Shown here: piece by piece, positions 1-64,000 of the stretch
Position numbering within the stretch: position 1 is the first letter of the stretch
Layout of the letters: each line of letters begins with the position of its first letter
Assembly: GCA_039800105.1 (NCBI GenBank)
Contig: JBDLRI010000025.1
Location: 2,902 to 66,901 of the forward strand
DNA length: 64,000 nucleotides
Direction: 5' to 3'
Source of the DNA: Pseudomonadota bacterium
Lineage (GTDB): Bacteria > Myxococcota_A > UBA796 > SXON01
The notes under the pieces: generated by a model
Seen by the model: the letters and a program-made list of their open reading frames with translations, nothing else
Databases searched by the model: none
Told to the model about the DNA's origin: nothing
Made by a program: the position numbers and the translations under genes

Positions 1-1210
1 CCGCGTGCATCCGGGGCAGTGGTACGCGCTGCCCCAGAGCCCGCAAATCTTCAAGCAGATCCTCATGGTCGCCGGCATGGACCGGTACTTCCAGATCGTG
101 AAGTGCTTCCGCGACGAGGACCTGCGCGCGGACCGCCAGCCGGAGTTCACGCAGATCGACGTGGAGGTCAGCTTCGCGACGCGCGAGGTGATCGTCGAGC
201 TCGGCACGCAGCTGGTGCAGACGATGTGGAAGGAGCTGGTCGGCGTCGACGTCGGCGAGATCCCGGTGATGTCCTACGCGGACGCCATCGCGCGCTACGG
301 CATCGACGCACCCGACATCCGCTTCGGCATGGAGCACGTCACGGTCACGACGACGCTCGCGGCCACGGAGTTCTCCGTGGTGCGCGGGCTGCTCGACGCG
401 GGCGGCATCGCCAAGGCCTTCGTGATCAAGGGCGGCGGCGAGGGCGTCTCCCGCAAGCAGCTCGACGCCTGGACGCAGTTCGTGAAGCGCTACGGCATGG
501 GCGGCCTGCTCTACGGCAAGGTCGGCGCGCCGTGGTCGGGCCCGCTCTCCAAGCTCGCGCAGACCGAGCTCGACGCCCTCGCGCAGGCCACCGGCGCCGA
601 GCCGGGCGACCTCGTGCTGCTGGGCGCCGGGCCGGCCGAGAACGTGAACCCCGGACTCGGGCGGCTTCGCAACGCCGTCGCGCGCGAGCTGGGGCTCATC
701 CCGCCCGGCTACCGCTTCACCTGGGTCGTGGACTTCCCGAGCTTCGAGCGCGATCCCGAGACGGGCCGCTGGATGGCCGTGCACCACCCGTTCACGAGCC
801 CGCGCCCCGAGCACCTCGGCTACCTCGCCGAGGGTCGCCAGGGAGAGATGCTCGCCAACGCCTACGACATCGTGTGCAACGGCTACGAGATCGGCGGCGG
901 CAGCATCCGCATCCACGACCCCGAGATCCAGGCGCAGGTGTTCTCGGCCATCGGCCTCTCGGACGAGGAGGCCAAGCAGAAGTTCGGCTTCCTCCTCGAC
1001 GCGCTCCGCCACGGCGCGCCTCCGCACGGCGGCATCGCGTTCGGCTTCGACCGCATCGTGATGCTGCTCGCCGGCACCGAGAACATCCGCGACGTCATCG
1101 CCTTCCCGAAGACCACGAGCGCCCAGGACCTCATGTCCGGCGCGCCCAGCCCGGTGGACGCGAAGCAGCTCGGCGAGCTGCACGTCGCGAACGTCGCCAA
1201 GCCGGAGTGA
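1..1210 (+). CDS. aspS: Aspartate--tRNA ligase, C-terminal ~400 aa (5' end lies outside the window)
   Basis: ORF 5..1210, with the frame open to the window edge. It carries class II AspRS catalytic-core signatures: QSPQIFKQILMVAGMDRYFQIVKCFRDEDLRADRQPEFTQIDVE, GGGSIRIH, PPHGGIAFGFDRIVMLL. Confidence 0.95.
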   Translation, partial: RVHPGQWYALPQSPQIFKQILMVAGMDRYFQIVKCFRDEDLRADRQPEFTQIDVEVSFATREVIVELGTQLVQTMWKELVGVDVGEIPVMSYADAIARYGIDAPDIRFGMEHVTVTTTLAATEFSVVRGLLDAGGIAKAFVIKGGGEGVSRKQLDAWTQFVKRYGMGGLLYGKVGAPWSGPLSKLAQTELDALAQATGAEPGDLVLLGAGPAENVNPGLGRLRNAVARELGLIPPGYRFTWVVDFPSFERDPETGRWMAVHHPFTSPRPEHLGYLAEGRQGEMLANAYDIVCNGYEIGGGSIRIHDPEIQAQVFSAIGLSDEEAKQKFGFLLDALRHGAPPHGGIAFGFDRIVMLLAGTENIRDVIAFPKTTSAQDLMSGAPSPVDAKQLGELHVANVAKPE

Positions 1211-2277
1211 CCGCCGCACTGGCACTGTGGTTCCTCGCCTGCGCGGGGTCTGCGGGGCCTGCTTCCGGGGCGGAGGGGGTCCCCCCCTCCGCAACGCCTC
1301 CCCCCGCGCCGGGGAAGCCGCCGACGGTGACGATGCAGGCCGACCTGCACCTGGACACCCCGACCCAGCTGCATCGTCGCAACGTCGGCCTCGACGCGAC
1401 GGGCCTGGAGGCCGGCCTCGCGCAGCTGCGGGCCGGCGGCACCAACCTCGCCGTCATGGCGCTCTGGCCCCCGCGGAGGACGGACGGGGAGGCCCATGTC
1501 GACGCGCTCCTCACGCGCATGGAGGCCGAGGACGCGCGCCTGGACGACGTCGTGCTCGTGCGTTCCCCCGACGAGGCGCGGTCCGCCGCCGCAGCCGGCC
1601 GCGTCGGCATCGTGTACGCGCTCGAGGGCACGCACGGCATCGACCGGAGCGGCATCCCCGGGCTGGAGAGGCTGCATGCGCGCGGGTTGGCGCTGCTCGG
1701 CCTGACCTGGACCTTCGACACACGCTTCGCCGGGTCGTCGGGCGGGAAGGGCACCGGCCTCACCGCCGACGGCCGCGCGCTGGTGGACGCGGCCAACCGG
1801 TTGGGCGTGCTCCTCGACGTGAGTCACGCCTCGCGCGCCACCACCCTCGAGGTGTGCGCGCGCTCCCGCGCGCCGGTGGTCGCCTCGCACTCCGACGCCC
1901 ATGTCCTCACGGCGCACCCCCGCAACCTCGAGGACGACGAGATCCGCGCCATCGCCGCCACCGGCGGGGTGATCGGCCTGAACCTCCATCGCCCGTTCCT
2001 CGGCGGGACCGGCGACCTCGCACGGGCCGCGGAACACGCCACGCACCTCAAGCGCGTCGGTGGCGCCGGCGTGGTCGCGCTCGGAACCGATTTCGACGGG
2101 CTCATCGTGCCGCCGCGTGACCTCCCGGACTCCGGCGGCATCGCCGCGCTGTGGCCGTTGCTCACGGCGCGCGGCTGGTCCGCCGCCGAAATCGAAGGGG
2201 TGCGCGGCGCGAACTTCCTCCGTGCATGGCAGGCCGCGCTGGCGACCGCCGGCACCCGCGCGTCCGGCACCCCGTAG
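1207..2277 (+). CDS. Membrane dipeptidase (peptidase M19 family)
   Basis: Distal part of ORF 19..2277. M19 pattern: DLHLDTP, ALEGTHGI, LGLTWTFDTRF, LLDVSHAS, VVASHSDA, VIGLNLH, ALGTDFDG. GTG 1207 overlaps the aspS stop (GTGA) and gives a hydrophobic N-terminus (ALALWFLAC). The alternative ATG 1333 would leave repeat copy 1265-1305 intergenic. Confidence 0.85.
   Translation: MTAALALWFLACAGSAGPASGAEGVPPSATPPPAPGKPPTVTMQADLHLDTPTQLHRRNVGLDATGLEAGLAQLRAGGTNLAVMALWPPRRTDGEAHVDALLTRMEAEDARLDDVVLVRSPDEARSAAAAGRVGIVYALEGTHGIDRSGIPGLERLHARGLALLGLTWTFDTRFAGSSGGKGTGLTADGRALVDAANRLGVLLDVSHASRATTLEVCARSRAPVVASHSDAHVLTAHPRNLEDDEIRAIAATGGVIGLNLHRPFLGGTGDLARAAEHATHLKRVGGAGVVALGTDFDGLIVPPRDLPDSGGIAALWPLLTARGWSAAEIEGVRGANFLRAWQAALATAGTRASGTP
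1265..1305 (-). repeat. GC-hairpin repeat copy (orientation B on the + strand)
   Basis: ccggggcggagggggtccccccctccgcaacgcctcccccc. Matches the family consensus. Lies after the aspS stop, in the 5' region of the dipeptidase ORF. Confidence 0.85.
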
Positions 2278-2284
2278 CCGCCCC

Positions 2285-3682
2285 CTACCAGGCGATCGTC
2301 GCGCGCCCCAGGCTCAGTTCCAGCCCGCGCAGGGCGTGTGCGCTGTCCCCGACGAGGTCCTGCCACAGCTGGCGGTCGCGGGTGCGGAGCGACGGGAGCG
2401 CGCGGTAGACGCCGTCGCGCTTGAGCCGCGCCACCGTCCCGGCCAGCTCGCGCGCCGCGAAGGTCACGTCCTCGAGCTGTACCGCGTCGGGAACGTACAG
2501 TCCGGTCGCCTGCATGCGGCCTGCCGTCTCCAGCCAGTGCCCGAGGAACTTGAGACGCTGCGCGAGCAGGCGCGTGCGCGCATCGGGCGCGCTCGCCAGC
2601 GTCGCGTCGATCTGTGCCAGCTCCTGCCGGAGCCGGTAGTGGTGCAGGGGCACCTGCGCCACCACCGCCGCGCGGTCCGCCGGCGTGCCGAACCCCCGTG
2701 CGATCGCGTAGGCCGCGCCTTGCAGCATGTGCGCGCCGCCGCAGGTGTAGCGGAACAGCGGCTGCCCGCTGCGCGAATACCCACTCCGGGTGCGCATCGC
2801 GTCCGCGAGGAACCCGGTCTCCTTGCGGAGCACCGCCACGACGAACCGCGCCACGCCGTCGAGATCCATCGGCGTTCCGTCGCGCGCGACCCACTGGAGG
2901 GCGGGTGTGGCCGCGGCCCTCCGCGTCGCAGCCGGCGCGTTGGACGCGTCGGCGGCTCCGGGCATCGGCGCCCACTGGGCCAGCGCCTGAAGGCTCCACG
3001 GCACGTCGTCCGGGCTGACGAAGCTCGCGTGGTTGCGTTGCGGTTCCAGCCAGGTGCGGAGCACGGTGTCGCGGTAGAGCGTCGCGAGCGTGACCTCACC
3101 GCGTCGCGTGCGCACGCGCAGGTCCGGCGCGAAGCCGGCCTCCCCGATGTTCTTCAGGAGCAGGTCGGTGTGCGGCTCGACGGGCACACCGTCGCGCTTC
3201 GCCGGGAACCGCAGCAGGACGCGACGCGCGCCGCGGAGCTCCGTCTCCTCGCGCTCCAGCCAGCCGTCGAACAGGTGCGTCAGGGGGTCGCTGCCGTCGG
3301 CCAGCCGAAGGGCCGCTCCGCGCGCCAACAGCGCGTGCGCGATGGCCCAGGGGTTTCCAGGCGCCGCCGCGTGGCGGTCCACCACCTCGCCGAGCGTCAG
3401 GATCGCAGCGTCCAACGTCGGTCCGGCGGGAATCGGGCGGGCCACGGCCGACCGCCGCAACGGCACCACGGGCACAAGGGTGTCGATGGTGCGCGCATCG
3501 TAGACCGGGGGCAGCGCCTGCGCGGGCGTGGCCGCGTCGGGGCCCGGCGTCGCACCGACGGGGGCCGGGGGCGCGGGCTCCGGCACAGGGTCGGGCGTCC
3601 CGCAGCCGGCGAGCCACGCGACCCCGATCGCCCGTGCGGCGCGCGCCGCACCGGCGACAAACGCACGCACCCGCGGGCTCAC
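2285..3682 (-). CDS. Hypothetical lipoprotein
   Basis: Distal 466 codons of ORF 2285..4522. GTG 3682 overlaps the stop of the upstream gene (GTGA). The N-terminus ...AARAIGVAWLAGC is lipobox-like. GC3-rich codon pattern; no family recognised by eye. Confidence 0.65.
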   Translation of the reverse strand: MSPRVRAFVAGAARAARAIGVAWLAGCGTPDPVPEPAPPAPVGATPGPDAATPAQALPPVYDARTIDTLVPVVPLRRSAVARPIPAGPTLDAAILTLGEVVDRHAAAPGNPWAIAHALLARGAALRLADGSDPLTHLFDGWLEREETELRGARRVLLRFPAKRDGVPVEPHTDLLLKNIGEAGFAPDLRVRTRRGEVTLATLYRDTVLRTWLEPQRNHASFVSPDDVPWSLQALAQWAPMPGAADASNAPAATRRAAATPALQWVARDGTPMDLDGVARFVVAVLRKETGFLADAMRTRSGYSRSGQPLFRYTCGGAHMLQGAAYAIARGFGTPADRAAVVAQVPLHHYRLRQELAQIDATLASAPDARTRLLAQRLKFLGHWLETAGRMQATGLYVPDAVQLEDVTFAARELAGTVARLKRDGVYRALPSLRTRDRQLWQDLVGDSAHALRGLELSLGRATIAW

Positions 3683-5472
3683 TTGGCGGCGCCGCCCTTG
3701 GCAGCCGCCTCCTGGGCGGCCTGGACCTCGGCGGCGTGCTTCTGCAGGGCATCCACGCGCACGATGCGGTCGCGGTCGGTGAACCACACCACGCCGCCGG
3801 CGACCGCCACGCGCGGATGCACGAGCTCGACCTCGCTGACCCGCAGCTTCCAGTCGACCTTGCCCGGCTTCTTGAAGCAATGGAGCCAGCCGCCGTCGGT
3901 GAGGACCCACATGCGGCCCTCCTCGTCGAAGGTGACGTCCGCGCTCTCGAAGCCCGCGCCCAGCACGTCGGTGCCGAACTCCACGCCGTACCGGAACCCG
4001 TCGGCGCTCCAGGTCAGCATCGCTTGGCCGTGGAACGTCCAGATGCGGCCATCCGGCGCGACGTCGAGCGCGCCCGGCGCGCCGTCGGCGAGCTTCCACG
4101 GCTCTCCGAGCCGCTCGCCCTGCATGTCGTAGCGGGCCGCCCGGCTGCCCAGCACGACAACCAGCTCCTTCTTCTTCGGCAGCCACGCCAGGTAGCCCTG
4201 TCCGCCCACGCCCGGCTCCGGCGAGTCGCCCACGTCCGCGGTCCACCCGCGCAGCAGCGCGCCGTCGGGGCCGAAGAGCTGCACGCGCCCGACCCCGTCG
4301 AGCACCGCGAAGGAATCGCCGTCCTTGGCGGGCATCAGCTCCACGTCGAGGACGTTCACGAAGCTGCCCGTCGCCTCCGCCCCGACCGAACCGGCGGCGT
4401 ACCAGGGCCGACGTCCGGCGAACCACGCCTCCGTGACGTCCCGCGGGCCGCCCCACTGCGCCTGTACCACGCCATCGTCGCCGAAGCGCTGCACCCGGTT
4501 GTTCGCCAGGTCGCCCACCCACACCCGTCCGGCGCGGTCCCGCTCGATGGCGAGCGGCTCACCGAAGCTCCGCAAGGCGCCGGGCTCCCAGCCGCTCTCG
4601 CCCCAGGGAAGCACGTTCTTGCGCCCGCCACCCTGGAGCTCCGCCCAGGCGTAGAAGTACTCCACGTCGCTCCAGGCCGCGGCCTGCTCGCGCCCGAGCG
4701 CGCGCAGCGCCGCCTGTTCCAGGCCGGGGATGCCGTTGGCGTCCTTGAGCTTGCGCAGGGCCTCGTGCGCCTTCGGGTCCGCCACGATGGCCGCCGCGCG
4801 GAAGCCTTCGGGCACCAGCCCCGCCACACGGCGACGGAGGTACGGCGCGCCCTCGCCCGCGGCGTCGACGAGGAACGCCAGGGACTTCGCGTCCTCCGGC
4901 TGCTTGGTGTGCGTGTCGAACGCCTTGATGACGTCCGCCTCGTGACGTGCCTGAAGCTGCTGCGCCTCGCGGGAGGACCGCCACGCGTCCAGACGGGCCA
5001 CGGACCGGGCACGCTCCCCCTCGTCGAAGTTGACGGCCACCTCGGAGAGATAGGTGTCCCCGTACACGCCGCCCTCGAAACTCTCGACCAGCTCGATGCG
5101 CACGGTGCGGCCGGTCACGCCGACGTCGAGGTCCGCGCGGCGCATCGTGTCCTGCAGCCGCACCGGCTCGCCCACCGGCTTGCCGTCGACGAGGATCCGC
5201 ACCGTCTTCGGCCGCCCGTACTCGCGGAACGAGCGCGCGCCGTCCTTGAGGTTCCCCGGCCAGAGGCTCAGCGTCGTGATCGTCGTGGGGGAAGCAAGGT
5301 CGAACTCCCACCAGGCCCCGTCCCCCGTGCCGGGGGCGCCTTCCGCCCAGCCGGTGGACAGCAACCCGTCGAGGGCCAGCTCGGCGCCGTGGCGGCCGGC
5401 CTCGTCGGTGGCGACCGAGGACGCCGCGGATCGCGCGAACGCGAGGGTGGAGAGGACGATCAGGCCGAGCAT
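3679..5472 (-). CDS. Secreted protein with a discoidin/NADase-type glycan-binding-like domain and an NHL-repeat beta-propeller
   Basis: ORF 3679..5517. ATG 5472 is preceded by GGAGG and gives the signal peptide MLGLIVLSTLAFA. The N-terminal segment LDGLLSTGWAEG...WWEFDL...REYGRPKTVRILVDG...YLSEVAV resembles discoidin/NADase-type glycan-binding domains. An NHL-like repeat is present (VWVGDLANNRVQRFGDDG). Confidence 0.75.
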   Translation of the reverse strand: MLGLIVLSTLAFARSAASSVATDEAGRHGAELALDGLLSTGWAEGAPGTGDGAWWEFDLASPTTITTLSLWPGNLKDGARSFREYGRPKTVRILVDGKPVGEPVRLQDTMRRADLDVGVTGRTVRIELVESFEGGVYGDTYLSEVAVNFDEGERARSVARLDAWRSSREAQQLQARHEADVIKAFDTHTKQPEDAKSLAFLVDAAGEGAPYLRRRVAGLVPEGFRAAAIVADPKAHEALRKLKDANGIPGLEQAALRALGREQAAAWSDVEYFYAWAELQGGGRKNVLPWGESGWEPGALRSFGEPLAIERDRAGRVWVGDLANNRVQRFGDDGVVQAQWGGPRDVTEAWFAGRRPWYAAGSVGAEATGSFVNVLDVELMPAKDGDSFAVLDGVGRVQLFGPDGALLRGWTADVGDSPEPGVGGQGYLAWLPKKKELVVVLGSRAARYDMQGERLGEPWKLADGAPGALDVAPDGRIWTFHGQAMLTWSADGFRYGVEFGTDVLGAGFESADVTFDEEGRMWVLTDGGWLHCFKKPGKVDWKLRVSEVELVHPRVAVAGGVVWFTDRDRIVRVDALQKHAAEVQAAQEAAAKGGAAK

Positions 5473-5527
5473 GGCACCTCCGCGCCGGCGACCTATGCCA
5501 CCCTGCGCCGTCTGCAACCATCCAGCT

Positions 5528-5562
5528 CCTGGGGCGGGGGCTGCCGCCCCCGCAACGCCCCC
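5528..5562 (-). repeat. GC-hairpin repeat copy
   Basis: cctggggcgggggctgccgcccccgcaacgccccc. Intergenic between the AAA/TPR gene and the discoidin/NHL gene. Confidence 0.85.
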
Positions 5563-5572
5563 GCCGGCGTGC

Positions 5573-8104
5573 TCAGGCGCCGATGTCGTCCAGCCGCTTG
5601 CGCAGCTGCTTGCGCTCCTCGCGAAGGTTCGCCGCGTCCGCAGCCTTCAGTCCTTCCTCCAACCAGCGGCGCGCGGCGTCCTTGTCGCCCCGACCGACGT
5701 CGATCTGCGCCAGGTGGTCGGCCGACGCCACGACCTTCCGGAAGTCCTTCGTCCGCTGCGCCAGGCCGAGGGCGTCCCGGAGCGCCGTCGCGGCCACGTT
5801 GACCTCGCCGATGCGCAGGTTCGCGAGCCCATGGTGGAAGTGCAGCTCACGGAGGAAATTCGGGTCCTCGGCGTTCGCGCGTTCGCGCGACTTCACGAAG
5901 AGGCTCGCGGCCTCCGTGGCTCGCCCGAGCATCAGGTTGAAGTAGCCGGCGTTGAAGATGTCGACGGCCAGGAGACGATCGAAGCGCAGCTGCTGCGTGA
6001 GCTGCAGCGTGCGATTCGCCATCTGGAGCGCGGCCTCGTAGTTGCGGAGCGCGCCATGGGCCTGCGCCAGCAGCGCGACGGCGGCACGCTCCCGGGCCGG
6101 GTTCTGGAGCGCCTGCGCGATCTGCGCCACCCGCCCGAGCACGTCGGCCGCCTTGGACATCTGCTGGCCCATCACCAGCGTCTCGCCGTAGTGGAAGCCC
6201 GCTTCGAGGGCGAGGGGCGCCAGCCCGACCTGGCCCGCGATCTCGTTGGAGCGCTTGAAGTGCTCGGCCGCCTCCGGAAGCTTCTTCGCGCGACGCGCGA
6301 GCAGGCCGCGGACGTACTCCACGTTGGCCTCGATCGCCGGCGTGGCCGAGGCCTCGAGCGCCATGCGAAGCTGGTCGGTCGCGGCGTTCGCGTTTCCTTC
6401 CTGGTACTCGATCATCGCGAGGTGGTTGTGCACCTCGGCGACCTTGGCGGGCTCGCCCAGCCCCTGGAACGCCGCCAGCGCCTCCTTCGCGCGGTCACGC
6501 GCACGGTAGAGGTCCGACCGGCGGAAATCCAGGCGGCTGCCGGCGAACGCCACCCATGCCGCGAGCGGCGCGTCCTGCTGGGACTCGCCGAAGCTGCGCA
6601 CCTCCGCGAGCAGGCGCTCGGCCTGCTCCACGTCTCCGCCGGCGACCATGCGCTCCCCGAGGTGCACGAGCGTCGTGCGGATCATCGGCGCGGGCCAGCC
6701 GATGTCCTGGAAGTACGCCAGCACGTCCCGAGTCATGGCCCACACGTCCGGGCGCTCGGAGCCCATCGCCTGCGAGCGGAGCACCGCCGCGCGCTGCGTG
6801 GCGCCGTGCTCGGCGTAGAGCCGCACCGTCTTGACGGCGAACTCGTAGCCGCGCGGCATCAGGAACCGCTCGAGGAAGGTGCCGACCCGGCGCGCCAGCT
6901 CCGCGTCGGCGTCCGTGCCGTGGGCCGCGAGGATCGCGTGACGGTACAGGCCGCGCTTGAACTGGTACAGCCACGTGCCGAAGGGCTGGCTGAACTGCAG
7001 CTCCTTGACCAGCTCCCCGCACGCGTCGAAGAGGTCGTCGACGCTGTCGCGGTCCAGCCCGTCCATGTCGGCGAGCAAACCCGACGGGAACACGTGGCCG
7101 AGCAGCGCGGCCAGGTACTGCACGCGCGGCACGTCCGCGCGCCCCACCACGCGACGCTCGCCCTCGCCCGCGGCGGGCGGCTCCGCGGCGACCTCGCCCT
7201 CGTCGGGCGTGGTCGGCACGAGCGACAGGAGCGTCGTCTCGGCCAGGTGGTCCCCGAGGCGGCCCGCCTCGTCCAGCAGGTCCACCAGCTCCGCCACGAA
7301 CCCGGGGCGACCGAGCGCGAGCTCCGCCACGCGCGCCGGCGCGGCGAGGCGCACGCCGCGGCTCTCCGCGTACGCGGCGACCTCCTCGGCCCCCCACGGC
7401 GCCAGCACCATCGTCTGGAACAGGTCCTTGCGGCGCTCGCGCAGGTCCAACCACGGGACGGGCATCCATGCCCGCGCGGGACCGTCGACCGGCTCGGTCG
7501 AGAAGACGGCGAGCAGCCTTGCCGCAGCGGAGCTGTGGAGGAGTCCCTCGAACATCGCCATCACGCCGATGCTGTGGGTGTTGTGCACGTTCTGCACGTC
7601 GAGCACCACGGGCACGTGCGACGCGATCGCGCCGACGATCGCCGCGAACCCGAGGATCGGGTTGTCCCGCGGCAGGGACACCTGGAAGCTCTGCTCGCCC
7701 TCGACGGGGACGGCCTTCTTGGTGCCCTCGACGAAGGCCTGCAGCCAGCCCTGCACGCGCTTGTCGACCTTGGGAAGCGACTGGTTCAGCGCGAGCTCGA
7801 CGCGGCCGCGCAGCCCGGCGTCCCGCTGCAGGGCGCCGTAGAGCGACGCGTAGAGCCGCAGCGTCGTGCGCAGGCCGTCCTCCTCGTCGGAGAGCGCGGC
7901 GCGGATGACGACGACGTCGGAGAGATCGGTGGACCGGAGGAACTCTCCGACGAGGGCGCGCTTGCCGCCGCCGAGCGGGGCCTCGAGCACCACGGCGCGT
8001 GCCGTGCCGGAGCGGGCGGCCTCGAAGTGGCCCCGGAGGGCCTCCACATCGGCGGGACGACAGACGAACAGCGGGGCGGACTCGGCCACGGGGCACTCCG
8101 GCAT
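5573..8104 (-). CDS. AAA_16/STAND-like NTPase-domain protein with a long C-terminal TPR array
   Basis: ORF 5573..8104, ATG start. P-loop-like VVLEAPLGGGKRALVGEFL, where Arg replaces the usual Ser/Thr after GK. The C-terminal half consists of repeated TPR-like helices (YQEGNANAATDQLRMALE, FNAGYFNLMLGRATEAASLF, etc.). Confidence 0.8.
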   Translation of the reverse strand: MPECPVAESAPLFVCRPADVEALRGHFEAARSGTARAVVLEAPLGGGKRALVGEFLRSTDLSDVVVIRAALSDEEDGLRTTLRLYASLYGALQRDAGLRGRVELALNQSLPKVDKRVQGWLQAFVEGTKKAVPVEGEQSFQVSLPRDNPILGFAAIVGAIASHVPVVLDVQNVHNTHSIGVMAMFEGLLHSSAAARLLAVFSTEPVDGPARAWMPVPWLDLRERRKDLFQTMVLAPWGAEEVAAYAESRGVRLAAPARVAELALGRPGFVAELVDLLDEAGRLGDHLAETTLLSLVPTTPDEGEVAAEPPAAGEGERRVVGRADVPRVQYLAALLGHVFPSGLLADMDGLDRDSVDDLFDACGELVKELQFSQPFGTWLYQFKRGLYRHAILAAHGTDADAELARRVGTFLERFLMPRGYEFAVKTVRLYAEHGATQRAAVLRSQAMGSERPDVWAMTRDVLAYFQDIGWPAPMIRTTLVHLGERMVAGGDVEQAERLLAEVRSFGESQQDAPLAAWVAFAGSRLDFRRSDLYRARDRAKEALAAFQGLGEPAKVAEVHNHLAMIEYQEGNANAATDQLRMALEASATPAIEANVEYVRGLLARRAKKLPEAAEHFKRSNEIAGQVGLAPLALEAGFHYGETLVMGQQMSKAADVLGRVAQIAQALQNPARERAAVALLAQAHGALRNYEAALQMANRTLQLTQQLRFDRLLAVDIFNAGYFNLMLGRATEAASLFVKSRERANAEDPNFLRELHFHHGLANLRIGEVNVAATALRDALGLAQRTKDFRKVVASADHLAQIDVGRGDKDAARRWLEEGLKAADAANLREERKQLRKRLDDIGA

Positions 8105-8193
8105 TGGGGTTCATGCGCCGGAGGGCCCGGCGGGCGCCGCATTGTAGGTCCCGACCTCCGGCGCGTCAACCGTCCGGCGTGCCGGCGCGCCGC

Positions 8194-8685
8194 GTGCGCA
8201 GTTATGACCCCGTCGACCCCGGAGCGCCCGTGCCGTTGTTCCTCCTCCTCGCGTGCGCCGAGGCGCCGAGCCTCCCCGAGGGGGCCGACCGCTACGACGT
8301 CACCGTCACGGCCACGGACGACACCTGCCACGACACCATGGAGCCGTACGAGGAGCGCGTGGACTACGCGATCTTCCTGCGTGGCCGCTCCGCCGACCTC
8401 TACGTGGGCGAACAGCTCTTCGCGACCGGTGCCATCGACGGCTGCGACCTGAGCTACCAGACCGCGGTCTACAACAACGACACGCAGTCCGACGGGAACG
8501 TCAAGTGGCGCCTCTTCGGCACCGCCACCCTCGATCGCGGCGACGACAGCTGCGTCGACGGGGAAGCGGACTGGGAGGGGGAGGAGGTGTTCGAGGTCGT
8601 CGACGCCCCCTCCGACACGATCGAGCCCGGCTGCACGTACACGCTCACGACCACCGGCGTCGTGGTGCGCGGGACGTCCGGGTGA
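8194..8685 (+). CDS. Small Cys-containing lipoprotein, unknown function
   Basis: Distal part of ORF 7999..8685. Lipobox LLLAC follows candidate GTG starts at 8179, 8194 or 8230; the start is uncertain. The stop overlaps the GTG of the next gene. Confidence 0.6.
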   Translation: MRSYDPVDPGAPVPLFLLLACAEAPSLPEGADRYDVTVTATDDTCHDTMEPYEERVDYAIFLRGRSADLYVGEQLFATGAIDGCDLSYQTAVYNNDTQSDGNVKWRLFGTATLDRGDDSCVDGEADWEGEEVFEVVDAPSDTIEPGCTYTLTTTGVVVRGTSG

Positions 8686-9635
8686 GCCTCCCGGATGCTG
8701 GGGCGGAGGGGGTCGGCCACCCCCTCCGCAACGCCTCCCCCGCGGCGACGGTCGAGGCGCTGCGCGCGCGCATCGAGCGTGCCGTCGTCGGCAAGCGGCA
8801 GGTGGTCGATCTCGCCCTGACCTGCGTGCTCGCCGGCGGGCACCTGCTGCTCGAGGACGTGCCGGGCGTCGGGAAGACCACGCTCGCCGTGGCCCTCGCG
8901 CGCGCGACGGGCGGCAGCTTCCGGCGCGTCCAGTGCACGGCGGATCTACTGCCCTCCGACGTCACGGGGGGGCTGATCCTCGACGGCGCGGGCAGCCTGC
9001 GCTTCCGCCCGGGCCCCCTCTTCGCGAACGTCGTCCTCGCCGACGAGATCAACCGCGCCACGCCCCGCACGCAGTCCGCGCTCCTGGAGGCCATGAACGA
9101 GGCGCAGGTCAGCGTCGACGGCGAGAGCCACCCGCTGCCCTCCCCCTTCCTCGTCGTCGCGACCCAGAACCCGCTCGACGTGCACGGCACCTTCCCGCTG
9201 CCGGACGCGCAGCTGGACCGGTTCCTCGTGCGCACGTCGGTGGGGTATCCGCCCCGCGACGCCGAGCGCGCCATCCTGCGCGGCACCGCGGACGGCAGCA
9301 CCATCGAGCCGGTGGTGCCCGAGGCGCTCGCCGCGCTTCGGGCCGCCGTCCGCGCCGTCACCGTGCACCCCGACCTGGAGGACTGGGTCCTCGACCTGGT
9401 GGCGGCGTCGCGGAGCACGGGAGCGTTCGCGCGCGGTGTCAGCCCCCGCGGCGCGCAGGCGCTGGTGGCCGCGGCGCGCGCCCACGCGGTGCTGCACGGG
9501 CGCGCGTGGGTCAGCCCCGAGGATCTCCGCGCCCTCGCCGTGCCGGTTCTCGCGCACCGCGTGCTCGTACGGGACGACTCCGACCCCGCCGCAGCGGTGC
9601 GGGCGCTCGCGGACTCGCTGCCCCCCGCCGCATGA
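8682..9635 (+). CDS. MoxR-family AAA+ ATPase
   Basis: Distal part of ORF 8253..9635. Walker A LLEDVPGVGKTTLA, Walker B VVLADEINRA, ATQNPLDVHGTFPLPDAQLDRF. GTG 8682 overlaps the upstream stop. Repeat copy 8698-8741 lies in the first 20 codons, so the true start may be further downstream. Confidence 0.9.
   Translation: MSLPDAGAEGVGHPLRNASPAATVEALRARIERAVVGKRQVVDLALTCVLAGGHLLLEDVPGVGKTTLAVALARATGGSFRRVQCTADLLPSDVTGGLILDGAGSLRFRPGPLFANVVLADEINRATPRTQSALLEAMNEAQVSVDGESHPLPSPFLVVATQNPLDVHGTFPLPDAQLDRFLVRTSVGYPPRDAERAILRGTADGSTIEPVVPEALAALRAAVRAVTVHPDLEDWVLDLVAASRSTGAFARGVSPRGAQALVAAARAHAVLHGRAWVSPEDLRALAVPVLAHRVLVRDDSDPAAAVRALADSLPPAA
8698..8741 (-). repeat. GC-hairpin repeat copy
   Basis: ctggggcggagggggtcggccaccccctccgcaacgcctccccc. 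Lies at the lipoprotein/moxR junction. Confidence 0.85.
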
Positions 9636-10552
9636 GCGGGGCCGTGGCGCGCTGGACCGCGGCGTGGCGGGCGCGCATGGCCGAGCAGCCGCGCATCCGC
9701 TTCACGCTGGCGGGCAACGTGTACGGCGCCGTGCTGCTCGGCGTGCTCTTCGCCTCCGTGAACACGGGCAACAACCTGCTGTACGTGGTGCTCGGCGCGC
9801 TGCTCGCCGTGCTGCTCGCGAACAACCTCCTGTCCGAGTGGAACCTGCGCGGCGTGTCGGCGGTCCGCATGCTCCCCGCGGATCTCTACGCGGCGCTACC
9901 GGCCCACGGGGCCTGGCGGGTGGAGAACCGCCGCCGCCGCGGGACCGCCTGGCTCATCGAGGTCGCGGAGGTGGACGGCAGCGGCGGCGAGGCCCTCGCC
10001 GTGCGCGTGCCGGCCGGTGGGGTCGCGGAGGTCCCGGGCCAGTGGCGCTTCCCGCGACGGGGGCACGTCCCGCTCGCGCGCGTCCGGATCGGCAGCCGCT
10101 ACCCGTTCGGCCTGCTGGTGCGCTCCCGCGACGTCCCGCTGCGCGACGACGTCGTCGTGTTCCCGACCCCGCACCGCCACCCGCTCGACGCGGCGCCCAC
10201 GCGGACCGGGGACACCGATCCGCGCACGGCGCACCGCGGCGGGACCGGCGACCTCTCGGGGCTTCGGCCGTGGCGTGCGGGGGACCCGGTGCGGAGAATC
10301 CACTGGCCCAGCTCCGCGCGCGCCGGCGCGCCCATCCTGGCGGAACGCAGCGGTGGACGCGCCGGCGCGTGGATGGTGCGCGTGGACGCGCGCGCCGGCG
10401 AGGAGGGGCTCTCTCGGGCCTGCGGCGCCGTGCTGGAGGCCGCCCTGCGCGGCGACGCCGTGGGGCTCGACGCGCCCTTCGCGCAGCTGCCCGTGCGTCC
10501 GGGGGAGAGCTGGCGCCGTCGCCTGCTCACCGCGCTCGCGGGGGCCCCGTGA
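9632..10552 (+). CDS. DUF58 domain protein (MoxR-associated)
   Basis: Distal part of ORF 8933..10552. ATG 9632 overlaps the moxR stop (ATGA). Two N-terminal TM helices and DUF58-type motifs (YPFGLL, GDLSGLRPWRAGDPVRRIHWPSSAR). Confidence 0.85.
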   Translation: MSGAVARWTAAWRARMAEQPRIRFTLAGNVYGAVLLGVLFASVNTGNNLLYVVLGALLAVLLANNLLSEWNLRGVSAVRMLPADLYAALPAHGAWRVENRRRRGTAWLIEVAEVDGSGGEALAVRVPAGGVAEVPGQWRFPRRGHVPLARVRIGSRYPFGLLVRSRDVPLRDDVVVFPTPHRHPLDAAPTRTGDTDPRTAHRGGTGDLSGLRPWRAGDPVRRIHWPSSARAGAPILAERSGGRAGAWMVRVDARAGEEGLSRACGAVLEAALRGDAVGLDAPFAQLPVRPGESWRRRLLTALAGAP

Positions 10553-12531
10553 CCCCCGCGGGGGAGGCGTTGCGGTGGGGGCAGCCGCCCCCTCCGCCCC
10601 AGCATCGACGCGGGTTCGATCCGCTGGCCGTCGTGATGCTCGCAGCCCTCGGAACCCTGTCGCTCGGCGGCGGCGTGTTCACCGTCGTGGCCGGCCTGGC
10701 CACGCTCGGATGCCTGTGGCCGCGGGTCGCTCCGGTCCCCCGACGGGAGGACTGGAACCCGGTCCACGCGGGGGTGCTCGTGCTCGCGATCGGGGTGGCG
10801 TTCGCCACGGAGGTCGTCGCGGGGCTCGCCGCCCTCGCCGCGTGGCTCCTCGTGCAGCAGCGATGGGCGCGGGGCCCCGACGCGGGCCGCAACGTGCTTC
10901 TGCTCGCCACGCTCGTGCTGCTCGTCGGCTCGCTGCGGGCGGACCACCCGGTCCTGGGCGTGTTGTTCCTGTCCTTCGCGGGGGCGCTCCCCCTGGCGCT
11001 GCTGGCGCTGTTGCCGTGGGGCCCCGATCCCGGACCCGGTCGCCCGGCGCGCGCCGCCCTCGCCGGCGGCACGATGCTCGCCACGGCGGTCCTGTTCGCG
11101 ACCATGCCGCGCCTGGAGGGCGGCCTCTTCGGCACGGAACCGGTGACGCAGGGGCGTTTCCCGACCGACATGGAGCCCGGCTCCGGCGCACTCACCAGCG
11201 ATGACCTCGCGCAGGTCATGCGGGTCCGCGTCACGACACCGGACGGCGTCCCGATCCCCGGCCCGGTGTACGTGCGCGCCCGCGTGCTGGAGCAGTTCGA
11301 CGGCAGGCGATGGACCGCCGGGACCCCGCCGGAGCCGATCCCGCCGCTTCGGCCGAACGTGCGCGCCGAGGTGGAGCTCGACGCCGAGCCGGGCATGCAG
11401 CTCTACGGCGTCGGGGAGATCCTGCGGATCGACGGGGCCCCCGGCGTGCACCGCGTCGCGGAGGGGGTGTTCCAGCACCGCGCTCCCGGGCAGCCCCTCG
11501 CGTACGTTGCCTGGGGACACCGCGCCGAGGACGGGACGCCGCTCTCCACGCCGGAGGAGCGCTGGGTGGCGCTGCCGCGCGACCTGGACCCTCGCATCGG
11601 CGCGCTGGCCTGGTCGGTGGCCCGCGACGCCGCACCGGCGTCGGTCGTCGAGGCGCTGCACGCGCTGCTGATGCGGGACTACCGCTATGGCCGGGAGCCC
11701 GAACCGAGCACGCCCGACCCGAGCGCGGCGTTCCTGTTCGCCCGAAGGACCGGCAACTGCGAGCACTTCGCGAGCGCCCTCGCCCTCCTGCTGCGGGCCC
11801 GGGGCATCCCCGCACGCGTGGCGACGGGCTTCTACTCGGAGGAGACCGACGCGGAGGGCCGCGCCGTCATCCGGAGGGGACACGCGCACGCCTGGACCGA
11901 GGTACGAACGCTGGACGGGTGGCGCACGCTGGACGCGACCCCGCCGGGCGGTCTGCCGACCCCCGAGAGCGCCGGCCTCCGCGCGCGCGTCGCCACGCTC
12001 GTCGGCGCGTGGTACCGCGTGATCGTCGGGTACGACATGGAGGCCCAGTTCGCCGCGTACGGCCTGCTCGGGCGCCCGCTCGTCGGGGCCGGCGCGGGCG
12101 GTGCCGCCCCCTTCCGCGCCGGCATCGTCGGCATGCTCGCGACGATCGCGGCCCTGACGGTGGGACTGGGCGCCCTGCGGCTGGGCGTGGCGGCATGGTC
12201 CGGCGCCGGGCGCGTTCCCGACGATCCGATGCGGGCGGCCGCGCGCACGGCCCGGGAGGTGGTGGCGCGGGCGGGCCACCCGCTCCCGGAGCACCTCCCG
12301 CTGCGCGAGGCCGCGGCGTGGCTGGCGGCACGGGCGGGCACCCCGGCCGGCGCCGCCTTCGCCGCGTTTGCCGATGCCTGGTACGCCGCACGGTACGGCG
12401 GAGACACGGCCGCCGCCGCCGGGCTCGCAGACCGGCTCGACGCGCTGCGCCGCACGATGCGCGCAAGAACGAAGACGCCGACCCGGCAGGGTCGGCGCAG
12501 GTGGTGGGCGATACTGGATTTGAACCAGTGA
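10549..12531 (+). CDS. Transglutaminase-like membrane protein (TgpA-like)
   Basis: Distal part of ORF 9436..12531. GTG 10549 overlaps the DUF58 stop (GTGA). Multi-TM N-terminal region and a transglutaminase core RTGNCEHFASALALLLRARGIPARVATGF...HAWTEV...DATP. Repeat copy 10560-10602 follows the candidate start. The 3' end overlaps tRNA-Val in antisense. Confidence 0.85.
   Translation: MTPAGEALRWGQPPPPPQHRRGFDPLAVVMLAALGTLSLGGGVFTVVAGLATLGCLWPRVAPVPRREDWNPVHAGVLVLAIGVAFATEVVAGLAALAAWLLVQQRWARGPDAGRNVLLLATLVLLVGSLRADHPVLGVLFLSFAGALPLALLALLPWGPDPGPGRPARAALAGGTMLATAVLFATMPRLEGGLFGTEPVTQGRFPTDMEPGSGALTSDDLAQVMRVRVTTPDGVPIPGPVYVRARVLEQFDGRRWTAGTPPEPIPPLRPNVRAEVELDAEPGMQLYGVGEILRIDGAPGVHRVAEGVFQHRAPGQPLAYVAWGHRAEDGTPLSTPEERWVALPRDLDPRIGALAWSVARDAAPASVVEALHALLMRDYRYGREPEPSTPDPSAAFLFARRTGNCEHFASALALLLRARGIPARVATGFYSEETDAEGRAVIRRGHAHAWTEVRTLDGWRTLDATPPGGLPTPESAGLRARVATLVGAWYRVIVGYDMEAQFAAYGLLGRPLVGAGAGGAAPFRAGIVGMLATIAALTVGLGALRLGVAAWSGAGRVPDDPMRAAARTAREVVARAGHPLPEHLPLREAAAWLAARAGTPAGAAFAAFADAWYAARYGGDTAAAAGLADRLDALRRTMRARTKTPTRQGRRRWWAILDLNQ
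10560..10602 (+). repeat. GC-hairpin repeat copy (orientation A)
   Basis: gggggaggcgttgcggtgggggcagccgccccctccgccccag. Lies at the DUF58/transglutaminase junction. Confidence 0.85.
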
Positions 12532-12576
12532 CTCCTACCGTGTGAAGGTAGTACTCTTCCGCTGAGTTAATCGCCC
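12502..12576 (-). tRNA. tRNA-Val (anticodon CAC)
   Basis: Minus-strand 75-nt cloverleaf folded by hand: acceptor GGGCGAT/ATCGCCC, D stem ACTC/GAGT, anticodon stem CTACC/GGTAG with loop TTCACAC, T stem ACTGG/CCAGT with loop TTCAAAT, and an encoded CCA. Confidence 0.9.
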
Positions 12577-12611
12577 CAGCCCCCGCACCCTAACAAGCAC
12601 CCCGTGCTCCG

Positions 12612-15314
12612 TCAAGGAGCCCCGGCCGCCGTGGTCTGGCCCGCGAGGCTCGCCCGCGCCGCCTCGTACAGCGCCAGCACGTCGGCGCGGCCCGGCTCCC
12701 GCGCCTCCGCGGCGCGTGCGGCCTTGATCGCCCGCACCGGCTCGTCCCGGTCGAGGTACACGGCACCCAGCGCGACGAGCCCCGCCGCGTCCGGCTCGCC
12801 TTCCATCGGGACCGTCGCGAGCGGACGGAGGGCCAGGAAGTTCGCCGAGCTGGTCTCGCGGTAGAGGTTGCGCGGCGCGCTGAACTCCACCAGCAGGTTG
12901 TCGTCCGTGTTGAGCGGCGCGGTGGCCGACCAGGTCCGCGCCGTCGCATCGTCGAGCAGCGCGTGCGCCAGCAGGTGGTGGCCCGTCGTGACGCCGATGG
13001 ACGCGAGTTCCTCGCGCCGTGCGGCATCCCCGATGACGACCGACGTGGCGCGCTCCAGGTCCAGCGGCAGCGGGGAATCGCTCCCGATCAGCACGAGGTC
13101 CGCGTCGTGGATGGTGCTGAACACCCGCACGTGGGGGTACACGTCGGAGAAGGTGCGCAGGACGGCGCGCACGTCACGGGAATCCATCCCGTAGAGCTGC
13201 AACCACTGGCTCCAGATGCCGCCCGGCGCCAGCCGTGCCTTGCCCATGGCGAAGAACTCGCGCGTGAACAGGTTGCTCACGCCGGTGAGCCACGGGTTGC
13301 TCGGCTCGCTCACGACGAGATCGTAGGTCCCTCGGGGGGCGCGCAGCAGGTGATTGCGGCCGTCGTTCGCGTACAGACGCACGCGCGGGTCGCGCAACGC
13401 GTCGCGGTTCCACGGCCGGAAGAACGCTGCGGCCTCCGGCATGCGCGGCTCCAGCTCGGCCACGTCGATGCGACCGAGGGTTCCGTGGGTGCTCATCGCG
13501 CCGAGGGTGATCCCGCTCGCCAGCCCGACCAGCAACGCGCGCGCGTCGTCCCGGACCGGGAAGAGGAACGGAAGGTGCGCCACGAGCACCTGCGTCGGCA
13601 TGTCCCCGGTGCTCGAGGCATCGATCTTGCCGTTGTTGGCGAGCCAGATGTTCCCCGTCTCGCGGTTGCGCGCCACGGTGACGACGGTGGCCGGACCCTC
13701 CGCGTAGTAGAGCAGGTCGTAACGATCGAGCATGCGGGCGCGGATCTCGGCGAAGCTCGGCGTGTCCAGGTTCTGCACGTACTTGTACATGCCCGACGTC
13801 ATGAGCATGGGGTTCCACGGCGGCGCCAGCACACCGACGGCGAGTCCCGCCGCGAGCGTCCCCCATGCCACGGGACGGCGCAGGGCGCGCCGCACGCCTC
13901 CTTCGCCGAGCACCAGGAGCGCTGCGGCACCGACGTACATCGCGCAGGCCCACCGCACGGTGCCGACCACGCCGGCGTGCGGAAGCAGCAGGAAACCGGC
14001 CGCCACGGCCCCCGCCACGCTGCCGGAGGTGTTCGCGGCGTACACGCGCCCGGTCGCGCGGGAGACCTCCGCGTCGCCGGTGGCCTGCACGAGCAGCGGA
14101 AACATCGCGCCCATGCCGATCGCCGGCGGCACCATCACGGCGCCGGACAGCAGCAGGCGCGAGGGCCAGAGCAGCCAGGTGTCCCCACCGATCGCGAACC
14201 ACAGCCGCGCGAACGCCACGGGGAGCGCACCCCACCCCCACGCGCCGACCCATGTCGCGCCCGCGACGGCCAGCAGGACCCACGGCAAGGCACGACGCGC
14301 CGCCCGGGGATCGCCGTGCGCGTGCCGGGCGCACCACCCGGCCCCGAGCGCGCCGCCGCCGGCGATCCCGCCGAGGAACGCCAGCAGCATGACGGTGAAC
14401 GCGTACGTGCTCGCTCCGAGCACCAGCCCCATGAGGCGCGTCCACGCCACCTCCAGCGCGAGGCTCGCCATGCCCGCGATCGCGGCCACGACGCCGAGAT
14501 CCCACCACGACGGCGCCGTCGTTCCCTCCTGGGGCGGGGGGCTTTGCCCGCCCCCCTCGCGGCCGCCGCCGGGCGTCGGCCTCCGGGGGCGGGGTCCGGC
14601 GCTCGCCGAGCCCGGCTCGGCGCCGCCTTCGGCGGACGCGTCCTCCCCACGCGCGCCGCTCGAGGCCCCTGGAGGGGCCAACCGCGGCGGCGTGCCCGCA
14701 ACGCCCCCGGGCCGCCCGACGGAGGCGCGGGCTCCCACCCACGCGGCCAGCAGCAGGTTGCCGGTCGCCGCGATCCCCGTGGTGGTGGCGACCCCGAAGG
14801 TCGGAAGCAGCACGAAACCCACCGCCCACGTGCCCGCCATGGCACCCGCGGTGTTCCATGCGTACAGGCGCCCCACGTCGGCGCCGGCCCGCGCCGGATC
14901 CCGCGCCACCCACGCGGCCAGCACCGGCAGCGTGGCGCCCATGCACATCGTCGGGACGAGCAGCGCGAGACCGGCGACGAACGCGACGCGCGCCGCGTCC
15001 CGCGCGGGATCGCCCTCCAGCCCGGCCCCCGCCGCCGCGGGACCCAGCGCCTCGAGCCAGCGTGGAAGGAGCCACGCCATCGCGCCGATGCCCGCCTCCA
15101 GCAGCGCGTAGGCACGCAGCGGGTTCCGCAGGCCCGCCGCGCGCGGCCCCATCCAGGCACCGCCCAGGCCGAGGCCTGCCATGAAGGCGGCCAGCACCGT
15201 GGCGACGGCCATCGGACTGGTCCCCACGAGCAGGTGCAGCTGACGCAGCCACACCGACTGGTACACGAGGCTCGTCGCGCCCGACACGAAGAAGACGACG
15301 GAGAGTCCGTCCAC
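12612..15314 (-). CDS. Fused polytopic-membrane / spermidine-synthase-like protein
   Basis: ORF 12612..15314, GTG start preceded by GAGGGGAG. N-terminus VFFVSGATSLVYQSVWLRQL and many TM helices. The C-terminal aminopropyltransferase-like fold shows LLVGLASGITLG, DLVVSEPSNPW and FTREFF. The central low-complexity segment contains two degenerate repeat copies. Confidence 0.85.
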   Translation of the reverse strand: MDGLSVVFFVSGATSLVYQSVWLRQLHLLVGTSPMAVATVLAAFMAGLGLGGAWMGPRAAGLRNPLRAYALLEAGIGAMAWLLPRWLEALGPAAAGAGLEGDPARDAARVAFVAGLALLVPTMCMGATLPVLAAWVARDPARAGADVGRLYAWNTAGAMAGTWAVGFVLLPTFGVATTTGIAATGNLLLAAWVGARASVGRPGGVAGTPPRLAPPGASSGARGEDASAEGGAEPGSASAGPRPRRPTPGGGREGGGQSPPPQEGTTAPSWWDLGVVAAIAGMASLALEVAWTRLMGLVLGASTYAFTVMLLAFLGGIAGGGALGAGWCARHAHGDPRAARRALPWVLLAVAGATWVGAWGWGALPVAFARLWFAIGGDTWLLWPSRLLLSGAVMVPPAIGMGAMFPLLVQATGDAEVSRATGRVYAANTSGSVAGAVAAGFLLLPHAGVVGTVRWACAMYVGAAALLVLGEGGVRRALRRPVAWGTLAAGLAVGVLAPPWNPMLMTSGMYKYVQNLDTPSFAEIRARMLDRYDLLYYAEGPATVVTVARNRETGNIWLANNGKIDASSTGDMPTQVLVAHLPFLFPVRDDARALLVGLASGITLGAMSTHGTLGRIDVAELEPRMPEAAAFFRPWNRDALRDPRVRLYANDGRNHLLRAPRGTYDLVVSEPSNPWLTGVSNLFTREFFAMGKARLAPGGIWSQWLQLYGMDSRDVRAVLRTFSDVYPHVRVFSTIHDADLVLIGSDSPLPLDLERATSVVIGDAARREELASIGVTTGHHLLAHALLDDATARTWSATAPLNTDDNLLVEFSAPRNLYRETSSANFLALRPLATVPMEGEPDAAGLVALGAVYLDRDEPVRAIKAARAAEAREPGRADVLALYEAARASLAGQTTAAGAP
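14528..14562 (-). repeat. Degenerate GC-hairpin repeat copy (left half canonical)
   Basis: cctggggcggggggctttgcccgcccccctcgcgg, inside the spermidine-synthase-like CDS. Confidence 0.5.
14668..14708 (-). repeat. Degenerate GC-hairpin repeat copy (right half canonical)
   Basis: cctggaggggccaaccgcggcggcgtgcccgcaacgccccc, inside the spermidine-synthase-like CDS. Confidence 0.45.
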
Positions 15315-15330
15315 GCGGGGCTCCCCTCGC

Positions 15331-15588
15331 CTAGCGCAGGCGACCGATGGAGTACACGCCGGCGACGCGGCGCCCGACCTCCCGTGCCGTGCCGCCCCAG
15401 GTGTCCCCGAGGAGCGAGCCCGCCGCGATCACCGCGACCACCACGAACGACACCAGCACGATCCACTCGGTCGTCGCCTGACCCCGGCGCGCGCGCCGCG
15501 CCCGGGCGGTCCCCGGGGCGTCGCCGCGTCGCACGGAGTCCCGCGCAGGGGCGCAGGATCCGGGTCCAAGGACGCGAGGGGGGATCAC
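15331..15588 (-). CDS. Flp/Fap-like type IVb prepilin candidate
   Basis: Distal part of ORF 15331..15735. GTG 15588 lies 7 nt after GGAGG; ATG 15612 is the alternative. The motif RRG-QATTEW is followed by the hydrophobic IVLVSFVVVAVIAAG, resembling the Flp G/xxxxEY processing site. GC3 is close to 95 percent by inspection. Confidence 0.45.
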   Translation of the reverse strand: MIPPRVLGPGSCAPARDSVRRGDAPGTARARRARRGQATTEWIVLVSFVVVAVIAAGSLLGDTWGGTAREVGRRVAGVYSIGRLR

Positions 15589-15634
15589 GGCACGGCCTCC
15601 ACGCGATAGCATACGTCGCTTCCCACGAGCCGTC

Positions 15635-17641
15635 ATGTATCCGCACCAGAAGCTCGATTGGTCCGCCGCCCGCCTCGAGGCCCGCCTCGCCGAGGTGCCC
15701 GATGACGTGGACGCACGCCTCGAGCTGGCCCGCATCCACCTTTCCCGCGGCCTCTACCACTCGGCCGGGGACGCCGCCTGCTCGCAGGCGCTCCAGCACG
15801 CCCGACGGATCCTGCAGGACTCCGCGACCCACGCCGAGGCCCTCGTGATCGCGGGCGCGGCGCTCGTCGGCATGGACCGCCCCGAGACCTCGCAGCGCTA
15901 CCTCGACGAGGCGCTGCGGGTCGATCCCGACCGCGCGGACCTCCACCTCGCGATGGGTGCCATGTACCGCGGCCTCGGCGACCGCCACGTGGCGCTTCGG
16001 CACCTCGAGATCGCCTGCCGGCTGTCCCCGGACAGCTGGGAGGTCCACCTGCTGCTCGGCCGCACGCTCACCGAGCGGGCGCGGCAGGTCGGCGGGCGTC
16101 GCCTCGTGGAGCGCAGCCAGTACCACCTGGTGCGGGCGCTGAAGCTCGACCCCTCCCCCGACATGCTGGCGCCGCTGATGCGCGACCTGGGCATCAACTG
16201 CCTCCAGACGGGTCGCTACGCCGAGGCGGAGAAGCTCTTCGTGCGCCTGCGGGAGCACCCGCGCTACGCGGCGCAGGCGCGCAAGCACCTCGGCCACGTG
16301 GCCTTCGCGCTCGGCAAGTTCAAGAACGCCATCTCCCATTACCGGCACTACCTCGAGGCCCACGGCGACGACGTCAACGCGCTGACCCAGGTCGGCATGG
16401 CCTACCTGCAGATGGACGAGCTGGACCGCGCGCGGGAGTTCTGCAACCAGGCCCTGCTGCTCGCGCCCGACCACCTTCCCGCACGGCACGCGCTCGGCTG
16501 CACGCTGCTCGAGGAGGGACAGGTCACGGAGGCGCTCAAGCTCTTCAAGGAGACCCTCGAGGATCACCCCGAGGACACCGCGAGCTACGTGGAGCTGGTG
16601 CGCACGCGGCGTCGCGCCGGCGACTCCCAGTGGCTGCAGCGTGCCCTGGCGGCCGAGGTCGGCGCGTTCGACCGCCTGCCGCTCACCGGCGGCGAGAACG
16701 CGCCGCGGACCTTCACGCGTCGGCGAATCGCGGTGCTTCTCGACGAGCTGCGCGCCATCGGGCCGAGCTCGGTGCCCGGGGTGCTCGAGTCCGTGGATGC
16801 GACCGATGACGAGGGCCTGCGCTTCACGCTCTTCGACGCCGCCTGCACGATGGCCGCCAACCACGTGGCGGACGAGGTCGGCGTGCGGCTCCGCGAGCCC
16901 GGGGCGCACTACGGCGGCGCGCTGGCCCGCGCGGCGTTGGCGTCCGCGTCGTTCATCCCGGAGCCGACGCTGACGGCGGGCCTCAACGTGACCATGGAGG
17001 ACATCCAGCGCATGGCGGTGGAGCGGCGCGGAAACGCCTCCGACCTCGCGGCCCACCGCCGCAACGTCGAGCACGAGCGTGACGTGGCGCGCGCGTACCA
17101 GGCGCTGCTGCTGCTGGCGATCGCCACGCGCAGGAGCCGCTCGGCGCGGCAGCTGCTGGATGGCTGGAACGACGCGGACCCGGAGCTGCTCGTGGCCGTG
17201 CAGGCCGCACGCGTGATCAGCGGCGACGAGGACGCGGCGAAGGCACTCCTGCGCCGCGGCCAGGAGCGGGGCGCTGCCCCCCTGGTGGAGCGGTTCCTCG
17301 CCATGGTCACGCCGCCCGGCGGGCGCGGCGAGCCACGCGCCGTGACGGGCGGCGGGGCCGACGTGCACTGCTCCAGCTGCGGGCGCACGGGCAAGGAGTG
17401 CACGCACCTCATGGCGGGCACGCGCGGGGTCATCTGCGACGTCTGCGTGGGCGACATCGCGCGGAACCGCCGGAACATCGTGGCACCCGACGATGCCGTG
17501 TGCTCGCTGTGCGGGCGCACCCACTTCGAGAGCCGCGCGGTGTACCGCCATCAGGGCGTGGACGTGTGCGCCGACTGCCTCGACCTCAGCATGGGCCTGC
17601 TCGAGCGAGAGGAGATCGACCGCTTCCTCGCGTCCTGGTAG
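15635..17641 (+). CDS. TPR-repeat protein with two C-terminal ClpX-type C4 zinc-ribbon motifs
   Basis: ORF 15635..17641. Multiple TPR units in the first ~330 aa. The C-terminus carries HCSSCGRTGKECTHLMAGTRGVICDVCV and VCSLCGRTHFESRAVYRHQGVDVCADCL, both matching the ClpX N-terminal zinc-binding pattern C-x2-C...ICxxC. Confidence 0.8.
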   Translation: MYPHQKLDWSAARLEARLAEVPDDVDARLELARIHLSRGLYHSAGDAACSQALQHARRILQDSATHAEALVIAGAALVGMDRPETSQRYLDEALRVDPDRADLHLAMGAMYRGLGDRHVALRHLEIACRLSPDSWEVHLLLGRTLTERARQVGGRRLVERSQYHLVRALKLDPSPDMLAPLMRDLGINCLQTGRYAEAEKLFVRLREHPRYAAQARKHLGHVAFALGKFKNAISHYRHYLEAHGDDVNALTQVGMAYLQMDELDRAREFCNQALLLAPDHLPARHALGCTLLEEGQVTEALKLFKETLEDHPEDTASYVELVRTRRRAGDSQWLQRALAAEVGAFDRLPLTGGENAPRTFTRRRIAVLLDELRAIGPSSVPGVLESVDATDDEGLRFTLFDAACTMAANHVADEVGVRLREPGAHYGGALARAALASASFIPEPTLTAGLNVTMEDIQRMAVERRGNASDLAAHRRNVEHERDVARAYQALLLLAIATRRSRSARQLLDGWNDADPELLVAVQAARVISGDEDAAKALLRRGQERGAAPLVERFLAMVTPPGGRGEPRAVTGGGADVHCSSCGRTGKECTHLMAGTRGVICDVCVGDIARNRRNIVAPDDAVCSLCGRTHFESRAVYRHQGVDVCADCLDLSMGLLEREEIDRFLASW

Positions 17642-19018
17642 TCAGCGCGCGGGTCGGCGACGGCGACGCAGGGACGCCATCCCCGCGAGGAAGAAGATCC
17701 CGGGCGCCCCGGCCACCGCGCAGCCGCCCGTCTTCGGCGATGCGGTCGCCGACGTGACGGGGTCCCCGGCACAGGCCTCCGCGAGCTCCGCGGGACCGAG
17801 GCAGGTCCGCACGCGGGTCGAGGCCTCCGCGCGCACGGGGTTCACGCCGACCAGCACGTAGCTGCCGGCCGCCAACTCCCCCAGCGCGCGCGGCGCTGCC
17901 GTTCCGGCGAAGGTGTCCAGCGGCGCCTGCAGTCGACCGGCCCCATCCAGCGGATGGAGCGAGAACACGAGGTCGGGCGCGTCCGTGCCGGTCGCGAACC
18001 ATGCGGCCCCGCCGGGATGTTCCAACCCGTAATAGGTGGCGGCGAGCGGGTAGTAGCGGTTCGTGTCGTCGATCGACGCGCCGCGGGCGGCCAGCGGCGG
18101 CGGGGTGAGCTGCGCCGCGAACGGGTATCCGGGCTCCGCGCCGGCGCGCAGGCCGGTGGCGGCGTTCCGGCGCGCGAAGTCCGCGAAGTCCGCATCCAGC
18201 GCGCCGCCCGCCTCCTCCACCCGCCGCCCCACGTCCCCGAGCGCGTCGCCGTCGGAGGAGGCGGAGTCCTCCAGGAGGTCGACGAGCACGTCCGTGCCGT
18301 ACCGATCGGCCAGGAACCACCACCAGAGGGCGGTGCCGTAGGCGAACGCCGGCACCGGTCCCGTCGGCGGGCGGTCCAGCGATCGGCCCGCGTCCTGCAG
18401 ATACGCGCCGCAGAAGCGCAGGAAGTCGCGGCTTCCGGGATCGTAGAGGTCCTCCGCCCACGTGGCGGTCCCCTCCGACACCCACAGCTCCTGATCGGCG
18501 TCGTAGGCGGCCTGCACGGCGTGGAACAGCTCGTGCGACACGAGCACCGTGACCGCGGTGTCGATGCTGGCGTAGCCGTACCCGACGAAGTCGTTCTCCA
18601 GGAGCACGTGGCCCGCGCACGCGCGCGGGGCCGCGTCACAGGCCTCGGCCACGTACATGCCGTCGGCGTCCCCGCCGAAATCGACCAGGTAGACGTCCAG
18701 GGCGTCCGAGCCTCCCGCGCCCGAATCCGGGAGCGGCGCGCGGAACCCGACGCCGGCGTAGACGTCGAGCACGTCCTCGGTGCGGGCGGCCACGGCCTCG
18801 ACGAAGTCGGGGATCCCGTCCTGATCCGCGTCGGCACGCAGGGTGGCGTTCGGGCCGGCCTCGCTGTACCACACGCGCGCCCGCCCCTCGGCGCCGTCGA
18901 AGGACACGACGCGGTCTTCCGCGGAGAAGGCCCGCAGCCCGGACCCGTCCGTGGGTCGCCCCCACGCCGCACCGAGGAGCAGCAGCGCGATCACGCGCGC
19001 CGCCGGCGCGCGCACCGC
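17642..19018 (-). CDS. Secreted HExxH metalloprotease with MYXO-CTERM tail
   Basis: Distal part of ORF 17642..19846. Zinc motif VLVSHELFHAVQ. C-terminal tail GGCAVAGAPGIFFLAGMASLRRRRRPAR. GTG 19018 gives the signal peptide MRAPAARVIALLLLGAAWG; the alternative GTG 18994 overlaps the upstream stop (GTGA). Confidence 0.75.
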   Translation of the reverse strand, partial: AVRAPAARVIALLLLGAAWGRPTDGSGLRAFSAEDRVVSFDGAEGRARVWYSEAGPNATLRADADQDGIPDFVEAVAARTEDVLDVYAGVGFRAPLPDSGAGGSDALDVYLVDFGGDADGMYVAEACDAAPRACAGHVLLENDFVGYGYASIDTAVTVLVSHELFHAVQAAYDADQELWVSEGTATWAEDLYDPGSRDFLRFCGAYLQDAGRSLDRPPTGPVPAFAYGTALWWWFLADRYGTDVLVDLLEDSASSDGDALGDVGRRVEEAGGALDADFADFARRNAATGLRAGAEPGYPFAAQLTPPPLAARGASIDDTNRYYPLAATYYGLEHPGGAAWFATGTDAPDLVFSLHPLDGAGRLQAPLDTFAGTAAPRALGELAAGSYVLVGVNPVRAEASTRVRTCLGPAELAEACAGDPVTSATASPKTGGCAVAGAPGIFFLAGMASLRRRRRPAR

Positions 19019-20439
19019 ACCGCGAGCAGCGCGACCACCGCGGGGGAGGCGTTGCGGAGGGGGTGTCCCCCTCCGCCCCAGTCGGCCGAGGTGGCGCAGG
19101 CGCACCCCGCGGCGGCCTCCGCATCGGGCGGGTACAGCGTCTCGAGGATGCCGACGGGGTCGATGACGCCCCACCCGTAGACGTCGTTGCGACCGTCGGC
19201 GTCGGGAGGCACGCTCGCCGACGGCGCGGCGGTGCCCTCGATCAGCGCGCGGAGGTCGGCGGCGGTCAGCGTCGGATCCTGCGCGAGCACCCACCCGGCC
19301 AGGCCGCTCACCACGGGAGCCGCGGCGCTGGTGCCGCCGAAGGTCGTGGTCACGCCGCCGCCCGGCACCACCGACACCGTGGCGCTCGGCGCCGCGACGT
19401 CCACCGCGGGGCCGGCGTTGGTGTAGTTCGTCGGGTAACCGTAGCTGTCGGTGGCGGACACGCACAGCACGTCCTCCAGCGCCGCCAGTTCGATGGGGCG
19501 GATGCGCCGATCGTCGTTGCCGGCCGCGAAGACCACGAGCGCGCCGAGGCCGCCGCGCCCCTCGATGCTGGCCCGCGCGATGACCTCGGCCAGCGGCTCC
19601 GGCACCGGGATGGATTCGGTGAACCCCCAGGAATTGTTGATGACGCCGGCGCCCGCGGCGATCGCGTGCTCGAAGGCCCGCACGTCGGCGGACAGCGGCG
19701 TGTCGCCGTCCTCGCCGAGCAGCCGGATCGGGACGAGCGTGCACGCCGGACACATGCCCACGATGCCCACCTCGTTGCCGCCGCGTGCCAGCGCAGCCCC
19801 GGACACCGCCGTGCCGTGGAGATCGCAGGCCAGCTCGGGGCCACACGGCGCGGCCGGCGAGGGATCCTCATCGTCGTCGATCGCGTCGTACGGCGCGGTG
19901 ACCGCGTCCGCGAGATCGGGGTGCCCGATGTCGATGGCGGAATCGATGACGGCCACGCGCACGTCGGGATCGCCCGGCGACACGGCCCACAGGCGATCCA
20001 TCGACAGGCGGTCCACCCACCACTGGCTTCCGCGCGAGGGGTCGTCGTACACCCCCTCGCCGCCGGCCGGCGCCTGCGGCAGCAGCACGTCCGGGAACAC
20101 CCCGTGGATCCCGGCGCGCGCGGCGAGCGCCTGTGCCGTGACGATGGGCGACGCGGACGGCAACCGCCACGAACGGCCCCCGAGAAAAACCGCGCCCGGG
20201 GGCGCCGGCATGCCGGGCGCGACGCGGAACACGACCCCGTCGGACACGGCGAGGTCCACGACACGGCCCTCGAGGTGGGCGAAGCGGTAGACCGGGCGTC
20301 CGGCCCGGACCCCGACGCGCTCCGGCGGCGATGCCGGGTCGAAGCGCAGGGGCGCGGCGTCCGCCGGGACCCACGCGAGGAGGGCGAGCATTGCGACGAC
20401 CATGGGCCGCAGGATATCGGCGCGCCGCGAGGTCCGCAT
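18991..20439 (-). CDS. Subtilisin-like serine protease (S8) with MYXO-CTERM tail
   Basis: Distal part of ORF 18991..20640. Catalytic triad contexts VAVIDSAID, DLHGTAVSG and GGTSAAAPVVSG. ATG 20439 gives the signal peptide MRTSRRADILRPMVVAMLALLAWVPADA; ATG 20403 is the alternative. The tail GCACATSADWGGGGHPLRNASPAVVALLAVRCARRRRA contains repeat copy 19042-19081. Confidence 0.85.
   Translation of the reverse strand: MRTSRRADILRPMVVAMLALLAWVPADAAPLRFDPASPPERVGVRAGRPVYRFAHLEGRVVDLAVSDGVVFRVAPGMPAPPGAVFLGGRSWRLPSASPIVTAQALAARAGIHGVFPDVLLPQAPAGGEGVYDDPSRGSQWWVDRLSMDRLWAVSPGDPDVRVAVIDSAIDIGHPDLADAVTAPYDAIDDDEDPSPAAPCGPELACDLHGTAVSGAALARGGNEVGIVGMCPACTLVPIRLLGEDGDTPLSADVRAFEHAIAAGAGVINNSWGFTESIPVPEPLAEVIARASIEGRGGLGALVVFAAGNDDRRIRPIELAALEDVLCVSATDSYGYPTNYTNAGPAVDVAAPSATVSVVPGGGVTTTFGGTSAAAPVVSGLAGWVLAQDPTLTAADLRALIEGTAAPSASVPPDADGRNDVYGWGVIDPVGILETLYPPDAEAAAGCACATSADWGGGGHPLRNASPAVVALLAVRCARRRRA
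19042..19081 (+). repeat. GC-hairpin repeat copy
   Basis: gggggaggcgttgcggagggggtgtccccctccgccccag. Identical to the copy at 45717. Lies inside the MYXO-CTERM tail of the S8 protease. Confidence 0.9.
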
Positions 20440-21172
20440 GCCCACCCTTCCCGTCCTCTCCGCGCTGCTCACGCTCGCTGCCTGCGGTGCCCCCGCGGAG
20501 GAGAAGGCGCTCGATCCGGTCTGCACCGACCCGGAGCCGCCGGCGTGCATCGACGCGATGATCCAGGACCTCTCGCTGCATGACGACAAGGTGAGCGACG
20601 CCGAGGTGTCCACCACCCGCGACGGCGACGACTTCGTCACCTTCGTGGACGCCTCCGCGGGGGGCTACAGCCGCGCGTCGGCCCATCCCTGGACCTACGT
20701 GCGGTTCACGGAGCTCGGTGCCGAGCGCGTGAACGTCGACGACGAGACCGCCCTGACCGACATGACCTGGCACATGGCGTTCCGGCGCTTCATCATCCGG
20801 CTCAACAGCGGCGACAGCGGTCCGTCCTGCGTCGGCGCATCCGCGCTCATGGGGCGGCGCTACGACGCCGTGGACGCCGTGCCCGAGGGCGTGACCTTCC
20901 TCGAGGACGACAGCTACACGGACGACTGCAGCCTCATCAACGACTCGTCCGGCCTGCCGGGCAGCCCGCAGGTGGCGATGGGCCCGTGGTGGGACTACCC
21001 CGGCTGCGTGGACACCACCGGGACGCCCTTCGTCGTCCAGCTCGAGGACGGGCGGGTCCTGAAGCTCGTCGTCGAGCGGTACTACGACGGCGACGGCGAC
21101 GACGAGTGCGACGACTCGCAGGCGACGCAGGAGGACGGCGGCTTCCTCACGCTCCGCTGGCGCGCGCTCTAG
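20402..21172 (+). CDS. HmuY-like lipoprotein
   Basis: ORF 20402..21172. Lipobox LTLAAC. The segment TWHMAFRRFIIRLNSGDSGPSCVGA resembles the HmuY-family W-D-x-A-F-R...N-S-G motif. ATG 20402 or ATG 20438 is the start. Confidence 0.6.
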   Translation: MGRRISARREVRMPTLPVLSALLTLAACGAPAEEKALDPVCTDPEPPACIDAMIQDLSLHDDKVSDAEVSTTRDGDDFVTFVDASAGGYSRASAHPWTYVRFTELGAERVNVDDETALTDMTWHMAFRRFIIRLNSGDSGPSCVGASALMGRRYDAVDAVPEGVTFLEDDSYTDDCSLINDSSGLPGSPQVAMGPWWDYPGCVDTTGTPFVVQLEDGRVLKLVVERYYDGDGDDECDDSQATQEDGGFLTLRWRAL

Positions 21173-22779
21173 CCTACGCAGGCAGGCCGACGTCGGCGCA
21201 TCACGGCGAGTGCGCACCCCACGAGGATCCCGCCCCAGCGGCCCTGCGCCGGGACACTCCCGCACCCTCCGGTCCCGGCTGGCACCTCCCCGGCCCTCGC
21301 GATCCCGGTCCCGGCGACGCGCGCGTCCGCCGGCGGCAGGCGCGCGCGGTCCGCGAGCCAGTCCCGCACCGCGTCGGGGTCCCGGAAACGCCCGGTGGCC
21401 GAGATCCACAGCGCGGCCAGGCCCGCGACGTGCGGCGCCGCCGCGCTGGTTCCCTGGAACGCGCGCGCGCCGAACGCATCCGTCGACACGGCGCTTGGTG
21501 CCAGCAGCTCCGGCTTGGCGCGCCCGTCGTCGGTCGGCCCGCGGCTGCTGTACGGAAACGGCGCGTCGGACGGGACGTCCCACGCCCCCACCGTCACGCC
21601 GTTTCGCAGGTCCGCCGGCAGCGTGAGGCTGCGCGCGCCGGTGGCCGCCTCGGCCGCCATGCCGCCCGGGGCGTGCAGGGTCGCGGTCAGGCCGGCCGGC
21701 ACCTGGCCGTCCGCCGCCTCGACGCGCGCGCGGACCCACGGGGTGCAGGCAACGGCGTTCACGGACTCGAACGGGTCCCCGCGGCCGTCCTGGCTCTCCG
21801 TGCCGCGCCCGCAGGGGGACCCGTCCGCGTTGACGAGCACGAGGTCGAGGTCGGTCGTCGCGCCACCGAACGGCTCCGACCACCGCAGGGTCGCCCGCGC
21901 CCAGCCGTCGGGTGCCCACACCCACGCGCCCGACCGGTCGCCGATCGGCACGACACCGTCGTCGTCGGGCGTTCCGAGGACGCCCACACGGGTGCGGAGC
22001 GCCTCGTTGCCCGCCGCCGCGACATAGAGCACCCCGTGCGCCGCGACCGCATCCGCCAGGCGCGTCATCGGGCTGGTGGCGTCGGCGTGCCAGACGTTGT
22101 CGAAGCCGATCGAGGCGTTGATCACGTCGGCACCGGCCGCGACAAGCGACTCCAGCGCCCCGGCCAGCTCCACGTCGGTCTCGACGGTCACGAGCACCAG
22201 CTCGGCCTCCGGAGCGATGTCGTGGACGACCTCCGCCACCGCCGTCCCGTGCGCGGATCGCCCGGGCGCGCCGAAGCGGAAGTCCGTGCGCACGCGCCCG
22301 GGGAGTTCGGCGCCGAGCGCGTCCTCCCACCCGGCGAAGCCGACGTCGACGATGCCGACGACGACGCCCGCGCCGTCGAGCCCGGCTTCGTGCCACGGCT
22401 CCACGCCGAGGGCGTCGACCCCCTCGCTGCGCACGCCCTTCGGCACGGCCCGGCGGGGCGGACGCACGCGCGCCACGCCCGGCACCCCGGCCAGCCCGCG
22501 CAGGTCCACGGGCCCCGCGACCTGCACGGCGTCGGGGGACACCGCGCGGACCGACAGGCCCGACGCCACGAGGCGCGCGGCCAGGGCCGGGCCCGACACG
22601 CCCGCCTCCGGATGCACCGCCACGTCCGCCCCGCCCCAGGCCTCCCCCGCGTCCCGCAGCGCGGCGTCGACGCGCGCCCACGCGGGATCGGCCGGCCGGG
22701 GCGCCGCCGCGGCCATCGCCAGCCACGCCAGGATCACGCCACCCCCGCGCCGCGCGATACGGACGCCCCGTGGACCCAC
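21169..22779 (-). CDS. Subtilisin-like serine protease (S8) with MYXO-CTERM tail
   Basis: ORF 21169..22779, GTG start. VVVGIVDVGF, SAHGTAVAEV, FQGTSAAAPHVAGLAAL. Tail GTGGCGSVPAQGRWGGILVGCALAVMRRRRP. Its stop overlaps the stop of the convergent gene (CTAG). Confidence 0.85.
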   Translation of the reverse strand: MGPRGVRIARRGGGVILAWLAMAAAAPRPADPAWARVDAALRDAGEAWGGADVAVHPEAGVSGPALAARLVASGLSVRAVSPDAVQVAGPVDLRGLAGVPGVARVRPPRRAVPKGVRSEGVDALGVEPWHEAGLDGAGVVVGIVDVGFAGWEDALGAELPGRVRTDFRFGAPGRSAHGTAVAEVVHDIAPEAELVLVTVETDVELAGALESLVAAGADVINASIGFDNVWHADATSPMTRLADAVAAHGVLYVAAAGNEALRTRVGVLGTPDDDGVVPIGDRSGAWVWAPDGWARATLRWSEPFGGATTDLDLVLVNADGSPCGRGTESQDGRGDPFESVNAVACTPWVRARVEAADGQVPAGLTATLHAPGGMAAEAATGARSLTLPADLRNGVTVGAWDVPSDAPFPYSSRGPTDDGRAKPELLAPSAVSTDAFGARAFQGTSAAAPHVAGLAALWISATGRFRDPDAVRDWLADRARLPPADARVAGTGIARAGEVPAGTGGCGSVPAQGRWGGILVGCALAVMRRRRPACVG

Positions 22780-23387
22780 ACACCGACGGCTTCTTCGACC
22801 GGGACGCGCTGGAGGTCGCGCACGACCTCATCGGCTGCGTGCTCACCCGCCACGAAGGCCTTCGCGTGCGCATCACCGAGGCGGAGGCGTACCGCTTCCC
22901 CGGCGACAGCGCCAACCACGCGCGCATGGGACTCACCCCGCGCAACGCGCCGATGTGGGGTCCTTCCGGCCATCTCTACGTCTACCTCTGCTACGGCGTG
23001 CATCCCATGCTCAACCTCGTCACCGGGCCCGGGGGTCACGCCGCGGCCGTGCTCCTGCGCGGTGGCGAGCCGATGCAGGACACGATCATGGGGCGGGGGG
23101 GCGCGCCCCCCCGCAACGCCCCCCGCCTCGACGGGCCCGGAACGCTCGCGCAGGCGCTCGGCGTCACCACGGCCCACACGGGCCTGCGGCTCGACGCCGT
23201 CTTCGCGCTCGACGCCCCCGACCGCCCGGTGACGCGGCTCGCCGGACCGCGCGTGGGAATCGACTACGCGGCCCCGGAACACCGCGACGCCCCCTGGCGC
23301 GTGGCATGCGCGTCCAGCCTCCACGTCGGACACCGGCGCACGCTCGCGCCGATCCCGGCTACCAGCTCGGCGCCGGGTTCGCGCTGA
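22770..23387 (+). CDS. mpg: DNA-3-methyladenine glycosylase (Mpg/AAG family)
   Basis: ORF 22770..23387, GTG start. FFDRDALEVAHDLIGCVL, ITEAEAY, DSANHA, HLYVYLCYGVHPMLNLV, GPGTLAQALGV, GPRVGIDYA. Repeat copy 23088-23125 lies in frame between conserved blocks. Confidence 0.88.
   Translation: MDPHTDGFFDRDALEVAHDLIGCVLTRHEGLRVRITEAEAYRFPGDSANHARMGLTPRNAPMWGPSGHLYVYLCYGVHPMLNLVTGPGGHAAAVLLRGGEPMQDTIMGRGGAPPRNAPRLDGPGTLAQALGVTTAHTGLRLDAVFALDAPDRPVTRLAGPRVGIDYAAPEHRDAPWRVACASSLHVGHRRTLAPIPATSSAPGSR
23088..23125 (-). repeat. GC-hairpin repeat copy
   Basis: atggggcggggggggcgcgcccccccgcaacgcccccc, in frame inside mpg. Confidence 0.85.
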
Positions 23388-24144
23388 TCCAGGCGTCCAT
23401 CTCGTCCGCCGCGCCGACCATGTCCTCCACGGCAAGATGCAGCGCCAGCGTCTCGGGGACGTCCGTGCCGGTGAGACGCGTCTGCGCCCAGGTGGCGTAC
23501 ATGTTCCTCGACCCGTCCCCGTGCGGGATGCTGACCCACAGGTAGTATTGCGCCAGCACGTCCAGCCAGTCGACGTTGAGCTCGGCGGCGCCCACCATCC
23601 AGTTGCGCTGCACGAGTGCCTCGCCCCCGTCGGAGAGCTCGACCCAGCGCCACTGCACCAGGTTGTGCGAGGTCACCTCCAGCGAGAGCGGCAGCGACGC
23701 GGTCACCCACGACTCGTAGGCGAAGGTCCCGCACCGGTGATCGAGGAAGCACGCCATGTCGCCCTGGTCCTCGCGCGCGTACGCGAGCACCGTGTCCGCG
23801 TCGCGCACGAGCGGATCGGTCGTGAGCTGCGACGCTGCGATGGTCGTGGGATCGTGGGGGCTCTCATGGCCGACCGCCGCGCCCACCAACCCCTCCGCGC
23901 TGCGCGTGGCGTCGTCGAGGCCGTCGAGGGTGGTCTGATCGAGCGTGCGCACCGCGTAGCCCTCGAGCGTCTCGTCCAGCCGCGTGTCCATCCACACCGC
24001 GAGGTTGTCGCCGCCCGCCGCGAGCGCCGCGGGGTCCTCGTCCATCGCGTGGGCGAAGAGGAACCCGACCAGCGCGTCGAGCTCCTGCGGCGCCTCGACG
24101 GGGCGGCTGCAGGCGAGGAGAAGCGCGAGCGCGACCATGCCCAT
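23359..24144 (-). CDS. Hypothetical lipoprotein
   Basis: ORF 23359..24144, ATG start, N-terminus MGMVALALLLAC. No family recognised. The 3' end overlaps the 3' end of mpg by 29 nt. Confidence 0.65.
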   Translation of the reverse strand: MGMVALALLLACSRPVEAPQELDALVGFLFAHAMDEDPAALAAGGDNLAVWMDTRLDETLEGYAVRTLDQTTLDGLDDATRSAEGLVGAAVGHESPHDPTTIAASQLTTDPLVRDADTVLAYAREDQGDMACFLDHRCGTFAYESWVTASLPLSLEVTSHNLVQWRWVELSDGGEALVQRNWMVGAAELNVDWLDVLAQYYLWVSIPHGDGSRNMYATWAQTRLTGTDVPETLALHLAVEDMVGAADEMDAWISANPAPSW

Positions 24145-24264
24145 GTCGTAGCCGCCTTGCGGCGCGACGCAAGGGCCGGCGGCGCGACCGCGCGCGAACG
24201 CGGGTGCGCGCGCCGGGGGCGTGGCCTACCGTGGTGCGGCCGCGCAACGCGGTAGACCCTCCGC

Positions 24265-25695
24265 ATGTCCGTCCCCCGCCCCGATCCCCGCTACCTCGCG
24301 CTCGGCGAGGGCTACGCCGACGCGGTCGCGCCCGCGCGGTTCCCCGCGCACCGCCTGCGTTGGCGCAACGACCGCGCCGCCGCCGCCGTCGGCCTCACGG
24401 GCCTCGACGACGACGCCTGGATCGACCGCTTCGCGCGCTTCGCGCCGCTGCCGGACAACCTGCCGGAGCCGCTCGCGCTGCGCTACCACGGCCACCAGTT
24501 CCGCCACTACAACCCACACCTCGGCGACGGGCGCGGCTTTCTCTACGCCCAGTTCCGGGACGACCGCGGGCGACTCCTGGACCTGGGCACGAAGGGCAGC
24601 GGCACGACCCCATGGAGCCGCGGCGGCGACGGACGGCTGACGCTCAAGGGCGCCGTGCGCGAGCTGCTCGCGAGCGAGATGCTCGAGGCGCTCGGGGTGG
24701 ACACCTGCCGCACGCTCAGCATCGTGGAGACCGGAGAGTCGCTGGATCGCCACGACGAGCCGTCCCCGACGCGCGCCGCGGTGCTGGTGCGGCTCTCGCA
24801 CAGCCACGTGCGCGTCGGCACCTTCCAGCGGCTGGCGGCGCACGGCGACCGGCAACGCATGGCGCGGCTCGTAGCGTACGTCGCGGAGCACCTGCTGCCG
24901 CACGCGACGCCCACGCCCCGGGGCATCCTCGCGGCGAGCTGCGACCGCGCCGCCTGGACCTGCGGCGCCTGGATGGCTGCCGGATTCGTGCACGGCGTGC
25001 TCAACACCGACAACCAGAACCTGACCGGCGAGAGCTTCGACTACGGCCCGTGGCGCTTCACGCCCACCTACGACCCGTCCTTCGTCGCGGCGTACTTCGA
25101 CCACGAGGGGCTCTACGCCTTCGGGCGGCAGGCGGAGGCCGTGCACTGGAACCTGCGCGCGCTGGCGCAGTCGCTCGCGTTGCTCGGGGAGCCGCTCGAC
25201 GGCGCGCTGGACGGCTTCGCGGCCGCCTTCCACGCCGGCCTGCGCACCACCTTCCTGCGACGGCTCGGGGTCGCCTCCGCCGGCGAGGCCGGTGACACCA
25301 CGCTCTGCATGCTCGGGCTGGAAGCGCTTGCGCGCACGCGGGCGCCGCTGGTCGCGTTCTTCGACGCCTGGCACGGCGGCGCCGACGCGCGGCCCGGGGA
25401 TCATCCCGACGCCGCGACGTGGGCCTCGCCGGCGTTCGACCTCTTCCGCGAAGTCCATTCCGAGTATGTTTCCGTGGCAACGCCCCCTGGCACGTCGCCG
25501 GACCTGCACATCGACACGGTGGAGGCCCTGTGGGCGCCGATCGCGGCCCACGACGACTGGGCGCCGCTCCACGCCCACGTCGCGGGGATCCGCGCCCTCG
25601 GCGCGCGGCTCGGCCCGGCCACCCCGTACGCGGGGCTGGACGAATCCGTCACGGGGGGCGTTGCGGGGGGATGTCCCCCCGCCCCAGGTGAATAG
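24265..25695 (+). CDS. selO: Protein adenylyltransferase SelO (YdiU/UPF0061)
   Basis: ORF 24265..25695. LALRYHGHQFRHYNPHLGDGRGFLY, DLGTKGSGTTPWSRGGDGRLTLKGAVRELLASE, HSHVRVGTFQ, GFVHGVLNTDN, FDYGPW. The last 14 codons derive from repeat copy 25653-25688. Confidence 0.92.
   Translation: MSVPRPDPRYLALGEGYADAVAPARFPAHRLRWRNDRAAAAVGLTGLDDDAWIDRFARFAPLPDNLPEPLALRYHGHQFRHYNPHLGDGRGFLYAQFRDDRGRLLDLGTKGSGTTPWSRGGDGRLTLKGAVRELLASEMLEALGVDTCRTLSIVETGESLDRHDEPSPTRAAVLVRLSHSHVRVGTFQRLAAHGDRQRMARLVAYVAEHLLPHATPTPRGILAASCDRAAWTCGAWMAAGFVHGVLNTDNQNLTGESFDYGPWRFTPTYDPSFVAAYFDHEGLYAFGRQAEAVHWNLRALAQSLALLGEPLDGALDGFAAAFHAGLRTTFLRRLGVASAGEAGDTTLCMLGLEALARTRAPLVAFFDAWHGGADARPGDHPDAATWASPAFDLFREVHSEYVSVATPPGTSPDLHIDTVEALWAPIAAHDDWAPLHAHVAGIRALGARLGPATPYAGLDESVTGGVAGGCPPAPGE
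25653..25688 (+). repeat. GC-hairpin repeat copy
   Basis: ggggggcgttgcggggggatgtccccccgccccagg. Forms the last codons of selO. Confidence 0.85.
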
Positions 25696-25717
25696 CCTGC
25701 GACGAGGGGAGCATGTC

Positions 25718-25924
25718 ATGCACGACCGGCTGATCGCGCTCGAGGAGAAGTTGGCCTACCTGGAGAAGTACCTCTCGGAGCTCGACGGCGTCGTCCGCGC
25801 GCTCCACCAGGAGGTCGCCGGGGTCGTGCGCGAGATGGAGCGCCTGCGCGCCGCCGCCGCCCCCGAGGAGGACGAGGAGGGCACGGTGCGCATCGGCGGG
25901 CACGAGGTCCCGCCGCACTACTGA
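25718..25924 (+). CDS. slyX: SlyX-family coiled-coil protein
   Basis: Distal 68 codons of ORF 25292..25924. ATG 25718 follows GAGGGGAG. RLIALEEKLAYLEKYLSELDGVVRALHQEV and the terminal PPHY are typical of SlyX. Confidence 0.75.
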   Translation: MHDRLIALEEKLAYLEKYLSELDGVVRALHQEVAGVVREMERLRAAAAPEEDEEGTVRIGGHEVPPHY

Positions 25925-25931
25925 CGGCGCG

Positions 25932-26693
25932 TCAGGCCCACCTGCCGAGGTAGTGCGGGAGCATCTCGCGCCAGGTCGGCCAGTCGTGGTCGCCGTCCTT
26001 CCAGACGTCGACCCGGTGCGGGATTCCCTTCTCGCGCAGGATGGAGCCGATCGTGAAGCTGTAGTCGCGGTTCTCGTAGGGGCCGGCGCCCACGCCGAGG
26101 AGGAACACGGAGCGGCGGAGCGCGTCGAGCTGCGGGCCCTCGGCGAGGTTCGGCAGGAACTGCGAAGGGCTGTTGTAGTAGTAGTCCTCGTCCCAGTAGC
26201 CCTGCACGCGGCGGTCCAGGATGTAGGTGCCGCTCATGCCGACCATCAGCCCGAAGATCTCGGGGTGCTTGGCGGCGGCGTTGAGCGCGTTGAAGGCCCC
26301 GAGCGAGCTGCCGACGCAGCCGAACCGCTCGGGGGTGCCGCCGCAGTCGGCGCGGATGCGCGGCACCAGCTCGTCCACGATCCATCGGTCGTAGCGCACG
26401 GCCATCGCCACCTTCTCGCGCGGCGGAAGCTCGCGGTGGGTCCACCCCTGGCGGTCGACGCTGTCGGTGGCGTAGAGCTTGATGCGACCAGCGCGGATCA
26501 GCGGCTCGAGGCACTTCACGACGAGGAAGCGCTCGCAGTCGAGGAAGTCGCCCCCGCCGGTCGGGAACCACACCACGGGACGGCCGAAGTGGCCCCAGCG
26601 CGCGACGCCCATGGACAGTCCGAGCGCGTCGCTTTGCCAGCGCCACACCTCGCGGGGGATCGGGGGAAGCTCGGAAGGGTTCGAGTCGGTCAT
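25932..26693 (-). CDS. Esterase-family alpha/beta hydrolase
   Basis: Distal part of ORF 25932..26801, ATG 26693 (MTDSNPSE). Nucleophile-elbow-like GSSLGAF, plus GRPVVWFPTGGGD and HDWPTW; resembles the putative esterase (esterase D-like) family. Confidence 0.7.
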   Translation of the reverse strand: MTDSNPSELPPIPREVWRWQSDALGLSMGVARWGHFGRPVVWFPTGGGDFLDCERFLVVKCLEPLIRAGRIKLYATDSVDRQGWTHRELPPREKVAMAVRYDRWIVDELVPRIRADCGGTPERFGCVGSSLGAFNALNAAAKHPEIFGLMVGMSGTYILDRRVQGYWDEDYYYNSPSQFLPNLAEGPQLDALRRSVFLLGVGAGPYENRDYSFTIGSILREKGIPHRVDVWKDGDHDWPTWREMLPHYLGRWA

Positions 26694-26799
26694 GCGGGAG
26701 AGTGTACGCCATTTCGCGCGCCGCGCACGCGCTCGCGCGCACGCGCCCCCGCCGCCGTCGCGCGGCCGCGCCGCAGGCAGGCGCGGGTTAGGGCGCCGC

Positions 26800-27165
26800 A
26801 TGATCTCCTACGACGTCTACCGGATCGTCCACTTCGCGGGCTTGTTCCTGCTGTTCCTCAGCTTCGGCGGCCTGCTGGTGCACGTGCGCAACGGCGGCAC
26901 GCGCGAGGGCAACGCCTCGCGTCGCTGGATCGCGGCCAGCCACGGCGCGGCGATGTTCCTCGTGCTGCTCGGCGGCTTCGGCATGCTCGCGCGCCTCGGC
27001 GTGCATTCCCTCCCGGGATGGATCCACGGCAAGCTCACCGTGTGGGCCCTCATGGCCGCGGCGCTCGCGATTCCGTACCGGTTTCCACGCGCCGCGTCGG
27101 CGCTGTGGTTCGTACTGCCGACGCTGGCGCTCGCCGCCGCGTGGCTGGGCGCCCACCACGCCTGA
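26800..27165 (+). CDS. Small integral membrane protein (about 4 TM), unknown function
   Basis: Distal 121 codons of ORF 26479..27165, ATG 26800. Four hydrophobic segments ([61 protein letters not shown]). Confidence 0.6.
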
Positions 27166-27222
27166 TCGTTCGGCCAACCGAACACTGCGGTCGCGCGACG
27201 GGGCAGGACGAACCGCCGCGCG

Positions 27223-28362
27223 GTGCCTATGCCTCCCCGCGAGCAGGCGCCCAGTCCGGGTCGCGCTCACGAGGTCCCGGTGTCCCACCCCACGCTGTTC
27301 TCTTCCTGGAAGCTCGGTCGCGTCACGCTGCACAACCGCATCGTGATGGCGCCGATGACCCGCAACCGCTCGCCGGGCGGCGTGCCCGGGCCGATCGTCG
27401 CGCAGTACTACGCGCAGCGCGCCGAGGCCGGGCTGATCGTCACCGAAGGCGTGTCCCCCTCCCCCGACGGCATGGGCTACGCGCGGATCCCCGGCCTGTA
27501 CGACGCGGCCCAGGTCGCCGGCTGGAAGGCGGTGACCGACGCCGTGCACGCCGCGGGCGGCCACATCTTCGTCCAGCTCATGCACACCGGGCGCTCCACC
27601 GCGGCCGCCAACCTGCCGGAGGGCGCCCGCTGCGTCGGGCCGTCGACGCGCCCGCTCTCGCAGCCGGTGTGGACCGACAGCGCCGGCCAGCAGCCGGCCG
27701 CCCCCCCGCACGCGATGACCGAGGCGGACATCGAGGCGGCCATCGCCGGCTACGCACAGGCGGCGCGCAACGCCATCGCCGCGGGCTTCGACGGCGTCGA
27801 GATCCACGGCGCGAACGGCTACCTCGTCGATCAATTCCTCAACACCGCCTCCAACGACCGCACCGACGGCTGGGGCGGGAACGTGGCCGGCCGGGCCCGC
27901 TTCGCGCTCGCCGTCACGAAGGCCGTGGCCGACGCCATCGGCGCGGACCGCACCGGGATCCGCCTGTCCCCGTACGGGGTGTTCAACGACATGGCGCCCG
28001 ACGCGGACATGGACGCGCTCTACCTCCACCTCGCGCAGGGGCTGCAGGCGCTCGGCGTGGCGTACGTCCACCTCGTGGACCACAGCTCCATGGGCGCGCC
28101 GCAGGTGCCGGCCGCGCTCGTCGCGGGCATCCGCGCCACGTTCCGCGGCACGCTCGTGCTGTCGGGCGGCTACGACGCCGACCGCGCCGAGACCGATCTC
28201 GTCGCCGGACGCGGAGACCTCGTGGCGTTCGGGCGCCCGTTCATCGCCAACCCGCGCCTGCCGTCGAAGTTCCGCGCGGGGTCCACGCTGCGCGCGCCCG
28301 ACTTCGCCACGTTCTACACGCCCGGCGAGGCCGGCTACACCGACTACCCGCTCGACACCTGA
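27223..28362 (+). CDS. NADH:flavin oxidoreductase / alkene reductase (Old Yellow Enzyme family)
   Basis: ORF 27223..28362, GTG start (ATG 27229 alternative). [66 protein letters not shown]. Confidence 0.9.
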
Positions 28363-28367
28363 TGCGG

Positions 28368-28409
28368 ATGGGGGCGGAGGGGGGCAGCCCCCTCCGCAAC
28401 GCCTCCCCC
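28368..28409 (-). repeat. GC-hairpin repeat copy between convergent genes
   Basis: atgggggcggaggggggcagccccctccgcaacgcctccccc. Fills the 54-nt gap between the OYE and hsp20 stops. Possible bidirectional terminator (inference only). Confidence 0.85.
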
Positions 28410-28416
28410 GGGCGGG

Positions 28417-28920
28417 CTACTGCACCTTGTTGGTGCCGCGACCCGTCGGGGTGCCGCCTCGGCCGAGCGCGATCGTGCGCGCCTGCACCTCGGGGCGCTT
28501 GGGTACCTGGATGCACAGCACGCCGTTCTCGAGGTTGGCCTTGATGGCCTCGGTGTTCACGCCCTCGGGGAGCGTGAAATTCCGCGAGAACTGCCCGTAG
28601 CCGCGCTCGCAGGTGTAGTAGTTCTCGCCCTCCTCGCGGGTCTCGTAGGTGCGGTTCCCGCTCACCGAGAGGCGGTTGCCGGTGATGGAGACCTGCACGT
28701 CCTCCTCGCACATGCCGGGGAGGTCCGCCTCGAAGACGTAGGAGTCGCGGGTCTCCTTCACGTCGAACAGCGCGTTGTAGCCGCCGCGGGGCCGCGTCTC
28801 GACGAACCCGAAGTCACGGAACGGGTCCCAGCGCATCATGTCGCGCATCATGCGCCAGGGATCGATCTCGCGGGCCACCCCGTACTCGTTGCCCGTGACG
28901 TCTCGCCGAACGATGTCCAT
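28417..28920 (-). CDS. Hsp20/alpha-crystallin small heat-shock protein
   Basis: ORF 28417..28920, ATG preceded by GGAGGTAGGAC. FDVKETRDSYVFEADLPG, GQFSRNFTLPEGV, ANLENGVLCIQVPK. Confidence 0.92.
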   Translation of the reverse strand: MDIVRRDVTGNEYGVAREIDPWRMMRDMMRWDPFRDFGFVETRPRGGYNALFDVKETRDSYVFEADLPGMCEEDVQVSITGNRLSVSGNRTYETREEGENYYTCERGYGQFSRNFTLPEGVNTEAIKANLENGVLCIQVPKRPEVQARTIALGRGGTPTGRGTNKVQ

Positions 28921-29000
28921 GTCCTACCTCCGTTGTGGGACAGGGCGAACCTAGGCGCGACCCCCGGGGCGAAAAGCGCGGACCGGGCGTTTCATCGGTA

Positions 29001-29702
29001 TTATTTCTTTACCTCGAACCCCAGCTCGAACGCGCCCTGCCCCTCCACCTCCGCGTGGAGCACGACGGGGCGCGCGCCCGCGCCGCCGCGTGGACCCGAC
29101 AGCAGCCCCGTGGCGGGATCGAACGACAGCGGACGCTCCGTGCCGCCGTCGGCAGCGTGACCGCGCACGCCCGCGCGCAAGGCCTCGCGGCGGGCGTCGC
29201 TCATCCAGAACTCCAGGCGTTCGCCCACCTCGCGGAACTCGACGTGGACGTCGCGGTACATGCTCACCACGCCGCCGTGCAGCGCGGTGTGGTCGTGCTC
29301 GGCAAGACCGACCGACGGCGCGTCGAACCGCAGCGACCGTGGGGCGCCGTCGGCGTCCAGGAGCGCGACCGCGCTCGCCGGCTGACCCTGCGTGAGCGTC
29401 GCGACGGCGTGCAGGTGCGGCCCCATCGGGGCGAGGTCGGCCCGGACGACCCGGTCGCCCTGTTGGAGGAGGACGGTGCCACCGCGCCCGTCCGGCGCCA
29501 CGTCCCGCCCGTCCGCGTCCGTGAGCCAGACCATCAGCCCGCCCGGTGCCAGCACGCCCTCGGCCCAGAGCGATCCGAGCGGCCGCACGGTGCCGCCATG
29601 ACGTGGCGACGGCGCGACGCCGCCCGGGGCCGTTGCGCCTCCGGGCTCGGGCGCGGGTCCTCCGCAACCGGCAAGGAGCAGGAGCAACACGATGCGGTAC
29701 AT
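29001..29702 (-). CDS. Lipoprotein with two HGG-initiated modules, directly downstream of the RND pump
   Basis: ORF 29001..29702, MYRIVLLLLLAGC lipobox. Two similar modules begin at HGGTVRPLG... and HGGVVSMYRD.... The start lies 4 nt after the pump stop. Confidence 0.7.
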   Translation of the reverse strand: MYRIVLLLLLAGCGGPAPEPGGATAPGGVAPSPRHGGTVRPLGSLWAEGVLAPGGLMVWLTDADGRDVAPDGRGGTVLLQQGDRVVRADLAPMGPHLHAVATLTQGQPASAVALLDADGAPRSLRFDAPSVGLAEHDHTALHGGVVSMYRDVHVEFREVGERLEFWMSDARREALRAGVRGHAADGGTERPLSFDPATGLLSGPRGGAGARPVVLHAEVEGQGAFELGFEVKK

Positions 29703-29705
29703 GCC

Positions 29706-32700
29706 TCACTCCTCGGCGCACGCGCGACGTAGCGCGGCGCCACCGTCCCGTACCAGCAGGGCCGGGGTCACGAACAGGTCCAGCAGTGTCGCGACGCACA
29801 GACCCCCGAGCACGACCTGGGCGACCGGCGCCAGGATCTCGCGCCCCGGTGCGTTCGGCGTCCATGCCAGCGGAACGAGCGCGATGCCCGCCGCCAGCGC
29901 CGTCATCGCCACGGGGACGATCCGTTCCCGCGCGGCCTGCACCACGACCGCGGCGAGCGCATCCGCCGTGGGCACCCCCCCGGCCTCCCGGGCAAGGTCC
30001 CGCGCGTGGCCGAGCAGCAGCAGCGTGTTGCGGCTGGCGATGCCAGCGAGCGTGACGAACCCGGCCATCGCGGCGACGGAGATGGGCGTGCCGGCCAGCC
30101 ACAGCGCCACCACCCCGCCTGCGCCGGCCAACGGCAGGTTGACCAGCACCTGTGCCACGAGCCGATGCGACCGCAGGTGCCGCGCGAGCACGACCCAGAT
30201 CACGGCGAGGGCCGCCACGGACCAGAGCGCCATGCGCATCGCCGCGTCCTCCTGCGCCGCCAGGCGTCCTTCGAGACGCCACGCCGCCCGCGGCGGCCGG
30301 GTGCGGAGCGCCGCGCGCAGCGCCTCCACGACGTCCGCGCCGGCGGCATCTCCCGCGAGTCCAGCGGTCACCGCCACGCGCGGGCGGCCCTCCTCCCGGG
30401 ACACCTCGACCGCACCGGGCTCCTCCACGACGCGCGCCACCTGGCCCACGTCCAGCATGCGTCCGTCCGCGGTGGCCCACGGCAGGCCCGCGAGGCCCCG
30501 CCCGTCGAGCAGCCCGTCCGGTCCGGGGGTCGCGCGCACCACGATCGGCACGCGCAGGGCCCCGTCCGGGACCTCTCGGACCGTCCGACCCGCCACGGCC
30601 ACGTCCAACTCGCGCGCAAGCTCCCCGGGCGAGGTCCGCAGCGCGGCGAACACCTCCGGACGCGGGCGCACGCGCAGCTCCGGCACCCCCGCGGAGGCCT
30701 CGGCGCGCACGTCCACGAGGCCCGGGACCCCACGGAGGGTCTGCGCCAGGCGCTCCGCCTCCACGCGCAAGACGCCGCGGTCCTCGCCGAAGAGCTTGAC
30801 CACCACCGCCGCGCGCACGCCCGACAGCAGGTGGTCCAGGCGATGGCCGATCGGCTGTCCCACCGCCACCACGAGCGGACCGAACGGCGACAGCGCCTCG
30901 CGCAGCACGTCGATCCGCGGGAGGCGCCCCGGCGCGAACGCGACCTCGATCTCGGCGGCGTGCGTGCCCTCGGCGTGCTCGTCGCCCTCCGCGCGTCCGG
31001 TGCGCCGGCCGGTGTGCGTCACGCCGTCGACCGCGAGCAGACGCCGCTCCGCCCGCGCCGCGAGCGCGTCGGTGACGGCCAGCGTGGTGCCGGGCGCCGT
31101 CCAGAGGTTCACGGTGGCGGTCCCCTCGCGAAACGCGGGCAGGAAGGTGCGCGGCAGCCATGCCGCGGACACCAGCGCCACCCCCGCGACCAGCCCCGTC
31201 GCGAGCAGCACGGTCCGGGGCCGGCGCACCGCCAGCGTGGCGGAGCGCGTCGAGAGGCGGTGCAGCCACGTCACGACGCGCCCGTCCGCGTGCTCCTCGG
31301 CATCGCTCGGCAGCCAGGCGGCGCACAGGACGGGCGTCAGGGTGAGCGACACGACCATCGACGCCAGGATCGCCACCCCGTAGGCCAGGGCGAGCGGCGC
31401 GAGCAGGCGTCCCTCCATCCCGCCGAGCGCGGCGAGCGGAACCATGGCGAGCACGACCACGAGGGTGCTGTAGACGATCGACCCGCGGACCTCGGCGCTC
31501 GCGCGGAAGAGCACGTCCCGCACGGCCACGTCCGGATCGATCCGTCGCGCCTCGCGGAGACGTCGCCAGGCGTTCTCCACGTCCACGATCGCGTCGTCGA
31601 CCAGCTCGCCGACCGCCACCGCGAACCCGCCGAGCGTCATGGTGTCCACGCCGAAGCCCGCGAGCCAGAGGACCGCCACCGCCGCGCCCAGCGAGACGGG
31701 CAACGCGGCGAGCGAGATGGCCACCAGCCGTCCGCGGCGGAGCACCACGAGCAGCACGAGCGCCACGAGGACGGCGCCGTCCCGGAGCGCGACGAACACG
31801 TTGACGACCGAGGCATCGACGAAGTCGGCCTGTCGGAACAGCACCCGGACCTGCGCCCCCGCCGGCAGCTCCGTGTCCGCCGCGGACAACACCGCCTCCA
31901 GCGCGCGCGTCACCGCGCGCGTGTCCGCGCCGGGGGCCTTGAGTACGGACAGCACCACGCCGGGTACGCCGTTGACGCCGGCCGCCCCCCAGGCGGGGGC
32001 CGCGCCGCGCACCACCTGCGCGACGTCCCCCACCCGAAGCTCCTCGCGCACGGTCGCGCGGGCCAGCCCGTCGGGATCGAGCGGCGACCCGGCGACGCGC
32101 ACGACCCCCTCCGTCTCTCCCAGCCGCACGCGACCCGCCGCCAGCACGTCGGTCGCGCGGGCAACGGCGTCGGCGAGGTCCTGCCAGCCGACCCCGCGGG
32201 CCGCCATGGCCGACGGGTCGCCGCGCACCTCGAGCGCGGGGCGGCCGCCGCCGATGACGGACACCTGCGCCACACCCGGCACTGCCGCGAGGCGTGCCCG
32301 CAGGCGCCCCTCGGCCGCCGCGCGGAGGGAGTCCACCGAGGCGTCGCCCTCGGGGGACCAGACGCCCACCAGCATCACCTCGCCCATGACGGAGCTCGGC
32401 GGGGCGAGCGTGGGCGTCACGCCGGCCGGCAGACGCGGGGCGGCGAGCGGAAGGCGCTCGGTCACCTGCAGGCGCGCCATGCGCCCTTCGACGCCCCAGT
32501 CGAACTCGGCCGTCACGATCGCGATGCCCGGCGTGACACGCGTGCGAAGCCGCGCGAGACCCGGCATGCCCGCCAGCACCGCCTCGACCGGCGCCGCGAC
32601 CTGGGCCTCCACGTCCGACGTGGAGAGCGCGCCCGCCTCGACGAGCACCGTGACCACCGGGCGGTCCAGGTTCGGCAGAACGTCCACCGGCAGGGTGCGC

Positions 32701-32789
32701 GCGGTCAGGACCCCGAGCAGGCACACCACCAGCGCGGCGAGCATCGTCGTGCGCGGGTGCGCGAGCGACAGGCGCAGGAGGGCGAGCAC
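29706..32789 (-). CDS. Heavy-metal efflux RND pump (CusA/CzcA family)
   Basis: Distal 1027 codons of ORF 29706..32879, GTG 32789. PVDVLPNLDRPVVTVLVEAGALSTSDVEAQV, GGFAVAVGELVDDAIVDVEN. 12-TM RND architecture with two large periplasmic loops. Confidence 0.9.
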   Translation of the reverse strand: MLALLRLSLAHPRTTMLAALVVCLLGVLTARTLPVDVLPNLDRPVVTVLVEAGALSTSDVEAQVAAPVEAVLAGMPGLARLRTRVTPGIAIVTAEFDWGVEGRMARLQVTERLPLAAPRLPAGVTPTLAPPSSVMGEVMLVGVWSPEGDASVDSLRAAAEGRLRARLAAVPGVAQVSVIGGGRPALEVRGDPSAMAARGVGWQDLADAVARATDVLAAGRVRLGETEGVVRVAGSPLDPDGLARATVREELRVGDVAQVVRGAAPAWGAAGVNGVPGVVLSVLKAPGADTRAVTRALEAVLSAADTELPAGAQVRVLFRQADFVDASVVNVFVALRDGAVLVALVLLVVLRRGRLVAISLAALPVSLGAAVAVLWLAGFGVDTMTLGGFAVAVGELVDDAIVDVENAWRRLREARRIDPDVAVRDVLFRASAEVRGSIVYSTLVVVLAMVPLAALGGMEGRLLAPLALAYGVAILASMVVSLTLTPVLCAAWLPSDAEEHADGRVVTWLHRLSTRSATLAVRRPRTVLLATGLVAGVALVSAAWLPRTFLPAFREGTATVNLWTAPGTTLAVTDALAARAERRLLAVDGVTHTGRRTGRAEGDEHAEGTHAAEIEVAFAPGRLPRIDVLREALSPFGPLVVAVGQPIGHRLDHLLSGVRAAVVVKLFGEDRGVLRVEAERLAQTLRGVPGLVDVRAEASAGVPELRVRPRPEVFAALRTSPGELARELDVAVAGRTVREVPDGALRVPIVVRATPGPDGLLDGRGLAGLPWATADGRMLDVGQVARVVEEPGAVEVSREEGRPRVAVTAGLAGDAAGADVVEALRAALRTRPPRAAWRLEGRLAAQEDAAMRMALWSVAALAVIWVVLARHLRSHRLVAQVLVNLPLAGAGGVVALWLAGTPISVAAMAGFVTLAGIASRNTLLLLGHARDLAREAGGVPTADALAAVVVQAARERIVPVAMTALAAGIALVPLAWTPNAPGREILAPVAQVVLGGLCVATLLDLFVTPALLVRDGGAALRRACAEE

Positions 32790-32793
32790 GACC

Positions 32794-34293
32794 TCAGCCG
32801 CCCAGTCGCGCGCGCAAGGCGTGGGCGCCCGCGACCACCACGCGCTCGCCGTCGGAGACCCCGTCCAGCACGCGCACACGCGCCCCGTCCGAGGCCCCGA
32901 CGCGCACCTCGCGCAGCGCGAAGCCCTCGGGCCCGGTCTTCACCAGCACCGTGGGGACGCCGTGCCGGGGCACCACCGCGTCCACCGGGACCGCGAGGCC
33001 CTCGTCCGGCTCGCCCGACGCGATGGCGACCCGCGCGGCCGCGCCCGGCGGCAGGGGCGCGTCGCACGCCACGGTCACGGGGACGCGTCCGTTGGCGGGA
33101 TCGACCTCGTGGCCGGCGTCGAGCACCACGGCGGCGAGGACCGGCGCGTCCTCCCGCGCCACGCGGCGGACCTGCGCCGTCGCGCCGGCCCGGATCCCCG
33201 CCGCGTCACGCTCCGGAACGTGCACGCGCACCCAGCTCGCCGCCGTGCCCACGACGCGCGCGAGGGCGTCCCCGGCGCGGACGACCTCGCCGGGCTGCAC
33301 CAGCAAGGCCGCGAGCGTCCCGCCGAAGGGCACGCGCACCGGCACGCCCGAGGACGCGTCGCGCCATGCCCGCGCGGATGCGTCCGCCGTCTTCGCCGCG
33401 GCGTCGCGCCGCGCGCGCTCGCGTCCCGACACCACGCCCGTGGCACGCGCGGCACGCGCGGCGTCCTCCAGCGCCACCTCGCGCTCCACGGCGGCGCCGG
33501 TGCGCCGGGACGCCAGCTCCGCGCGCTCCAGCGGGCCGACCAGCTCGCGGACGCGGGCGAACACCTCCCCGGCACGAAGGCGCGTGCCGGGCTGGGGACG
33601 CCCACCGACCGGCTGGAACACGCCATCCGACGGCGCCCGCAGCGTCGCCGCGCCCCCCGGCGCCGGAACGACGTGCCCGACCCCCTCGAGGACCGGCGCG
33701 ACGCGCACGGCCTCCGCGCGCGCCGTGCGAAGTCCGACCAGCAGCTGGGTCTCGAGCGGCATCGCCAGCACGCCCTCCACCCGACGCGCGACCGCGGTCC
33801 GCGCCGCCCCGACCCTCACGCCGTCGACGCCGACCAGCCCCACGTGCTCCGCCTCGCGCACCGCCAGCGCCCCGGCCCAGATCCCGGCGGGCAGGGGCTC
33901 CGCGACACGCCAGGCACCGCCGGCCTCGGCCTGCAGCTCACCCTCCACCACGGAACCCTCCGCCGACCGCCACCAGGCACGTACGGTGCCCGTCTCCACG
34001 GGCGACGTCGTGTCCGCACGGACGATCCACAGGCGCGGGCGGCCCCCGTCGACACTGGCCAGGACGGCCTCGTAGCCACCCTGCGGCGCCGATTCGACGT
34101 TTGCCTGGGGCAGGGGGGGCTCCGCCCCCCCCGCAACGCCCCCCCCGTCGTGGTCCCCGTCGCCGTGGTCCTCGTCCGCGTGGTCATCCCCGCCGTGGTC
34201 ATCCCCGCCGTGGGCGAGGGCGCGCCCGACTCCCAGCACGAGCAGCAGCCCCAGCCCGGCCACGCGCATCCGACGCCCTGTTCCCATCGTCAT
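32794..34293 (-). CDS. RND efflux periplasmic adaptor (CusB/CzcB-like) with an N-terminal His/Asp-rich tract
   Basis: ORF 32794..34338. ATG 34293 overlaps the upstream stop (ATGA); ATG 34287 is the alternative. Signal/TM MRVAGLGLLLVLGVG, then HGGDDHGGDDHADEDHGDGDHD. MFP-type hairpin, lipoyl and beta-barrel regions (RAGEVFARV, PFGGTLAALLVQPGEVVRAGDALARV). Confidence 0.85.
   Translation of the reverse strand: MTMGTGRRMRVAGLGLLLVLGVGRALAHGGDDHGGDDHADEDHGDGDHDGGGVAGGAEPPLPQANVESAPQGGYEAVLASVDGGRPRLWIVRADTTSPVETGTVRAWWRSAEGSVVEGELQAEAGGAWRVAEPLPAGIWAGALAVREAEHVGLVGVDGVRVGAARTAVARRVEGVLAMPLETQLLVGLRTARAEAVRVAPVLEGVGHVVPAPGGAATLRAPSDGVFQPVGGRPQPGTRLRAGEVFARVRELVGPLERAELASRRTGAAVEREVALEDAARAARATGVVSGRERARRDAAAKTADASARAWRDASSGVPVRVPFGGTLAALLVQPGEVVRAGDALARVVGTAASWVRVHVPERDAAGIRAGATAQVRRVAREDAPVLAAVVLDAGHEVDPANGRVPVTVACDAPLPPGAAARVAIASGEPDEGLAVPVDAVVPRHGVPTVLVKTGPEGFALREVRVGASDGARVRVLDGVSDGERVVVAGAHALRARLGG
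34104..34146 (-). repeat. GC-hairpin repeat copy
   Basis: cctggggcagggggggctccgccccccccgcaacgcccccccc, in frame inside the RND adaptor just after the His/Asp tract. Confidence 0.85.
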
Positions 34294-35477
34294 TCTCCTC
34301 CGCCGGGCCCGCCCGGCCACGCCCCCGCCGCGGCCCACTGCGCCGCGCGGGCGCGCACGCGCATGGCACGCAGCGCATCCACCGTCTCGAGGGCGTCCTG
34401 CACCGCGCGACGCTGCACCAGGTACTCGGCGACGGACAGCTCACCGGCGGAAAGGCCGGCGTCCACCGCGCGCAGCGCCTCGGCGAGCCGCTCCGCATCG
34501 ATGTCCGCGAGCAGGGCCTCGGCGTCCGTCCCCTCGCGTTCCGCGCGACGCAGCTCCGCGTCGGCCGCCGCCGTGGTCTCGACGCGCGCGCGCGCGGCCG
34601 CGTCGGCGCGCGCCACCGCGGCCCCGGCACGGGCGGACGCGCCGCCGCCGAGGGGCAGCTCGAGGTTCACCACCGCGCCGACGGGCCCCTCCGCGCTTCG
34701 GCCCACGCCGAGGGAGATCTCCGAGGTTCCGAGCACCCCCGGCGTGGCCCGCGCCACCTGCGCGGCGGCCTCCGCATCGGTGCGGGCGACCCGCGCCGCC
34801 AGGGCTTCCGCGGCGGCGGGCGGGGGCGGAAGGTCCCACGGGCCGTCGGCGCCGTCCACCGGCGCGCCGCCGAGCAGCGCGCCCAGCCGCGCGGCGGCAT
34901 CCGCCTGCGCGCGCGCCGCGTCGCGGGCGTCGCGGGCGTTCGTGGTGGCGACCGCCCCGAGCAGCGCAGCCTCCACCTCGGACAGCTCGCCGTCCGGAGA
35001 GCGCGGGGGCGCGACCCGCGCGACCCGCGCCGCGCGCGCCTGCGCGCACGCCAGGTCGACCCAGGCATCCACCACGTCCACGAGCAGCCCCCCGCGCGCG
35101 GCGGCGGCGCGGGCGTCGGCCGCGGCGGCGCGCGCGCGCACCGCGGCCCGACGTGCCCCGAGGCCCGGCGCGGTCGGCAGGGCGATCGCCACGGACGAGA
35201 GGTCCGGGTCGTGGCCCGCGCGCAGCGCCGCAGGCACCGCGGCGTCGGCGCGCGCCTCCGCACGCGCGGCGAGGTCCGACGCGGCGATCGCCGCCAGCCG
35301 CGGGGACTCCGTGCGCGCCCGGGCCAGCGTGTCCTGCAACGTCAACGCGGACGCCGGTGCGCTCACGAGACCCCACGCGAGCGCCACGGCCCAGCGCAGG
35401 TGGCGGGGGGGCGTTGCGGGGGGGGCGCAGCTCCCCCCGCCCCAGGAACCATGCGAGGAGGACGGACACGCGCGCAT
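34290..35477 (-). CDS. Outer-membrane efflux factor (TolC/CzcC-like)
   Basis: Distal 395 codons of ORF 34290..36770, ATG 35477. Ala-rich coiled-coil/OMF-like repeats (LTLQDTLARARTESPRLAAIAASDLAARAE, AEYLVQRRAVQDALETVDAL). Family call rests mainly on position upstream of the adaptor and pump. Repeat copy 35405-35447 lies in the leader region. Confidence 0.7.
   Translation of the reverse strand: MRACPSSSHGSWGGGSCAPPATPPRHLRWAVALAWGLVSAPASALTLQDTLARARTESPRLAAIAASDLAARAEARADAAVPAALRAGHDPDLSSVAIALPTAPGLGARRAAVRARAAAADARAAAARGGLLVDVVDAWVDLACAQARAARVARVAPPRSPDGELSEVEAALLGAVATTNARDARDAARAQADAAARLGALLGGAPVDGADGPWDLPPPPAAAEALAARVARTDAEAAAQVARATPGVLGTSEISLGVGRSAEGPVGAVVNLELPLGGGASARAGAAVARADAAARARVETTAAADAELRRAEREGTDAEALLADIDAERLAEALRAVDAGLSAGELSVAEYLVQRRAVQDALETVDALRAMRVRARAAQWAAAGAWPGGPGGGE
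35405..35447 (+). repeat. GC-hairpin repeat copy
   Basis: gggggggcgttgcggggggggcgcagctccccccgccccagg, in the leader region of the outer-membrane factor ORF. Confidence 0.85.
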
Positions 35478-35494
35478 CTGCCGCTCCCCTAGCC

Positions 35495-36805
35495 CTAGAG
35501 CTCTTCGACGTCCGGCGGGCCGTCGTCCGGCGACGGCTCCAACCCCGGCGGAATGTACGGCTCCGCACCGGGCGGGATGTACGGCAGGTCGTCGGGCTCG
35601 TCGCGCGGCGGGCCGGGGTCGCGGCCGAGCTTCTCCCCGACGTCCCCGCGCGCCTCGGCCTCCTCGCGGCGGCGGCGCATGCGCTCGCGGCGCTCGCGAA
35701 GGCGCTCCTCCCGCGCGGCCCGACGGTCCTCGGGCGAGGTGTCGGCGTCCAGACGCGGCTCGACGGGCTCCTTGGCCCCGGCCGGGGCGTCCCCTGCGAC
35801 GGGCGCGCTCCCCGCGCCGTCTGCGTCGCCGGTCGGCTTGATCCGGTCGCGCAGCTTCGAGGCACCCGACCGCGACGGGCGCGCCGACGGATCGAGCACG
35901 GTGCCGGTGATCTGGTAGTGGTACTTCCCCTCGGCGTCGCGCGCGCGGCGGAGGTCCGGCGCCAGCTGCGCGAGCTGGTCGAGGTCCGGAGGCAGCGTGA
36001 ACACCACCTCGAGGCGGAGCCGGCTGCGGCCCGGGCGCTTGTTGAGGGTGATGTCGCCGGTCACCGTCGCGTCCAGGGTGGCGCTCTCGAAGGTGCCGTC
36101 GGTGACGCGCGCCTTTCCGTCCTCCACCTCGAACGCGAGCACCGCCTTGTCGAACACCACCTCGGGGAGGTCGAACCCGCCGAGCTTGCTTCCCTTCGCC
36201 AGACCGAAGCCGGGAAGGTCGAAGCGCATGCTGCCGGCGCTCTTCCGGGTGTCCTGGGTGTCGAGGAGCAGGTCGCCGTTGGCGTCGAGGCGCCCCAGGA
36301 GCTGCAGGGCGGTGCTGCCCTCCCCGTGCGGGACGCGCGCGAGGTCGAGCGCGTCCACGGAGAACGCCAGCTTCGTGCCCTCCCCGGACTGCGCCCAGGT
36401 CCCGTCCACCGTGCCGCCGAGCGTCTCCGCGACGAAGGCCACGGCGCGATCGCCGGAGAGCAGCGGCAGCAGCGCCATCCGCGCCGCCAGGCGGTCGAGG
36501 GAGAACGCGAGGGTGCGCTCGAGGGCCGGTCCCTCGGCGGGGGCCTCGGCGTCGCCGCCCTTCTTCGGGCGCGCCTTGCGGGGCTTCTTCACGGTGTAGA
36601 GCTTCACGTCCCGCGCGTCGAGGCCGCTGAGCCGCCACGGGGACAGGTGCGCCACCTCGAGGGCGTACTCGTCCTTGCTGGCGCGGGAGACCTCCCACGC
36701 CACGCGGGTCCGGGCCGCATCCTCGGGAAACGCGAGCCAGAGCCCGCCCACGAAGCACGCCGACGCCCATCCGAGCCCGGCCAGGCCGAGCAGCACGCGA
36801 CGCAT
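35495..36805 (-). CDS. gspN: Type II secretion system protein N with a ~105-aa charged/Pro-rich C-terminal extension
   Basis: Distal 436 codons of ORF 35495..37414. ATG 36805 shares one nt with the gspM stop. N-terminal TM VLLGLAGLGWASACFVGGLWLA. Position after gspM. GspN-like length for the first ~330 aa. Confidence 0.7.
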   Translation of the reverse strand: MRRVLLGLAGLGWASACFVGGLWLAFPEDAARTRVAWEVSRASKDEYALEVAHLSPWRLSGLDARDVKLYTVKKPRKARPKKGGDAEAPAEGPALERTLAFSLDRLAARMALLPLLSGDRAVAFVAETLGGTVDGTWAQSGEGTKLAFSVDALDLARVPHGEGSTALQLLGRLDANGDLLLDTQDTRKSAGSMRFDLPGFGLAKGSKLGGFDLPEVVFDKAVLAFEVEDGKARVTDGTFESATLDATVTGDITLNKRPGRSRLRLEVVFTLPPDLDQLAQLAPDLRRARDAEGKYHYQITGTVLDPSARPSRSGASKLRDRIKPTGDADGAGSAPVAGDAPAGAKEPVEPRLDADTSPEDRRAAREERLRERRERMRRRREEAEARGDVGEKLGRDPGPPRDEPDDLPYIPPGAEPYIPPGLEPSPDDGPPDVEEL

Positions 36806-37407
36806 CACGGTGCGCCTCCCTTGCCCGCCGCGGGCGCGTCCACGAGACGGAAGGCGCTGACCTCCAGCGTGGCGTTGAGCGACTTCACGCCGCCGGCCGC
36901 GGTCGTGCGGATCCGCGCCGTGCGGACCTTCAGCGGGTAGCCGTCGGTCTCCACCGCGTGGAGGAACTCGGCGAAGGGCTGGGTGCCGATCTGCTTGAGC
37001 TCGACCGCGTAGCGCTTGTCCTGCAGGGTGCCCTCGTTGGAGACCTCGCGCTCGCGGACGGACGCCAGGCTCGTCGCCACGCCCGCACGCTGCGCCGCCT
37101 TCTCCATGAACGCGGGAAGATCCTCGCCGGCGCGTGCCTTGATGCGCTCCTCGATGGAGGCCGCCTCGCGGGACGCGGCCGCGTGCTCGGCGGCGAGCGC
37201 CTCGATCTGGACGAGCGCCGCGCGACGCGCGGACACGCGGCTGCGCGCGTCCGCCACCTGCGCGCGTCCGAGCCAGGTCACGCCCCCGAGCGACGCCAGC
37301 ACCAGGAACACCGACAGGCCGACGAACAGCGAGCGGTCGCGCTCGGACATCGTCGCCACGAGATCGTTGAAGCGGGCGCGGAGGCCCTCGAGGAAGGGCG
37401 CGTTCAC
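36805..37407 (-). CDS. gspM: Type II secretion system protein M
   Basis: ORF 36805..37407. Short cytoplasmic N-terminus, TM LFVGLSVFLVLASLGGV, ~150-aa periplasmic domain. Located between gspL and gspN, with overlapping stop/start codons on both sides. Confidence 0.75.
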   Translation of the reverse strand: MNAPFLEGLRARFNDLVATMSERDRSLFVGLSVFLVLASLGGVTWLGRAQVADARSRVSARRAALVQIEALAAEHAAASREAASIEERIKARAGEDLPAFMEKAAQRAGVATSLASVREREVSNEGTLQDKRYAVELKQIGTQPFAEFLHAVETDGYPLKVRTARIRTTAAGGVKSLNATLEVSAFRLVDAPAAGKGGAP

Positions 37408-39011
37408 TCGCCACCCCCCGCGGCCGGGGCGGCGCCCGCGGGCGCCTCCGCCGGCGCGTCGCCCGCGGCCGCGGCGTCCTCCGCCTCCAGCGGGATGTTC
37501 ACGGTGAAGGTCACGACGTCACCCACCTTCTTCTCCTCGGACTTCCGGGCGGTCTGCAGGCGGGCCGAACGCCGCAGGCCCTCCTCGATCTTCGCGGCCG
37601 CCTCGTAGCTGTCGGTCTCGGCCTTGAAGCTCACCGCGTCCTCGGCGATGGTCATCTCGCGCACGTCGACGCGGGCGACGTCCGGTGCCGGCACGTTCTC
37701 CGACACGAGGCGCAGCAGGTCGAGCGTCGGCGGCACGCCGCCGAGCGTGTCGCCGAGCGCGTCCACCCGCGCCCTCGACGCCGCGAGCGACTCCTGCAGC
37801 AGCGCGAGGGCCATGGTCGGCTGGCCCGCGACGCGCGTCGCCGGCACGTCGGGCAGGGCGCCCTGCACGGCGGCGACGACCTCCGCGTCGGCCGCGTCGA
37901 GCTCCGCGCGCGCCTTCACCACCTGGGACACGAACACGCCGATCAGGGCGACGAACGCGACGGCGCCCACGCCCACCGCCCCGAGCGTGACCCGCCACAG
38001 CGTCTCGGCGTGGCCGTGGTACGACAGGTCCCCCAGCCGCAGGTCGGTGGCCTGCACCTCTCCCGCACCCACCCGCGCCAACGCCACCGCGAGCGCGAAG
38101 TCGACGGGGTGACCGCCGGGTACGAGCACCGGACGCACGGGCACGCCGAGCGTGGCGCCGACGCGTCCCGCGAGGCCATCGAGCCGGCTGGCGCCGCCGC
38201 ACAGGAGCACCTCGTCGATGCCCAGGCCGCTCTCGTCCTCCAGCGCGATGAGCGCGGCCCGGAGGTCGACGCTCCAGCGTTCCACGGCCTCGATGAGCAC
38301 GGCCTCCCACCCCGTGGGGGCGGGTTCGTCCGCCGCGGGGAGGCGGGCCCCGTGCTTGGCCGCCTCGGCATGATCCCAGGCCACGCCCGTCGCGCCGGCG
38401 ATGGCCTCGGTCCACGCGGCACCGCCCGACGGCACCACGCGCGCGGCGACGAGACGCCCGTCCTGCGCCAGGGCGACGACCGTGCGGCGGTGCCCGATGT
38501 CGAGGACGGCCTGCACCCCGGCCTCGCCGTAGGTGGCCAGGGCGTCCGCGTCCGCGACGACCACCCGCGGCTCGGCGTGGGCCGCCGCGAACGTGTCGAT
38601 GCGTGCCCGCACGTCCGCCCGCGGCACGATCACGGCCGACGTGCGGCTTCCGCGTGGGCCCGCCTCGAGGATCCGCGGCGCGAGAATCATGGCGTCGAGG
38701 TCCCACGGGACCGCCGCCTCGATTTCGGCGGGCAAGGCACGAAGGATGTCCTTCCGCTCGGCGAACGGCATGGCCGCCACACGGACCGCGCACAGCTCCA
38801 TCGGCATGCAGGCCGCCCGCTCGCCCAGCTCCCAGCGGGGGTCCGCCTCGCGCAGCGCCCGAAGCGCCGCGTCCGCGTCGGGCGCGCCGTCGGGACCGAC
38901 GGGCGTGGCCAGCTCCGCGGTGCCGCCGGGCGTGAAGCGCCGGAAGCTCCCCTCCATGGTCGCCACGCGCGTGCGCCAGCTCCCCGTGTCGATGCCGTAG
39001 ACCGTCGCCAT
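37404..39011 (-). CDS. gspL: Type II secretion system protein L
   Basis: ORF 37404..39011, ATG after GGGAGAGGGGA. Actin/PilM-like cytoplasmic domain (VYGIDTGSW...LDIGHRRTVV...LLCGGASRLDGL), one TM (VGAVAFVALIGVFV) and a periplasmic C-terminal domain. Confidence 0.8.
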   Translation of the reverse strand: MATVYGIDTGSWRTRVATMEGSFRRFTPGGTAELATPVGPDGAPDADAALRALREADPRWELGERAACMPMELCAVRVAAMPFAERKDILRALPAEIEAAVPWDLDAMILAPRILEAGPRGSRTSAVIVPRADVRARIDTFAAAHAEPRVVVADADALATYGEAGVQAVLDIGHRRTVVALAQDGRLVAARVVPSGGAAWTEAIAGATGVAWDHAEAAKHGARLPAADEPAPTGWEAVLIEAVERWSVDLRAALIALEDESGLGIDEVLLCGGASRLDGLAGRVGATLGVPVRPVLVPGGHPVDFALAVALARVGAGEVQATDLRLGDLSYHGHAETLWRVTLGAVGVGAVAFVALIGVFVSQVVKARAELDAADAEVVAAVQGALPDVPATRVAGQPTMALALLQESLAASRARVDALGDTLGGVPPTLDLLRLVSENVPAPDVARVDVREMTIAEDAVSFKAETDSYEAAAKIEEGLRRSARLQTARKSEEKKVGDVVTFTVNIPLEAEDAAAAGDAPAEAPAGAAPAAGGGE

Positions 39012-39021
39012 TCCCCTCTCC

Positions 39022-40230
39022 CTAATCCACCCGCCAGTAGATGACCTTGCCCTCGTTGGATCCGCCGTAGTCGACGACCGCGGTGATCGTGGCCGTCGCG
39101 TCGCCCACCTGCCCGGTGCTCGTGATGGTGAACACCTGCGTCGCCGTGCTCACGGCCTGCGCCATCTCGGGGCGTGGCTCGAGGTTCGCGTTGGCCCGGA
39201 CCCAGCCGACGAAGGCGTTTCCGTTCGGAAACGTCGACAGCAGCATGGCCGCGCGGAAGTCGCCCACGATCCGGTCCAGCTCGGTGTCGGTCAGGGCGCG
39301 CGTCGCGTAGGCCTTCAGCAGCCCCTTGATCACCGCGTCGTCGGCGCAGTTGATGTTGACCTTGCCGCTGCCGTAGATGGTGAGCTGGTCCGCGAAGCGG
39401 TCGAAGACCTCGTCCTGCCACCCGTCCACCAGCCGGATCTCCGCGTGGGTGTCGAAGCGCGCGTTCTTCGACACGTAGGGACTGGGCAGGGCGTTGTAGC
39501 GATCGTCCTCGTAGCCGCCGCGGCCGCCGACACCGGTGTTGTCGGCGTCGACCCAGTCGGCGAGGTTGTCCACGAGATCCCAGCGCTCCAAGCCCCGGTC
39601 GCGCAGGAACGCCTCGTTGTCCTCGCCGGACAGCAGCCCGTAGATCTGCTGGCCGGTCGGGGTGTCCCGCGGGAGGGTCTCCGGCGCCCGGCCCGACAAC
39701 GTGTTCACGTTGATGCGGCAGTCCTCGCCCCGCACGGACGCGGAGAAATCACCGTCGAAGTCAAGGAAGTTCCGGTTTCCGAAGCGCGTTCCGGTGCCCT
39801 CCCGGCTCTTCTCGACGATCTCCTCCGGAACCGCGCCGTCCTGCGCTGCGGCCTGGAGGTCCTCGTCGTCCACGCTGCCCCCCGAGCCGGCGATCATCCG
39901 CAGCAGCCCCGTGTTGATGAACGGGATCATCTGCCACAGGGCGTCGCCCGCGTTGATTCCGAACGCCGCGAGCTGCTGCCCGAAGCCGCTCTTGGCGAGC
40001 TGGCGGTTCGCGGTGAGCACGAGGCGGTACACGTTCACCCCGGTATGGGCGAGCCACTGGGCGCGAGCCTCGTCCCGGGTGTGCACCGCGGCCAGGAAGC
40101 GCACCCGCGCGCCGTAGGTGATGTCGGTGACGAGCACGCTCAGGAGCATGATCGTGGAGATCACGAACAGCAGGGCGACACCCCGCCGGTCATCCCGACG
40201 GCGCGCCCGCGACAGCCGGGGCCGCCTCAC
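39022..40230 (-). CDS. gspK: Type II secretion system minor pseudopilin K
   Basis: ORF 39022..40230. RRGVALLFVISTIMLLSVLV N-terminus. GspK-like body (INVNTL, NLADWVDADN, INCADDAVIKGLL). Confidence 0.85.
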   Translation of the reverse strand: MRRPRLSRARRRDDRRGVALLFVISTIMLLSVLVTDITYGARVRFLAAVHTRDEARAQWLAHTGVNVYRLVLTANRQLAKSGFGQQLAAFGINAGDALWQMIPFINTGLLRMIAGSGGSVDDEDLQAAAQDGAVPEEIVEKSREGTGTRFGNRNFLDFDGDFSASVRGEDCRINVNTLSGRAPETLPRDTPTGQQIYGLLSGEDNEAFLRDRGLERWDLVDNLADWVDADNTGVGGRGGYEDDRYNALPSPYVSKNARFDTHAEIRLVDGWQDEVFDRFADQLTIYGSGKVNINCADDAVIKGLLKAYATRALTDTELDRIVGDFRAAMLLSTFPNGNAFVGWVRANANLEPRPEMAQAVSTATQVFTITSTGQVGDATATITAVVDYGGSNEGKVIYWRVD

Positions 40231-40943
40231 GTGCCCCCCGACCCGAGCGACTGGCGCCTCAGGGGCGGCGCGAAGGCGAGCAGCACCGTGCTGACGTAGC
40301 TGCGCTCGGTGGTGCGGCTGCCGTCATCGGGGTCCGGCACGAGGAGCGTGAGCGTGACCCGCACGGCGCGCGGCAGCCGGTTCGGCGTGTCGGCGCCCGT
40401 GGTGTCCCATTCCTTCCTCCATTCCCCGTCCTGCTGCTCGAGGTACTGGAGATCGAAGGCGCGCACCCCGTAGGCCACGGGGGCGATGTTCCCGTCCTTC
40501 TCCGGCTCCTGATCGACGCGGGGCGCCTCGCGACGGAGGAGCACGAGCGCGTCCGAGCGCGTGGGGTCATCCTCCGTCCAGTACGTGATCTCCGTCTGAT
40601 CGCCCTCCCGGGCGCCGACGATGCGGCGCTGGTGCGAGAGGGACGCCAGCCAGAGCCGATCCGCGCCGCGCTCGTCCTGCCCGACGAAGATCGTGCGGTA
40701 GGTGTTCACGGCCGCGGTGTTGGGGGTGAGGTACGCGAGCTGCAGGTCCCGGCGGATGCGGCCCATCGCGATGCGGGCCGCCTGGTTCGCCGCGTCCTCC
40801 TCCTCCAGGAGATCGCGCGTGGTGAGGGCGTTCGACAGCGTGAGAAACGTCATCAGCCCGATCAGCGCGAGCACGCTGATCGCCACCACGACCTCCACCA
40901 GCGTGAAGCCGGGCCGCGCGCGGAGGGCGCCGCGCCGCGTCAT
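40227..40943 (-). CDS. gspJ: Type II secretion system minor pseudopilin J
   Basis: Distal 238 codons of ORF 40227..41417. ATG 40943 overlaps the gspI stop (ATGA). Prepilin leader RARPG-FTLVEVVVAISVLALIG. Confidence 0.85.
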   Translation of the reverse strand: MTRRGALRARPGFTLVEVVVAISVLALIGLMTFLTLSNALTTRDLLEEEDAANQAARIAMGRIRRDLQLAYLTPNTAAVNTYRTIFVGQDERGADRLWLASLSHQRRIVGAREGDQTEITYWTEDDPTRSDALVLLRREAPRVDQEPEKDGNIAPVAYGVRAFDLQYLEQQDGEWRKEWDTTGADTPNRLPRAVRVTLTLLVPDPDDGSRTTERSYVSTVLLAFAPPLRRQSLGSGGT

Positions 40944-41560
40944 CCCTCGCCCCCGGGGACGATCTTGCCGGAGGGGTTGATCGCGTGCGTGACGATCTCC
41001 ACGCAGGACTCGCAGTCGGCCGGATCGGCCTCCGTCCCGTCCCACCACACCAGCACCCGCACCTCCCGAATGTACGGGCGCAGCATGTCGCCGAACATGG
41101 AGGGGTCCATGCCGAGGTCGCCGAGGTCGCGCTGCTCCTGGGCACCCTGCGCGCCGTCCTGCGCCTGGGGCCCGCCGAACCCGGCCGCCTTCAGGTCCTC
41201 GGCCGCGCCGCTCATGTCGCCGAGCTGAAGATCCACGCGGCGGATCGTGTAGGCCCAGCGGTAGTCGTTGAAGGTGTCGCCGAACTCCACGTCCTCGCCG
41301 AGGGCGCCGTCGTTGCCGTAGTCCTCGAAGTCGCCTTCCTCGTCGATGTCGGAGTCGCGGAACCCATCGCGCTCGAGCCGCAGCATGGCCTCGGCCATCT
41401 TCTCCTGCGCGAGCCACGTGCCGGTCAGCACCTTCTCCGTGTCGGTGGTCATCACGACCGCCGTCGCCTGCCCGTCCACCAGCACGAGCAGGCTCACGGC
41501 CAGGATCGCGAGCGCGACCACGACCTCCAGCAACGTGAAACCGGCGCGGGGGCGCATCAT
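40940..41560 (-). CDS. gspI: Type II secretion system minor pseudopilin I
   Basis: Distal 206 codons of ORF 40940..41833. ATG 41560 overlaps the gspH stop. Prepilin leader MMRPRAG-FTLLEVVVALAILAVS. Confidence 0.8.
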   Translation of the reverse strand: MMRPRAGFTLLEVVVALAILAVSLLVLVDGQATAVVMTTDTEKVLTGTWLAQEKMAEAMLRLERDGFRDSDIDEEGDFEDYGNDGALGEDVEFGDTFNDYRWAYTIRRVDLQLGDMSGAAEDLKAAGFGGPQAQDGAQGAQEQRDLGDLGMDPSMFGDMLRPYIREVRVLVWWDGTEADPADCESCVEIVTHAINPSGKIVPGGEG

Positions 41561-42264
41561 CGCAGCGTCGGCGCCTCCTCCGGCAGCCACGCGAAGCGGG
41601 CCGTCGGGTCGATCTCCTCGGTCACCACGGACACCGCGCCGCTCAGCGGCTCCACCTCCACGGTGTAGCCGTCCTCGGCGTCGTCGGGGTCCACGATGCG
41701 CACGACCGTGTGCTCGGCCTCGCCATTCGAGAACACATAGGCGTAGACGATGCGCGGCCCGTCCTCCTCGTCGCGCGGACGGTCCTCGGAAACCGGGCGC
41801 TGGGGCTCCCCGTACTGCGGGGTCCACACCCACCCGAAGGCGGCGCCCTCGGGCAGCTGCACCTCGCTGGAGAACCCCGGGACGTCGAGGTTGGCGAAGC
41901 GCCCCGGTCCCTCGGCCGAGGCCTCCGCCGCGTCCTTGTCCGCCCCGCGGGAGAAGCGGCGCATCGCACGCTCGCGCTCCGCCTCCACCGCCTCGCGTTG
42001 CGCGGGGTCCGAGAACACGAGGGTGGCAGGGTCCCCGACCTCGATGCGGTAGCCGTTCGTGTCGAGGTTGAACGCCACGCGGAAGGTGACGTTGCGCATG
42101 GTGGCCTCGTCCTCGAGGAACCGGAAGGTCTGCGCCAGCTCACGGGCCGCGCCGCGCTGCTGCACGTCCAGGAGCGCCGCCATGCTGGGGGCGCCGATCC
42201 CGAGCACGACCGCCATGATCGCCATGACCGCCATGATCTCGAGCAGCGACATCCCCCGGCGCAC
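41557..42264 (-). CDS. gspH: Type II secretion system minor pseudopilin H
   Basis: ORF 41557..42264. Prepilin leader MRRG-MSLLEIMAVMAIMAVVLGI. Positioned between gspG and gspI. Confidence 0.8.
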   Translation of the reverse strand: MRRGMSLLEIMAVMAIMAVVLGIGAPSMAALLDVQQRGAARELAQTFRFLEDEATMRNVTFRVAFNLDTNGYRIEVGDPATLVFSDPAQREAVEAERERAMRRFSRGADKDAAEASAEGPGRFANLDVPGFSSEVQLPEGAAFGWVWTPQYGEPQRPVSEDRPRDEEDGPRIVYAYVFSNGEAEHTVVRIVDPDDAEDGYTVEVEPLSGAVSVVTEEIDPTARFAWLPEEAPTLR

Positions 42265-42269
42265 GGACG

Positions 42270-42707
42270 TCAGTCCCCGGTGGACATGGTCGCCGACGAG
42301 ATGTCGGCGTTGGCGTCCTCGCCACCCTCACGGCCATCCTTCCCGAGGGAGATGATCTCGTACGCCGCGCTGCCGTTGCCGGGGCTGCGGTACTGGAACG
42401 CGTTGCCCCACGCATCCGTGGGGACGGTGTTGTTGGGGAAGAACTTCTTGGCCGCGTCGAGGCCCTCGCCGGTGGAGGGGTACTTGCCGCGGTGCTTGGC
42501 CGCGTAGGTCGTGAGCGCCGACTCCATGTTCTTGATCTGGATCTTCGTGGCGGACGCGTTCGCCTCGTCCAGGTAGCCGACGACGTTCACGGCCACGACG
42601 GTCATCAGCACGCCGATGATCGCGATGACGACCATGATCTCGACGAGGGACATGCCGCGACGGCTGGCGAGGGTGGAGGCGGAGAGGCGGGAGCGGGCAG
42701 CGTTCAT
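42270..42707 (-). CDS. gspG: Type II secretion system major pseudopilin G
   Basis: Distal 145 codons of ORF 42270..42779, ATG 42707. Leader SRRG-MSLVEIMVVIAIIGVL. Conserved GspG core YPSTGEGLDAA, DAWGNAFQYRSPG, YEIISLGKDG. Confidence 0.92.
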   Translation of the reverse strand: MNAARSRLSASTLASRRGMSLVEIMVVIAIIGVLMTVVAVNVVGYLDEANASATKIQIKNMESALTTYAAKHRGKYPSTGEGLDAAKKFFPNNTVPTDAWGNAFQYRSPGNGSAAYEIISLGKDGREGGEDANADISSATMSTGD

Positions 42708-42711
42708 CGGT

Positions 42712-43944
42712 TCACCGTACGACGGAGGTGAGGTTGAGCATGGGCAGGAGGATGCCGAGCGCGATGACCGCGACGACACCGCCCATGAAGAGGGTCATGA
42801 TGGGCGTGAGCAGCGAGGTGAGCGCGTTGACCGTGTTCTCCACCTGGCTGTCGTAGGAGTCCGCCACCTTCGAGAGCATGCCTTCCAGCTCGCCGGTCTT
42901 CTCGCCGATGGCGATCATGTGCGTCACGATCGGCGGGAACTGGCCGGACTGCTTGAGCGGCACCGCGACGGACTGGCCCTCGGCGATGTTCTTGCCGGCG
43001 GCCTCGATCGCGGCGGCGATGATGTCGTTGCCGACGACGGACTTCACGATGGAGAGCGCCGTGAGGATGGGCACGCCGCTCACGAGCAGCGTGGCGAGGG
43101 TGCGGCAGAACCGCGACACCGCGACGAGGCGGTTGATCTTGCCGAACACCGGGAGCCGCAGCTGGGCCCGATGCCACCACGCGCGGCCCTTCGGCGTGCG
43201 AAGCCACGCGCGCGTGCCCCAGGCCGCCGCCGCGCCGAGCATGCCCAGCGCCCACCAGTAGCCGGTGACGAGGTTGCTCGCGCCGAACAGGATCCGCGTG
43301 ATGAGCGGAAGCGCCGCGTCGAAGCTGTCGAAGATGCGCTTGAGACGCGGGATGACGAAGGTGAACAGGCCGAGCACGAGCGCGCTCGACACCAGCATCA
43401 TGAGCACGGGGTAGGTCACGGCGGCGACGAGCTTGCCGCGCAGCGCCACCTGGCTCTCGGTGTACGACGTGAGCCGCTCGAGCACGAGGTCGAGGGCGCC
43501 GGACTGCTCGCCCGCGTCGATCATGTTCACGTAGAGGTCGTCGAAGACCGTGGGGTGCGCGCGCAGGGCCTTCGCGAGGCTGATCCCCTCGTTGACCTTC
43601 TGGCGCACGTCGACGAGCGAGGCCTGCAACTTCGGGCTCTCGGTCTGCTCGATGAGGGCGCCGAGCGCGTCGACCAGCGGAATCCCGGCCCCGATGAGCG
43701 TGCCGAGCTGGCTGGTCATCTGGGCCAGGTCCTCGACGCGCACGCGCTGGCCGATCTTGGAGAAGTCGATCTGCACGTCCAGGCCGCGACCGCGCGTGGC
43801 ACCCTCGCGCTTTTCCCACACGTCCGTCGGGAAGACGCCCTGCTTGCGCAGGCGCCCGCGCGCGGACTTCGGGGAATCCGCGTCCACGATGCCCTTGGCC
43901 GGCTTCCCGGCGGCGTCGAGCCCGAGGTATTCGTAGACGGGCAT
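42712..43944 (-). CDS. gspF: Type II secretion system inner-membrane platform protein F
   Basis: ORF 42712..43944. Duplicated GspF/PilC domain (LATLLVSGVPILTAL, AIGEKTGELEGML) and three TM segments. Confidence 0.92.
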   Translation of the reverse strand: MPVYEYLGLDAAGKPAKGIVDADSPKSARGRLRKQGVFPTDVWEKREGATRGRGLDVQIDFSKIGQRVRVEDLAQMTSQLGTLIGAGIPLVDALGALIEQTESPKLQASLVDVRQKVNEGISLAKALRAHPTVFDDLYVNMIDAGEQSGALDLVLERLTSYTESQVALRGKLVAAVTYPVLMMLVSSALVLGLFTFVIPRLKRIFDSFDAALPLITRILFGASNLVTGYWWALGMLGAAAAWGTRAWLRTPKGRAWWHRAQLRLPVFGKINRLVAVSRFCRTLATLLVSGVPILTALSIVKSVVGNDIIAAAIEAAGKNIAEGQSVAVPLKQSGQFPPIVTHMIAIGEKTGELEGMLSKVADSYDSQVENTVNALTSLLTPIMTLFMGGVVAVIALGILLPMLNLTSVVR

Positions 43945-43947
43945 GCG

Positions 43948-45666
<1,719 letters not shown>

Positions 45667-45667
45667 G

Positions 45668-48295
45668 TCAGGGCCCCGTGGCGGGTGCCGGCGCCGGCGA
45701 GTCGGACGGCACCGCCGGGGGAGGCGTTGCGGAGGGGGTGTCCCCCTCCGCCCCAGGCGTCACGGGAGGCGTGGAGGACGGCGCGGCCCCCTCGGCCCCG
45801 GGCAGCGTGTCGATCGCCTCCGGGGTCTGTTCGGCCGGCGAGAGCTTCGTGCGGTAGCGGCTCGGCTCGTCGGGGAAGTTCATGCTGTAGCCGAGCAGGT
45901 CCTGGAGGGCCTTCTCCTGCTGGGCGCGGCTCTTGCCGTAGAAGCGGCGCACGAACTCCTGGTGCTGGGCCCACTTGTTGCGGTAGACCTCCTCGAGATC
46001 CGCCGGCTCGTTGATGACGTGCGGCGTGAGGAAGATGAGCAGGTTCGTCTTGCGGTCCGTCTCGCGCTTGCCGCGGAAGAACATGCCGAGGAGCGGGATG
46101 TCTCCGAGCACCGGCACCTTCGTGCGCACCTTGGTGGCTGTGTTTCCGATGAGGCCGCCCATCACGACGGTCTGGTTGTCGCGCACGACCAGCACGTTCT
46201 CGGTCTGGCGCTTGCTGGTGATGAAGCCCGCGGTGGCCACGTCGAGCCCGGAGCTGTCCTCCTCGACCTCCGCGACCTCCAGGTTCATCTCCAGCGTGAC
46301 GTAGTTGCTCTCGTTGATCTGCGGGGTGACGCGGAGCGTGATGCCGACGTCCTCGCGCTGGTAGCTGATGATCGGGTTGTTGTTGTTGTCGCGGCCGGCG
46401 CTCACCGGGAACGGGACGTTGCGCCCGATGTTGATCGTCGCCTCCTCGTTGTCCACGACCATGAGCGACGGGTTCGAGAGGATGTTCACCGCGCTGTTGC
46501 TCTGCAGCGCGTTGAGCGCGATGCCGAAGGCGGGGACCGTGAGCGTGGAGGTGCCGCCGGAGCCATTCGCGACGCTCACGTCGATGCCCTCGCCGAAGAC
46601 GCCCATGGCGAGTCCGCTGAGCAGATCCGCCGGGTTGAGGCCGAAGCTGCTCGCGTTGAGCTGCATGCTGCCGTAGCCGGTCTGGAACGGCGACACGTCG
46701 TTGCTGCCCATGTGGGCGCCGATGCCGGCGTTGAACTCGTCCTCGCTGGCGACCTCGACGACCGTGGCCTCCACGAACACCTGGCGGCGCGGGATGTCGA
46801 GGCGATCGATCACGCGGCGGAGGATGCGGAAGTCCTCCGGCGCCGCGATGAGCACCAGCGAGTTGGTGTTCTCGTCCGCGGTGATACGCACGCCGCTGTC
46901 GAAGGCCGCGACGACGCCCGTGCCACCGTCCGGACCGGCCGCCCCGCCGGGCAGGCCGGGAGGCCCGCCCTTGTCGCCGCCGCCGAAGCCGCCGGCGCGG
47001 CGCGCCGTGTTTCCGCGGGAGGACTGGGCGCCGGCCTTCTTGCCGCCGGCCCGGTTGCCACCCCCGCCGCCGGTGCCGGTGCCCCCGGAGAGGCTCTGCA
47101 GCACGCCGGCCACGTCCTGGGCCTTGGCGTGCTCCAGGTAGATCACGTGGATCTGGCTGCGGCTGGCGGGATCGATGTCGACGTCGAGGGTCTTGATGAG
47201 CTCCTTGACCTTCGTCAGCGCCTCCTCGTTGGCCTGGAGGATGAGCGAGTTGGTGCGCTCGTCCGAGATGATCTTGGAGATGTAGGCGCCCTCGGAGCCG
47301 ACGTTGGTGCTCGTCGCGCCGGTGGGCGCGGGCGCCTCGTCCGCCTTCGCGCGGCGACGGGACGCGCGGTCTCCGCCCGCCCCGGTGCCCCCGGTCGACG
47401 CGGCCACGCCGTAGACCTCCTCCAGGACCTTCTCGATGTCGGCCGCCACGGCGTAGCGGATCGCGACGACCTCGAGCTTGGACTTGGGCGCCGCGACGTC
47501 GAGCTGCTTCACGATCCGGTACACGCGACGGATGTTGAAGGCCGCGTCCGTCACGATGAGCGTGTTCGTGGGCGCGTAGGTGATGACCTTGGCGTTGGGA
47601 CCGCTCAGCTCCTTCACGATGGTGCTGATCTCGTTCACCGCCACGTTGTCGAGCCCGATGATCTGCGTGACGAAGTTGTCGGTCGCCGGGATCTCGTCGC
47701 CGTCGTAGACCCGCAGCGGGGCGTTGGCGGCCTTGCCCGTCGCGACGATCTTCGTGTTCTTCCCGACGGTGACGGTCGTGAAGCCCGCCACCTCCAGCGC
47801 GCTCAGGAAGGCCTCGTAGGCCTCCGCGATCGTCACGGGCTGGTGGCTGATGATCGACATCGTGCCCTTCAGGTCGTCGGACAGGATGAAGTTCCGGCAG
47901 GTGATCTCCGCCATGTACTTGGCGACGTCCAGCAGCGGGGCGTCGGCGTAGTCCATCGTGACGCGCGTGGAGGCGTCGGCGCAGGGCAGCTTGCGGGCGT
48001 CGGGAGTCCCCGGCGCCTTCGGCGCCTCGGCGGCGGGCGCGGCCGGGGCCGCCGGCGCGGGGGCCTTGCCGGCCGGCGGTGCCCCGGGCAACACCGGAGG
48101 GGCACCGGGCAGCGGCTTCCCGCCGATGCCGGCGGGGAGGCCCGGACGGATGCGCTCCGGCGCCCCGGGCGCGGGAGGCGCCTTCGGGTCGTCGGCGTGC
48201 GCGGGGGCGACGCCCCCCACCGCGAGGGACAGCAGGACGGCGCAGGTGGCACGGACGGGGAGGAGAGTGTGCACGCGGGTTCCGGGGCGGGTCAT
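45668..48295 (-). CDS. gspD: Type II secretion system secretin D
   Basis: ORF 45668..48295. ATG overlaps the gspC stop (ATGA). Signal peptide, N0-N3-like repeats, secretin domain (VPVLGDIPLLGMFFRGKRETDRKTNLLIFLTPHVI). The Pro-rich C-terminal tail contains repeat copy 45717-45757. Confidence 0.93.
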   Translation of the reverse strand: MTRPGTRVHTLLPVRATCAVLLSLAVGGVAPAHADDPKAPPAPGAPERIRPGLPAGIGGKPLPGAPPVLPGAPPAGKAPAPAAPAAPAAEAPKAPGTPDARKLPCADASTRVTMDYADAPLLDVAKYMAEITCRNFILSDDLKGTMSIISHQPVTIAEAYEAFLSALEVAGFTTVTVGKNTKIVATGKAANAPLRVYDGDEIPATDNFVTQIIGLDNVAVNEISTIVKELSGPNAKVITYAPTNTLIVTDAAFNIRRVYRIVKQLDVAAPKSKLEVVAIRYAVAADIEKVLEEVYGVAASTGGTGAGGDRASRRRAKADEAPAPTGATSTNVGSEGAYISKIISDERTNSLILQANEEALTKVKELIKTLDVDIDPASRSQIHVIYLEHAKAQDVAGVLQSLSGGTGTGGGGGNRAGGKKAGAQSSRGNTARRAGGFGGGDKGGPPGLPGGAAGPDGGTGVVAAFDSGVRITADENTNSLVLIAAPEDFRILRRVIDRLDIPRRQVFVEATVVEVASEDEFNAGIGAHMGSNDVSPFQTGYGSMQLNASSFGLNPADLLSGLAMGVFGEGIDVSVANGSGGTSTLTVPAFGIALNALQSNSAVNILSNPSLMVVDNEEATINIGRNVPFPVSAGRDNNNNPIISYQREDVGITLRVTPQINESNYVTLEMNLEVAEVEEDSSGLDVATAGFITSKRQTENVLVVRDNQTVVMGGLIGNTATKVRTKVPVLGDIPLLGMFFRGKRETDRKTNLLIFLTPHVINEPADLEEVYRNKWAQHQEFVRRFYGKSRAQQEKALQDLLGYSMNFPDEPSRYRTKLSPAEQTPEAIDTLPGAEGAAPSSTPPVTPGAEGDTPSATPPPAVPSDSPAPAPATGP
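45717..45757 (+). repeat. GC-hairpin repeat copy
   Basis: gggggaggcgttgcggagggggtgtccccctccgccccagg, in frame in the gspD C-terminal tail. Confidence 0.9.
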
Positions 48296-49317
48296 CGGAC
48301 CTCGTAGTCGAGCGTCTGCCGCTGGTTGCGGCGGGAGATCTCGAAGTTGAAGGCCTTCTCGTTGCGGAGGGACTGGTAGAGGGCGAGGGCCCCCTCGGTG
48401 CTCGTCATCGCCTGGCCGTTGATGGCGTGGACGACGTCGCCGTTCTTGATGCCGAGCTTGTCGAAGAGGCTGCCCTTCCGGATCGCCGAGAGGCGGAATC
48501 CGTCGACGTTGCCGCTGCCGTCCTTGTGGGGCACGGCGCGCAGCTGCCCGGCGAAGCTCTCGAGGTTGCCGAGGGCGCTGTCGAGCAGCGAGCGGTCGAC
48601 CTGGTACTTGTTCTCGCCGATCTTCTCGACGGTGCCGCCCTCGCCGGACGCGGACGCGACCGCGGCGCCGGGCGCAGGCGGTGCCTGCTCACCGATGCAC
48701 ACGCAGGTCCCGTCCTCCATGCACACCTTCTTCTGCTCGATGCGGGCGATCCGGCCGCCGCCGGGCACCTCGTCGCCGATCGCGAAGCCGTCGGCCTTCG
48801 CCTCCCGCGCGGCGCCCAGCGCCAGCAGCGCGGAGCTGAAACGCTCCGGGATGGCCACGATGGTGGCGAGGAGCCGCACGTTGGCGTCCGCGCGACAGGT
48901 CCACTCCCCGACGACCGTCACGCCGGGGCGGTACACCCCGGCGCTGTCGAAGATGCTTCGCCGCACGATCGGATCCACGTAGCTGGCGCGCGGCATGGCC
49001 ACGGGGCGCTGCGGCGCCTCGACGGCCGGCGCCTCCGCCGGCGGCTCGGCGGACCCCGGCTCTCCGGCCCGGGCGGGTGCCTCCGTGCCGGCGGCCGGCG
49101 CGGCAGCGGGCGCCGCGACGTCCTGGTACGTCGGCAGGGTCTCGCCGCCCGGCAGGGCGAGCATGCGACCCACCCCGCGCGCCGCGAGCGCGCCCGACCC
49201 CACCCCCGCCAGCGCGAGCGCGGCGCCGACGAGCAGCACGCGGCGCACGGGGACCGGCGCGGCCTGCACCTCCGGCAGGTCGGGCGGGGTTTCCGCGAGA
49301 GGAAGTTCGTCGTCCAT
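48292..49317 (-). CDS. gspC: Type II secretion system protein C (PDZ-containing)
   Basis: Distal part of ORF 48292..49380 (TTG). ATG 49317 is preferred but the start is uncertain. TM VLLVGAALALAGV. C-terminal PDZ-like GFRLSAIRKGSLFDKLGIKNGDVVHAINGQAM. Confidence 0.8.
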   Translation of the reverse strand: MDDELPLAETPPDLPEVQAAPVPVRRVLLVGAALALAGVGSGALAARGVGRMLALPGGETLPTYQDVAAPAAAPAAGTEAPARAGEPGSAEPPAEAPAVEAPQRPVAMPRASYVDPIVRRSIFDSAGVYRPGVTVVGEWTCRADANVRLLATIVAIPERFSSALLALGAAREAKADGFAIGDEVPGGGRIARIEQKKVCMEDGTCVCIGEQAPPAPGAAVASASGEGGTVEKIGENKYQVDRSLLDSALGNLESFAGQLRAVPHKDGSGNVDGFRLSAIRKGSLFDKLGIKNGDVVHAINGQAMTSTEGALALYQSLRNEKAFNFEISRRNQRQTLDYEVR

Positions 49318-49577
49318 CGGCCGGATGGGTAGCAAGAAGCGTGCCGCCGCGAAAGGCCTCCCGCGGGCGGGAATTGTCAACGTTTCCCGCGTGCGACGCG
49401 GACGGGTCCCGGACGCCGCGCGTCAGACTGGCAAACCGGCCGCGCCCTCCCGGCCGACCGGTGACAAAATGTCCAGCGCGGGACGTCCGCGGCACGGGTG
49501 ACACGCGCGCCTGCCCCGGCTACCTTCTGCCCGCCGGCCGGGCCACGGCCGGAGAGTCCGAACATCGGAGGCCGTCC

Positions 49578-51116
49578 GTGCGCACGCGTACCCTGACCGT
49601 CGTCTTCACGGACATGGCCGACTACACGCGCTCCGTGTCGGCCAGCGACCGCGAGGGGCTGCGCACGCTGCTGGCGATGCACGAGCAGCTCGTCGGGCCG
49701 GTGCTCACCCGGCGCGGCGGACGGGTGGTGAAGAACATCGGCGATTCCTTCATGGCCCTGTTCGAGAGCGCCACCGACGCGCTCCGCGCCTGCCTCGACC
49801 TCATGGAGGCGCACGCGCCGGCCAACGCGACCGGCATCGCGTTCCGGGCCGGCCTGGCCACCGGGGACGTCGAGGACACGGGCAACGACGCCTTCGGCGA
49901 GCCGGTCAACCTGGCGGCGCGCATCATCGGCAAGACCCCGACCGGAGAGGTCTGGTTCTCCAACGCCACCCGCCACTGCATGAACCAGGCGGAGATTCCC
50001 TACGAGAGCACCGGACGCCACGCCCTGAAGGGGATTCCCGGCGACATCGAGGTGTTCCGCGCGGTTCCCCGGCACGCCGCCTACCTGCCCGACGACCTCG
50101 TGGCCGCGATTCGCGCGCGCGCGGTGGTGCGCTGGGCCGCGGGCGACCCGGTGCCGCGCGTGCCGCAGGGCGCGCACGTCGTCCTGCACGGCTACCGCGC
50201 GGGCACGAGCGAGCTTGCGGGCGCCGTGGACCAGCTCCCGCAGGTCGAACCCGCGCGCCTGTGGCTCGCCACCTACGCGATCTCCCCGGCGGACCGCCAC
50301 GACTGGGCGCGCGGGGGACGCCAGCTTCTCGTGGCGACGGTCGAGGGCCTCGACGCGGCGTTCAAGGCCCACGAGCGCGCGCCGACGCGCACGCCGGGGT
50401 CGGACACCATCATCATGGATGGCGACTCGGACGCGGCCTTCGACCTGGTCGCCGGAGGCCTGGCGCTGCCCAGCGTCCCCCTCGCGGAGGTCGTCGCGGG
50501 GTACAGTTACGACCTGCTGTCCGATGGACGCTGGCTCAACCGTCACGAGCGCGCCGTGCTGCGCGTCGAGGTCGGCATGGAGGGCGCTTCCGCGCTCGTC
50601 CTCGGGCCGGGTGTGCAGGTGGGCGGGCAGGCCGCCGCCGTCGATACACGCGTGGCGCTCGTGGACGGCCTGCGGATCCGCACGCCGTCGGGTGCCATGA
50701 CCTACCGGGCGCTGAACACCGAGGGCTACCTCGGCGTGCTCCTGGGCGAAGGCGTCATGCGGCTCGGCGTCGCGGCGGGGCAGGCGGTGGAGATCGGGCG
50801 CGAGCCGCAGCAGCCGGGCTACCTCCTGCCCGACCGCTCCAACCAGGACAACATCGCGTGGCTTGCCGGGCCGCGCGCCGCGCGCGCCCGGGAGCGCGGC
50901 CTCACCGTGGACAAGGTCATGACCGGCCGCCGTCAGGCCAGCGTGGCGGACGCGGGCGGCACGCCGGTGGTCACGCCGCTGCACGAGACCTGCGCGACCG
51001 TCCTGCTCGGCGCCGACGGCGGCGCGACGCGCCTGGCGGCCTCGACGGACGCGCGCATCGGTGATTCGCTGCTGCTCGGCACCTCGGTGGTGGCCCTCCG
51101 CCCGCCGGTCGGCTGA
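49578..51116 (+). CDS. Class III adenylate/guanylate cyclase domain protein with a C-terminal FHA-like region
   Basis: Distal 512 codons of ORF 49077..51116. GTG 49578 lies 7 nt after GGAG. Cyclase core TVVFTDMADYT, VKNIGDSFMALF, GLATGDV, GEPVNLAARI. The C-terminal VEIGREP...MTGRRQASV...RIGDSLLLGTSVVAL is FHA-like. Confidence 0.8.
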   Translation: MRTRTLTVVFTDMADYTRSVSASDREGLRTLLAMHEQLVGPVLTRRGGRVVKNIGDSFMALFESATDALRACLDLMEAHAPANATGIAFRAGLATGDVEDTGNDAFGEPVNLAARIIGKTPTGEVWFSNATRHCMNQAEIPYESTGRHALKGIPGDIEVFRAVPRHAAYLPDDLVAAIRARAVVRWAAGDPVPRVPQGAHVVLHGYRAGTSELAGAVDQLPQVEPARLWLATYAISPADRHDWARGGRQLLVATVEGLDAAFKAHERAPTRTPGSDTIIMDGDSDAAFDLVAGGLALPSVPLAEVVAGYSYDLLSDGRWLNRHERAVLRVEVGMEGASALVLGPGVQVGGQAAAVDTRVALVDGLRIRTPSGAMTYRALNTEGYLGVLLGEGVMRLGVAAGQAVEIGREPQQPGYLLPDRSNQDNIAWLAGPRAARARERGLTVDKVMTGRRQASVADAGGTPVVTPLHETCATVLLGADGGATRLAASTDARIGDSLLLGTSVVALRPPVG

Positions 51117-52438
51117 TGGCCGGGCGTCGGCCGCCGCCGGGTCCCGACGCGCCGGGCGCGTGGCGACACGCCCGTCCGACGGGGGTCCAGGGGGCGGCGC
51201 CCCCTGGCGGGGCGTTGCGGGGCGGCGCCCCGCCCCAGGGAAAGCCAGCCTCCGCGCGGGACGACGGCAGGCTGCACGTGAACGCCTACAGCGAGGGGTG
51301 GCTGCGGAAGGGCTTTCCGTGGGTCTACCCCGCGGAGATCACGGCGGGCAGCGTGCGTCCGGGCCGTGCGACGCAGCTGGTGGCGCCCGGCGGCGAGGTG
51401 CTGGGCACGGCCATCGCCGACGACGGCTGGATCGCGGCGCGGCGCTTCCGCGACGATGCCGGCGACATCGACGGGGCGCTGCTGCGCGCGCGGGTGGAGG
51501 CGGCGCTCCGTCGTCGTGCGGGGCTGATCCCGCCCGACACCACCGCCTGGCGACTGGTGCATGCCGAGAACGACGACCTGCCCGGCATCCGCGTCGACGT
51601 GTGGGGCGCGCATGCGGTCGTGTCCCTCGACTCCCCCTCCCTCACGGGGCTGCTCGCGCCGCTTTGCGACGCCGTCGAGGCGGTGATCGGCCCGCGGGAG
51701 GGCATCCACCTGGCGCACCGGCCCGACCCGCGGGAGAAAGAGCGGCGGTCCTGGCCCCGCGAACCGGGCCTGCTGCGCGGGTCCGATCCCGGCGAGATCG
51801 AGGTCCTCGAGCGGGGCGTGCGGTTCCGGGTGCGCCCCGGCGATGGCCAGAAGGACGTCGGGCTCTACCCGGACATGCGCGACAACCGCGCGTGGCTGGA
51901 CCCCCACTGGCGGGGCCGCTCGCTCCTGAACCTGTTCGCGCACACCTGCGCCTTCAGCGTGTTCGCGGCGCGGGCCGGCGCCGCCTCCACCGTGTCGGTG
52001 GACCTGTCGGCGGCCTACCTCGAGCGCGGTGCCGCCAACTTCCGCCACAACGGCCTGCCCGTGCCGGAGCTGCTCGCGGAGGACTGCTTCCGCGCGCTGG
52101 ACCGCTTCCGCCGGCAGGGCCGGACCTTCGACGTGGTGCTGCTCGACCCGCCGGGACACAGCCACGGACCCGAGGGCACGTGGTCCGGGGAGCGCGACTA
52201 CGCCCGCCTCGTGCTCGGCGCGCTGCGGGTCCTGGCCCCGGGCGGGTGGCTCGTGGCGGCAAGCAACCTCGGCACCGTGAGCCCCCACCGCTTCCAGGGC
52301 ACGCTGCTCGACGGCGCCCGCCGCGCGGGACGCACGCTGCGCCTGCTGCACGACGGCGACGCCGCGCCCGACTTTCCCGCGGCGCTGGCGTTCCCCGAGG
52401 GCCGGTACCTGAAGTTCATGATTTGCGCGGTGGACTAG
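51116..52438 (+). CDS. Class I SAM-dependent rRNA methyltransferase (RlmI/RlmK-like)
   Basis: ORF 51116..52438. KGFPWVYPAEI (PUA-like start), WRLVHAENDDLPGIRVD, LNLFAHTCAFSVFAA, VVLLDPP, LVAASN. ATG 51116 shares one nt with the upstream stop. The alternative GTG 51278 would leave repeat 51187-51240 intergenic. Confidence 0.82.
   Translation: MAGRRPPPGPDAPGAWRHARPTGVQGAAPPGGALRGGAPPQGKPASARDDGRLHVNAYSEGWLRKGFPWVYPAEITAGSVRPGRATQLVAPGGEVLGTAIADDGWIAARRFRDDAGDIDGALLRARVEAALRRRAGLIPPDTTAWRLVHAENDDLPGIRVDVWGAHAVVSLDSPSLTGLLAPLCDAVEAVIGPREGIHLAHRPDPREKERRSWPREPGLLRGSDPGEIEVLERGVRFRVRPGDGQKDVGLYPDMRDNRAWLDPHWRGRSLLNLFAHTCAFSVFAARAGAASTVSVDLSAAYLERGAANFRHNGLPVPELLAEDCFRALDRFRRQGRTFDVVLLDPPGHSHGPEGTWSGERDYARLVLGALRVLAPGGWLVAASNLGTVSPHRFQGTLLDGARRAGRTLRLLHDGDAAPDFPAALAFPEGRYLKFMICAVD
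51187..51240 (+). repeat. Composite GC-hairpin repeat copy
   Basis: The near-palindrome ccagggggcggcgccccctgg is followed by cggggcgttgcggggcggcgccccgccccaggg. The block ggggcggcgcccc occurs twice. Confidence 0.75.
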
Positions 52439-52461
52439 GCGTGCCGCTCCGTGCCACGGCT

Positions 52462-52505
52462 CCTGGGGCGGTGGGGGGTCCACCCCCCTCCGCAACGCCT
52501 CCCCC
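52462..52505 (-). repeat. GC-hairpin repeat copy
   Basis: cctggggcggtggggggtccacccccctccgcaacgcctccccc, between the methyltransferase stop and the hydrolase core. Confidence 0.85.
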
Positions 52506-52509
52506 GGGC

Positions 52510-53430
52510 GTGACGTGCCTGCGCGGACCCGCCGCCGGCCCGTGCGTCGCGATCACCGGAAACATCCACGGCGACGAGCTGACGGGCCTCGGCGCCGCGC
52601 ACGCGCTCGCCGGGAGGCTGGACGGGGCGCTGCGCGCCGGACGGGTGCGGCTGTACCCCTCGCTCAACCCCGACGGCCTGCGCCAGGGCACCCGGCGGGT
52701 GCCCGACGACGACCGTGACCTCAACCGATGCTTCCCGGGGGACCCCGCCGGCGGCCCCAGCGACCGACTGGCCCACGCGGCCTGGGAGGACCTCTCCCGC
52801 GAAGGCGTGGACCTGCTCGTGGACGTCCACGCCGATTCCTCCCACGCGCTGCCCTACGTCGTGCTGGACCGCGCGGTGCACCATGCCGGCGCGGCGCGCA
52901 CCGGGCTGGAGGCGCGTGCCGCCACGCTCGCCGCGACGACCGGGCTGACCGTGCTCCACGATCTCGCCGACGAGGCCTACGTGGCCGCGCGGCTCGACCG
53001 GACGCTGACGGGGTGCGTGCTCAACCGGCGCGGCGTCCCGGCCTTCACCCTCGAGGCGGGTCCGCGCGGGCGCCTCGACCCTTCCGCCGTCGAGGTGGTC
53101 GTGGATGCCCTCCTCGGCGTGCTCGGCGCGCTGGGCATGCTCGAGGCCCCGCCGGTTCCCCGCGACCACCCCACCCGCGTAGCGGGGGGGCCATGGCGCA
53201 GGGCGGTCGGCCCGCGCGCCCGCATGGACGGCGTCCTGGTCGCCACGGTCGCGCCCGGAGCGTGGACGGAGGCCGGCGCCGCCGTGGCCGAGATCCGGGC
53301 GCTCGATGGCCGCACGCGGGAGCACGTGCGCGCCGAGCGCGACGGTTTCGTCGTCAGCCATGCCCACCACGGCCACGTCGTCGCCGGGACGGCCGTGTGC
53401 ACGTGGGCGCATCCCGAGGCACCCGCATGA
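52510..53430 (+). CDS. Succinylglutamate desuccinylase/aspartoacylase-family zinc hydrolase
   Basis: Distal part of ORF 51061..53430. ITGNIHGDELTG, LNPDGLRQGTRRVPDDDRDLNRCFPG, LVDVHAD. Start GTG 52510 lies after the repeat; the alternative GTG 52441 would read through repeat copy 52462-52505. Confidence 0.8.
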   Translation: MTCLRGPAAGPCVAITGNIHGDELTGLGAAHALAGRLDGALRAGRVRLYPSLNPDGLRQGTRRVPDDDRDLNRCFPGDPAGGPSDRLAHAAWEDLSREGVDLLVDVHADSSHALPYVVLDRAVHHAGAARTGLEARAATLAATTGLTVLHDLADEAYVAARLDRTLTGCVLNRRGVPAFTLEAGPRGRLDPSAVEVVVDALLGVLGALGMLEAPPVPRDHPTRVAGGPWRRAVGPRARMDGVLVATVAPGAWTEAGAAVAEIRALDGRTREHVRAERDGFVVSHAHHGHVVAGTAVCTWAHPEAPA

Positions 53431-54773
53431 CGCACCCGCCGCCGGACCTGCTCGCCCGACAGCTGGCGTGGCTGGACACGCACGCCCCGGACGTCGCGGC
53501 GGCCGTGGTCCGGGCGCCCCCGCACGCGGAGGTGGTCGAGGTCGCGGGCGTGCCGCGCCGCACCCTTCGCATCGACGGCATCCAGCTGTGCGGGGCCGTC
53601 CGGCCCGACGACGAGGCCGCCCTGCAGGCACAGCGCATCCCTCCCGGCGCGCGCACCGCCACCGTCTACGGGGTCGCGCAGGGCGACCTTCCGCGCGTGC
53701 TGCTCCGCCGCCCCGAGCTGCAGCGGCTGGAGGTGGTCGTGCTCGAGCCGGGGGCGCTGCGGGAGGTGTTGACGCGCTTCGACCAGGCCGGCTGGATGCA
53801 GGATCCGCGCGTGCGGATCCGCGTCCCGACGGCCGACGAGCGGCCCCTCGCCCCGTGGGCGTTGGCGCCCGCCGCCCTGCGGCTCGCGAACCCCGCTGTG
53901 TGGACGCTGCGCGACCAACTCGTGCTCGCCCTCGGACTCGCCTACCAGCAGCGGGGGTTCGCGTACCTCGACGATCAGCTGCACGAGCGCCTCGTCGCGA
54001 ACGCGGAGCTCCTCGCGACGGACGGAGACGTGGCGGAGCTGTTCGGACGGGCCTCGGGACGCCGCGTGGTGGTGGCGGGGAGCGGCCCGACGCTCGCGGA
54101 CGAGGCCGCATGGCTGCGCGCCCACCGCGAGACGGTCACCCTCGTGGCGGTCAACAGCGCCCTCCGGCCCCTGCTGCTCGCGGACATCGTCCCCGACGTC
54201 GTGGTGGCGGTGGACGGGCACGAGAACCTCGTCCGGCACCTGGCGTGTCCCCCCGCGCTGGCACCGGAGGCGTGGGCGATCCTGCTTGCGCCGGTGCCGC
54301 TCGTCTACGCACCCGCCCTGCACCCCGACGCGCTGCGCGGCTGGCCCGGGCCGCGCTACGCCACGCTGCTGTCCTCGCGTCGCTACGACCCCCTGGAGGC
54401 GACACTGCCACGCGGACGGCTGTGGTGCGCGGGGACGGTCACCCAGACCGCCCTGGACCTCGCCGCGCGCATGGGTGCCACCGACATCGTGCTCGTCGGG
54501 GTCGACCTGGGGTATCCCGACGACCGCACGCACGCGGAGGGCGCGGTGGCCGCGGTGACCGTGCCGGCGCACGAGCGCCGCTACAGCATCGAGGACGGCC
54601 TCGGCGGCGCGATCCGCAGTGACGTGACGCTGATCGGCTACCTGCGCGACCTCGAGGACTGGATCGCCGACCGCCCGCACCTGCGCGTGCGCAAGCGCGG
54701 GCGCGCCGGCGCGCGGATGCGCGGGGCGCCCTGGCTCGATGACCGGGAGGACGGCGATGACGCCCGAGACTGA
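53427..54773 (+). CDS. DUF115 (MptE-like / motility-accessory-factor-like) domain protein
   Basis: Distal 448 codons of ORF 52728..54773. ATG 53427 overlaps the upstream stop (ATGA). Core RRVVVAGSGPTLADE, LVAVNSALRPLL, IVPDVVVAVDG, IVLVGVDLGYPD, as in DUF115 proteins. Confidence 0.7.
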   Translation: MTHPPPDLLARQLAWLDTHAPDVAAAVVRAPPHAEVVEVAGVPRRTLRIDGIQLCGAVRPDDEAALQAQRIPPGARTATVYGVAQGDLPRVLLRRPELQRLEVVVLEPGALREVLTRFDQAGWMQDPRVRIRVPTADERPLAPWALAPAALRLANPAVWTLRDQLVLALGLAYQQRGFAYLDDQLHERLVANAELLATDGDVAELFGRASGRRVVVAGSGPTLADEAAWLRAHRETVTLVAVNSALRPLLLADIVPDVVVAVDGHENLVRHLACPPALAPEAWAILLAPVPLVYAPALHPDALRGWPGPRYATLLSSRRYDPLEATLPRGRLWCAGTVTQTALDLAARMGATDIVLVGVDLGYPDDRTHAEGAVAAVTVPAHERRYSIEDGLGGAIRSDVTLIGYLRDLEDWIADRPHLRVRKRGRAGARMRGAPWLDDREDGDDARD

Positions 54774-55008
54774 GCTGGCCGCCGAGGCGGTGCAGGCCCT
54801 GCGGCGCGGCGAGGACGGTGCCGCGTGGGACGCCCTCGGCCGCTTCGCGGACGCGCTGGGGAGGCTCGCCGCCGCGGGCGACCCGCGCCTGCCGCCGCTG
54901 CTGCCGGTGCTGGAGGAGATCTTCGCGTGCCAACAGCGCGGCGACCTGCTTCGGATCGCCGACCTCCTCGCGTTCGTGGTCACGCCGGCGCTGCTGCGGC
55001 GCGACTGA
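54757..55008 (+). CDS. Small helical protein (83 aa), unknown function
   Basis: ORF 54739..55008. ATG 54757 follows GGGAGGACGGCG. Overlaps the DUF115 3' end by 17 nt. GC3-rich codons throughout. Confidence 0.55.
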   Translation: MTPETELAAEAVQALRRGEDGAAWDALGRFADALGRLAAAGDPRLPPLLPVLEEIFACQQRGDLLRIADLLAFVVTPALLRRD

Positions 55009-55032
55009 GCGCGCCCATGGTACGCTCGCGGG

Positions 55033-56538
55033 ATGCGAATCCTTCCTGCCCTGGCGGGCGCGGCGGCACTCGTCGCGGTGCCGGCGCACGCCACCGACAC
55101 GTGGACGAACGTACGGCCCGGCATCGACTACCTCTACCGTGAGCTGGGCCCGCCGAAACCGCAGCGGATCCACGCCGTGCGCGTCGACCTGTCGGACCCG
55201 CGGATCGGCATCCACGCCAGCGCGGACCTGCGCGGTCAGGAGTGGGCGGTCAACACCCTGGCCTTTGCGCGCAACACCGACGCCATCGTCGCCATCAACG
55301 GGGACTGGGCGTACATCGAGGGAACCGGCGACGCGTACCTGCGCCCCGCGAGCCTCGCGATCAGCGAGGGCAACCTGTGGAGCCCGCACTGGCCGTACGC
55401 CAACACCGTGGAGAGCTGGGGCTACGTCGCCTGCACGCTCGACAAGCAATGCACGCTCTCGTTCGCGCCGACGCTCGACAACCCGGGCATGGTCTTCCAT
55501 CCGCTCCAGAACCCGACCGTGTGGCCGCTCCGGTACTACAACGCAGTGGGTGCGAACGCGGTGCCGGCCCTGGTCCACGGCCAGCGCGTGGACGGGTGCT
55601 ACGACGGGCAGACGAACGCGCCCCGAAGCTCCGCGTGCACGGAGATCGACGGGACCCACCTGTGGCTCGTCGTCGTGGACGGACGCAACGCCGCCGGCGG
55701 GGAGTCCGGGATGAGCTGCGACGAGGTGCGCGATCAGCTGCTCACCCTCGGCTGCCACGAGGCGATGTTCCTGGACGGGGGCGGGAGCTCCACGCTGGTC
55801 GTGGACGACCAGGTCAAGAACACGCCGTCGGACGGTGGACTGCGCACGGTGGCCAACCACTTCGGCATCACGTGGGACGAGGTCGCCGACCCGCGGTGCC
55901 GGAAGGCCAACGGACGCTGGTGCGACGGCACCGTGATCGCAGCCTGCGCCGGAGGGCGCTACAAGGGGGACGGGGACTGCGGCTACTTCGGCGCGGGCTG
56001 CCAAGAGGACGGGGACTTCGCGTTCTGCGTGCACCCCTCGTGCCCGGACGGAAACGGCCTGCGACACAACGCGTGCCTCGACGCGACGCGCGTGGCGGGC
56101 TGCAACGACGGCCAGTACTCCGAGGGCGACTGCGGGGCCTTCGGGCTCGTCTGCGGCGGGGACCGCGGGAGCGCGCAGTGCATGGACCGCCGCTGCGCGG
56201 GGCCGAACGCCGCGCGCTGCGACGGCGCCACGCTCGTCGCGTGCACGGACGGCATCGCGACCCTGACCGACTGCGCCGCGCAGGGACTGGAATGCCGCGC
56301 GTCCGCGGCGGCGTGTGTCACGCCCGGGACGCCGGAGGACACGGCGACGTCGACCGGAACCTCCCTGGACGCGGGTGACGCGGGAACCGGGGACGACGCG
56401 TTCGACGGGACGCCCGCCGGCTTCACCGACCGCGGCTGCGCCTGCGACGCCGCCGGTGGCGTCCCGCTGCTCCCCGCGCTGCTCGCCGCGCTCGGCGCGC
56501 TGGATCGACGACGCCGGTCCGCCGACGCGGCGCGGTAG
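55033..56538 (+). CDS. Phosphodiester glycosidase (NAGPA/DUF2233-like) with Cys-rich modules and MYXO-CTERM tail
   Basis: ORF 55033..56538. Signal peptide MRILPALAGAAALVAVPAHA. AIVAINGDW, LWLVVVDGR, GMSCDEVRDQLLTLGCHEAMFLDGGGSSTLVV. About 150 aa of repeated Cys modules. Tail FTDRGCACDAAGGVPLLPALLAALGALDRRRR. Confidence 0.8.
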   Translation: MRILPALAGAAALVAVPAHATDTWTNVRPGIDYLYRELGPPKPQRIHAVRVDLSDPRIGIHASADLRGQEWAVNTLAFARNTDAIVAINGDWAYIEGTGDAYLRPASLAISEGNLWSPHWPYANTVESWGYVACTLDKQCTLSFAPTLDNPGMVFHPLQNPTVWPLRYYNAVGANAVPALVHGQRVDGCYDGQTNAPRSSACTEIDGTHLWLVVVDGRNAAGGESGMSCDEVRDQLLTLGCHEAMFLDGGGSSTLVVDDQVKNTPSDGGLRTVANHFGITWDEVADPRCRKANGRWCDGTVIAACAGGRYKGDGDCGYFGAGCQEDGDFAFCVHPSCPDGNGLRHNACLDATRVAGCNDGQYSEGDCGAFGLVCGGDRGSAQCMDRRCAGPNAARCDGATLVACTDGIATLTDCAAQGLECRASAAACVTPGTPEDTATSTGTSLDAGDAGTGDDAFDGTPAGFTDRGCACDAAGGVPLLPALLAALGALDRRRRSADAAR

Positions 56539-56553
56539 CCCACCAAGACCGGC

Positions 56554-56591
56554 GGGGGGCGTTGCGGGGGGCAGCCAGCCCCCCGCCCCAG
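56554..56591 (+). repeat. GC-hairpin repeat copy
   Basis: ggggggcgttgcggggggcagccagccccccgccccag, intergenic between the two NAGPA-like paralogs. Confidence 0.85.
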
Positions 56592-56618
56592 CCTTCCCGA
56601 CCGTGCTAGCATGCACGC

Positions 56619-58334
56619 ATGCGACCGCTCCTCGCCGCCGTTGCCACCCTGCTCGCGCTTGCCGCCCCCGCCCATGCCACCGACTACGAGCGGGTGGTCC
56701 GGCCGGGCATCACCTCGTTCAAGCGCCTGATCACCGGAAGCGAACCGCAGAACATCTACGCGGTGCGCGTGGACCTCACCGTCCCCAACATCGGACTGTA
56801 CGCCTCGGCCGACCGCCGCGGCGACGAGTGGGCCGTGGACACCCTCGACTTCGCCGAGGAGGTCGATGCCATCGCGGCGCTCAACGGCGACTGGTCGTGC
56901 ACGAGCTGCAGCGGCAACAACTACCTCAAGCCGCTGGGGCTCGCGATCAGCGACGGCGTCATGTGGCACAGCCACCGGCCGACCGATGACATCGGCACGC
57001 GTTGGGGGTACTTCGCCTGCACCATCGACAAGCGCTGCGACCTGACCCGCGCGCGCATGCTCGATGACCCGACGATGGCCACGAGCCCGCTCCGGACCCC
57101 CACGGTCTACCCGCTGCGCTACCACCAGGCGATCGGCGCCAACGGGCTGAACCTGCTCACCGACGGCGTGCGCGGGAACGGCTGCTTCGACACCTCCCAG
57201 TCCAACCCCCGCAGTGCCGCCTGCACCGACATCACGGGCACGATCCTGTGGCTCTTCGCCATCGACGGGCGCGGCGTCGGCGGCGGCACCGGCATGAGCT
57301 GCGCGGATGTCCGCAACCTTCTCCTCGACGCGCCCTTCAACTGCTGGGACGCGGTCATGCTCGACGGCGGCGGGTCCACGACCCTCGTCGTGGAGGACAC
57401 GAACACCAGCGCCTCCTGCAACCCGCGCGGCCGCAACAACCTGTGCGTGAAGAACCACCCGTCCGACGGCAGCCTCCGCAACGTGGGCAACCACATCGCC
57501 ATCACCTGGGAGGACACCATCGACGGGCGGTGTCGCCACGCCAACGGCATGTGGTGCAACAACGGCGCCCTCGAGACCTGCCAGGGCGGGCGGTTCAAGA
57601 CGTCCACCAACTGCGCGGCCGCCGGCAAGGGCTGCCAGGAGGACGGCACCTTCGCGTTCTGCGTCGACCCTCGCTGCCCCGCCGGCAACGGCCTGCGCGT
57701 CGGCGGCTGCCTCGACGCGACGCGCATCGCCAGCTGCAACGACGGCGTGTACGCCGAGGGCGACTGCGCCGGTTTCGGCCTCGTGTGCGGCGGCACCCCC
57801 GGCGCGGCGCAGTGCATGGACGCGCGCTGCGGCATTCCCGAGGGCGGCGCGTGCGTGGGCAGCGTGTGGACCCGCTGCAGCGCGGGCACCTACGTCGAGG
57901 CCGTGGATTGCGCGTCCTCCGGCCTGGTGTGCGACAACGGCGCGGGCTGCGTGACCCCGAACAGCGGCGGCGGCGGGTCGGGCACCGGCACCAGCGGCGG
58001 CGGCACCGGCACCGGCGGCACGAGCGGCGGCGGCACCGGCACCGGCGGCACGAGCGGCGGCACCGGCACCGGCGGCAACCACGGCGGCGGTGCCGGCAGC
58101 GGCGGGGATGACACCCACGCCACCGGGTTCGATGGTGGGTTCGGCGACTCCGGCCTCGAGGGCGCGCACGCATTCACCGATCGCGGCATTTCCTGCGGCT
58201 GCGCGTCGCACGCCGGCGGGACTCCGTCGGTACCGGCGTTGCTGGGACTGATCGTCCTCGCCGGTGCGCGGCGGCGTCCCGACGGCCAGACCCGTGACCG
58301 GGCGCGGCTGGCTCCCCGGACGATGCGCGCCTAG
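56619..58334 (+). CDS. Phosphodiester glycosidase (NAGPA/DUF2233-like) paralog with Cys-rich modules, Gly/Thr repeat and MYXO-CTERM tail
   Basis: ORF 56619..58334. Collinear with the previous gene (AIAALNGDW, LWLFAIDGR, GMSCADVRNLLLDAPFNCWDAVMLDGGGSTTLVV). Has a GGGTGTGGTSG repeat. Tail FTDRGISCGCASHAGGTPSVPALLGLIVLAGARRR. Confidence 0.8.
   Translation: MRPLLAAVATLLALAAPAHATDYERVVRPGITSFKRLITGSEPQNIYAVRVDLTVPNIGLYASADRRGDEWAVDTLDFAEEVDAIAALNGDWSCTSCSGNNYLKPLGLAISDGVMWHSHRPTDDIGTRWGYFACTIDKRCDLTRARMLDDPTMATSPLRTPTVYPLRYHQAIGANGLNLLTDGVRGNGCFDTSQSNPRSAACTDITGTILWLFAIDGRGVGGGTGMSCADVRNLLLDAPFNCWDAVMLDGGGSTTLVVEDTNTSASCNPRGRNNLCVKNHPSDGSLRNVGNHIAITWEDTIDGRCRHANGMWCNNGALETCQGGRFKTSTNCAAAGKGCQEDGTFAFCVDPRCPAGNGLRVGGCLDATRIASCNDGVYAEGDCAGFGLVCGGTPGAAQCMDARCGIPEGGACVGSVWTRCSAGTYVEAVDCASSGLVCDNGAGCVTPNSGGGGSGTGTSGGGTGTGGTSGGGTGTGGTSGGTGTGGNHGGGAGSGGDDTHATGFDGGFGDSGLEGAHAFTDRGISCGCASHAGGTPSVPALLGLIVLAGARRRPDGQTRDRARLAPRTMRA
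57965..58100 (+). repeat. Tandem ~30-bp coding repeat (Gly/Thr/Ser linker)
   Basis: The unit agcggcggcggcaccggcaccggcggcacg occurs at 57993-58022 and 58023-58052, followed by a shortened third unit. It encodes SGGGTGTGGT repeats in the second NAGPA-like protein. Confidence 0.8.
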
Positions 58335-58359
58335 GCTGTACCCATACCGAGAGAGATCC

Positions 58360-59241
58360 ATGACCCTGTCCAACGGGCGCGTGTGCGCGCTCCCCCGCCC
58401 CGCACGCGTCGCGGCCTTGTTCCTCTGCCTGTGCGCCCCGGCGTTCGCGAAGCCCGGGGCCACGCCGTCCGTCGCGGCACCGGGAACCCCGACGCGCTCC
58501 GGAACCGTGCTCGTCACGGTGAACGGCCAGGCGGTGACCCAGGACATGCTGGACTCGGCCTTGGCCGCCATGCCCGCCGACGTGCGCGACCAGGTCGTGT
58601 CCCAGGGCCTGCAGGCGCGCCTGCGCGACCACATGGTGCTGCAGGAGCTGCTCTGGCAGGAGGCGGTCAAGCGCGGCCTCGCGACCGAGCCCGCGGTACA
58701 GGCCGCGCTCGTGATGGCGGCGCGCGATGTCCTCGCGAACGCGGTGCTCGAGGCCGAGACCGGGCGCCGGAGTGACCCGGCCGCGGTGAAGGCCTACTAC
58801 GACGCCCACCCCGAGCACTTCAAGCGCCCGCAGGTCCACGCGCGTCACATCCTCGTGCCCGACGAGCCCGGTGCGCGCGACGCGCTCGCGAAGGTCAAGG
58901 CCGGAGCCAGCTTCGCCGACGTCGCCCGCACGGTCAGCCGCGACCCCGGCAGCGCCGAGAACGGCGGCGACCTGGGCTGGTTCGAGCGCGGCACGATGGT
59001 CCCCGAGTTCGAGGCGGCCGCCTTCGGCGCCGCGACCGGCGCGCTCGTGGGGCCGGTCAAGTCCCAGTTCGGCTGGCACGTCCTCGAGATCCTCGGCACG
59101 CGCGACACGGTTCCCCTCGAGGAGGTCCGCGAGGGCATCGAGGAGAAGCTCCGCGACGAAGCCCGCACGAGCTGGATCGAGGAGCTGCGCTCCCGGGCGA
59201 CCATCGTCCCCGGCGGACCCGGCGCGTCGTCGACCCCCTAG
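58360..59241 (+). CDS. Peptidylprolyl isomerase (parvulin/PpiC type, SurA/PrsA-like)
   Basis: Distal 293 codons of ORF 58264..59241, ATG 58360. Signal peptide ...AALFLCLCAPAFA. Parvulin core ARHILV, NGGDLGWFERGTMVPEFEAAAF, GPVKSQFGWHVLEI. Confidence 0.88.
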   Translation: MTLSNGRVCALPRPARVAALFLCLCAPAFAKPGATPSVAAPGTPTRSGTVLVTVNGQAVTQDMLDSALAAMPADVRDQVVSQGLQARLRDHMVLQELLWQEAVKRGLATEPAVQAALVMAARDVLANAVLEAETGRRSDPAAVKAYYDAHPEHFKRPQVHARHILVPDEPGARDALAKVKAGASFADVARTVSRDPGSAENGGDLGWFERGTMVPEFEAAAFGAATGALVGPVKSQFGWHVLEILGTRDTVPLEEVREGIEEKLRDEARTSWIEELRSRATIVPGGPGASSTP

Positions 59242-59252
59242 CGCGTGCGGTT

Positions 59253-59289
59253 CCTGGGGCGGGGCCTCGGGCCGGCCCCGCAACGCCCC
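59253..59289 (-). repeat. GC-hairpin repeat copy between convergent genes
   Basis: cctggggcggggcctcgggccggccccgcaacgcccc, between the PPIase stop and the methyltransferase stop. Confidence 0.8.
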
Positions 59290-59294
59290 GGCCC

Positions 59295-60017
59295 TCACGG
59301 GAACGGGGCGACCTCCGCGACGATGACCCAGTCCTCGCCCCACACCTGCGGCCCGATCTCCAGCGCACGGGCGCGGACGTCCTCGATGGAGGCCTCCATC
59401 GCCGCCGCCAGCGCCGGGTCTCGAAACCACTTCAACTTGGCCCGCGCCACGTCCAGCTGCCCGTTCACGAAGCGCGCGCCGATTCGGTTGGGGAACCGCG
59501 CGACGTCGCACACGCGGTACCCGGCCTGCGCAAGCCAGGTCTCGATCGTCGACGCCGGATACTCGCGGTACGTCCGGTGCCCGGCCAGGAGGATGCAGGC
59601 GTCCCGCATGCGGCAGACCTCGTCGAGCACGCTGCCGTCGCGCGGCTGCGGCTCCAGCCCCACGAGGTAGACCCGTCCGCCACAGTGCGGACGCAGCCGC
59701 CGGAGGAAGTCGTACTGGAAATACGGCGCGTGCCCGTCGATCGCCCCGATGACATAGTCCACCAGCACCTGGTCGAACACCTCGCCGTAGAGCAGCGCCG
59801 GGTCGGTCCATTGACCGATCACGAGCCGCGCATCCACACCGAGGGCGCGCAGACCCTCGATCCGCCACGTCTCCACCGTCACGGCCGTCCGGGACGCGGC
59901 CGGGAGCGTGCCCAGCCACGACAGGCTGTGGTCGCCGGTGCCGGCGTCCAGCACGCTGCCCCAGGCCGGGCCATTGGCGCGCTCGATGTACGTGAAGAGC
60001 GCGTCCTCGCGCCTCAA
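59295..60017 (-). CDS. Class I SAM-dependent methyltransferase
   Basis: Distal part of ORF 59295..60065. Motif I-like VLDAGTGDHS. Start uncertain: TTG 60017 overlaps the tyrS stop. Confidence 0.6.
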   Translation of the reverse strand: MRREDALFTYIERANGPAWGSVLDAGTGDHSLSWLGTLPAASRTAVTVETWRIEGLRALGVDARLVIGQWTDPALLYGEVFDQVLVDYVIGAIDGHAPYFQYDFLRRLRPHCGGRVYLVGLEPQPRDGSVLDEVCRMRDACILLAGHRTYREYPASTIETWLAQAGYRVCDVARFPNRIGARFVNGQLDVARAKLKWFRDPALAAAMEASIEDVRARALEIGPQVWGEDWVIVAEVAPFP

Positions 60018-61183
60018 GGGAGGCACAGGCGCACCGCCTTCTTCTTGCCCACCCGCACCAGGCACGGCGCGGGCACCTCCATGCCGGGGTCGGTCACCCG
60101 CGCCCCGTCGACGCTCACCCCGCCCTGCGCGACCAGCCGACGGCCCTCACCGCGGCTCGCGGTCAGCCCTGCCGCGACCAGGATGTCGAGCAGCGGCGCG
60201 GGCAGCACGTGGGCAAGCTCGGGGGTGTCCTCGGTGCTGCTCCCCGCCGCCGCCGCACGGGCCGCGGCGTCCGCGGCCTCGGCGGCCTCGCGTCCGTGCA
60301 CGATCGCCGTGGCCTCCCGCGCCAGCACGCGCTTCGCCTCGCGGATGTCCCCGGCGACGAGGGCCGCGATCTCGTCGGGCGTCAGGAACGTGAAGAGCTT
60401 CAGGAAGCGCTCCACGTCACGGTCGTCGCAATTGTACCAGAACTGGCGGTAGTCAAACGGCGAGGTGCGCGCGGCGGACAGCCACACCGCGCCCGCGGCG
60501 GTCTTCCCCATCTTCGCGCCGGACGCCGTCGTCAGGAGCGGCAGCGTGAGGCCGTAGGTCTCCGCCCCCTCCAGCCGCCGGACGAGGTCGATGCCGCTCA
60601 CGATGTTGAACCACTGGTCCTGGCCGCCCACCTGCAGGATGCAGCCGTAGCGCCGGTGCAGCTCCACGAAGTCGTAGCTCTGCAGCAGGGCGTAGTTGAA
60701 CTCAAGGAACGACAGGCCGTGGTTGCGCTCCAGCCGCAGCTTCACGCTCTCGGCCGTCAACATCCGGTTCACGCTGAAATGCCGGCCGATGTCGCGCAGG
60801 AACGCGATGTAGCCGAGTCCCAGCAACCATTCGGCGTTGTCGACGAGCCGTCCGTCGCAGAATCGCGCGATCTGGGCGCGGATGGCGGCCTTGTTGGCGT
60901 CGATGCGCGCCGTGTCGAGCAGATCGCGGCTCTCGTCGCGCCCGGAGGGGTCCCCGACCATCGCCGTGCCGCCGCCCACCACGGCGATGGGGTCATGACC
61001 CGCCCGCGCCAGGTGCGTCATGAGCATGAGCGGCAAGAGGTGGCCCACGTGCAGGCTGTCCGCCGTGGGGTCGAAGCCGCAGTAGAACGTGACGGGTCCG
61101 GCGTCCATGCGGGCGCGCAGGGCGGCCTCGTCGGTCAGCTGGTGCAGGAATCCACGGGCCCGGAGCTGGTCGATGACGTGCAT
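60014..61183 (-). CDS. tyrS: Tyrosine--tRNA ligase
   Basis: Distal 389 codons of ORF 60014..61444, ATG 61183 (MHVIDQL). HIGH-type motif DSLHVGHLLP, KMSKS-type KMGKT, GGQDQW, and a C-terminal S4-like domain (SRGEGRRLVAQGGVSVDG). Confidence 0.93.
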   Translation of the reverse strand: MHVIDQLRARGFLHQLTDEAALRARMDAGPVTFYCGFDPTADSLHVGHLLPLMLMTHLARAGHDPIAVVGGGTAMVGDPSGRDESRDLLDTARIDANKAAIRAQIARFCDGRLVDNAEWLLGLGYIAFLRDIGRHFSVNRMLTAESVKLRLERNHGLSFLEFNYALLQSYDFVELHRRYGCILQVGGQDQWFNIVSGIDLVRRLEGAETYGLTLPLLTTASGAKMGKTAAGAVWLSAARTSPFDYRQFWYNCDDRDVERFLKLFTFLTPDEIAALVAGDIREAKRVLAREATAIVHGREAAEAADAAARAAAAGSSTEDTPELAHVLPAPLLDILVAAGLTASRGEGRRLVAQGGVSVDGARVTDPGMEVPAPCLVRVGKKKAVRLCLP

Positions 61184-61193
61184 GGGGCGCGGG

Positions 61194-64000
61194 CTATCCG
61201 CGCCGTCGCCGCCGCGCGAGCAGCCCGAGCGGCAGCAGCATCCACGCGGAGGCCTCCTCGCCGTCGCGACCGCAGCAGCCGCCGGCTCCCTCGACGTCCG
61301 CCGGACCGGCCTGGCGCGCCAGCGGGGTGCTCGCGTTGCCCGTGTTCTGCGGGTCATGGTGGACACCGGCCCAGCCGATGTCCTGATCCGCCCGCCCCCG
61401 GGTGCGCCACGCGAAGAGCCGGCCCTCGCGGGTGCTGATGACAACCTCGACGTAGCCGTCCCCGTCGATGTCGCCGGTGGCCGGGCTGCCGAGGATCCAG
61501 TTGCCGGTGAACTTCGGCCAGCCCTCGGCCTCGTTGCCGCGCGCGTCCCAGGCGTGCAGCAGGTAGCCTGCGCTCCCCATGATCGCCTCGGCCCGGCCGT
61601 CGCCCGTCACGTCGGCGACGCCCGGGGCCACCAGGAACTGGAGATCCTCCACCTGGCGGGGCCAGCCGGGCAGCATCTGGCCGGTGGCACCGTCCCAGGC
61701 GGCGACCACGTTGTGCCACTCGAGCGCGGTCGGAAGCGCGAGCGCCACCAGGTAGTACGTGCCCGCGCCGCCGATCACGTAGTCCGGCACGCCGTCCCCG
61801 GTGAGATCGCCGAAGGACGGGTTGTTCGTCATCTGCACGAAGCTCGGCTCGGTGGCGTTCGACTCCGGGCCGTAGGCGCCCATGACGTAGGAGAGGTCCC
61901 GCGCCACGGTCGCATCGTGGTGGTAGAGCGGCGAGCGGCCGAGCATCACAGGGCTCGCGATCTCGAGATCCCCGTCCCGGTCGAGGTCGGCGAAGGCGAG
62001 GGAGCCCGGATGCCCGTCTCCCACGATCGGCAGCAGGCCGGCCTCGTTGATGAGCCCACCCTCGCGCAGGGGCCATCCGGGCTCCAGCGTGCCCGACACC
62101 GCGTCCAGAAGGTAGGAGATGCTCTCCCGCCCGCCGGAGACGGTCTCGTTGGTGCCGAGCCCGATCTCCACGGCGCCGTCGCCATCCACGTCCCCGACGG
62201 TCGGCGAGTTGATGATGCGCGCTCCCTCCACACCGCAGATCGACGGGTCGCACAGCTCCACGGGGTACGGCCCCCACGGCTGGCCCGCCGCATCCCAGGC
62301 GTACAGCCGCTGGTCGAGCCCCGCGGCCAGCACCTCCAGGCTTCCGTCCCCATCGAGATCATAGAGGGTCGGCGCCCCGTAGATTCCGTTGTCCCACCCG
62401 TTCTCGGACCCGACCCGCTCCGGCGGGCGCCCCAGGATCGCGACCGGAAAGCCGTCGACCGGACTCCCGTCGGCGTGCCAGGCGTAGACGCGGCCCTCCA
62501 CGCCGGCCGCTACCACCTCGGGGACGCCGTCACCCTCGAGGTCCCCGACCGCCGCCGTGGCGAGGACCGCCTCGTGCAGCTCGGACACGCCGGGCAGCGC
62601 GAGCTGCGGGCGCCACAGCCGCGACAGGGCGGTGCGCACGGGGAACCCGGCGGCCTCGCGACCCTGCGCGTCGAACGCGTGGACCCACCCCGTCGCGTCG
62701 GCGATCACGATCTCGAAGATGCCGTCATCGTCGAGATCGGCGAGCACCGGGCTGCTCTCGGCGGACCCGGGGAGCGTCAGCGGGAAGGCCTCGAGCAGGT
62801 CCGGATCGTGCCGCACGAAGAAGGTCTTGCGGAAGCTGGCCGCCGTACCGTCGGAATCGGTGGCCCGCACGCGCACGGTCACGGCTCCGCCCATCACGCG
62901 GGTCACGCGCTGCACCAGCGTCTCGTAGGCGGGCGCGTCCCCCGGCGCGCGGGTGTCGAGCGTGGAGAGATCGAGCTGCGCGAAGGTGCCCGCGAAATCC
63001 GCCGTCACCGTTCCGCGCGTGAGCTCGCGCCAGCTCGTCGGCGTGGCACCTACGCCGACGTCCACGACGTAGTCGACGGACTGGGCGCGCGGCATGCGGA
63101 TCGTACCGACGATGTCCACGGGACCGCGCGCCGGGTCGCGCGTCTCCAGCCACGCCGGCGAGGTCAGATCCAGCATCGGCGGAATGCGACCCGCGGCGAC
63201 GGCGTCCACGGCCCTGCCGATGTCCAGGCGGCCGTAGCCGTAGAACGTGTCCCAGCCCTCCGCGGAGGGGTAGGTGTTCGCGGTGGCCACGTCCTCCGGC
63301 GGCAGCGCGATGTCGGTCGCCGTCGTGACGAGCAGCTGGTAGACCTCGTCGGATTCCAGCGTGATCCCGCGCGCCCGCGCCGCCGACTTCACAAGTCCGA
63401 CCGCGCCGGTCGTGATCGCCGTCGCGCCGGTGGCGCACGCGGGACTGTCGGCGACGACGTCCAGGCGCGGCCCGTAGTTGTTGCAGTTGAAGAAGTTGAA
63501 GTAGCTGTAGGCGCCGGTGTTCTCGTCGGAGCTGTCGGCACGGATGCTGTGTACGAACAGCACCCCGTCGTGCAGGGCCGGGAAGTTCGCGTGGTAGGCG
63601 TTCTCGTCCCCCGCGGCCCCCGCGATGGAGATGCCGTTCGCGCGGGCCCAGGCGGCCGCCTCCGTCATCGTCGCGGGGTTCGTGAGCGCGCCGACGGAGA
63701 GGTTGAACGCCGCGGCACCGCGCTCCGCCGCGTAGAGGAGGGCCATCGCCGCGCGGCTCCCGTCCGTGACGAAGGTGTCGCCGATGCGGATGGGCAGCAC
63801 CGCGCAGTTGGGACACACGCCGATGGCACCGTCGTCGCCCCCTTCGGCGGCCATGTCCTCCACGACACCGCTGCCGTGGTCGCCGAAGTCCCCCTCGAAC
63901 GACGCGTAGGGATCGTTGTCATCCGAGAAGAAGTCCCAGCCGGCGATGTCGTCGACGAGACCGTTCCCGTCGTCGTCCACACCGTCGCTGAAGGCCGCCA
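61194..64000 (-). CDS. Large S8 serine protease with FG-GAP/VCBS-like repeats and MYXO-CTERM tail (N-terminus outside the window)
   Basis: ORF 61194..63980, with the frame open to the window edge. DDDGNGLVDDIAGWDF, DHGSGV. Repeated D-x-D-x-DG calcium-type FG-GAP units (DLDDDGIFEIV, DLEGDGVPEVV, DLDGDGSLEVL, DVDGDGAVEI, DIDGDGYVEVV). Tail GAGGCCGRDGEEASAWMLLPLGLLARRRRRG. Confidence 0.85.
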   Translation of the reverse strand, partial: AAFSDGVDDDGNGLVDDIAGWDFFSDDNDPYASFEGDFGDHGSGVVEDMAAEGGDDGAIGVCPNCAVLPIRIGDTFVTDGSRAAMALLYAAERGAAAFNLSVGALTNPATMTEAAAWARANGISIAGAAGDENAYHANFPALHDGVLFVHSIRADSSDENTGAYSYFNFFNCNNYGPRLDVVADSPACATGATAITTGAVGLVKSAARARGITLESDEVYQLLVTTATDIALPPEDVATANTYPSAEGWDTFYGYGRLDIGRAVDAVAAGRIPPMLDLTSPAWLETRDPARGPVDIVGTIRMPRAQSVDYVVDVGVGATPTSWRELTRGTVTADFAGTFAQLDLSTLDTRAPGDAPAYETLVQRVTRVMGGAVTVRVRATDSDGTAASFRKTFFVRHDPDLLEAFPLTLPGSAESSPVLADLDDDGIFEIVIADATGWVHAFDAQGREAAGFPVRTALSRLWRPQLALPGVSELHEAVLATAAVGDLEGDGVPEVVAAGVEGRVYAWHADGSPVDGFPVAILGRPPERVGSENGWDNGIYGAPTLYDLDGDGSLEVLAAGLDQRLYAWDAAGQPWGPYPVELCDPSICGVEGARIINSPTVGDVDGDGAVEIGLGTNETVSGGRESISYLLDAVSGTLEPGWPLREGGLINEAGLLPIVGDGHPGSLAFADLDRDGDLEIASPVMLGRSPLYHHDATVARDLSYVMGAYGPESNATEPSFVQMTNNPSFGDLTGDGVPDYVIGGAGTYYLVALALPTALEWHNVVAAWDGATGQMLPGWPRQVEDLQFLVAPGVADVTGDGRAEAIMGSAGYLLHAWDARGNEAEGWPKFTGNWILGSPATGDIDGDGYVEVVISTREGRLFAWRTRGRADQDIGWAGVHHDPQNTGNASTPLARQAGPADVEGAGGCCGRDGEEASAWMLLPLGLLARRRRRG

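Follow-up and report, generated by a model that had tools for sequence, protein, structure and literature searches.

The T2SS genes gspD and gspE lie next to each other on the minus strand of the 64,000-nucleotide stretch of DNA analysed here (the window), which comes from a bacterium with 74% GC whose nearest homologues are in Myxococcota even though the NCBI label of the MAG is Pseudomonadota. The gspD open reading frame (ORF) encodes a protein identical to a deposited 875-residue protein (P0001) and matches the secretin model TIGR02517 over residues 115-770 of 875 (E = 4e-158). Translated on the minus strand, the GspD C terminus reads ...TPGAEGDTPSATPPPAVPSDSPAPAPATGP up to the stop codon, and within it a short repeat element contributes PGAEGDTPSATPPP. 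The element at this site is identical in the orthologous locus L001, where the degenerate second copy in the same tail, an ungapped 32/40 match to the element that only 0.7% of random window segments equal in score, has diverged further. The closest element-free GspD orthologue (L002; 89% identity over a local BLASTP match spanning 41% of the query) shows a gap of 45 nt here; its gsp operon holds a family copy elsewhere, at a place where the window has none, and its gspI-gspJ junction does not qualify as a cleanly empty site. Positions of all copies in the window are given in Table 1.

Table 1 Copies of the repeat in the window and the gsp and S8 genes that carry or adjoin them
Feature	Position	Strand	Context or reading
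Copy between aspS and M19 dipeptidase	1267-1306	+	probably translated as linker after lipoprotein signal peptide, VTAALALWFLAC/AGSAGPASGAEGVPPSATPPP...
Copy filling gap between two minus-strand genes	5531-5567	+	few nt from stop codon 5573-5575
Copy at N terminus of MoxR AAA ATPase	8700-8743	+	VSLPDAGAEGVGHPLRNASPAATVEAL...; no in-frame start between copy and conserved helix downstream
Copy upstream of TgpA transglutaminase start	10558-10600	-	7 nt after upstream stop, about 30 nt before TgpA start
S8 serine protease ORF	18991-20640	-	deposited version 482 aa, later start
S8 copy, sequence-identical to GspD copy	19040-19079	-	between GC.C motif and hydrophobic/RRRR end of MYXO-CTERM-like tail; reads WGGGGHPLRNASP
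Copy in variable loop of 3-methyladenine DNA glycosylase (MPG)	23090-23128	+	rare third frame, MGRGGAPPRNAPRL
Copy forming last ~13 residues of SelO	25649-25685	-	opposite orientation; C terminus ...TGGVAGGCPPAPGE, then stop
Copy filling space between two convergent stop codons	28371-28411	+	stop codons at 28362 and 28417
Copy in N-terminal disordered region of HlyD/CusB-like adaptor	34107-34148	+	after signal peptide and His/Asp-rich stretch, GGGVAGGAEPPLPQ
Intergenic copy	35402-35443	-	two minus-strand genes flanking
gspE, T2SS ATPase	43948-45666	-	directly downstream of gspD; assigned by gene order in ortholog contig and Pfam
gspD, secretin, 875 aa	45668-48295	-	stop 1 nt ahead of gspE GTG start
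GspD copy, 'ACA-loop' subtype	45715-45754	-	Pro-rich C-terminal tail, 47 nt before stop; reads GAEGDTPSATPPP
Degenerate tandem second copy, hairpin destroyed	45764-45803	-	same frame; reads PGAEGAAPSSTPP
Intergenic copy, short-stem variant	51203-51236	-
Intergenic copy	52465-52507	+	27 nt past stop codon
Intergenic copy	56550-56589	-	begins 11 nt past stop codon
Copy between convergent genes, GGCC/CCGG stem-and-tail variant	59256-59295	+	abuts stop 59295-59297

The 39-mer GGGGGAGGCGTTGCGGAGGGGGTGTCCCCCTCCGCCCCA has exact plus-strand matches at 19042-19080 and 45717-45755 and a third copy, with 3 mismatches, at 1266-1304; shuffled sequence gave 0 matches, which places the exact duplicate far beyond chance. 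The match at 19042 falls in the S8 serine protease gene, whose C terminus reads ...GCACATSADWGGGGHPLRNASPAVVALLAVRCARRRRA to its stop codon on the minus strand. The first-pass annotation had proposed that the same DNA is translated in different frames in GspD and S8, and the exact 39-mer together with the minus-strand translations, as predicted from ORF structure and homology, bears this out. Homologues of the protease have GC.C-spacer-TM-RRRR tails in which the element occupies the spacer; NCBIfam gave no MYXO-CTERM match for the S8 tail, and the MYXO-CTERM-like assignment comes from the tails and names of homologues. GTG 19015 is the probable start of the next gene, which would overlap the final 25 nt of the S8 ORF. 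Neither coding sequence (CDS) can end upstream of the element, because no in-frame stop precedes it in either ORF; that GspD and S8 nevertheless end earlier, their long ORFs being the read-through typical of a 74% GC genome in which stop codons are rare and spurious long ORFs abundant, and in which the S8 tail overlaps the start of the next gene, is extremely unlikely, given that S8 homologues need the post-element residues (hydrophobic stretch and RRRR) to complete their MYXO-CTERM-like tail, that Pro-rich, hypervariable tails of similar length are found in all GspD homologues and end right at gspE, and that the lengths of indels at or close to in-CDS copies (45, 15 and 9 nt) are divisible by three. 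As for a third set of readings previously assigned to other copies, those in SelO and in the HlyD-type adaptor (whose N-terminal region reads ...DGGGVAGGAEPPLPQ...) are present, whereas the copy taken for a transglutaminase leader (10558-10600) is probably untranslated.

The repeat is GC-rich and about 40 nt long, and on its C-rich strand consists of (C/T)TGGG, a hairpin, AA and a tail CGCC-X''. The hairpin runs GCGG-X, a loop of 3-5 nt and X'-CCGC, and its stem of 10-11 bp and loop of this size are present in 15/15 window copies, although the search that found them did not require a hairpin. All eight different stems among these copies are self-complementary. In 10 copies of the repeat the closing pair has changed from G-C to A-T on both sides, a compensatory replacement; the predicted folding energy of a 10-bp DNA hairpin is about -13 kcal/mol. 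The flank AACG on the C-rich strand (CGTT on the G-rich strand) is kept in 179/180 copies of the wider sample described below, and flank profiles gave a weak 5' consensus, GATTCyTGGG, and no duplicated target. The ends of the repeat are approximate, because locus comparison yielded neither a clean empty site nor a target-site duplication. All six frames are stop-free in 109 of 124 distinct copies, as against 51% of random 42-mers. Compared with L135, window copy 1267 differs in the loop only, and across diverged orthologous sites the arms and tail are unchanged and the loop is variable, whatever the codon position.

The window holds 15 copies in both orientations, or about 1 per 4 kb, and a motif search, a regular expression and a profile HMM each returned the same 15. 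In 788 kb of related DNA we found 180 copies, with identical copies at unrelated loci for both the 'ACA-loop' version (11) and a second subtype (17). The 180 divide roughly into 95 intergenic and 85 genic copies, since the gene calls are crude: flanks were classified with an ORF-based caller and genes at metagenome loci were called with our own GC-phase caller, so that the true in-CDS fraction may be higher or lower. Within the window, 6-7 of the 15 copies lie within ORFs, and the coding phase switches across almost every copy. The intergenic copies, about half of the total, typically lie just 3' of a stop codon (median 27 nt past the gene 3' end). Genic copies are in frame and fall in tails, in loops and in the linkers between domains, in proteins unrelated to one another, several with Pfam domains on both sides (PDZ-element-PD40, AAA_lid-element-HTH_8 and GT4-N-element-GT4-C) and also inside the Pfam domains Pyr_redox_2, TamB, Aldedh and MPG. 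Rfam searches at gathering and permissive thresholds matched only a tRNA and returned no family for the repeat, plasmid and phage BLAST and a pattern scan of viral contigs gave no match to it, and the core sequence matched only unrelated primers in the literature. A contig scan with the pattern GGGGCGGN{8,34}CCGCAACGCC, which is too loose, gave 119 matches, most of them single chance ones in unrelated high-GC genomes; real copies in that scan came only from the MAGs CAYWGD01, JAUXTN01 and possibly JAUXQH01. The 40-nt sequence very probably belongs to a family of REP-like, non-autonomous DNA repeats present in many copies in an uncultured high-GC bacterium.

Frame use supports the same reading. 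Among 44 high-confidence in-CDS copies the three frames are used 17, 16 and 1 times in the same orientation as the gene and 6, 4 and 0 times in the opposite orientation, with at least 4 of the 6 possible readings represented. The SATPP (17) and RNA(S/T)P (16) readings are equally common, and the Arg/Cys-rich reading is nearly absent (1/34 and 0/10 by orientation). Two about equally used frames per orientation and a nearly absent third argue for a tolerance filter, that is, purifying selection against disruptive peptides and not selection for a peptide. The first-pass annotation had suggested that selection or spread acts on the nucleotide element and not on a peptide motif; no single frame is dominant, and this suggestion is supported by copies in both orientations, at unrelated loci and in several frames, about half of them intergenic. 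Its view of the PLRNASP and PSATPPP strings as by-products likewise stands, and GGVAEGG can be added to them, whereas the connection to secretion is coincidental, since copies also lie in the genes of a DNA glycosylase, SelO, MoxR, an NtrC-type regulator, a kinase and a glycosyltransferase. We propose that the element would spread and persist at the nucleic-acid level. Copies in disordered tails, linkers and surface loops that preserve the frame would be tolerated and translated, because most are open in all six frames; the recurring peptides would be by-products of the repeat, with Arg/Cys-rich frames purged.

A selected peptide module, namely a Pro/Gly-rich linker or sorting tag of secreted proteins whose DNA identity reflects recent duplication of a coding cassette, would account for the many copies in tails or linkers of exported proteins (GspD, S8 with MYXO-CTERM, the lipoprotein M19 and the HlyD adaptor), for the avoidance of one frame per orientation and for the two tandem same-frame copies in the GspD tail. 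This is very unlikely and is largely refuted here by the different frames that identical DNA takes in GspD and S8, the equal frequency of SATPP and RNA(S/T)P with both orientations in use, the intergenic half of the family, the cytoplasmic enzymes and regulators among the hosts, and orthologous sites that vary in the loop while arms and tail stay fixed regardless of codon position.

The tail X'' is the 3' arm X' in mirror order, and tail and stem vary together. Tail-to-stem matches number 893 of 983, compared with 758 +/- 9 when tails were permuted among copies, and at stem position 5 the triples are A-T/T (116), G-C/C (39) and A-T/A (8), with 0 cases of A-T/C or G-C/T. As the duplex varies, the third block keeps to the triplet rules (G.G-C and A/T.A-T), albeit over few independent events, and shifted or short variants also covary (GCGGGAGGGG with CGCCCTCCCC, GCGGGGCC with CGCCCCGG and GCGGAGGGC with CGCCTCCCG). 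Run lengths in tail and stem are loosely related (rho 0.34), and inheritance within a small number of subfamilies could account for some of the covariation. The blocks GGGGGAGG-CGTTGC-GGAGGGGG-TGT-CCCCCTCC fit an intrastrand triplex layout, class I with a class III complement; the published motif has three consecutive blocks on one strand, namely R, Y and a Hoogsteen block mirroring either of these, with stems of 6-15 nt and loops of 1-6 nt (PMC4666352). From this symmetry and covariation we predict an intrastrand triple helix; in the scheme of PMC4666352 the G-rich strand would form class I (the purine motif) and the C-rich strand class III, a prediction to which we give a little less than an even chance. 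We set aside an alternative hairpin between the tail and the 5' arm, since the tail is a mirror and not a direct repeat and antiparallel pairing would therefore in every case include an A.C mismatch and a G.T wobble, and likewise a G-quadruplex or i-motif, as a quadruplex needs no A/T and GGCC/CCGG covariation. That the family is held by selection for the intrastrand triplex as its functional or recognised form, and is a principal source of disordered linkers and tails across the proteome of a whole uncultured lineage, is possible but on balance doubtful; on this view the three-way covariation of 5' arm, 3' arm and mirror tail among natural copies would constitute comparative, in-genome evidence for a triplex beyond the hairpin.

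Two further explanations concern function and mode of spread. In the first, the element is a transcript-level signal (a terminator without a U-tract, a 3' exonuclease barrier or an RNA triple helix stabilising mRNA 3' ends) and the CDS copies are accidental. The placement of intergenic copies past stop codons agrees with this, as do the stable, GC-rich hairpin predicted for the repeat and an orientation bias relative to the upstream gene (55:28 for intergenic and 34:10 for in-CDS copies) whose favoured direction gives the mRNA the R-Y-Y (class III) layout. Such a signal is nonetheless distinctly unlikely: one-third of copies are oppositely oriented, copies lie within operons and CDSs, including the one 47 nt before the gspD stop that abuts the gspE start, where a terminator would be harmful, and T-runs, terminator-like matches and an Rfam family are all absent, a terminator and promoter scan having returned nothing at the elements. 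Runs of C+.G-C triples are also unfavourable at neutral pH, which counts against a transcript signal. No triplex type other than R-Y-Y has been reported for RNA, and on the opposing side E. coli PIT elements have neither terminator nor promoter activity (PMC4666352).

In the second, no transposase is involved: the non-B structure of the repeat drives gene conversion or template switching at short homologies, which copies it between sites. In the MPG loop the element adds no net length relative to homologues, and this copy looks like a replacement or patch and not a simple insertion; a sister strain carries a 15-nt in-frame deletion inside it. The corresponding loop of the family members P0245, P0250 and P0257 is R-R-N-G-L/I-D, which, judged from the peptide, CGC-AAC-like DNA resembling the core could encode. 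Between S8 orthologues of 81% protein identity the element is 45/45 identical, where the aligned 3'-end DNA, element included, has a mean column identity of 90%, yet in a 99.7% identical strain (L243) 2/5 SNPs fall within the S8 copy; conversion predicts this pattern, and the SNPs fit poorly with simple purifying selection. Locus comparison recovered only filled-filled pairs and no target-site duplication, a crude HUH...Y..NP regular expression over ~790 kb found no RAYT/IS200-like transposase, and the TM_ECO loci of E. coli are rearrangement hotspots (PMC4666352). We still judge spread by conversion unlikely, as identical copies at many loci with unrelated flanks resemble transposition bursts, the weak 5' consensus GATTCyTGGG reaches past any obvious target homology, and direct evidence of conversion tracts is absent. 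By analogy with REP/RAYT systems, the REP-like repeat that we favour may instead be mobilised by a putative enzyme acting on single-stranded hairpin DNA.

The repeat family is new and the kind of behaviour is already known from REP and RPE sequences. REPs are GTAG- and CGTC-tagged palindromes, a minority of them wholly inside ORFs, and the CGTC type has no dedicated transposase (Di Nocera et al. 2013, PMC3733652). Like REPs, imperfect palindromes of 20-40 bp, the element is a short (~40 nt), GC-rich, high-copy hairpin repeat with subfamilies differing in stem and loop; many copies lie beside gene ends, sometimes supplying or abutting stops, and others in ORF C or N termini and linkers; and the G-rich strand, with head CGTT, stem-loop and tail CCCA, recalls the CGTC head and CCA tail of CGTC-REPs. 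It differs in its head, one base from CGTC and neither GTAG nor CGTC, in a stem of 10-11 bp that starts with G-C and not A-T pairs, in the absence of dimers or BIME-like clusters, and in an extra mirror-symmetric tail of 8-10 nt that REPs lack; the ~790-kb regular-expression search gave no RAYT candidate. MITEs such as ERIC, Correia/NEMIS and QMITE (70-300 bp; PMC10969869) also form in-frame fusions and are, like the element, small non-autonomous repeats that add peptide segments inside genes, but their terminal inverted repeats and target-site duplications were not found here.

The palindromic RPEs that lie in frame in Rickettsia genes (Ogata et al. 2000, reviewed in PMC10969869 and PMC3733652) share with the element an in-frame position in many unrelated genes, at fold-compatible sites and in proteins that apparently still function. 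They are larger (~100-150 bp against ~40 nt), and within a given RPE family the encoded peptide is single and conserved, where the element uses at least four frames; the lineages are also unrelated, Rickettsia being AT-rich and obligately intracellular and the element host having 74% GC. The element is another clear case, outside Rickettsia and much smaller, of a DNA repeat adding in-frame segments to working proteins, with a frame filter that can be measured. The PSATPPP, PLRNASP and GGVAEGG strings in predicted proteins of the lineage are repeat-derived, which bears on annotation, domain calling and homology searches of MAGs.

A structural parallel is found in the BoxC/PIT/TM_ECO repeats of E. 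coli, G/C-rich intrastrand triplex sequences that form a triplex in vitro (Hoyne et al. 2000; Holder et al. 2015, PMC4666352). TM_ECO has the form CCCTCNCCC N3-6 GGGNGAGGG N3 GGGNGAGGG and is always intergenic, with 23 copies in E. coli K-12 (PMC4666352). Both families measure ~37-40 nt, with three blocks of 8-9 nt (one C-rich and two G-rich) and loops of 3-6 nt, and both have highly conserved copies that are hotspots of strain-level variation and bear no terminator or promoter signature. The block order of the element is G-G-C (class I / class III) and that of TM_ECO C-G-G (class II), and the sequences are unrelated; the element recurs about once every 4 kb and is often apparently translated, unlike the always intergenic TM_ECO, whose triplex has been seen in vitro, whereas that of the element is predicted from sequence. 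Judged by block order and sequence, the element is analogous to TM_ECO and not a member of that family, and the covariation of its mirror tail provides a natural test set for whether intrastrand triplexes are real and selected in bacteria, a question left open after the E. coli BoxC/PIT work.

The 39-mer GGGGGAGGCGTTGCGGAGGGGGTGTCCCCCTCCGCCCCA occurs exactly at both 19042-19080 and 45717-45755, a coincidence of which none is expected by chance. The first-pass annotation proposed that one identical element is read in two frames, in the secretin GspD and in an S8 protease, and the exact match together with both ORF translations bears this out. The GspD copy reads ...TPGAEGDTPSATPPPAVPSDSPAPAPATGP* on the minus strand (element-encoded peptide predicted from the ORF, GAEGDTPSATPPP), and the protease copy is read in a different frame as ...GCACATSADWGGGGHPLRNASPAVVALLAVRCARRRRA* (predicted peptide, WGGGGHPLRNASP). 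Neither ORF contains an in-frame stop upstream of the element, so neither coding sequence can end before it. The window GspD matches a deposited protein of 875 aa exactly, and its stop codon lies one base ahead of the GTG start of gspE.

In both proteins the element occupies a terminal region. GspD homologues all carry a hypervariable Pro/Ala/Thr/Glu-rich tail behind a conserved PSxYRxK motif. The closest orthologue without the element (L002, a metagenome locus; 89% identity in a local BLASTP match over 41% of the query) has a 45-nt gap exactly where the element would lie, and its gspD stop and gspE start are joined in the same way as in the window. In a 97%-identical strain the element is unchanged amid many differences in the surrounding tail. 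Directly upstream and in the same frame lies a second, decayed copy whose hairpin is gone. It agrees with the element at 32 of 40 positions and encodes PGAEGAAPSSTPP, so part of the GspD tail is built from the repeat. L002 in turn carries a family copy (7784-7824) within a spacer of about 128 nt separating two pseudopilin genes that overlap by 4 nt in the window (40940-40943); with the 45-nt gspD gap, the two gsp operons therefore differ in element presence both ways. S8 homologues end in a MYXO-CTERM-like tail (GC.C, a short spacer, a hydrophobic stretch, then RRRR), some being named MYXO-CTERM by their sources, and the element occupies the spacer, with the hydrophobic/RRRR end continuing in frame. 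S8 orthologues share 81% protein identity; their aligned 3′-end DNA averages 90% column identity with the element counted in, and within that alignment the element is identical at 45/45 positions. Downstream of the protease, the next gene most likely begins at GTG 19015 with a signal-peptide-like N-terminus, MRAPAARVIALLLLGAAWG, and so overlaps the final 25 nt of the protease gene; this N-terminus and the RRRR end of the protease are read from the same DNA in alternative frames (window 18991-19017).

Searches with the invariant core CCGCAACGCC, a regular expression and a profile HMM converge on one set of 15 copies, in both orientations, across the 64-kb window (74% GC). On the C-rich strand the order is (C/T)TGGG; a hairpin of GCGG-X, a 3-5-nt loop and X′-CCGC; AA; and a tail CGCC-X′′. 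The window copies have eight different stems, all self-complementary, with a predicted DNA hairpin energy of about -13 kcal/mol. An exact-pattern scan of metagenome contigs found at least 120 further loci, and the window plus the matches listed from these contigs gives a larger sample of 180 copies in 788 kb, in which the ‘ACA-loop’ version present in GspD and S8 has 11 identical copies at unrelated loci and another version has 17, all at unrelated loci. A looser scan of GTDB genomes returned mostly chance matches, real copies being confined to a few MAGs (72-75% GC) that are labelled ‘Pseudomonadota’ or ‘Enterobacteriaceae’. The latter label is implausible, and the taxonomic labels of the repeat-bearing MAGs look wrong. 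NCBI titles for the metagenome loci L021, L059, L088, L091 and L106 (CAYWGD01) and for the deposited GspD protein read ‘uncultured Enterobacteriaceae bacterium’ or ‘Pseudomonadota bacterium’. Window proteins have their nearest named homologues in Myxococcota and bear MYXO-CTERM-like tails. Searches of Rfam, plasmid, phage and viral-contig sequences and of the literature gave no match to the element.

The segment 3′ of the hairpin mirrors the 3′ arm (for example CCCCCTCCGC AA CGCCTCCCCC) and is equivalently a parallel complement of the 5′ arm. Polymerase copying yields direct or inverted repeats, not mirror repeats, and a direct-repeat tail would pair with the 5′ arm better than the actual tail does. 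Across 157 distinct copies in the larger sample the tail covaries with the stem, matching at 893 of 983 informative positions versus 758 ± 9 (maximum 788) when tails are permuted among copies. Triples at stem position 5 are A-T/T in 116 copies, G-C/C in 39 and A-T/A in 8, with no A-T/C or G-C/T, again among the window and listed matches; the occasional tail T-to-A is permitted by the purine-motif rule A(T).A-T. A subfamily in which the stem A has moved one position has its tail T moved by one too, and short variants co-vary (GCGGGGCC with CGCCCCGG, GCGGGGGC with CGCCCCCG, GCGGAGGGC with CGCCTCCCG). A change of the closing pair from G-C to A-T on both sides leaves the tail unchanged, so the coupled region begins a few pairs into the stem. 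Tail run length tracks stem run length loosely (rho 0.34), and few independent events may underlie the covariation. As judged from sequence, the layout is that of a predicted intrastrand triple helix, with purine block, loop, pyrimidine block, linker and Hoogsteen block. Under the classification of Holder et al. 2015 (PMC4666352) the G-rich strand would fall in class I (purine motif) and the C-rich strand in class III.

Coding phase switches across nearly every window copy, and many copies begin 2-55 nt past a stop codon or span the gap between convergent stops. With genes in the larger sample called by our own, crude GC-phase method, 95 of the 180 copies are classed as intergenic, a median of 27 nt past the neighbouring gene’s 3′ end and biased 55:28 in orientation relative to that gene; by the same crude calls, the remaining copies overlap ORFs, 27 in 3′ tails and 22 internally, with coding flanks on both sides in one frame. 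Pfam confirms that these interruptions of coding genes are real: the element separates PDZ from the PD40 repeats in an M28 peptidase, the AAA lid from the HTH in an NtrC-type activator, and the two GT4 domains from each other in a glycosyltransferase; in a Ser/Thr kinase it follows the kinase domain, and further copies fall inside the domain envelopes of Pyr_redox_2, TamB, aldehyde dehydrogenase and MPG (3-methyladenine DNA glycosylase). Indels at or near in-CDS copies measure 45, 15 and 9 nt, all multiples of three. Six or seven of the 15 window copies are probably translated, the seventh being the M19 dipeptidase case.

Window features and predicted settings of translated element copies
Feature	Position	Strand	Remarks
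gspD, type II secretion secretin	45668-48295	minus	ORF; TIGR02517 over residues 115-770 of 875; copy in tail
S8 peptidase	18991-20640	minus	ORF; holds the 19042 copy, in tail
SelO			copy at C-terminus; predicted peptide GGVAGGCPPAPGE
3-methyladenine glycosylase			copy in variable loop
HlyD/CusB-like adaptor	region 33880-34269	minus	copy in N-terminal region, past the signal peptide
MoxR ATPase			copy at N-terminus
M19 dipeptidase	region 1207-1330		copy in post-lipobox linker, probably translated
tRNA gene	12505-12576	minus	only Rfam match in the window
Two adjacent paralogous genes	55078-58334		about 71% DNA identity over several segments, e.g. 55813-56112 vs 57447-57746
Tandem repeats in second paralogue	57986-58102		four, about 30 nt each, Gly-rich

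GTG 1207, which overlaps the aspS stop (GTGA), is the probable start of the M19 dipeptidase, and a protein begun there would carry a lipoprotein-type signal, VTAALALWFLAC. Any later start, for instance the 1327 chosen by our caller, would lose the signal peptide and the element-derived linker. In the HlyD/CusB-like adaptor the signal peptide is followed by a His/Asp-rich stretch, HGGDDHGGDDHADEDHGDGDHD, suggestive of metal binding by analogy with heavy-metal efflux adaptors.

The variety of translated hosts, which include SelO, 3-methyladenine glycosylase and a MoxR ATPase, indicates that the ‘secretion-related’ theme first drawn from GspD and the protease is coincidental. A selected peptide motif predicts one dominant frame, and we read the conserved core of 44 high-confidence in-CDS copies from the window and listed matches. 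Same-orientation readings are SATPP 17, RNA(S/T)P 16 and PQRLP 1 (chi-square p = 0.0008), and opposite-orientation readings are GVA(E/G)G 6, EALRR 4 and RRCGG 0. No frame dominates, and the bias is partial, with the Arg/Cys-rich frame nearly absent. By this pattern selection favours no single peptide, with two frames per orientation tolerated equally and the Arg/Cys-rich frame purged; the partial bias is a filter and not the signature of a useful motif, and the earlier proposal of a DNA element rather than a peptide motif is supported. In the larger sample, 109 of 124 distinct copies lack stops in all six frames, versus 51% of random window 42-mers; the other 15 are explained mainly by a subfamily with stem ends ACGG...CCGT that carries TAA. 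In this subfamily (metagenome loci such as L129:6447, L162:1060 and L216:976) the G-C to A-T change of the stem-closing pair creates GTAACG, a TAA stop in one frame. Between the window 1267 copy and its orthologue at another metagenome locus (L135) the loop alone differs, and the upstream intergenic flank is far more diverged.

The element may spread by transposition or by conversion. A crude regular-expression search over about 790 kb returned no transposase, the loci compared yielded no empty site with exact ends, and the loop holding the MPG copy is no longer than in homologues. Over 6,960 nt (window 18770-25720), a 99.7%-identical strain (L243, a JGI 3300043427 contig) shows 5 SNPs and a single indel. 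SNPs 19066 and 19072 fall within the S8 element, and SNPs 23143 and 23152 just past the MPG element; the indel removes 15 nt, in frame, from inside the MPG element (23106-23120). The elements look like hotspots of mutation or conversion, or sites of assembly error, and the L243 differences may themselves be assembly errors at G-runs. Taken with the missing transposase and empty site and the unlengthened MPG loop, they would fit a non-B structure that is hypermutable or undergoes conversion, as reported at TM_ECO loci.

Comparison with known repeats places the element in a new family: it resembles REPs, with a triplex-type tail added, and it resembles RPEs in how it inserts into coding sequence. 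In several species, REPs tagged GTAG or CGTC are contained entirely inside ORFs, many of them at termini or in linkers (PMC3733652), and Rickettsia RPEs are the classic in-frame palindromic insertions (PMC10969869). The element’s G-rich strand (CGTT, stem-loop, CCCA) resembles CGTC-REPs, with their CGTC head and CCA tail, but its head is CGTT and not the defining tetranucleotide. The E. coli BoxC/PIT/TM_ECO repeats are G/C-rich, about 37 nt long and form triplexes in vitro; they show no terminator or promoter activity, are always intergenic and are linked to local genome instability (PMC4666352). The element differs from them in the order of its blocks, G-G-C and not C-G-G. Because the defining features of GTAG/CGTC REPs, RPEs and TM_ECO are lacking, it stands outside these families, distinguished by its unrelated sequence, a density of about 1 copy per 4 kb and a large share of copies predicted to be translated, in several reading frames.

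Follow-up and report, generated by a model that had tools for sequence, protein, structure and literature searches.

A Maf-2/GlfM-type gene pair between an AstE/AspA-family deacylase and NAGPA-like secreted proteins: probably three juxtaposed units

The five-gene block analysed here, part of a stretch of 64,000 nucleotides (64 kb; the window), is probably a juxtaposition of three units and not one pathway. The DUF115 gene and the gene for an 83-aa protein are the only conserved unit among the five genes. By homology this pair is of the Maf-2/GlfM type, and it is set beside SO_3259/SO_3260 of S. oneidensis according to the published description of that system; the 448-aa DUF115 protein is, by homology, a candidate cytoplasmic Maf-family CMP-nonulosonic-acid:protein O-glycosyltransferase. 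The AstE/AspA-family deacylase is a lineage-specific, genus-level neighbour of the pair, and the two downstream NAGPA/Cys-rich/MYXO-CTERM proteins are members of a large family, mostly from Myxococcota-type metagenome assemblies. The features are collected in Table 1.

Table 1. Positions in the window of the gene block and of the features next to it.
Feature	Position	Strand	Evidence
RlmI-like 23S rRNA m5C methyltransferase (context only)	51116..52438	+	Methyltrans_SAM 5e-26; PUA domain
AstE/AspA-family zinc deacylase, 306 aa, without signal peptide	52510..53430	+	PF24827 (AstE_AspA_cat) 6e-26
Maf-2-type DUF115 protein, 448 aa, TPR-less	53427..54773	+	PF01973 (MptE-like/DUF115) 1e-29
GlfM-like putative adaptor, 83 aa, predicted four-helix bundle	54757..55008	+	Downstream pairing, Asp69, AF2 model
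NAGPA-family phosphodiester glycosidase paralogue 1, 501 aa	55033..56538	+	PF09992 3.8e-26; DGGGS at residue 248
Strong G+C hairpin within the 80 nt that separate the NAGPA genes	56551..56602	+	MFE folding
NAGPA-family paralogue 2, 571 aa	56619..58334	+	PF09992 8.7e-19; DGGGS at residue 249
Secreted PpiC/SurA-like prolyl isomerase (context only)	58360..59241	+	Rotamase_3 2.9e-23; SurA_N_3 1.9e-4

All five ORFs have GC3 values of 0.92-0.94 in a window of ~75% GC, which is a coding signature, and the coordinates and overlaps given in an earlier note on this DNA all agree with the sequence. Direct reading places an ATGA at the junction of the AstE/AspA and DUF115 genes (53427-53430). The ATG of the 83-aa gene, with a Shine-Dalgarno-like GGGAGGA just 5' of it, is at 54757 and the TGA of the DUF115 gene at 54771-54773, and by the resulting 17-nt overlap the 83-aa gene is translationally coupled to the Maf-2-like gene; a gap of 24 nt (55009-55032) precedes the first NAGPA gene. 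The co-orientation of the five genes holds, but five is not the extent of the run, which has eight genes, the extra three encoding a cyclase, an RlmI-like rRNA methyltransferase and a PpiC isomerase. The methyltransferase gene has a TGATG overlap at its junction (51114-51118), and its product matches the NCBIfam 23S C1962 methyltransferase family at 1.8e-52. It lies directly 5' of the AstE gene, an order kept in one relative (L009, whose methyltransferase is 96% identical, with dN/dS 0.06), and the isomerase gene starts 25 nt past the end of the second NAGPA gene. The domain calls DUF115, AstE_AspA and NAGPA were confirmed by a Pfam profile search, in which the matches of the window proteins all exceed the gathering thresholds.

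The DUF115 protein proved to be Maf-like and not MptE-like, in line with one of the likenesses suggested before. The Maf structure 5MU5 of Magnetospirillum magneticum AMB-1 is the best sequence-profile match of its family (1.5e-12) and also the best Foldseek match of its AF2 model (pLDDT 94.9; E 1e-16, aligned across 515 columns), and the two have the DUF115/GT-A-like central and N-terminal domains in common. D263 and D360 align with E324 and D415 of 5MU5, positions reported as critical, and both catalytic acidic residues are thus kept, as in Maf-2. The Pfam family name MptE-like would instead suggest a 6-hydroxymethylpterin diphosphokinase or another small-molecule enzyme that is not a glycosyltransferase, and an archaeal MptE/HPPK (8SD5) is the second-best structural match (E 9e-7). 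That match, however, spans just ~200 residues, and the length of the protein, its N-terminal domain, its obligatory GlfM-like partner and the flagellin/NulO neighbourhoods of its homologues fit Maf-2, leaving the kinase reading an almost negligible probability. One of the 105 homologues (~430 aa), from Aeromonas, is named 'motility associated factor glycosyltransferase family protein'. A Pfam search found no TPR domain in the window protein, which, with 448 aa and a separate partner, is unlike the Maf-1 type (Aeromonas caviae Maf1, S. oneidensis Maf-1), in which 650-830 aa include an own C-terminal acceptor-binding domain and no GlfM is needed.

For the 83-aa protein, profile searches returned no Pfam or NCBIfam family. 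Its proposed role as partner of the DUF115 protein is borne out by gene pairing, because in 79 of 83 distinct loci a homologue of its gene lies directly 3' of the DUF115 gene on the same strand; the commonest overlap is 4 nt. Clustering at 50% identity leaves the GlfM-like family with 967 representatives, and in one 778-aa protein (P0421) DUF115, TPR and GlfM-like domains are fused. The AF2 model (pLDDT 95.1) has four helices, and Asp69, the sole invariant column among 41 sequences of the family, lies within helix 4.

Maf-2/GlfM of S. oneidensis MR-1 (SO_3259/SO_3260) is a tripartite flagellin O-sialylation system, in which GlfM (SO_3260) is an 89-aa four-helix bundle with an essential D77 in the last helix and is encoded next to maf-2; orthologues of the pair occur in Kurthia, Pseudomonas sp. 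3E13 and Geobacillus (GK_3129/GK_3130) (Unay, Kint & Viollier, 10.1101/2023.12.03.569772). The window pair likewise consists of a TPR-less Maf-domain protein and, encoded in cis behind it, a small soluble protein with four predicted helices and a conserved Asp in the last of them (Asp69 versus D77), and the homologues of both proteins also sit in flagellin/Pse-Leg islands. Unlike the S. oneidensis pair, it is flanked by a zinc deacylase gene and by genes for secreted NAGPA-like proteins and is not part of a flagellar/nonulosonic-acid locus. In addition, Leu and Ala stand in place of F24 and E80, which are among four residues described as strictly conserved across the published GlfM orthologues, and the DUF115 proteins of the window clade have Gln340 where 55 of 58 homologues (95%) have His. 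These substitutions count against the assignment. By homology, the DUF115 protein would O-link a CMP-activated nonulosonic acid of the pseudaminic or legionaminic type onto Ser/Thr of a protein acceptor. As this Maf has no acceptor-binding TPR domain, the 83-aa protein would dock onto it via helix 4 (Asp69) and thereby connect enzyme and acceptor. Flagellin would play the part of acceptor in most relatives; here, acceptor and donor genes would lie outside the 64-kb window.

The usual neighbourhood of the pair was surveyed in 39 related DUF115 loci, each flanked by 8 kb of sequence or more, the Aeromonas flagellar glycosylation island being among the homologous loci surveyed. At least one kind of flagellar, NeuB/CMP-NulO or second-Maf gene is present in 33 of them (flagellar genes in 19, NeuB or CMP-NulO genes in 25, a second large Maf in 19), and none of the 39 contains an AstE or NAGPA gene. 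The earlier note had united the five genes in one pathway, in which the DUF115 protein would build a phosphodiester-linked sugar on a polymer or protein of the cell surface, the deacylase would tailor it and the anchored NAGPA proteins would trim it. The tight junctions are in favour of such a pathway, as is the order AstE-DUF115-83aa-NAGPA, which is retained in three relatives (P0001, L008 and L009). However, AstE/NAGPA linkage to DUF115 was seen only in relatives of 77-99% identity, and at their dS of ~0.5-0.7 (0.43-0.70 between syntenic relatives) a shared gene order is expected by descent and is therefore uninformative. Beyond these relatives the synteny of DUF115 and NAGPA genes, which had been set as the test of conservation of the block, is missing everywhere: AstE and NAGPA neighbours are absent in DUF115 relatives of 46-53% identity, and DUF115 or AstE neighbours in all three NAGPA homologues examined on other contigs, a small sample. 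The rRNA methyltransferase and cyclase genes are joined equally tightly in the same run, and the two NAGPA genes have a strong hairpin between them. Moreover, characterised Maf enzymes use a CMP-activated donor and attach its nonulosonic acid in O-glycosidic linkage to Ser/Thr, and a phosphodiester product has been described for none of them (10.1101/2020.06.03.131540; 10.1101/2023.12.03.569772), so that a NAGPA-type enzyme would find no linkage to uncover. Taken together, a pathway that builds and then trims a phosphodiester is very unlikely.

The deacylase has the catalytic domain and motifs in common with the AstE/AspA deacylases (succinylglutamate desuccinylase, aspartoacylase and the N-acetyl-diaminobutyrate deacetylase DoeB). 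It matches PDB 3CDX (2.9e-22) and DoeB 6TWM (5e-13), and its HGDE, DxNRCFPGD and DVH motifs line up with theirs. In contrast to these enzymes, it is below every equivalog cut-off (far under those of NCBIfam for DoeB and AspA) and thus assignable to no characterised activity, and no arginine-, aspartate- or ectoine-catabolic genes lie beside it. The gene adjoins DUF115 in P0001 and L009 and in none of the other loci. It would encode a cytoplasmic zinc amidohydrolase tied to the pair only in this genus-level lineage, and it is probably co-transcribed with the Maf-2/GlfM pair. Co-transcription would agree with the ATGA overlap of the AstE and Maf-2-like genes and with the gap of just 24 nt that precedes the first NAGPA gene, and as such both count against a division into three units; these tight junctions might reflect a lineage-specific functional link.

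Both genes of the pair are intact, and dN/dS values of 0.16-0.34 across three lineages indicate that the window genes are functional and that the pair is under purifying selection. The absence of flagellar genes from the context, noted before, was corroborated by tblastn, as flagellin, FlgK, FliD, FliS, FliW, NeuB and CMP-NulO synthetase queries had no match in the 64-kb window. The context that defines Maf-2/GlfM systems is thus missing within the window, which also speaks against the three-unit view. In the wider clade of the window (L001, L010, L012, L013 and L016), flagellar genes are likewise absent within up to ±10 kb, and the locus of L013, which is rich in Ser/Thr kinases, has retained Maf-2-GlfM-NeuB-SDR-cytidylyltransferase. 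As the pair and its nearest clade are found outside flagellar loci, its acceptor is possibly a protein other than flagellin.

A lineage-specific retargeting would go further: in non-flagellated Myxococcota the pair would glycosylate a non-flagellin protein, possibly an exported surface protein such as the adjacent paralogues with S/T/G-rich linkers, and the co-translated deacylase would tailor sugar or acceptor. We know of no flagella in cultured Myxococcota, the group to which the MYXO-CTERM proteins point, and the missing flagellar and NulO genes, the NulO locus of L013, the clade-specific His340Gln, the F-to-L and E-to-A changes in the GlfM-like protein, the purifying selection and the ~60-aa S/T/G-rich linker of paralogue 2 are consistent with retargeting. 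However, the search for flagellar and NulO genes covers the 64-kb window, and such genes could lie elsewhere in the genome; some uncultured Myxococcota assemblies may, ambiguously, encode flagellins; the pair occurs apart from flagellar genes in other relatives too, Planctomycetes among them; no observation ties it to a particular acceptor; and the AstE link is confined to close relatives. Retargeting is therefore unlikely. The same substitutions, together with the loss of the usual context, could mark a relic that decays after the loss of flagella, but the intact genes, their dN/dS values and the retention of the catalytic Asp residues and of the essential GlfM Asp argue against decay, and in 5MU5, an active Maf, the counterpart of residue 340 is Asn. 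We regard a relic as extremely unlikely.

According to the preferred reading of three units side by side, the NAGPA paralogues would act independently of the Maf pair. They are 53% identical, and both have a signal peptide of the AHA|TD type and 18 Cys in three 6-Cys modules spanning ~140 aa; the Cys-module and surface-tail architecture described earlier applies to both proteins. Paralogue 1 has more than 100 homologue clusters (~500 aa), mostly unnamed, and the few named homologues carry the labels Myxococcota, Deltaproteobacteria or Pseudomonadota bacterium. To our knowledge, their NAGPA sub-family has no characterised bacterial member. The DGGGS loop is invariant in the PF09992 catalytic domain of NAGPA/DUF2233 proteins (PMC13474241); that of paralogue 1 was aligned to PDB 3OHG, and the paralogues share the domain and this catalytic loop with the bacterial DUF2233 proteins (3OHG; Das et al. 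2013) as well as with the 'uncovering enzyme' NAGPA. In contrast to these proteins, the window paralogues have very low identity to characterised NAGPA members, Pfam does not recognise EGF domains in their Cys-rich modules, and their anchor is a MYXO-CTERM-like sorting signal. The proteins would be exported, and their probable reaction is the release of a sugar that an extracellular glycan carries as a sugar-1-phosphodiester.

Between the two genes, the region 56536-56620 folds with an MFE of -45.6 kcal/mol (z = -2.5), and 1 of 200 shuffles folds equally well. The hairpin is without a T-tract and a consensus terminator scan gave no call; it is possibly a transcript boundary or a stabiliser.

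MYXO-CTERM surface proteins are sorted by the myxosortase MrtX and the type II secretion system (PMC11980579). Both paralogues share their Cys signature, transmembrane helix and Arg-rich C-terminal tail, in the form of FTDRG-x-C-x-C, a hydrophobic helix and RRR(R), and paralogue 2 adds a Gly/Ser/Thr-rich linker ahead of the tail. Neither tail, however, reaches the cut-off of the NCBIfam model TIGR03901: paralogue 2 scores 19.2 bits versus 20, and paralogue 1 has no match at E <= 0.01. Of the MYXO-CTERM tails reported earlier, the tripartite tail thus stands, supported by inspection and by the JGI label TIGR03382, but a pass of the NCBIfam model does not. The paralogues would probably be tethered to the surface by this tail, and a complete T2SS operon lies ~6 kb 5' of the first NAGPA gene, just outside the start of the co-oriented run.

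The window has a G+C content of about 75%, which makes raw lists of open reading frames noisy, and the five reported genes were picked out as coding by their third-position GC content (0.92-0.94) and a sliding frame plot. The junctions agree in every detail with the earlier note, i.e. an ATGA overlap of the AstE-like and DUF115 genes (53427-53430), a 17-nt overlap of the DUF115 gene with the gene of the 83-aa protein (ATG at 54757, TGA at 54771-54773), with a GGGAGGA motif upstream of the latter start, and a 24-nt gap before the first NAGPA gene (55033). Pfam searches bore out the domain calls (AstE_AspA_cat, 6e-26; MptE-like/DUF115, 1e-29; NAGPA, 3.8e-26 and 8.7e-19). The five genes are indeed co-oriented, but the run is longer than had been claimed, since genes for a guanylate-cyclase-domain protein, an RlmI-like rRNA methyltransferase and a PpiC isomerase have to be added. 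The stop codon of the cyclase-domain gene overlaps the listed start of the methyltransferase gene upstream of the cluster (TGATG), and the PpiC gene begins 25 nt past the second NAGPA gene.

Positions of the features in the window and in homologous loci on other contigs
Sequence	Positions	Strand	Feature	Remarks
Window	35495-49380	-	Complete type II secretion operon	Divergent from the run of the five genes
Window	49596-51116	+	Adenylate/guanylate cyclase domain protein	C-terminal region of ~350 aa without Pfam match
Window	52510-53430	+	AstE-like protein	
Window	53427-54773	+	DUF115 protein	448 aa
Window	54757-55008	+	83-aa protein	
Window	55033-56538	+	NAGPA paralogue 1	501 aa
Window	56551-56602		G+C-rich hairpin	In the 80-nt gap between the NAGPA paralogues; -45.6 kcal/mol, z -2.5
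Window	56619-58334	+	NAGPA paralogue 2	571 aa
Window	59295-60065	-	256-aa open reading frame	No Pfam/NCBIfam match
Window	61194-63980	-	928-aa protein	Subtilase S8 domain and FG-GAP repeats
L013	9902-15118		Maf-2-GlfM-NeuB-SDR-cytidylyltransferase	
L058	8227-8460		GlfM-like gene	Directly upstream of DUF115
L060	9726-9959		GlfM-like gene	Directly upstream of DUF115
L065	1619-1852		GlfM-like gene	Directly upstream of DUF115
L091	3944-5425		NAGPA homologue	
L092	6285-7964		NAGPA homologue	

The DUF115 protein matches PF01973 (Maf_flag10/DUF115; 103.9 bits, cut-off 34.6, 1e-29). This is its sole Pfam match, and it carries no TPR or acceptor-binding extension, as in the Maf-2 type of about 430 aa. 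A protein search returned 105 homologues of about 430 aa, one of which, from Aeromonas, bears the name 'motility associated factor glycosyltransferase family protein'. The DUF115 family profile matches the Maf structure 5MU5 at 1.5e-12, and the same structure is the top Foldseek match of the AF2 model of the protein (pLDDT 94.9; E 1e-16, 515 columns), with the archaeal MptE structure 8SD5 well behind (9e-7 over about 200 columns); the modelled fold is that of Maf and not that of the MptE kinase. Residue D263 pairs with E324 of 5MU5, in a column that is acidic (D or E) in all 58 sequences, and D360 pairs with D415, in an invariant column; both residues of 5MU5 have been reported to be critical for Maf activity. 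D261 and D347, which were mutated in SoMaf-2, were mapped to window residues through residue numbering only. Gln occupies position 340 only in the window protein and the two relatives closest to it, against His in 55 of 58 Maf-2-like homologues (motif GT/SV-x-H-x-A-x-DLA) and Asn at the equivalent position of 5MU5. Inactivation of the enzyme by His340Gln was considered and rejected, given the Asn in the active 5MU5 and dN/dS values of 0.16-0.27. The protein fits Maf-2, and transfer of Pse/Leg from a CMP donor to Ser/Thr of flagellin is its putative activity. Characterised Maf enzymes O-link CMP-activated nonulosonic acid to Ser/Thr, and a phosphodiester product has not been described for them (10.1101/2020.06.03.131540; 10.1101/2023.12.03.569772).

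In the neighbourhoods looked up, the 3' end of the DUF115 gene consistently abuts or overlaps a gene for a protein of about 80-100 aa, whatever the flanks, i.e. next to a trp operon, next to aromatic catabolism genes, in a flagellar cluster with a second Maf of 839 aa, and beside NeuB in the Aeromonas flagellar glycosylation island. An HMM derived from the small proteins found a homologue in 83 distinct loci, and in 79 of them the gene follows immediately on the same strand, a 4-nt overlap being the most common arrangement. In a low-GC clade (L058, L060 and L065) the GlfM-like gene is located upstream of DUF115, and in another locus (L037) it lies on the opposite strand. The family profile retrieved homologues of the 83-aa protein labelled Aeromonas, Colwellia and Shewanella. 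The protein itself has no Pfam or NCBIfam match, even at E values up to 10, and faint precomputed 'DUF8042' labels for the small protein were not reproducible in the local Pfam copy.

The AF2 model of the 83-aa protein (pLDDT 95.1) comprises four helices (3-16, 20-39, 46-61 and 64-80), the last of which contains Asp69, the sole residue invariant across 41 aligned small proteins; in another alignment (A5) Asp69 and Gln59 are both invariant. By its description, GlfM (SO_3260) of Shewanella oneidensis is likewise a small protein encoded next to a maf-2 gene, with a predicted four-helix bundle and an Asp in the last helix, and this residue, D77, is essential (10.1101/2023.12.03.569772). GlfM binds Maf-2 and thereby enables a TPR-less Maf to glycosylate flagellin (10.1101/2023.12.03.569772). 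Unlike GlfM with its conserved F24, R25 and E80, the window protein has L15-R16 and A72 (in IADLLAF), so that the Arg alone is kept. These columns also vary in the 41-sequence alignment, and substitutions of all three residues of GlfM are tolerated without abolishing its function (10.1101/2023.12.03.569772). The dN/dS values are 0.16-0.34; together with these tolerated substitutions and the Asn of 5MU5, this argues that neither His340Gln nor the Leu and Ala changes in the GlfM-like protein represent decay. A Foldseek search of the four-helix model against the PDB returned nothing significant, and the fifth rank of FliS (E 3.5) is not evidence.

At the 50% identity level the GlfM-like family comprises 967 representatives, and no model in the Pfam and NCBIfam copies searched covers it. 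One protein of the representative library (P0421, 778 aa) is a natural fusion of DUF115 (203-363), TPR (about 484-672) and a GlfM-like domain (694-775), and thus provides a Rosetta-stone link between the two families. In a further protein (P0435) a GlfM-like domain is fused to an FkbM-type methyltransferase. An annotation as a GlfM-like/Maf-2-like pair can now be given to the hypothetical 83-aa protein and the DUF115 protein encoded next to it, with putative partner binding and acceptor bridging.

The earlier note had gone further and proposed that all five genes form a pathway that builds and then trims a phosphodiester-linked surface sugar. The AstE-DUF115-83-aa-NAGPA order is kept on one 99% identical contig and on contigs with DUF115 proteins of 82% and 77% identity. 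The synonymous divergence among these relatives is only 0.43-0.70 and their flanking rRNA methyltransferases are 96% identical, and therefore a shared gene order is expected by descent. Relatives at 46-53% identity lack the AstE and NAGPA genes and retain the small partner gene. A profile search of genome contigs (alignment A2) yielded only two true loci, neither from the window's own organism, and a metagenome scan yielded 80 further DUF115 loci. Where the flank measures 8 kb or more (39 distinct loci), no AstE or NAGPA homologue was found near DUF115 by tblastn or phmmer, and none of the three NAGPA homologues examined on long contigs has a DUF115 or AstE neighbour. Among the loci examined, synteny of DUF115 and NAGPA genes is thus confined to near relatives (77-99%), and its absence from other genomes is what the earlier note had named as refuting its model. 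Furthermore, as characterised Maf enzymes have no described phosphodiester product, no substrate would be left for an uncovering-type enzyme.

A strong hairpin lies between the two NAGPA genes. It was equalled in stability by 1 of 200 shuffles, has no T-tract, and may mark a transcript boundary or stabilise the mRNA. Scans for sigma-70 promoters and intrinsic terminators were uninformative in this 75% GC DNA. In a compact genome of high GC content, tight gene junctions say little about whether genes share a pathway. The observation of genes, junctions and domains is confirmed, and the pathway interpretation is not supported. What is conserved is a pair of the Maf-2/GlfM type, a kind known since 2023; its neighbourhood here is atypical and specific to the lineage.

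The two NAGPA paralogues, which are 53% identical to each other and each have a signal peptide, match PF09992 (92.7 and 68.8 bits; cut-off 25). DGGGS, the invariant loop bearing the catalytic Asp in PF09992 proteins (PMC13474241), is found at residues 248 and 249, respectively, aligned to 3OHG; with this loop kept, both are predicted phosphodiester glycosidases that would hydrolyse a sugar-1-phosphodiester. The repeated Cys modules were found as described, with 18 Cys per protein in three six-Cys modules. The tails are MYXO-CTERM-like. Both show the tripartite form of a Cys signature (FTDRG-x-C-x-C), a hydrophobic transmembrane stretch and an Arg-rich end (RRR); the model TIGR03901 scores 19.2 against a cut-off of 20 for paralogue 2 and does not match paralogue 1, and the JGI label of the latter is TIGR03382 family. 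The layout of catalytic core, Cys-rich stalk and C-terminal anchor is like that of human NAGPA, from which the paralogues differ in that their anchor has the tripartite form of MYXO-CTERM. More than 100 homologue clusters of about 500 aa exist, mostly unnamed, and the few named members carry Myxococcota, Deltaproteobacteria or Pseudomonadota bacterium labels. The NAGPA homologues in L091 and L092 are each directly preceded by a gene of about 490-560 aa without Pfam match.

The MYXO-CTERM signal is processed by myxosortase, with export via the type II secretion system (PMC11980579). The type II secretion operon of the window is of interest here as the proposed route of MYXO-CTERM proteins to the surface; it encodes a GspC-like PDZ protein, the GspD secretin, GspE, GspF, GspG, the minor pseudopilins H to K and a PilM/GspL-like protein. 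The AstE-like protein (PF24827, 6e-26) shares the zinc-site and substrate-site motifs HGDE, DLNRCFPGD (DxNRCFPGD) and DVH with the 3CDX and DoeB structures, as aligned to 3CDX. Its scores are far below all NCBIfam equivalog cut-offs for this family, which covers DoeB, AspA and AstE (DoeB, 58.4 bits against 402.7; aspartoacylase, 17.4 against 180).

Genes for flagellin, FlgK, FliD, FliS, FliW, NeuB and a cytidylyltransferase are all absent from the 64-kb window, in agreement with the earlier remark that the context has no flagellar genes. The window pair therefore differs from the usual Maf-2 setting in lying outside any flagellar or Pse/Leg biosynthesis locus within 64 kb. Among the 39 loci, 19 carry flagellar genes, 25 NeuB or CMP-nonulosonic-acid genes and 19 a second large Maf, with one or more of the three present in 33. 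A neighbour-joining tree groups the window protein and the two relatives nearest to it with seven loci (L001, L010, L012, L013, L016, L017 and L063), and the flank available for these (up to ±10 kb; 1-20 kb in total) shows no flagellar genes. One of them, L013, is rich in Ser/Thr kinases and retains NeuB and a cytidylyltransferase next to the pair. High-GC Maf-2/GlfM clades adjoining NeuB are represented by L013, L050, L054, L055, L057 and L083, and here too the flank that was available, reaching up to ±10 kb for L013 and L083, is free of flagellar genes; these pairs may be non-flagellar nonulosonic-acid protein glycosylation systems.

Several high-GC clades, including that of the window, thus carry the pair away from flagellar genes. 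If any such organism is truly devoid of flagella, Maf/GlfM acceptors extend beyond flagellin, and bacterial protein sialylation would be broader in scope than is now known. The MYXO-CTERM-type proteins of the source assembly, which is metagenome-assembled and labelled 'Pseudomonadota bacterium' (proteins MEN9785207-MEN9785211, locus tags RLZZ299_471-475), point to Myxococcota, and a search of the literature on nonulosonic acids or flagella in this group found nothing decisive. It is rather unlikely that the module has been retargeted in non-flagellated Myxococcota to a non-flagellin (e.g. surface or secreted) acceptor, with an AstE-type deacylase, newly recruited and coupled to it in translation, tailoring the nonulosonic acid or the acceptor; if so, it would be the first case of a Maf/GlfM system at work outside flagella.

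Two further reading frames of the window lie past the cluster. The coding signature of the 256-aa frame is strong (GC3 0.90); this frame overlaps that of the tyrosyl-tRNA synthetase, as listed, at the 3' end of the latter. The 928-aa subtilase/FG-GAP protein is probably secreted.
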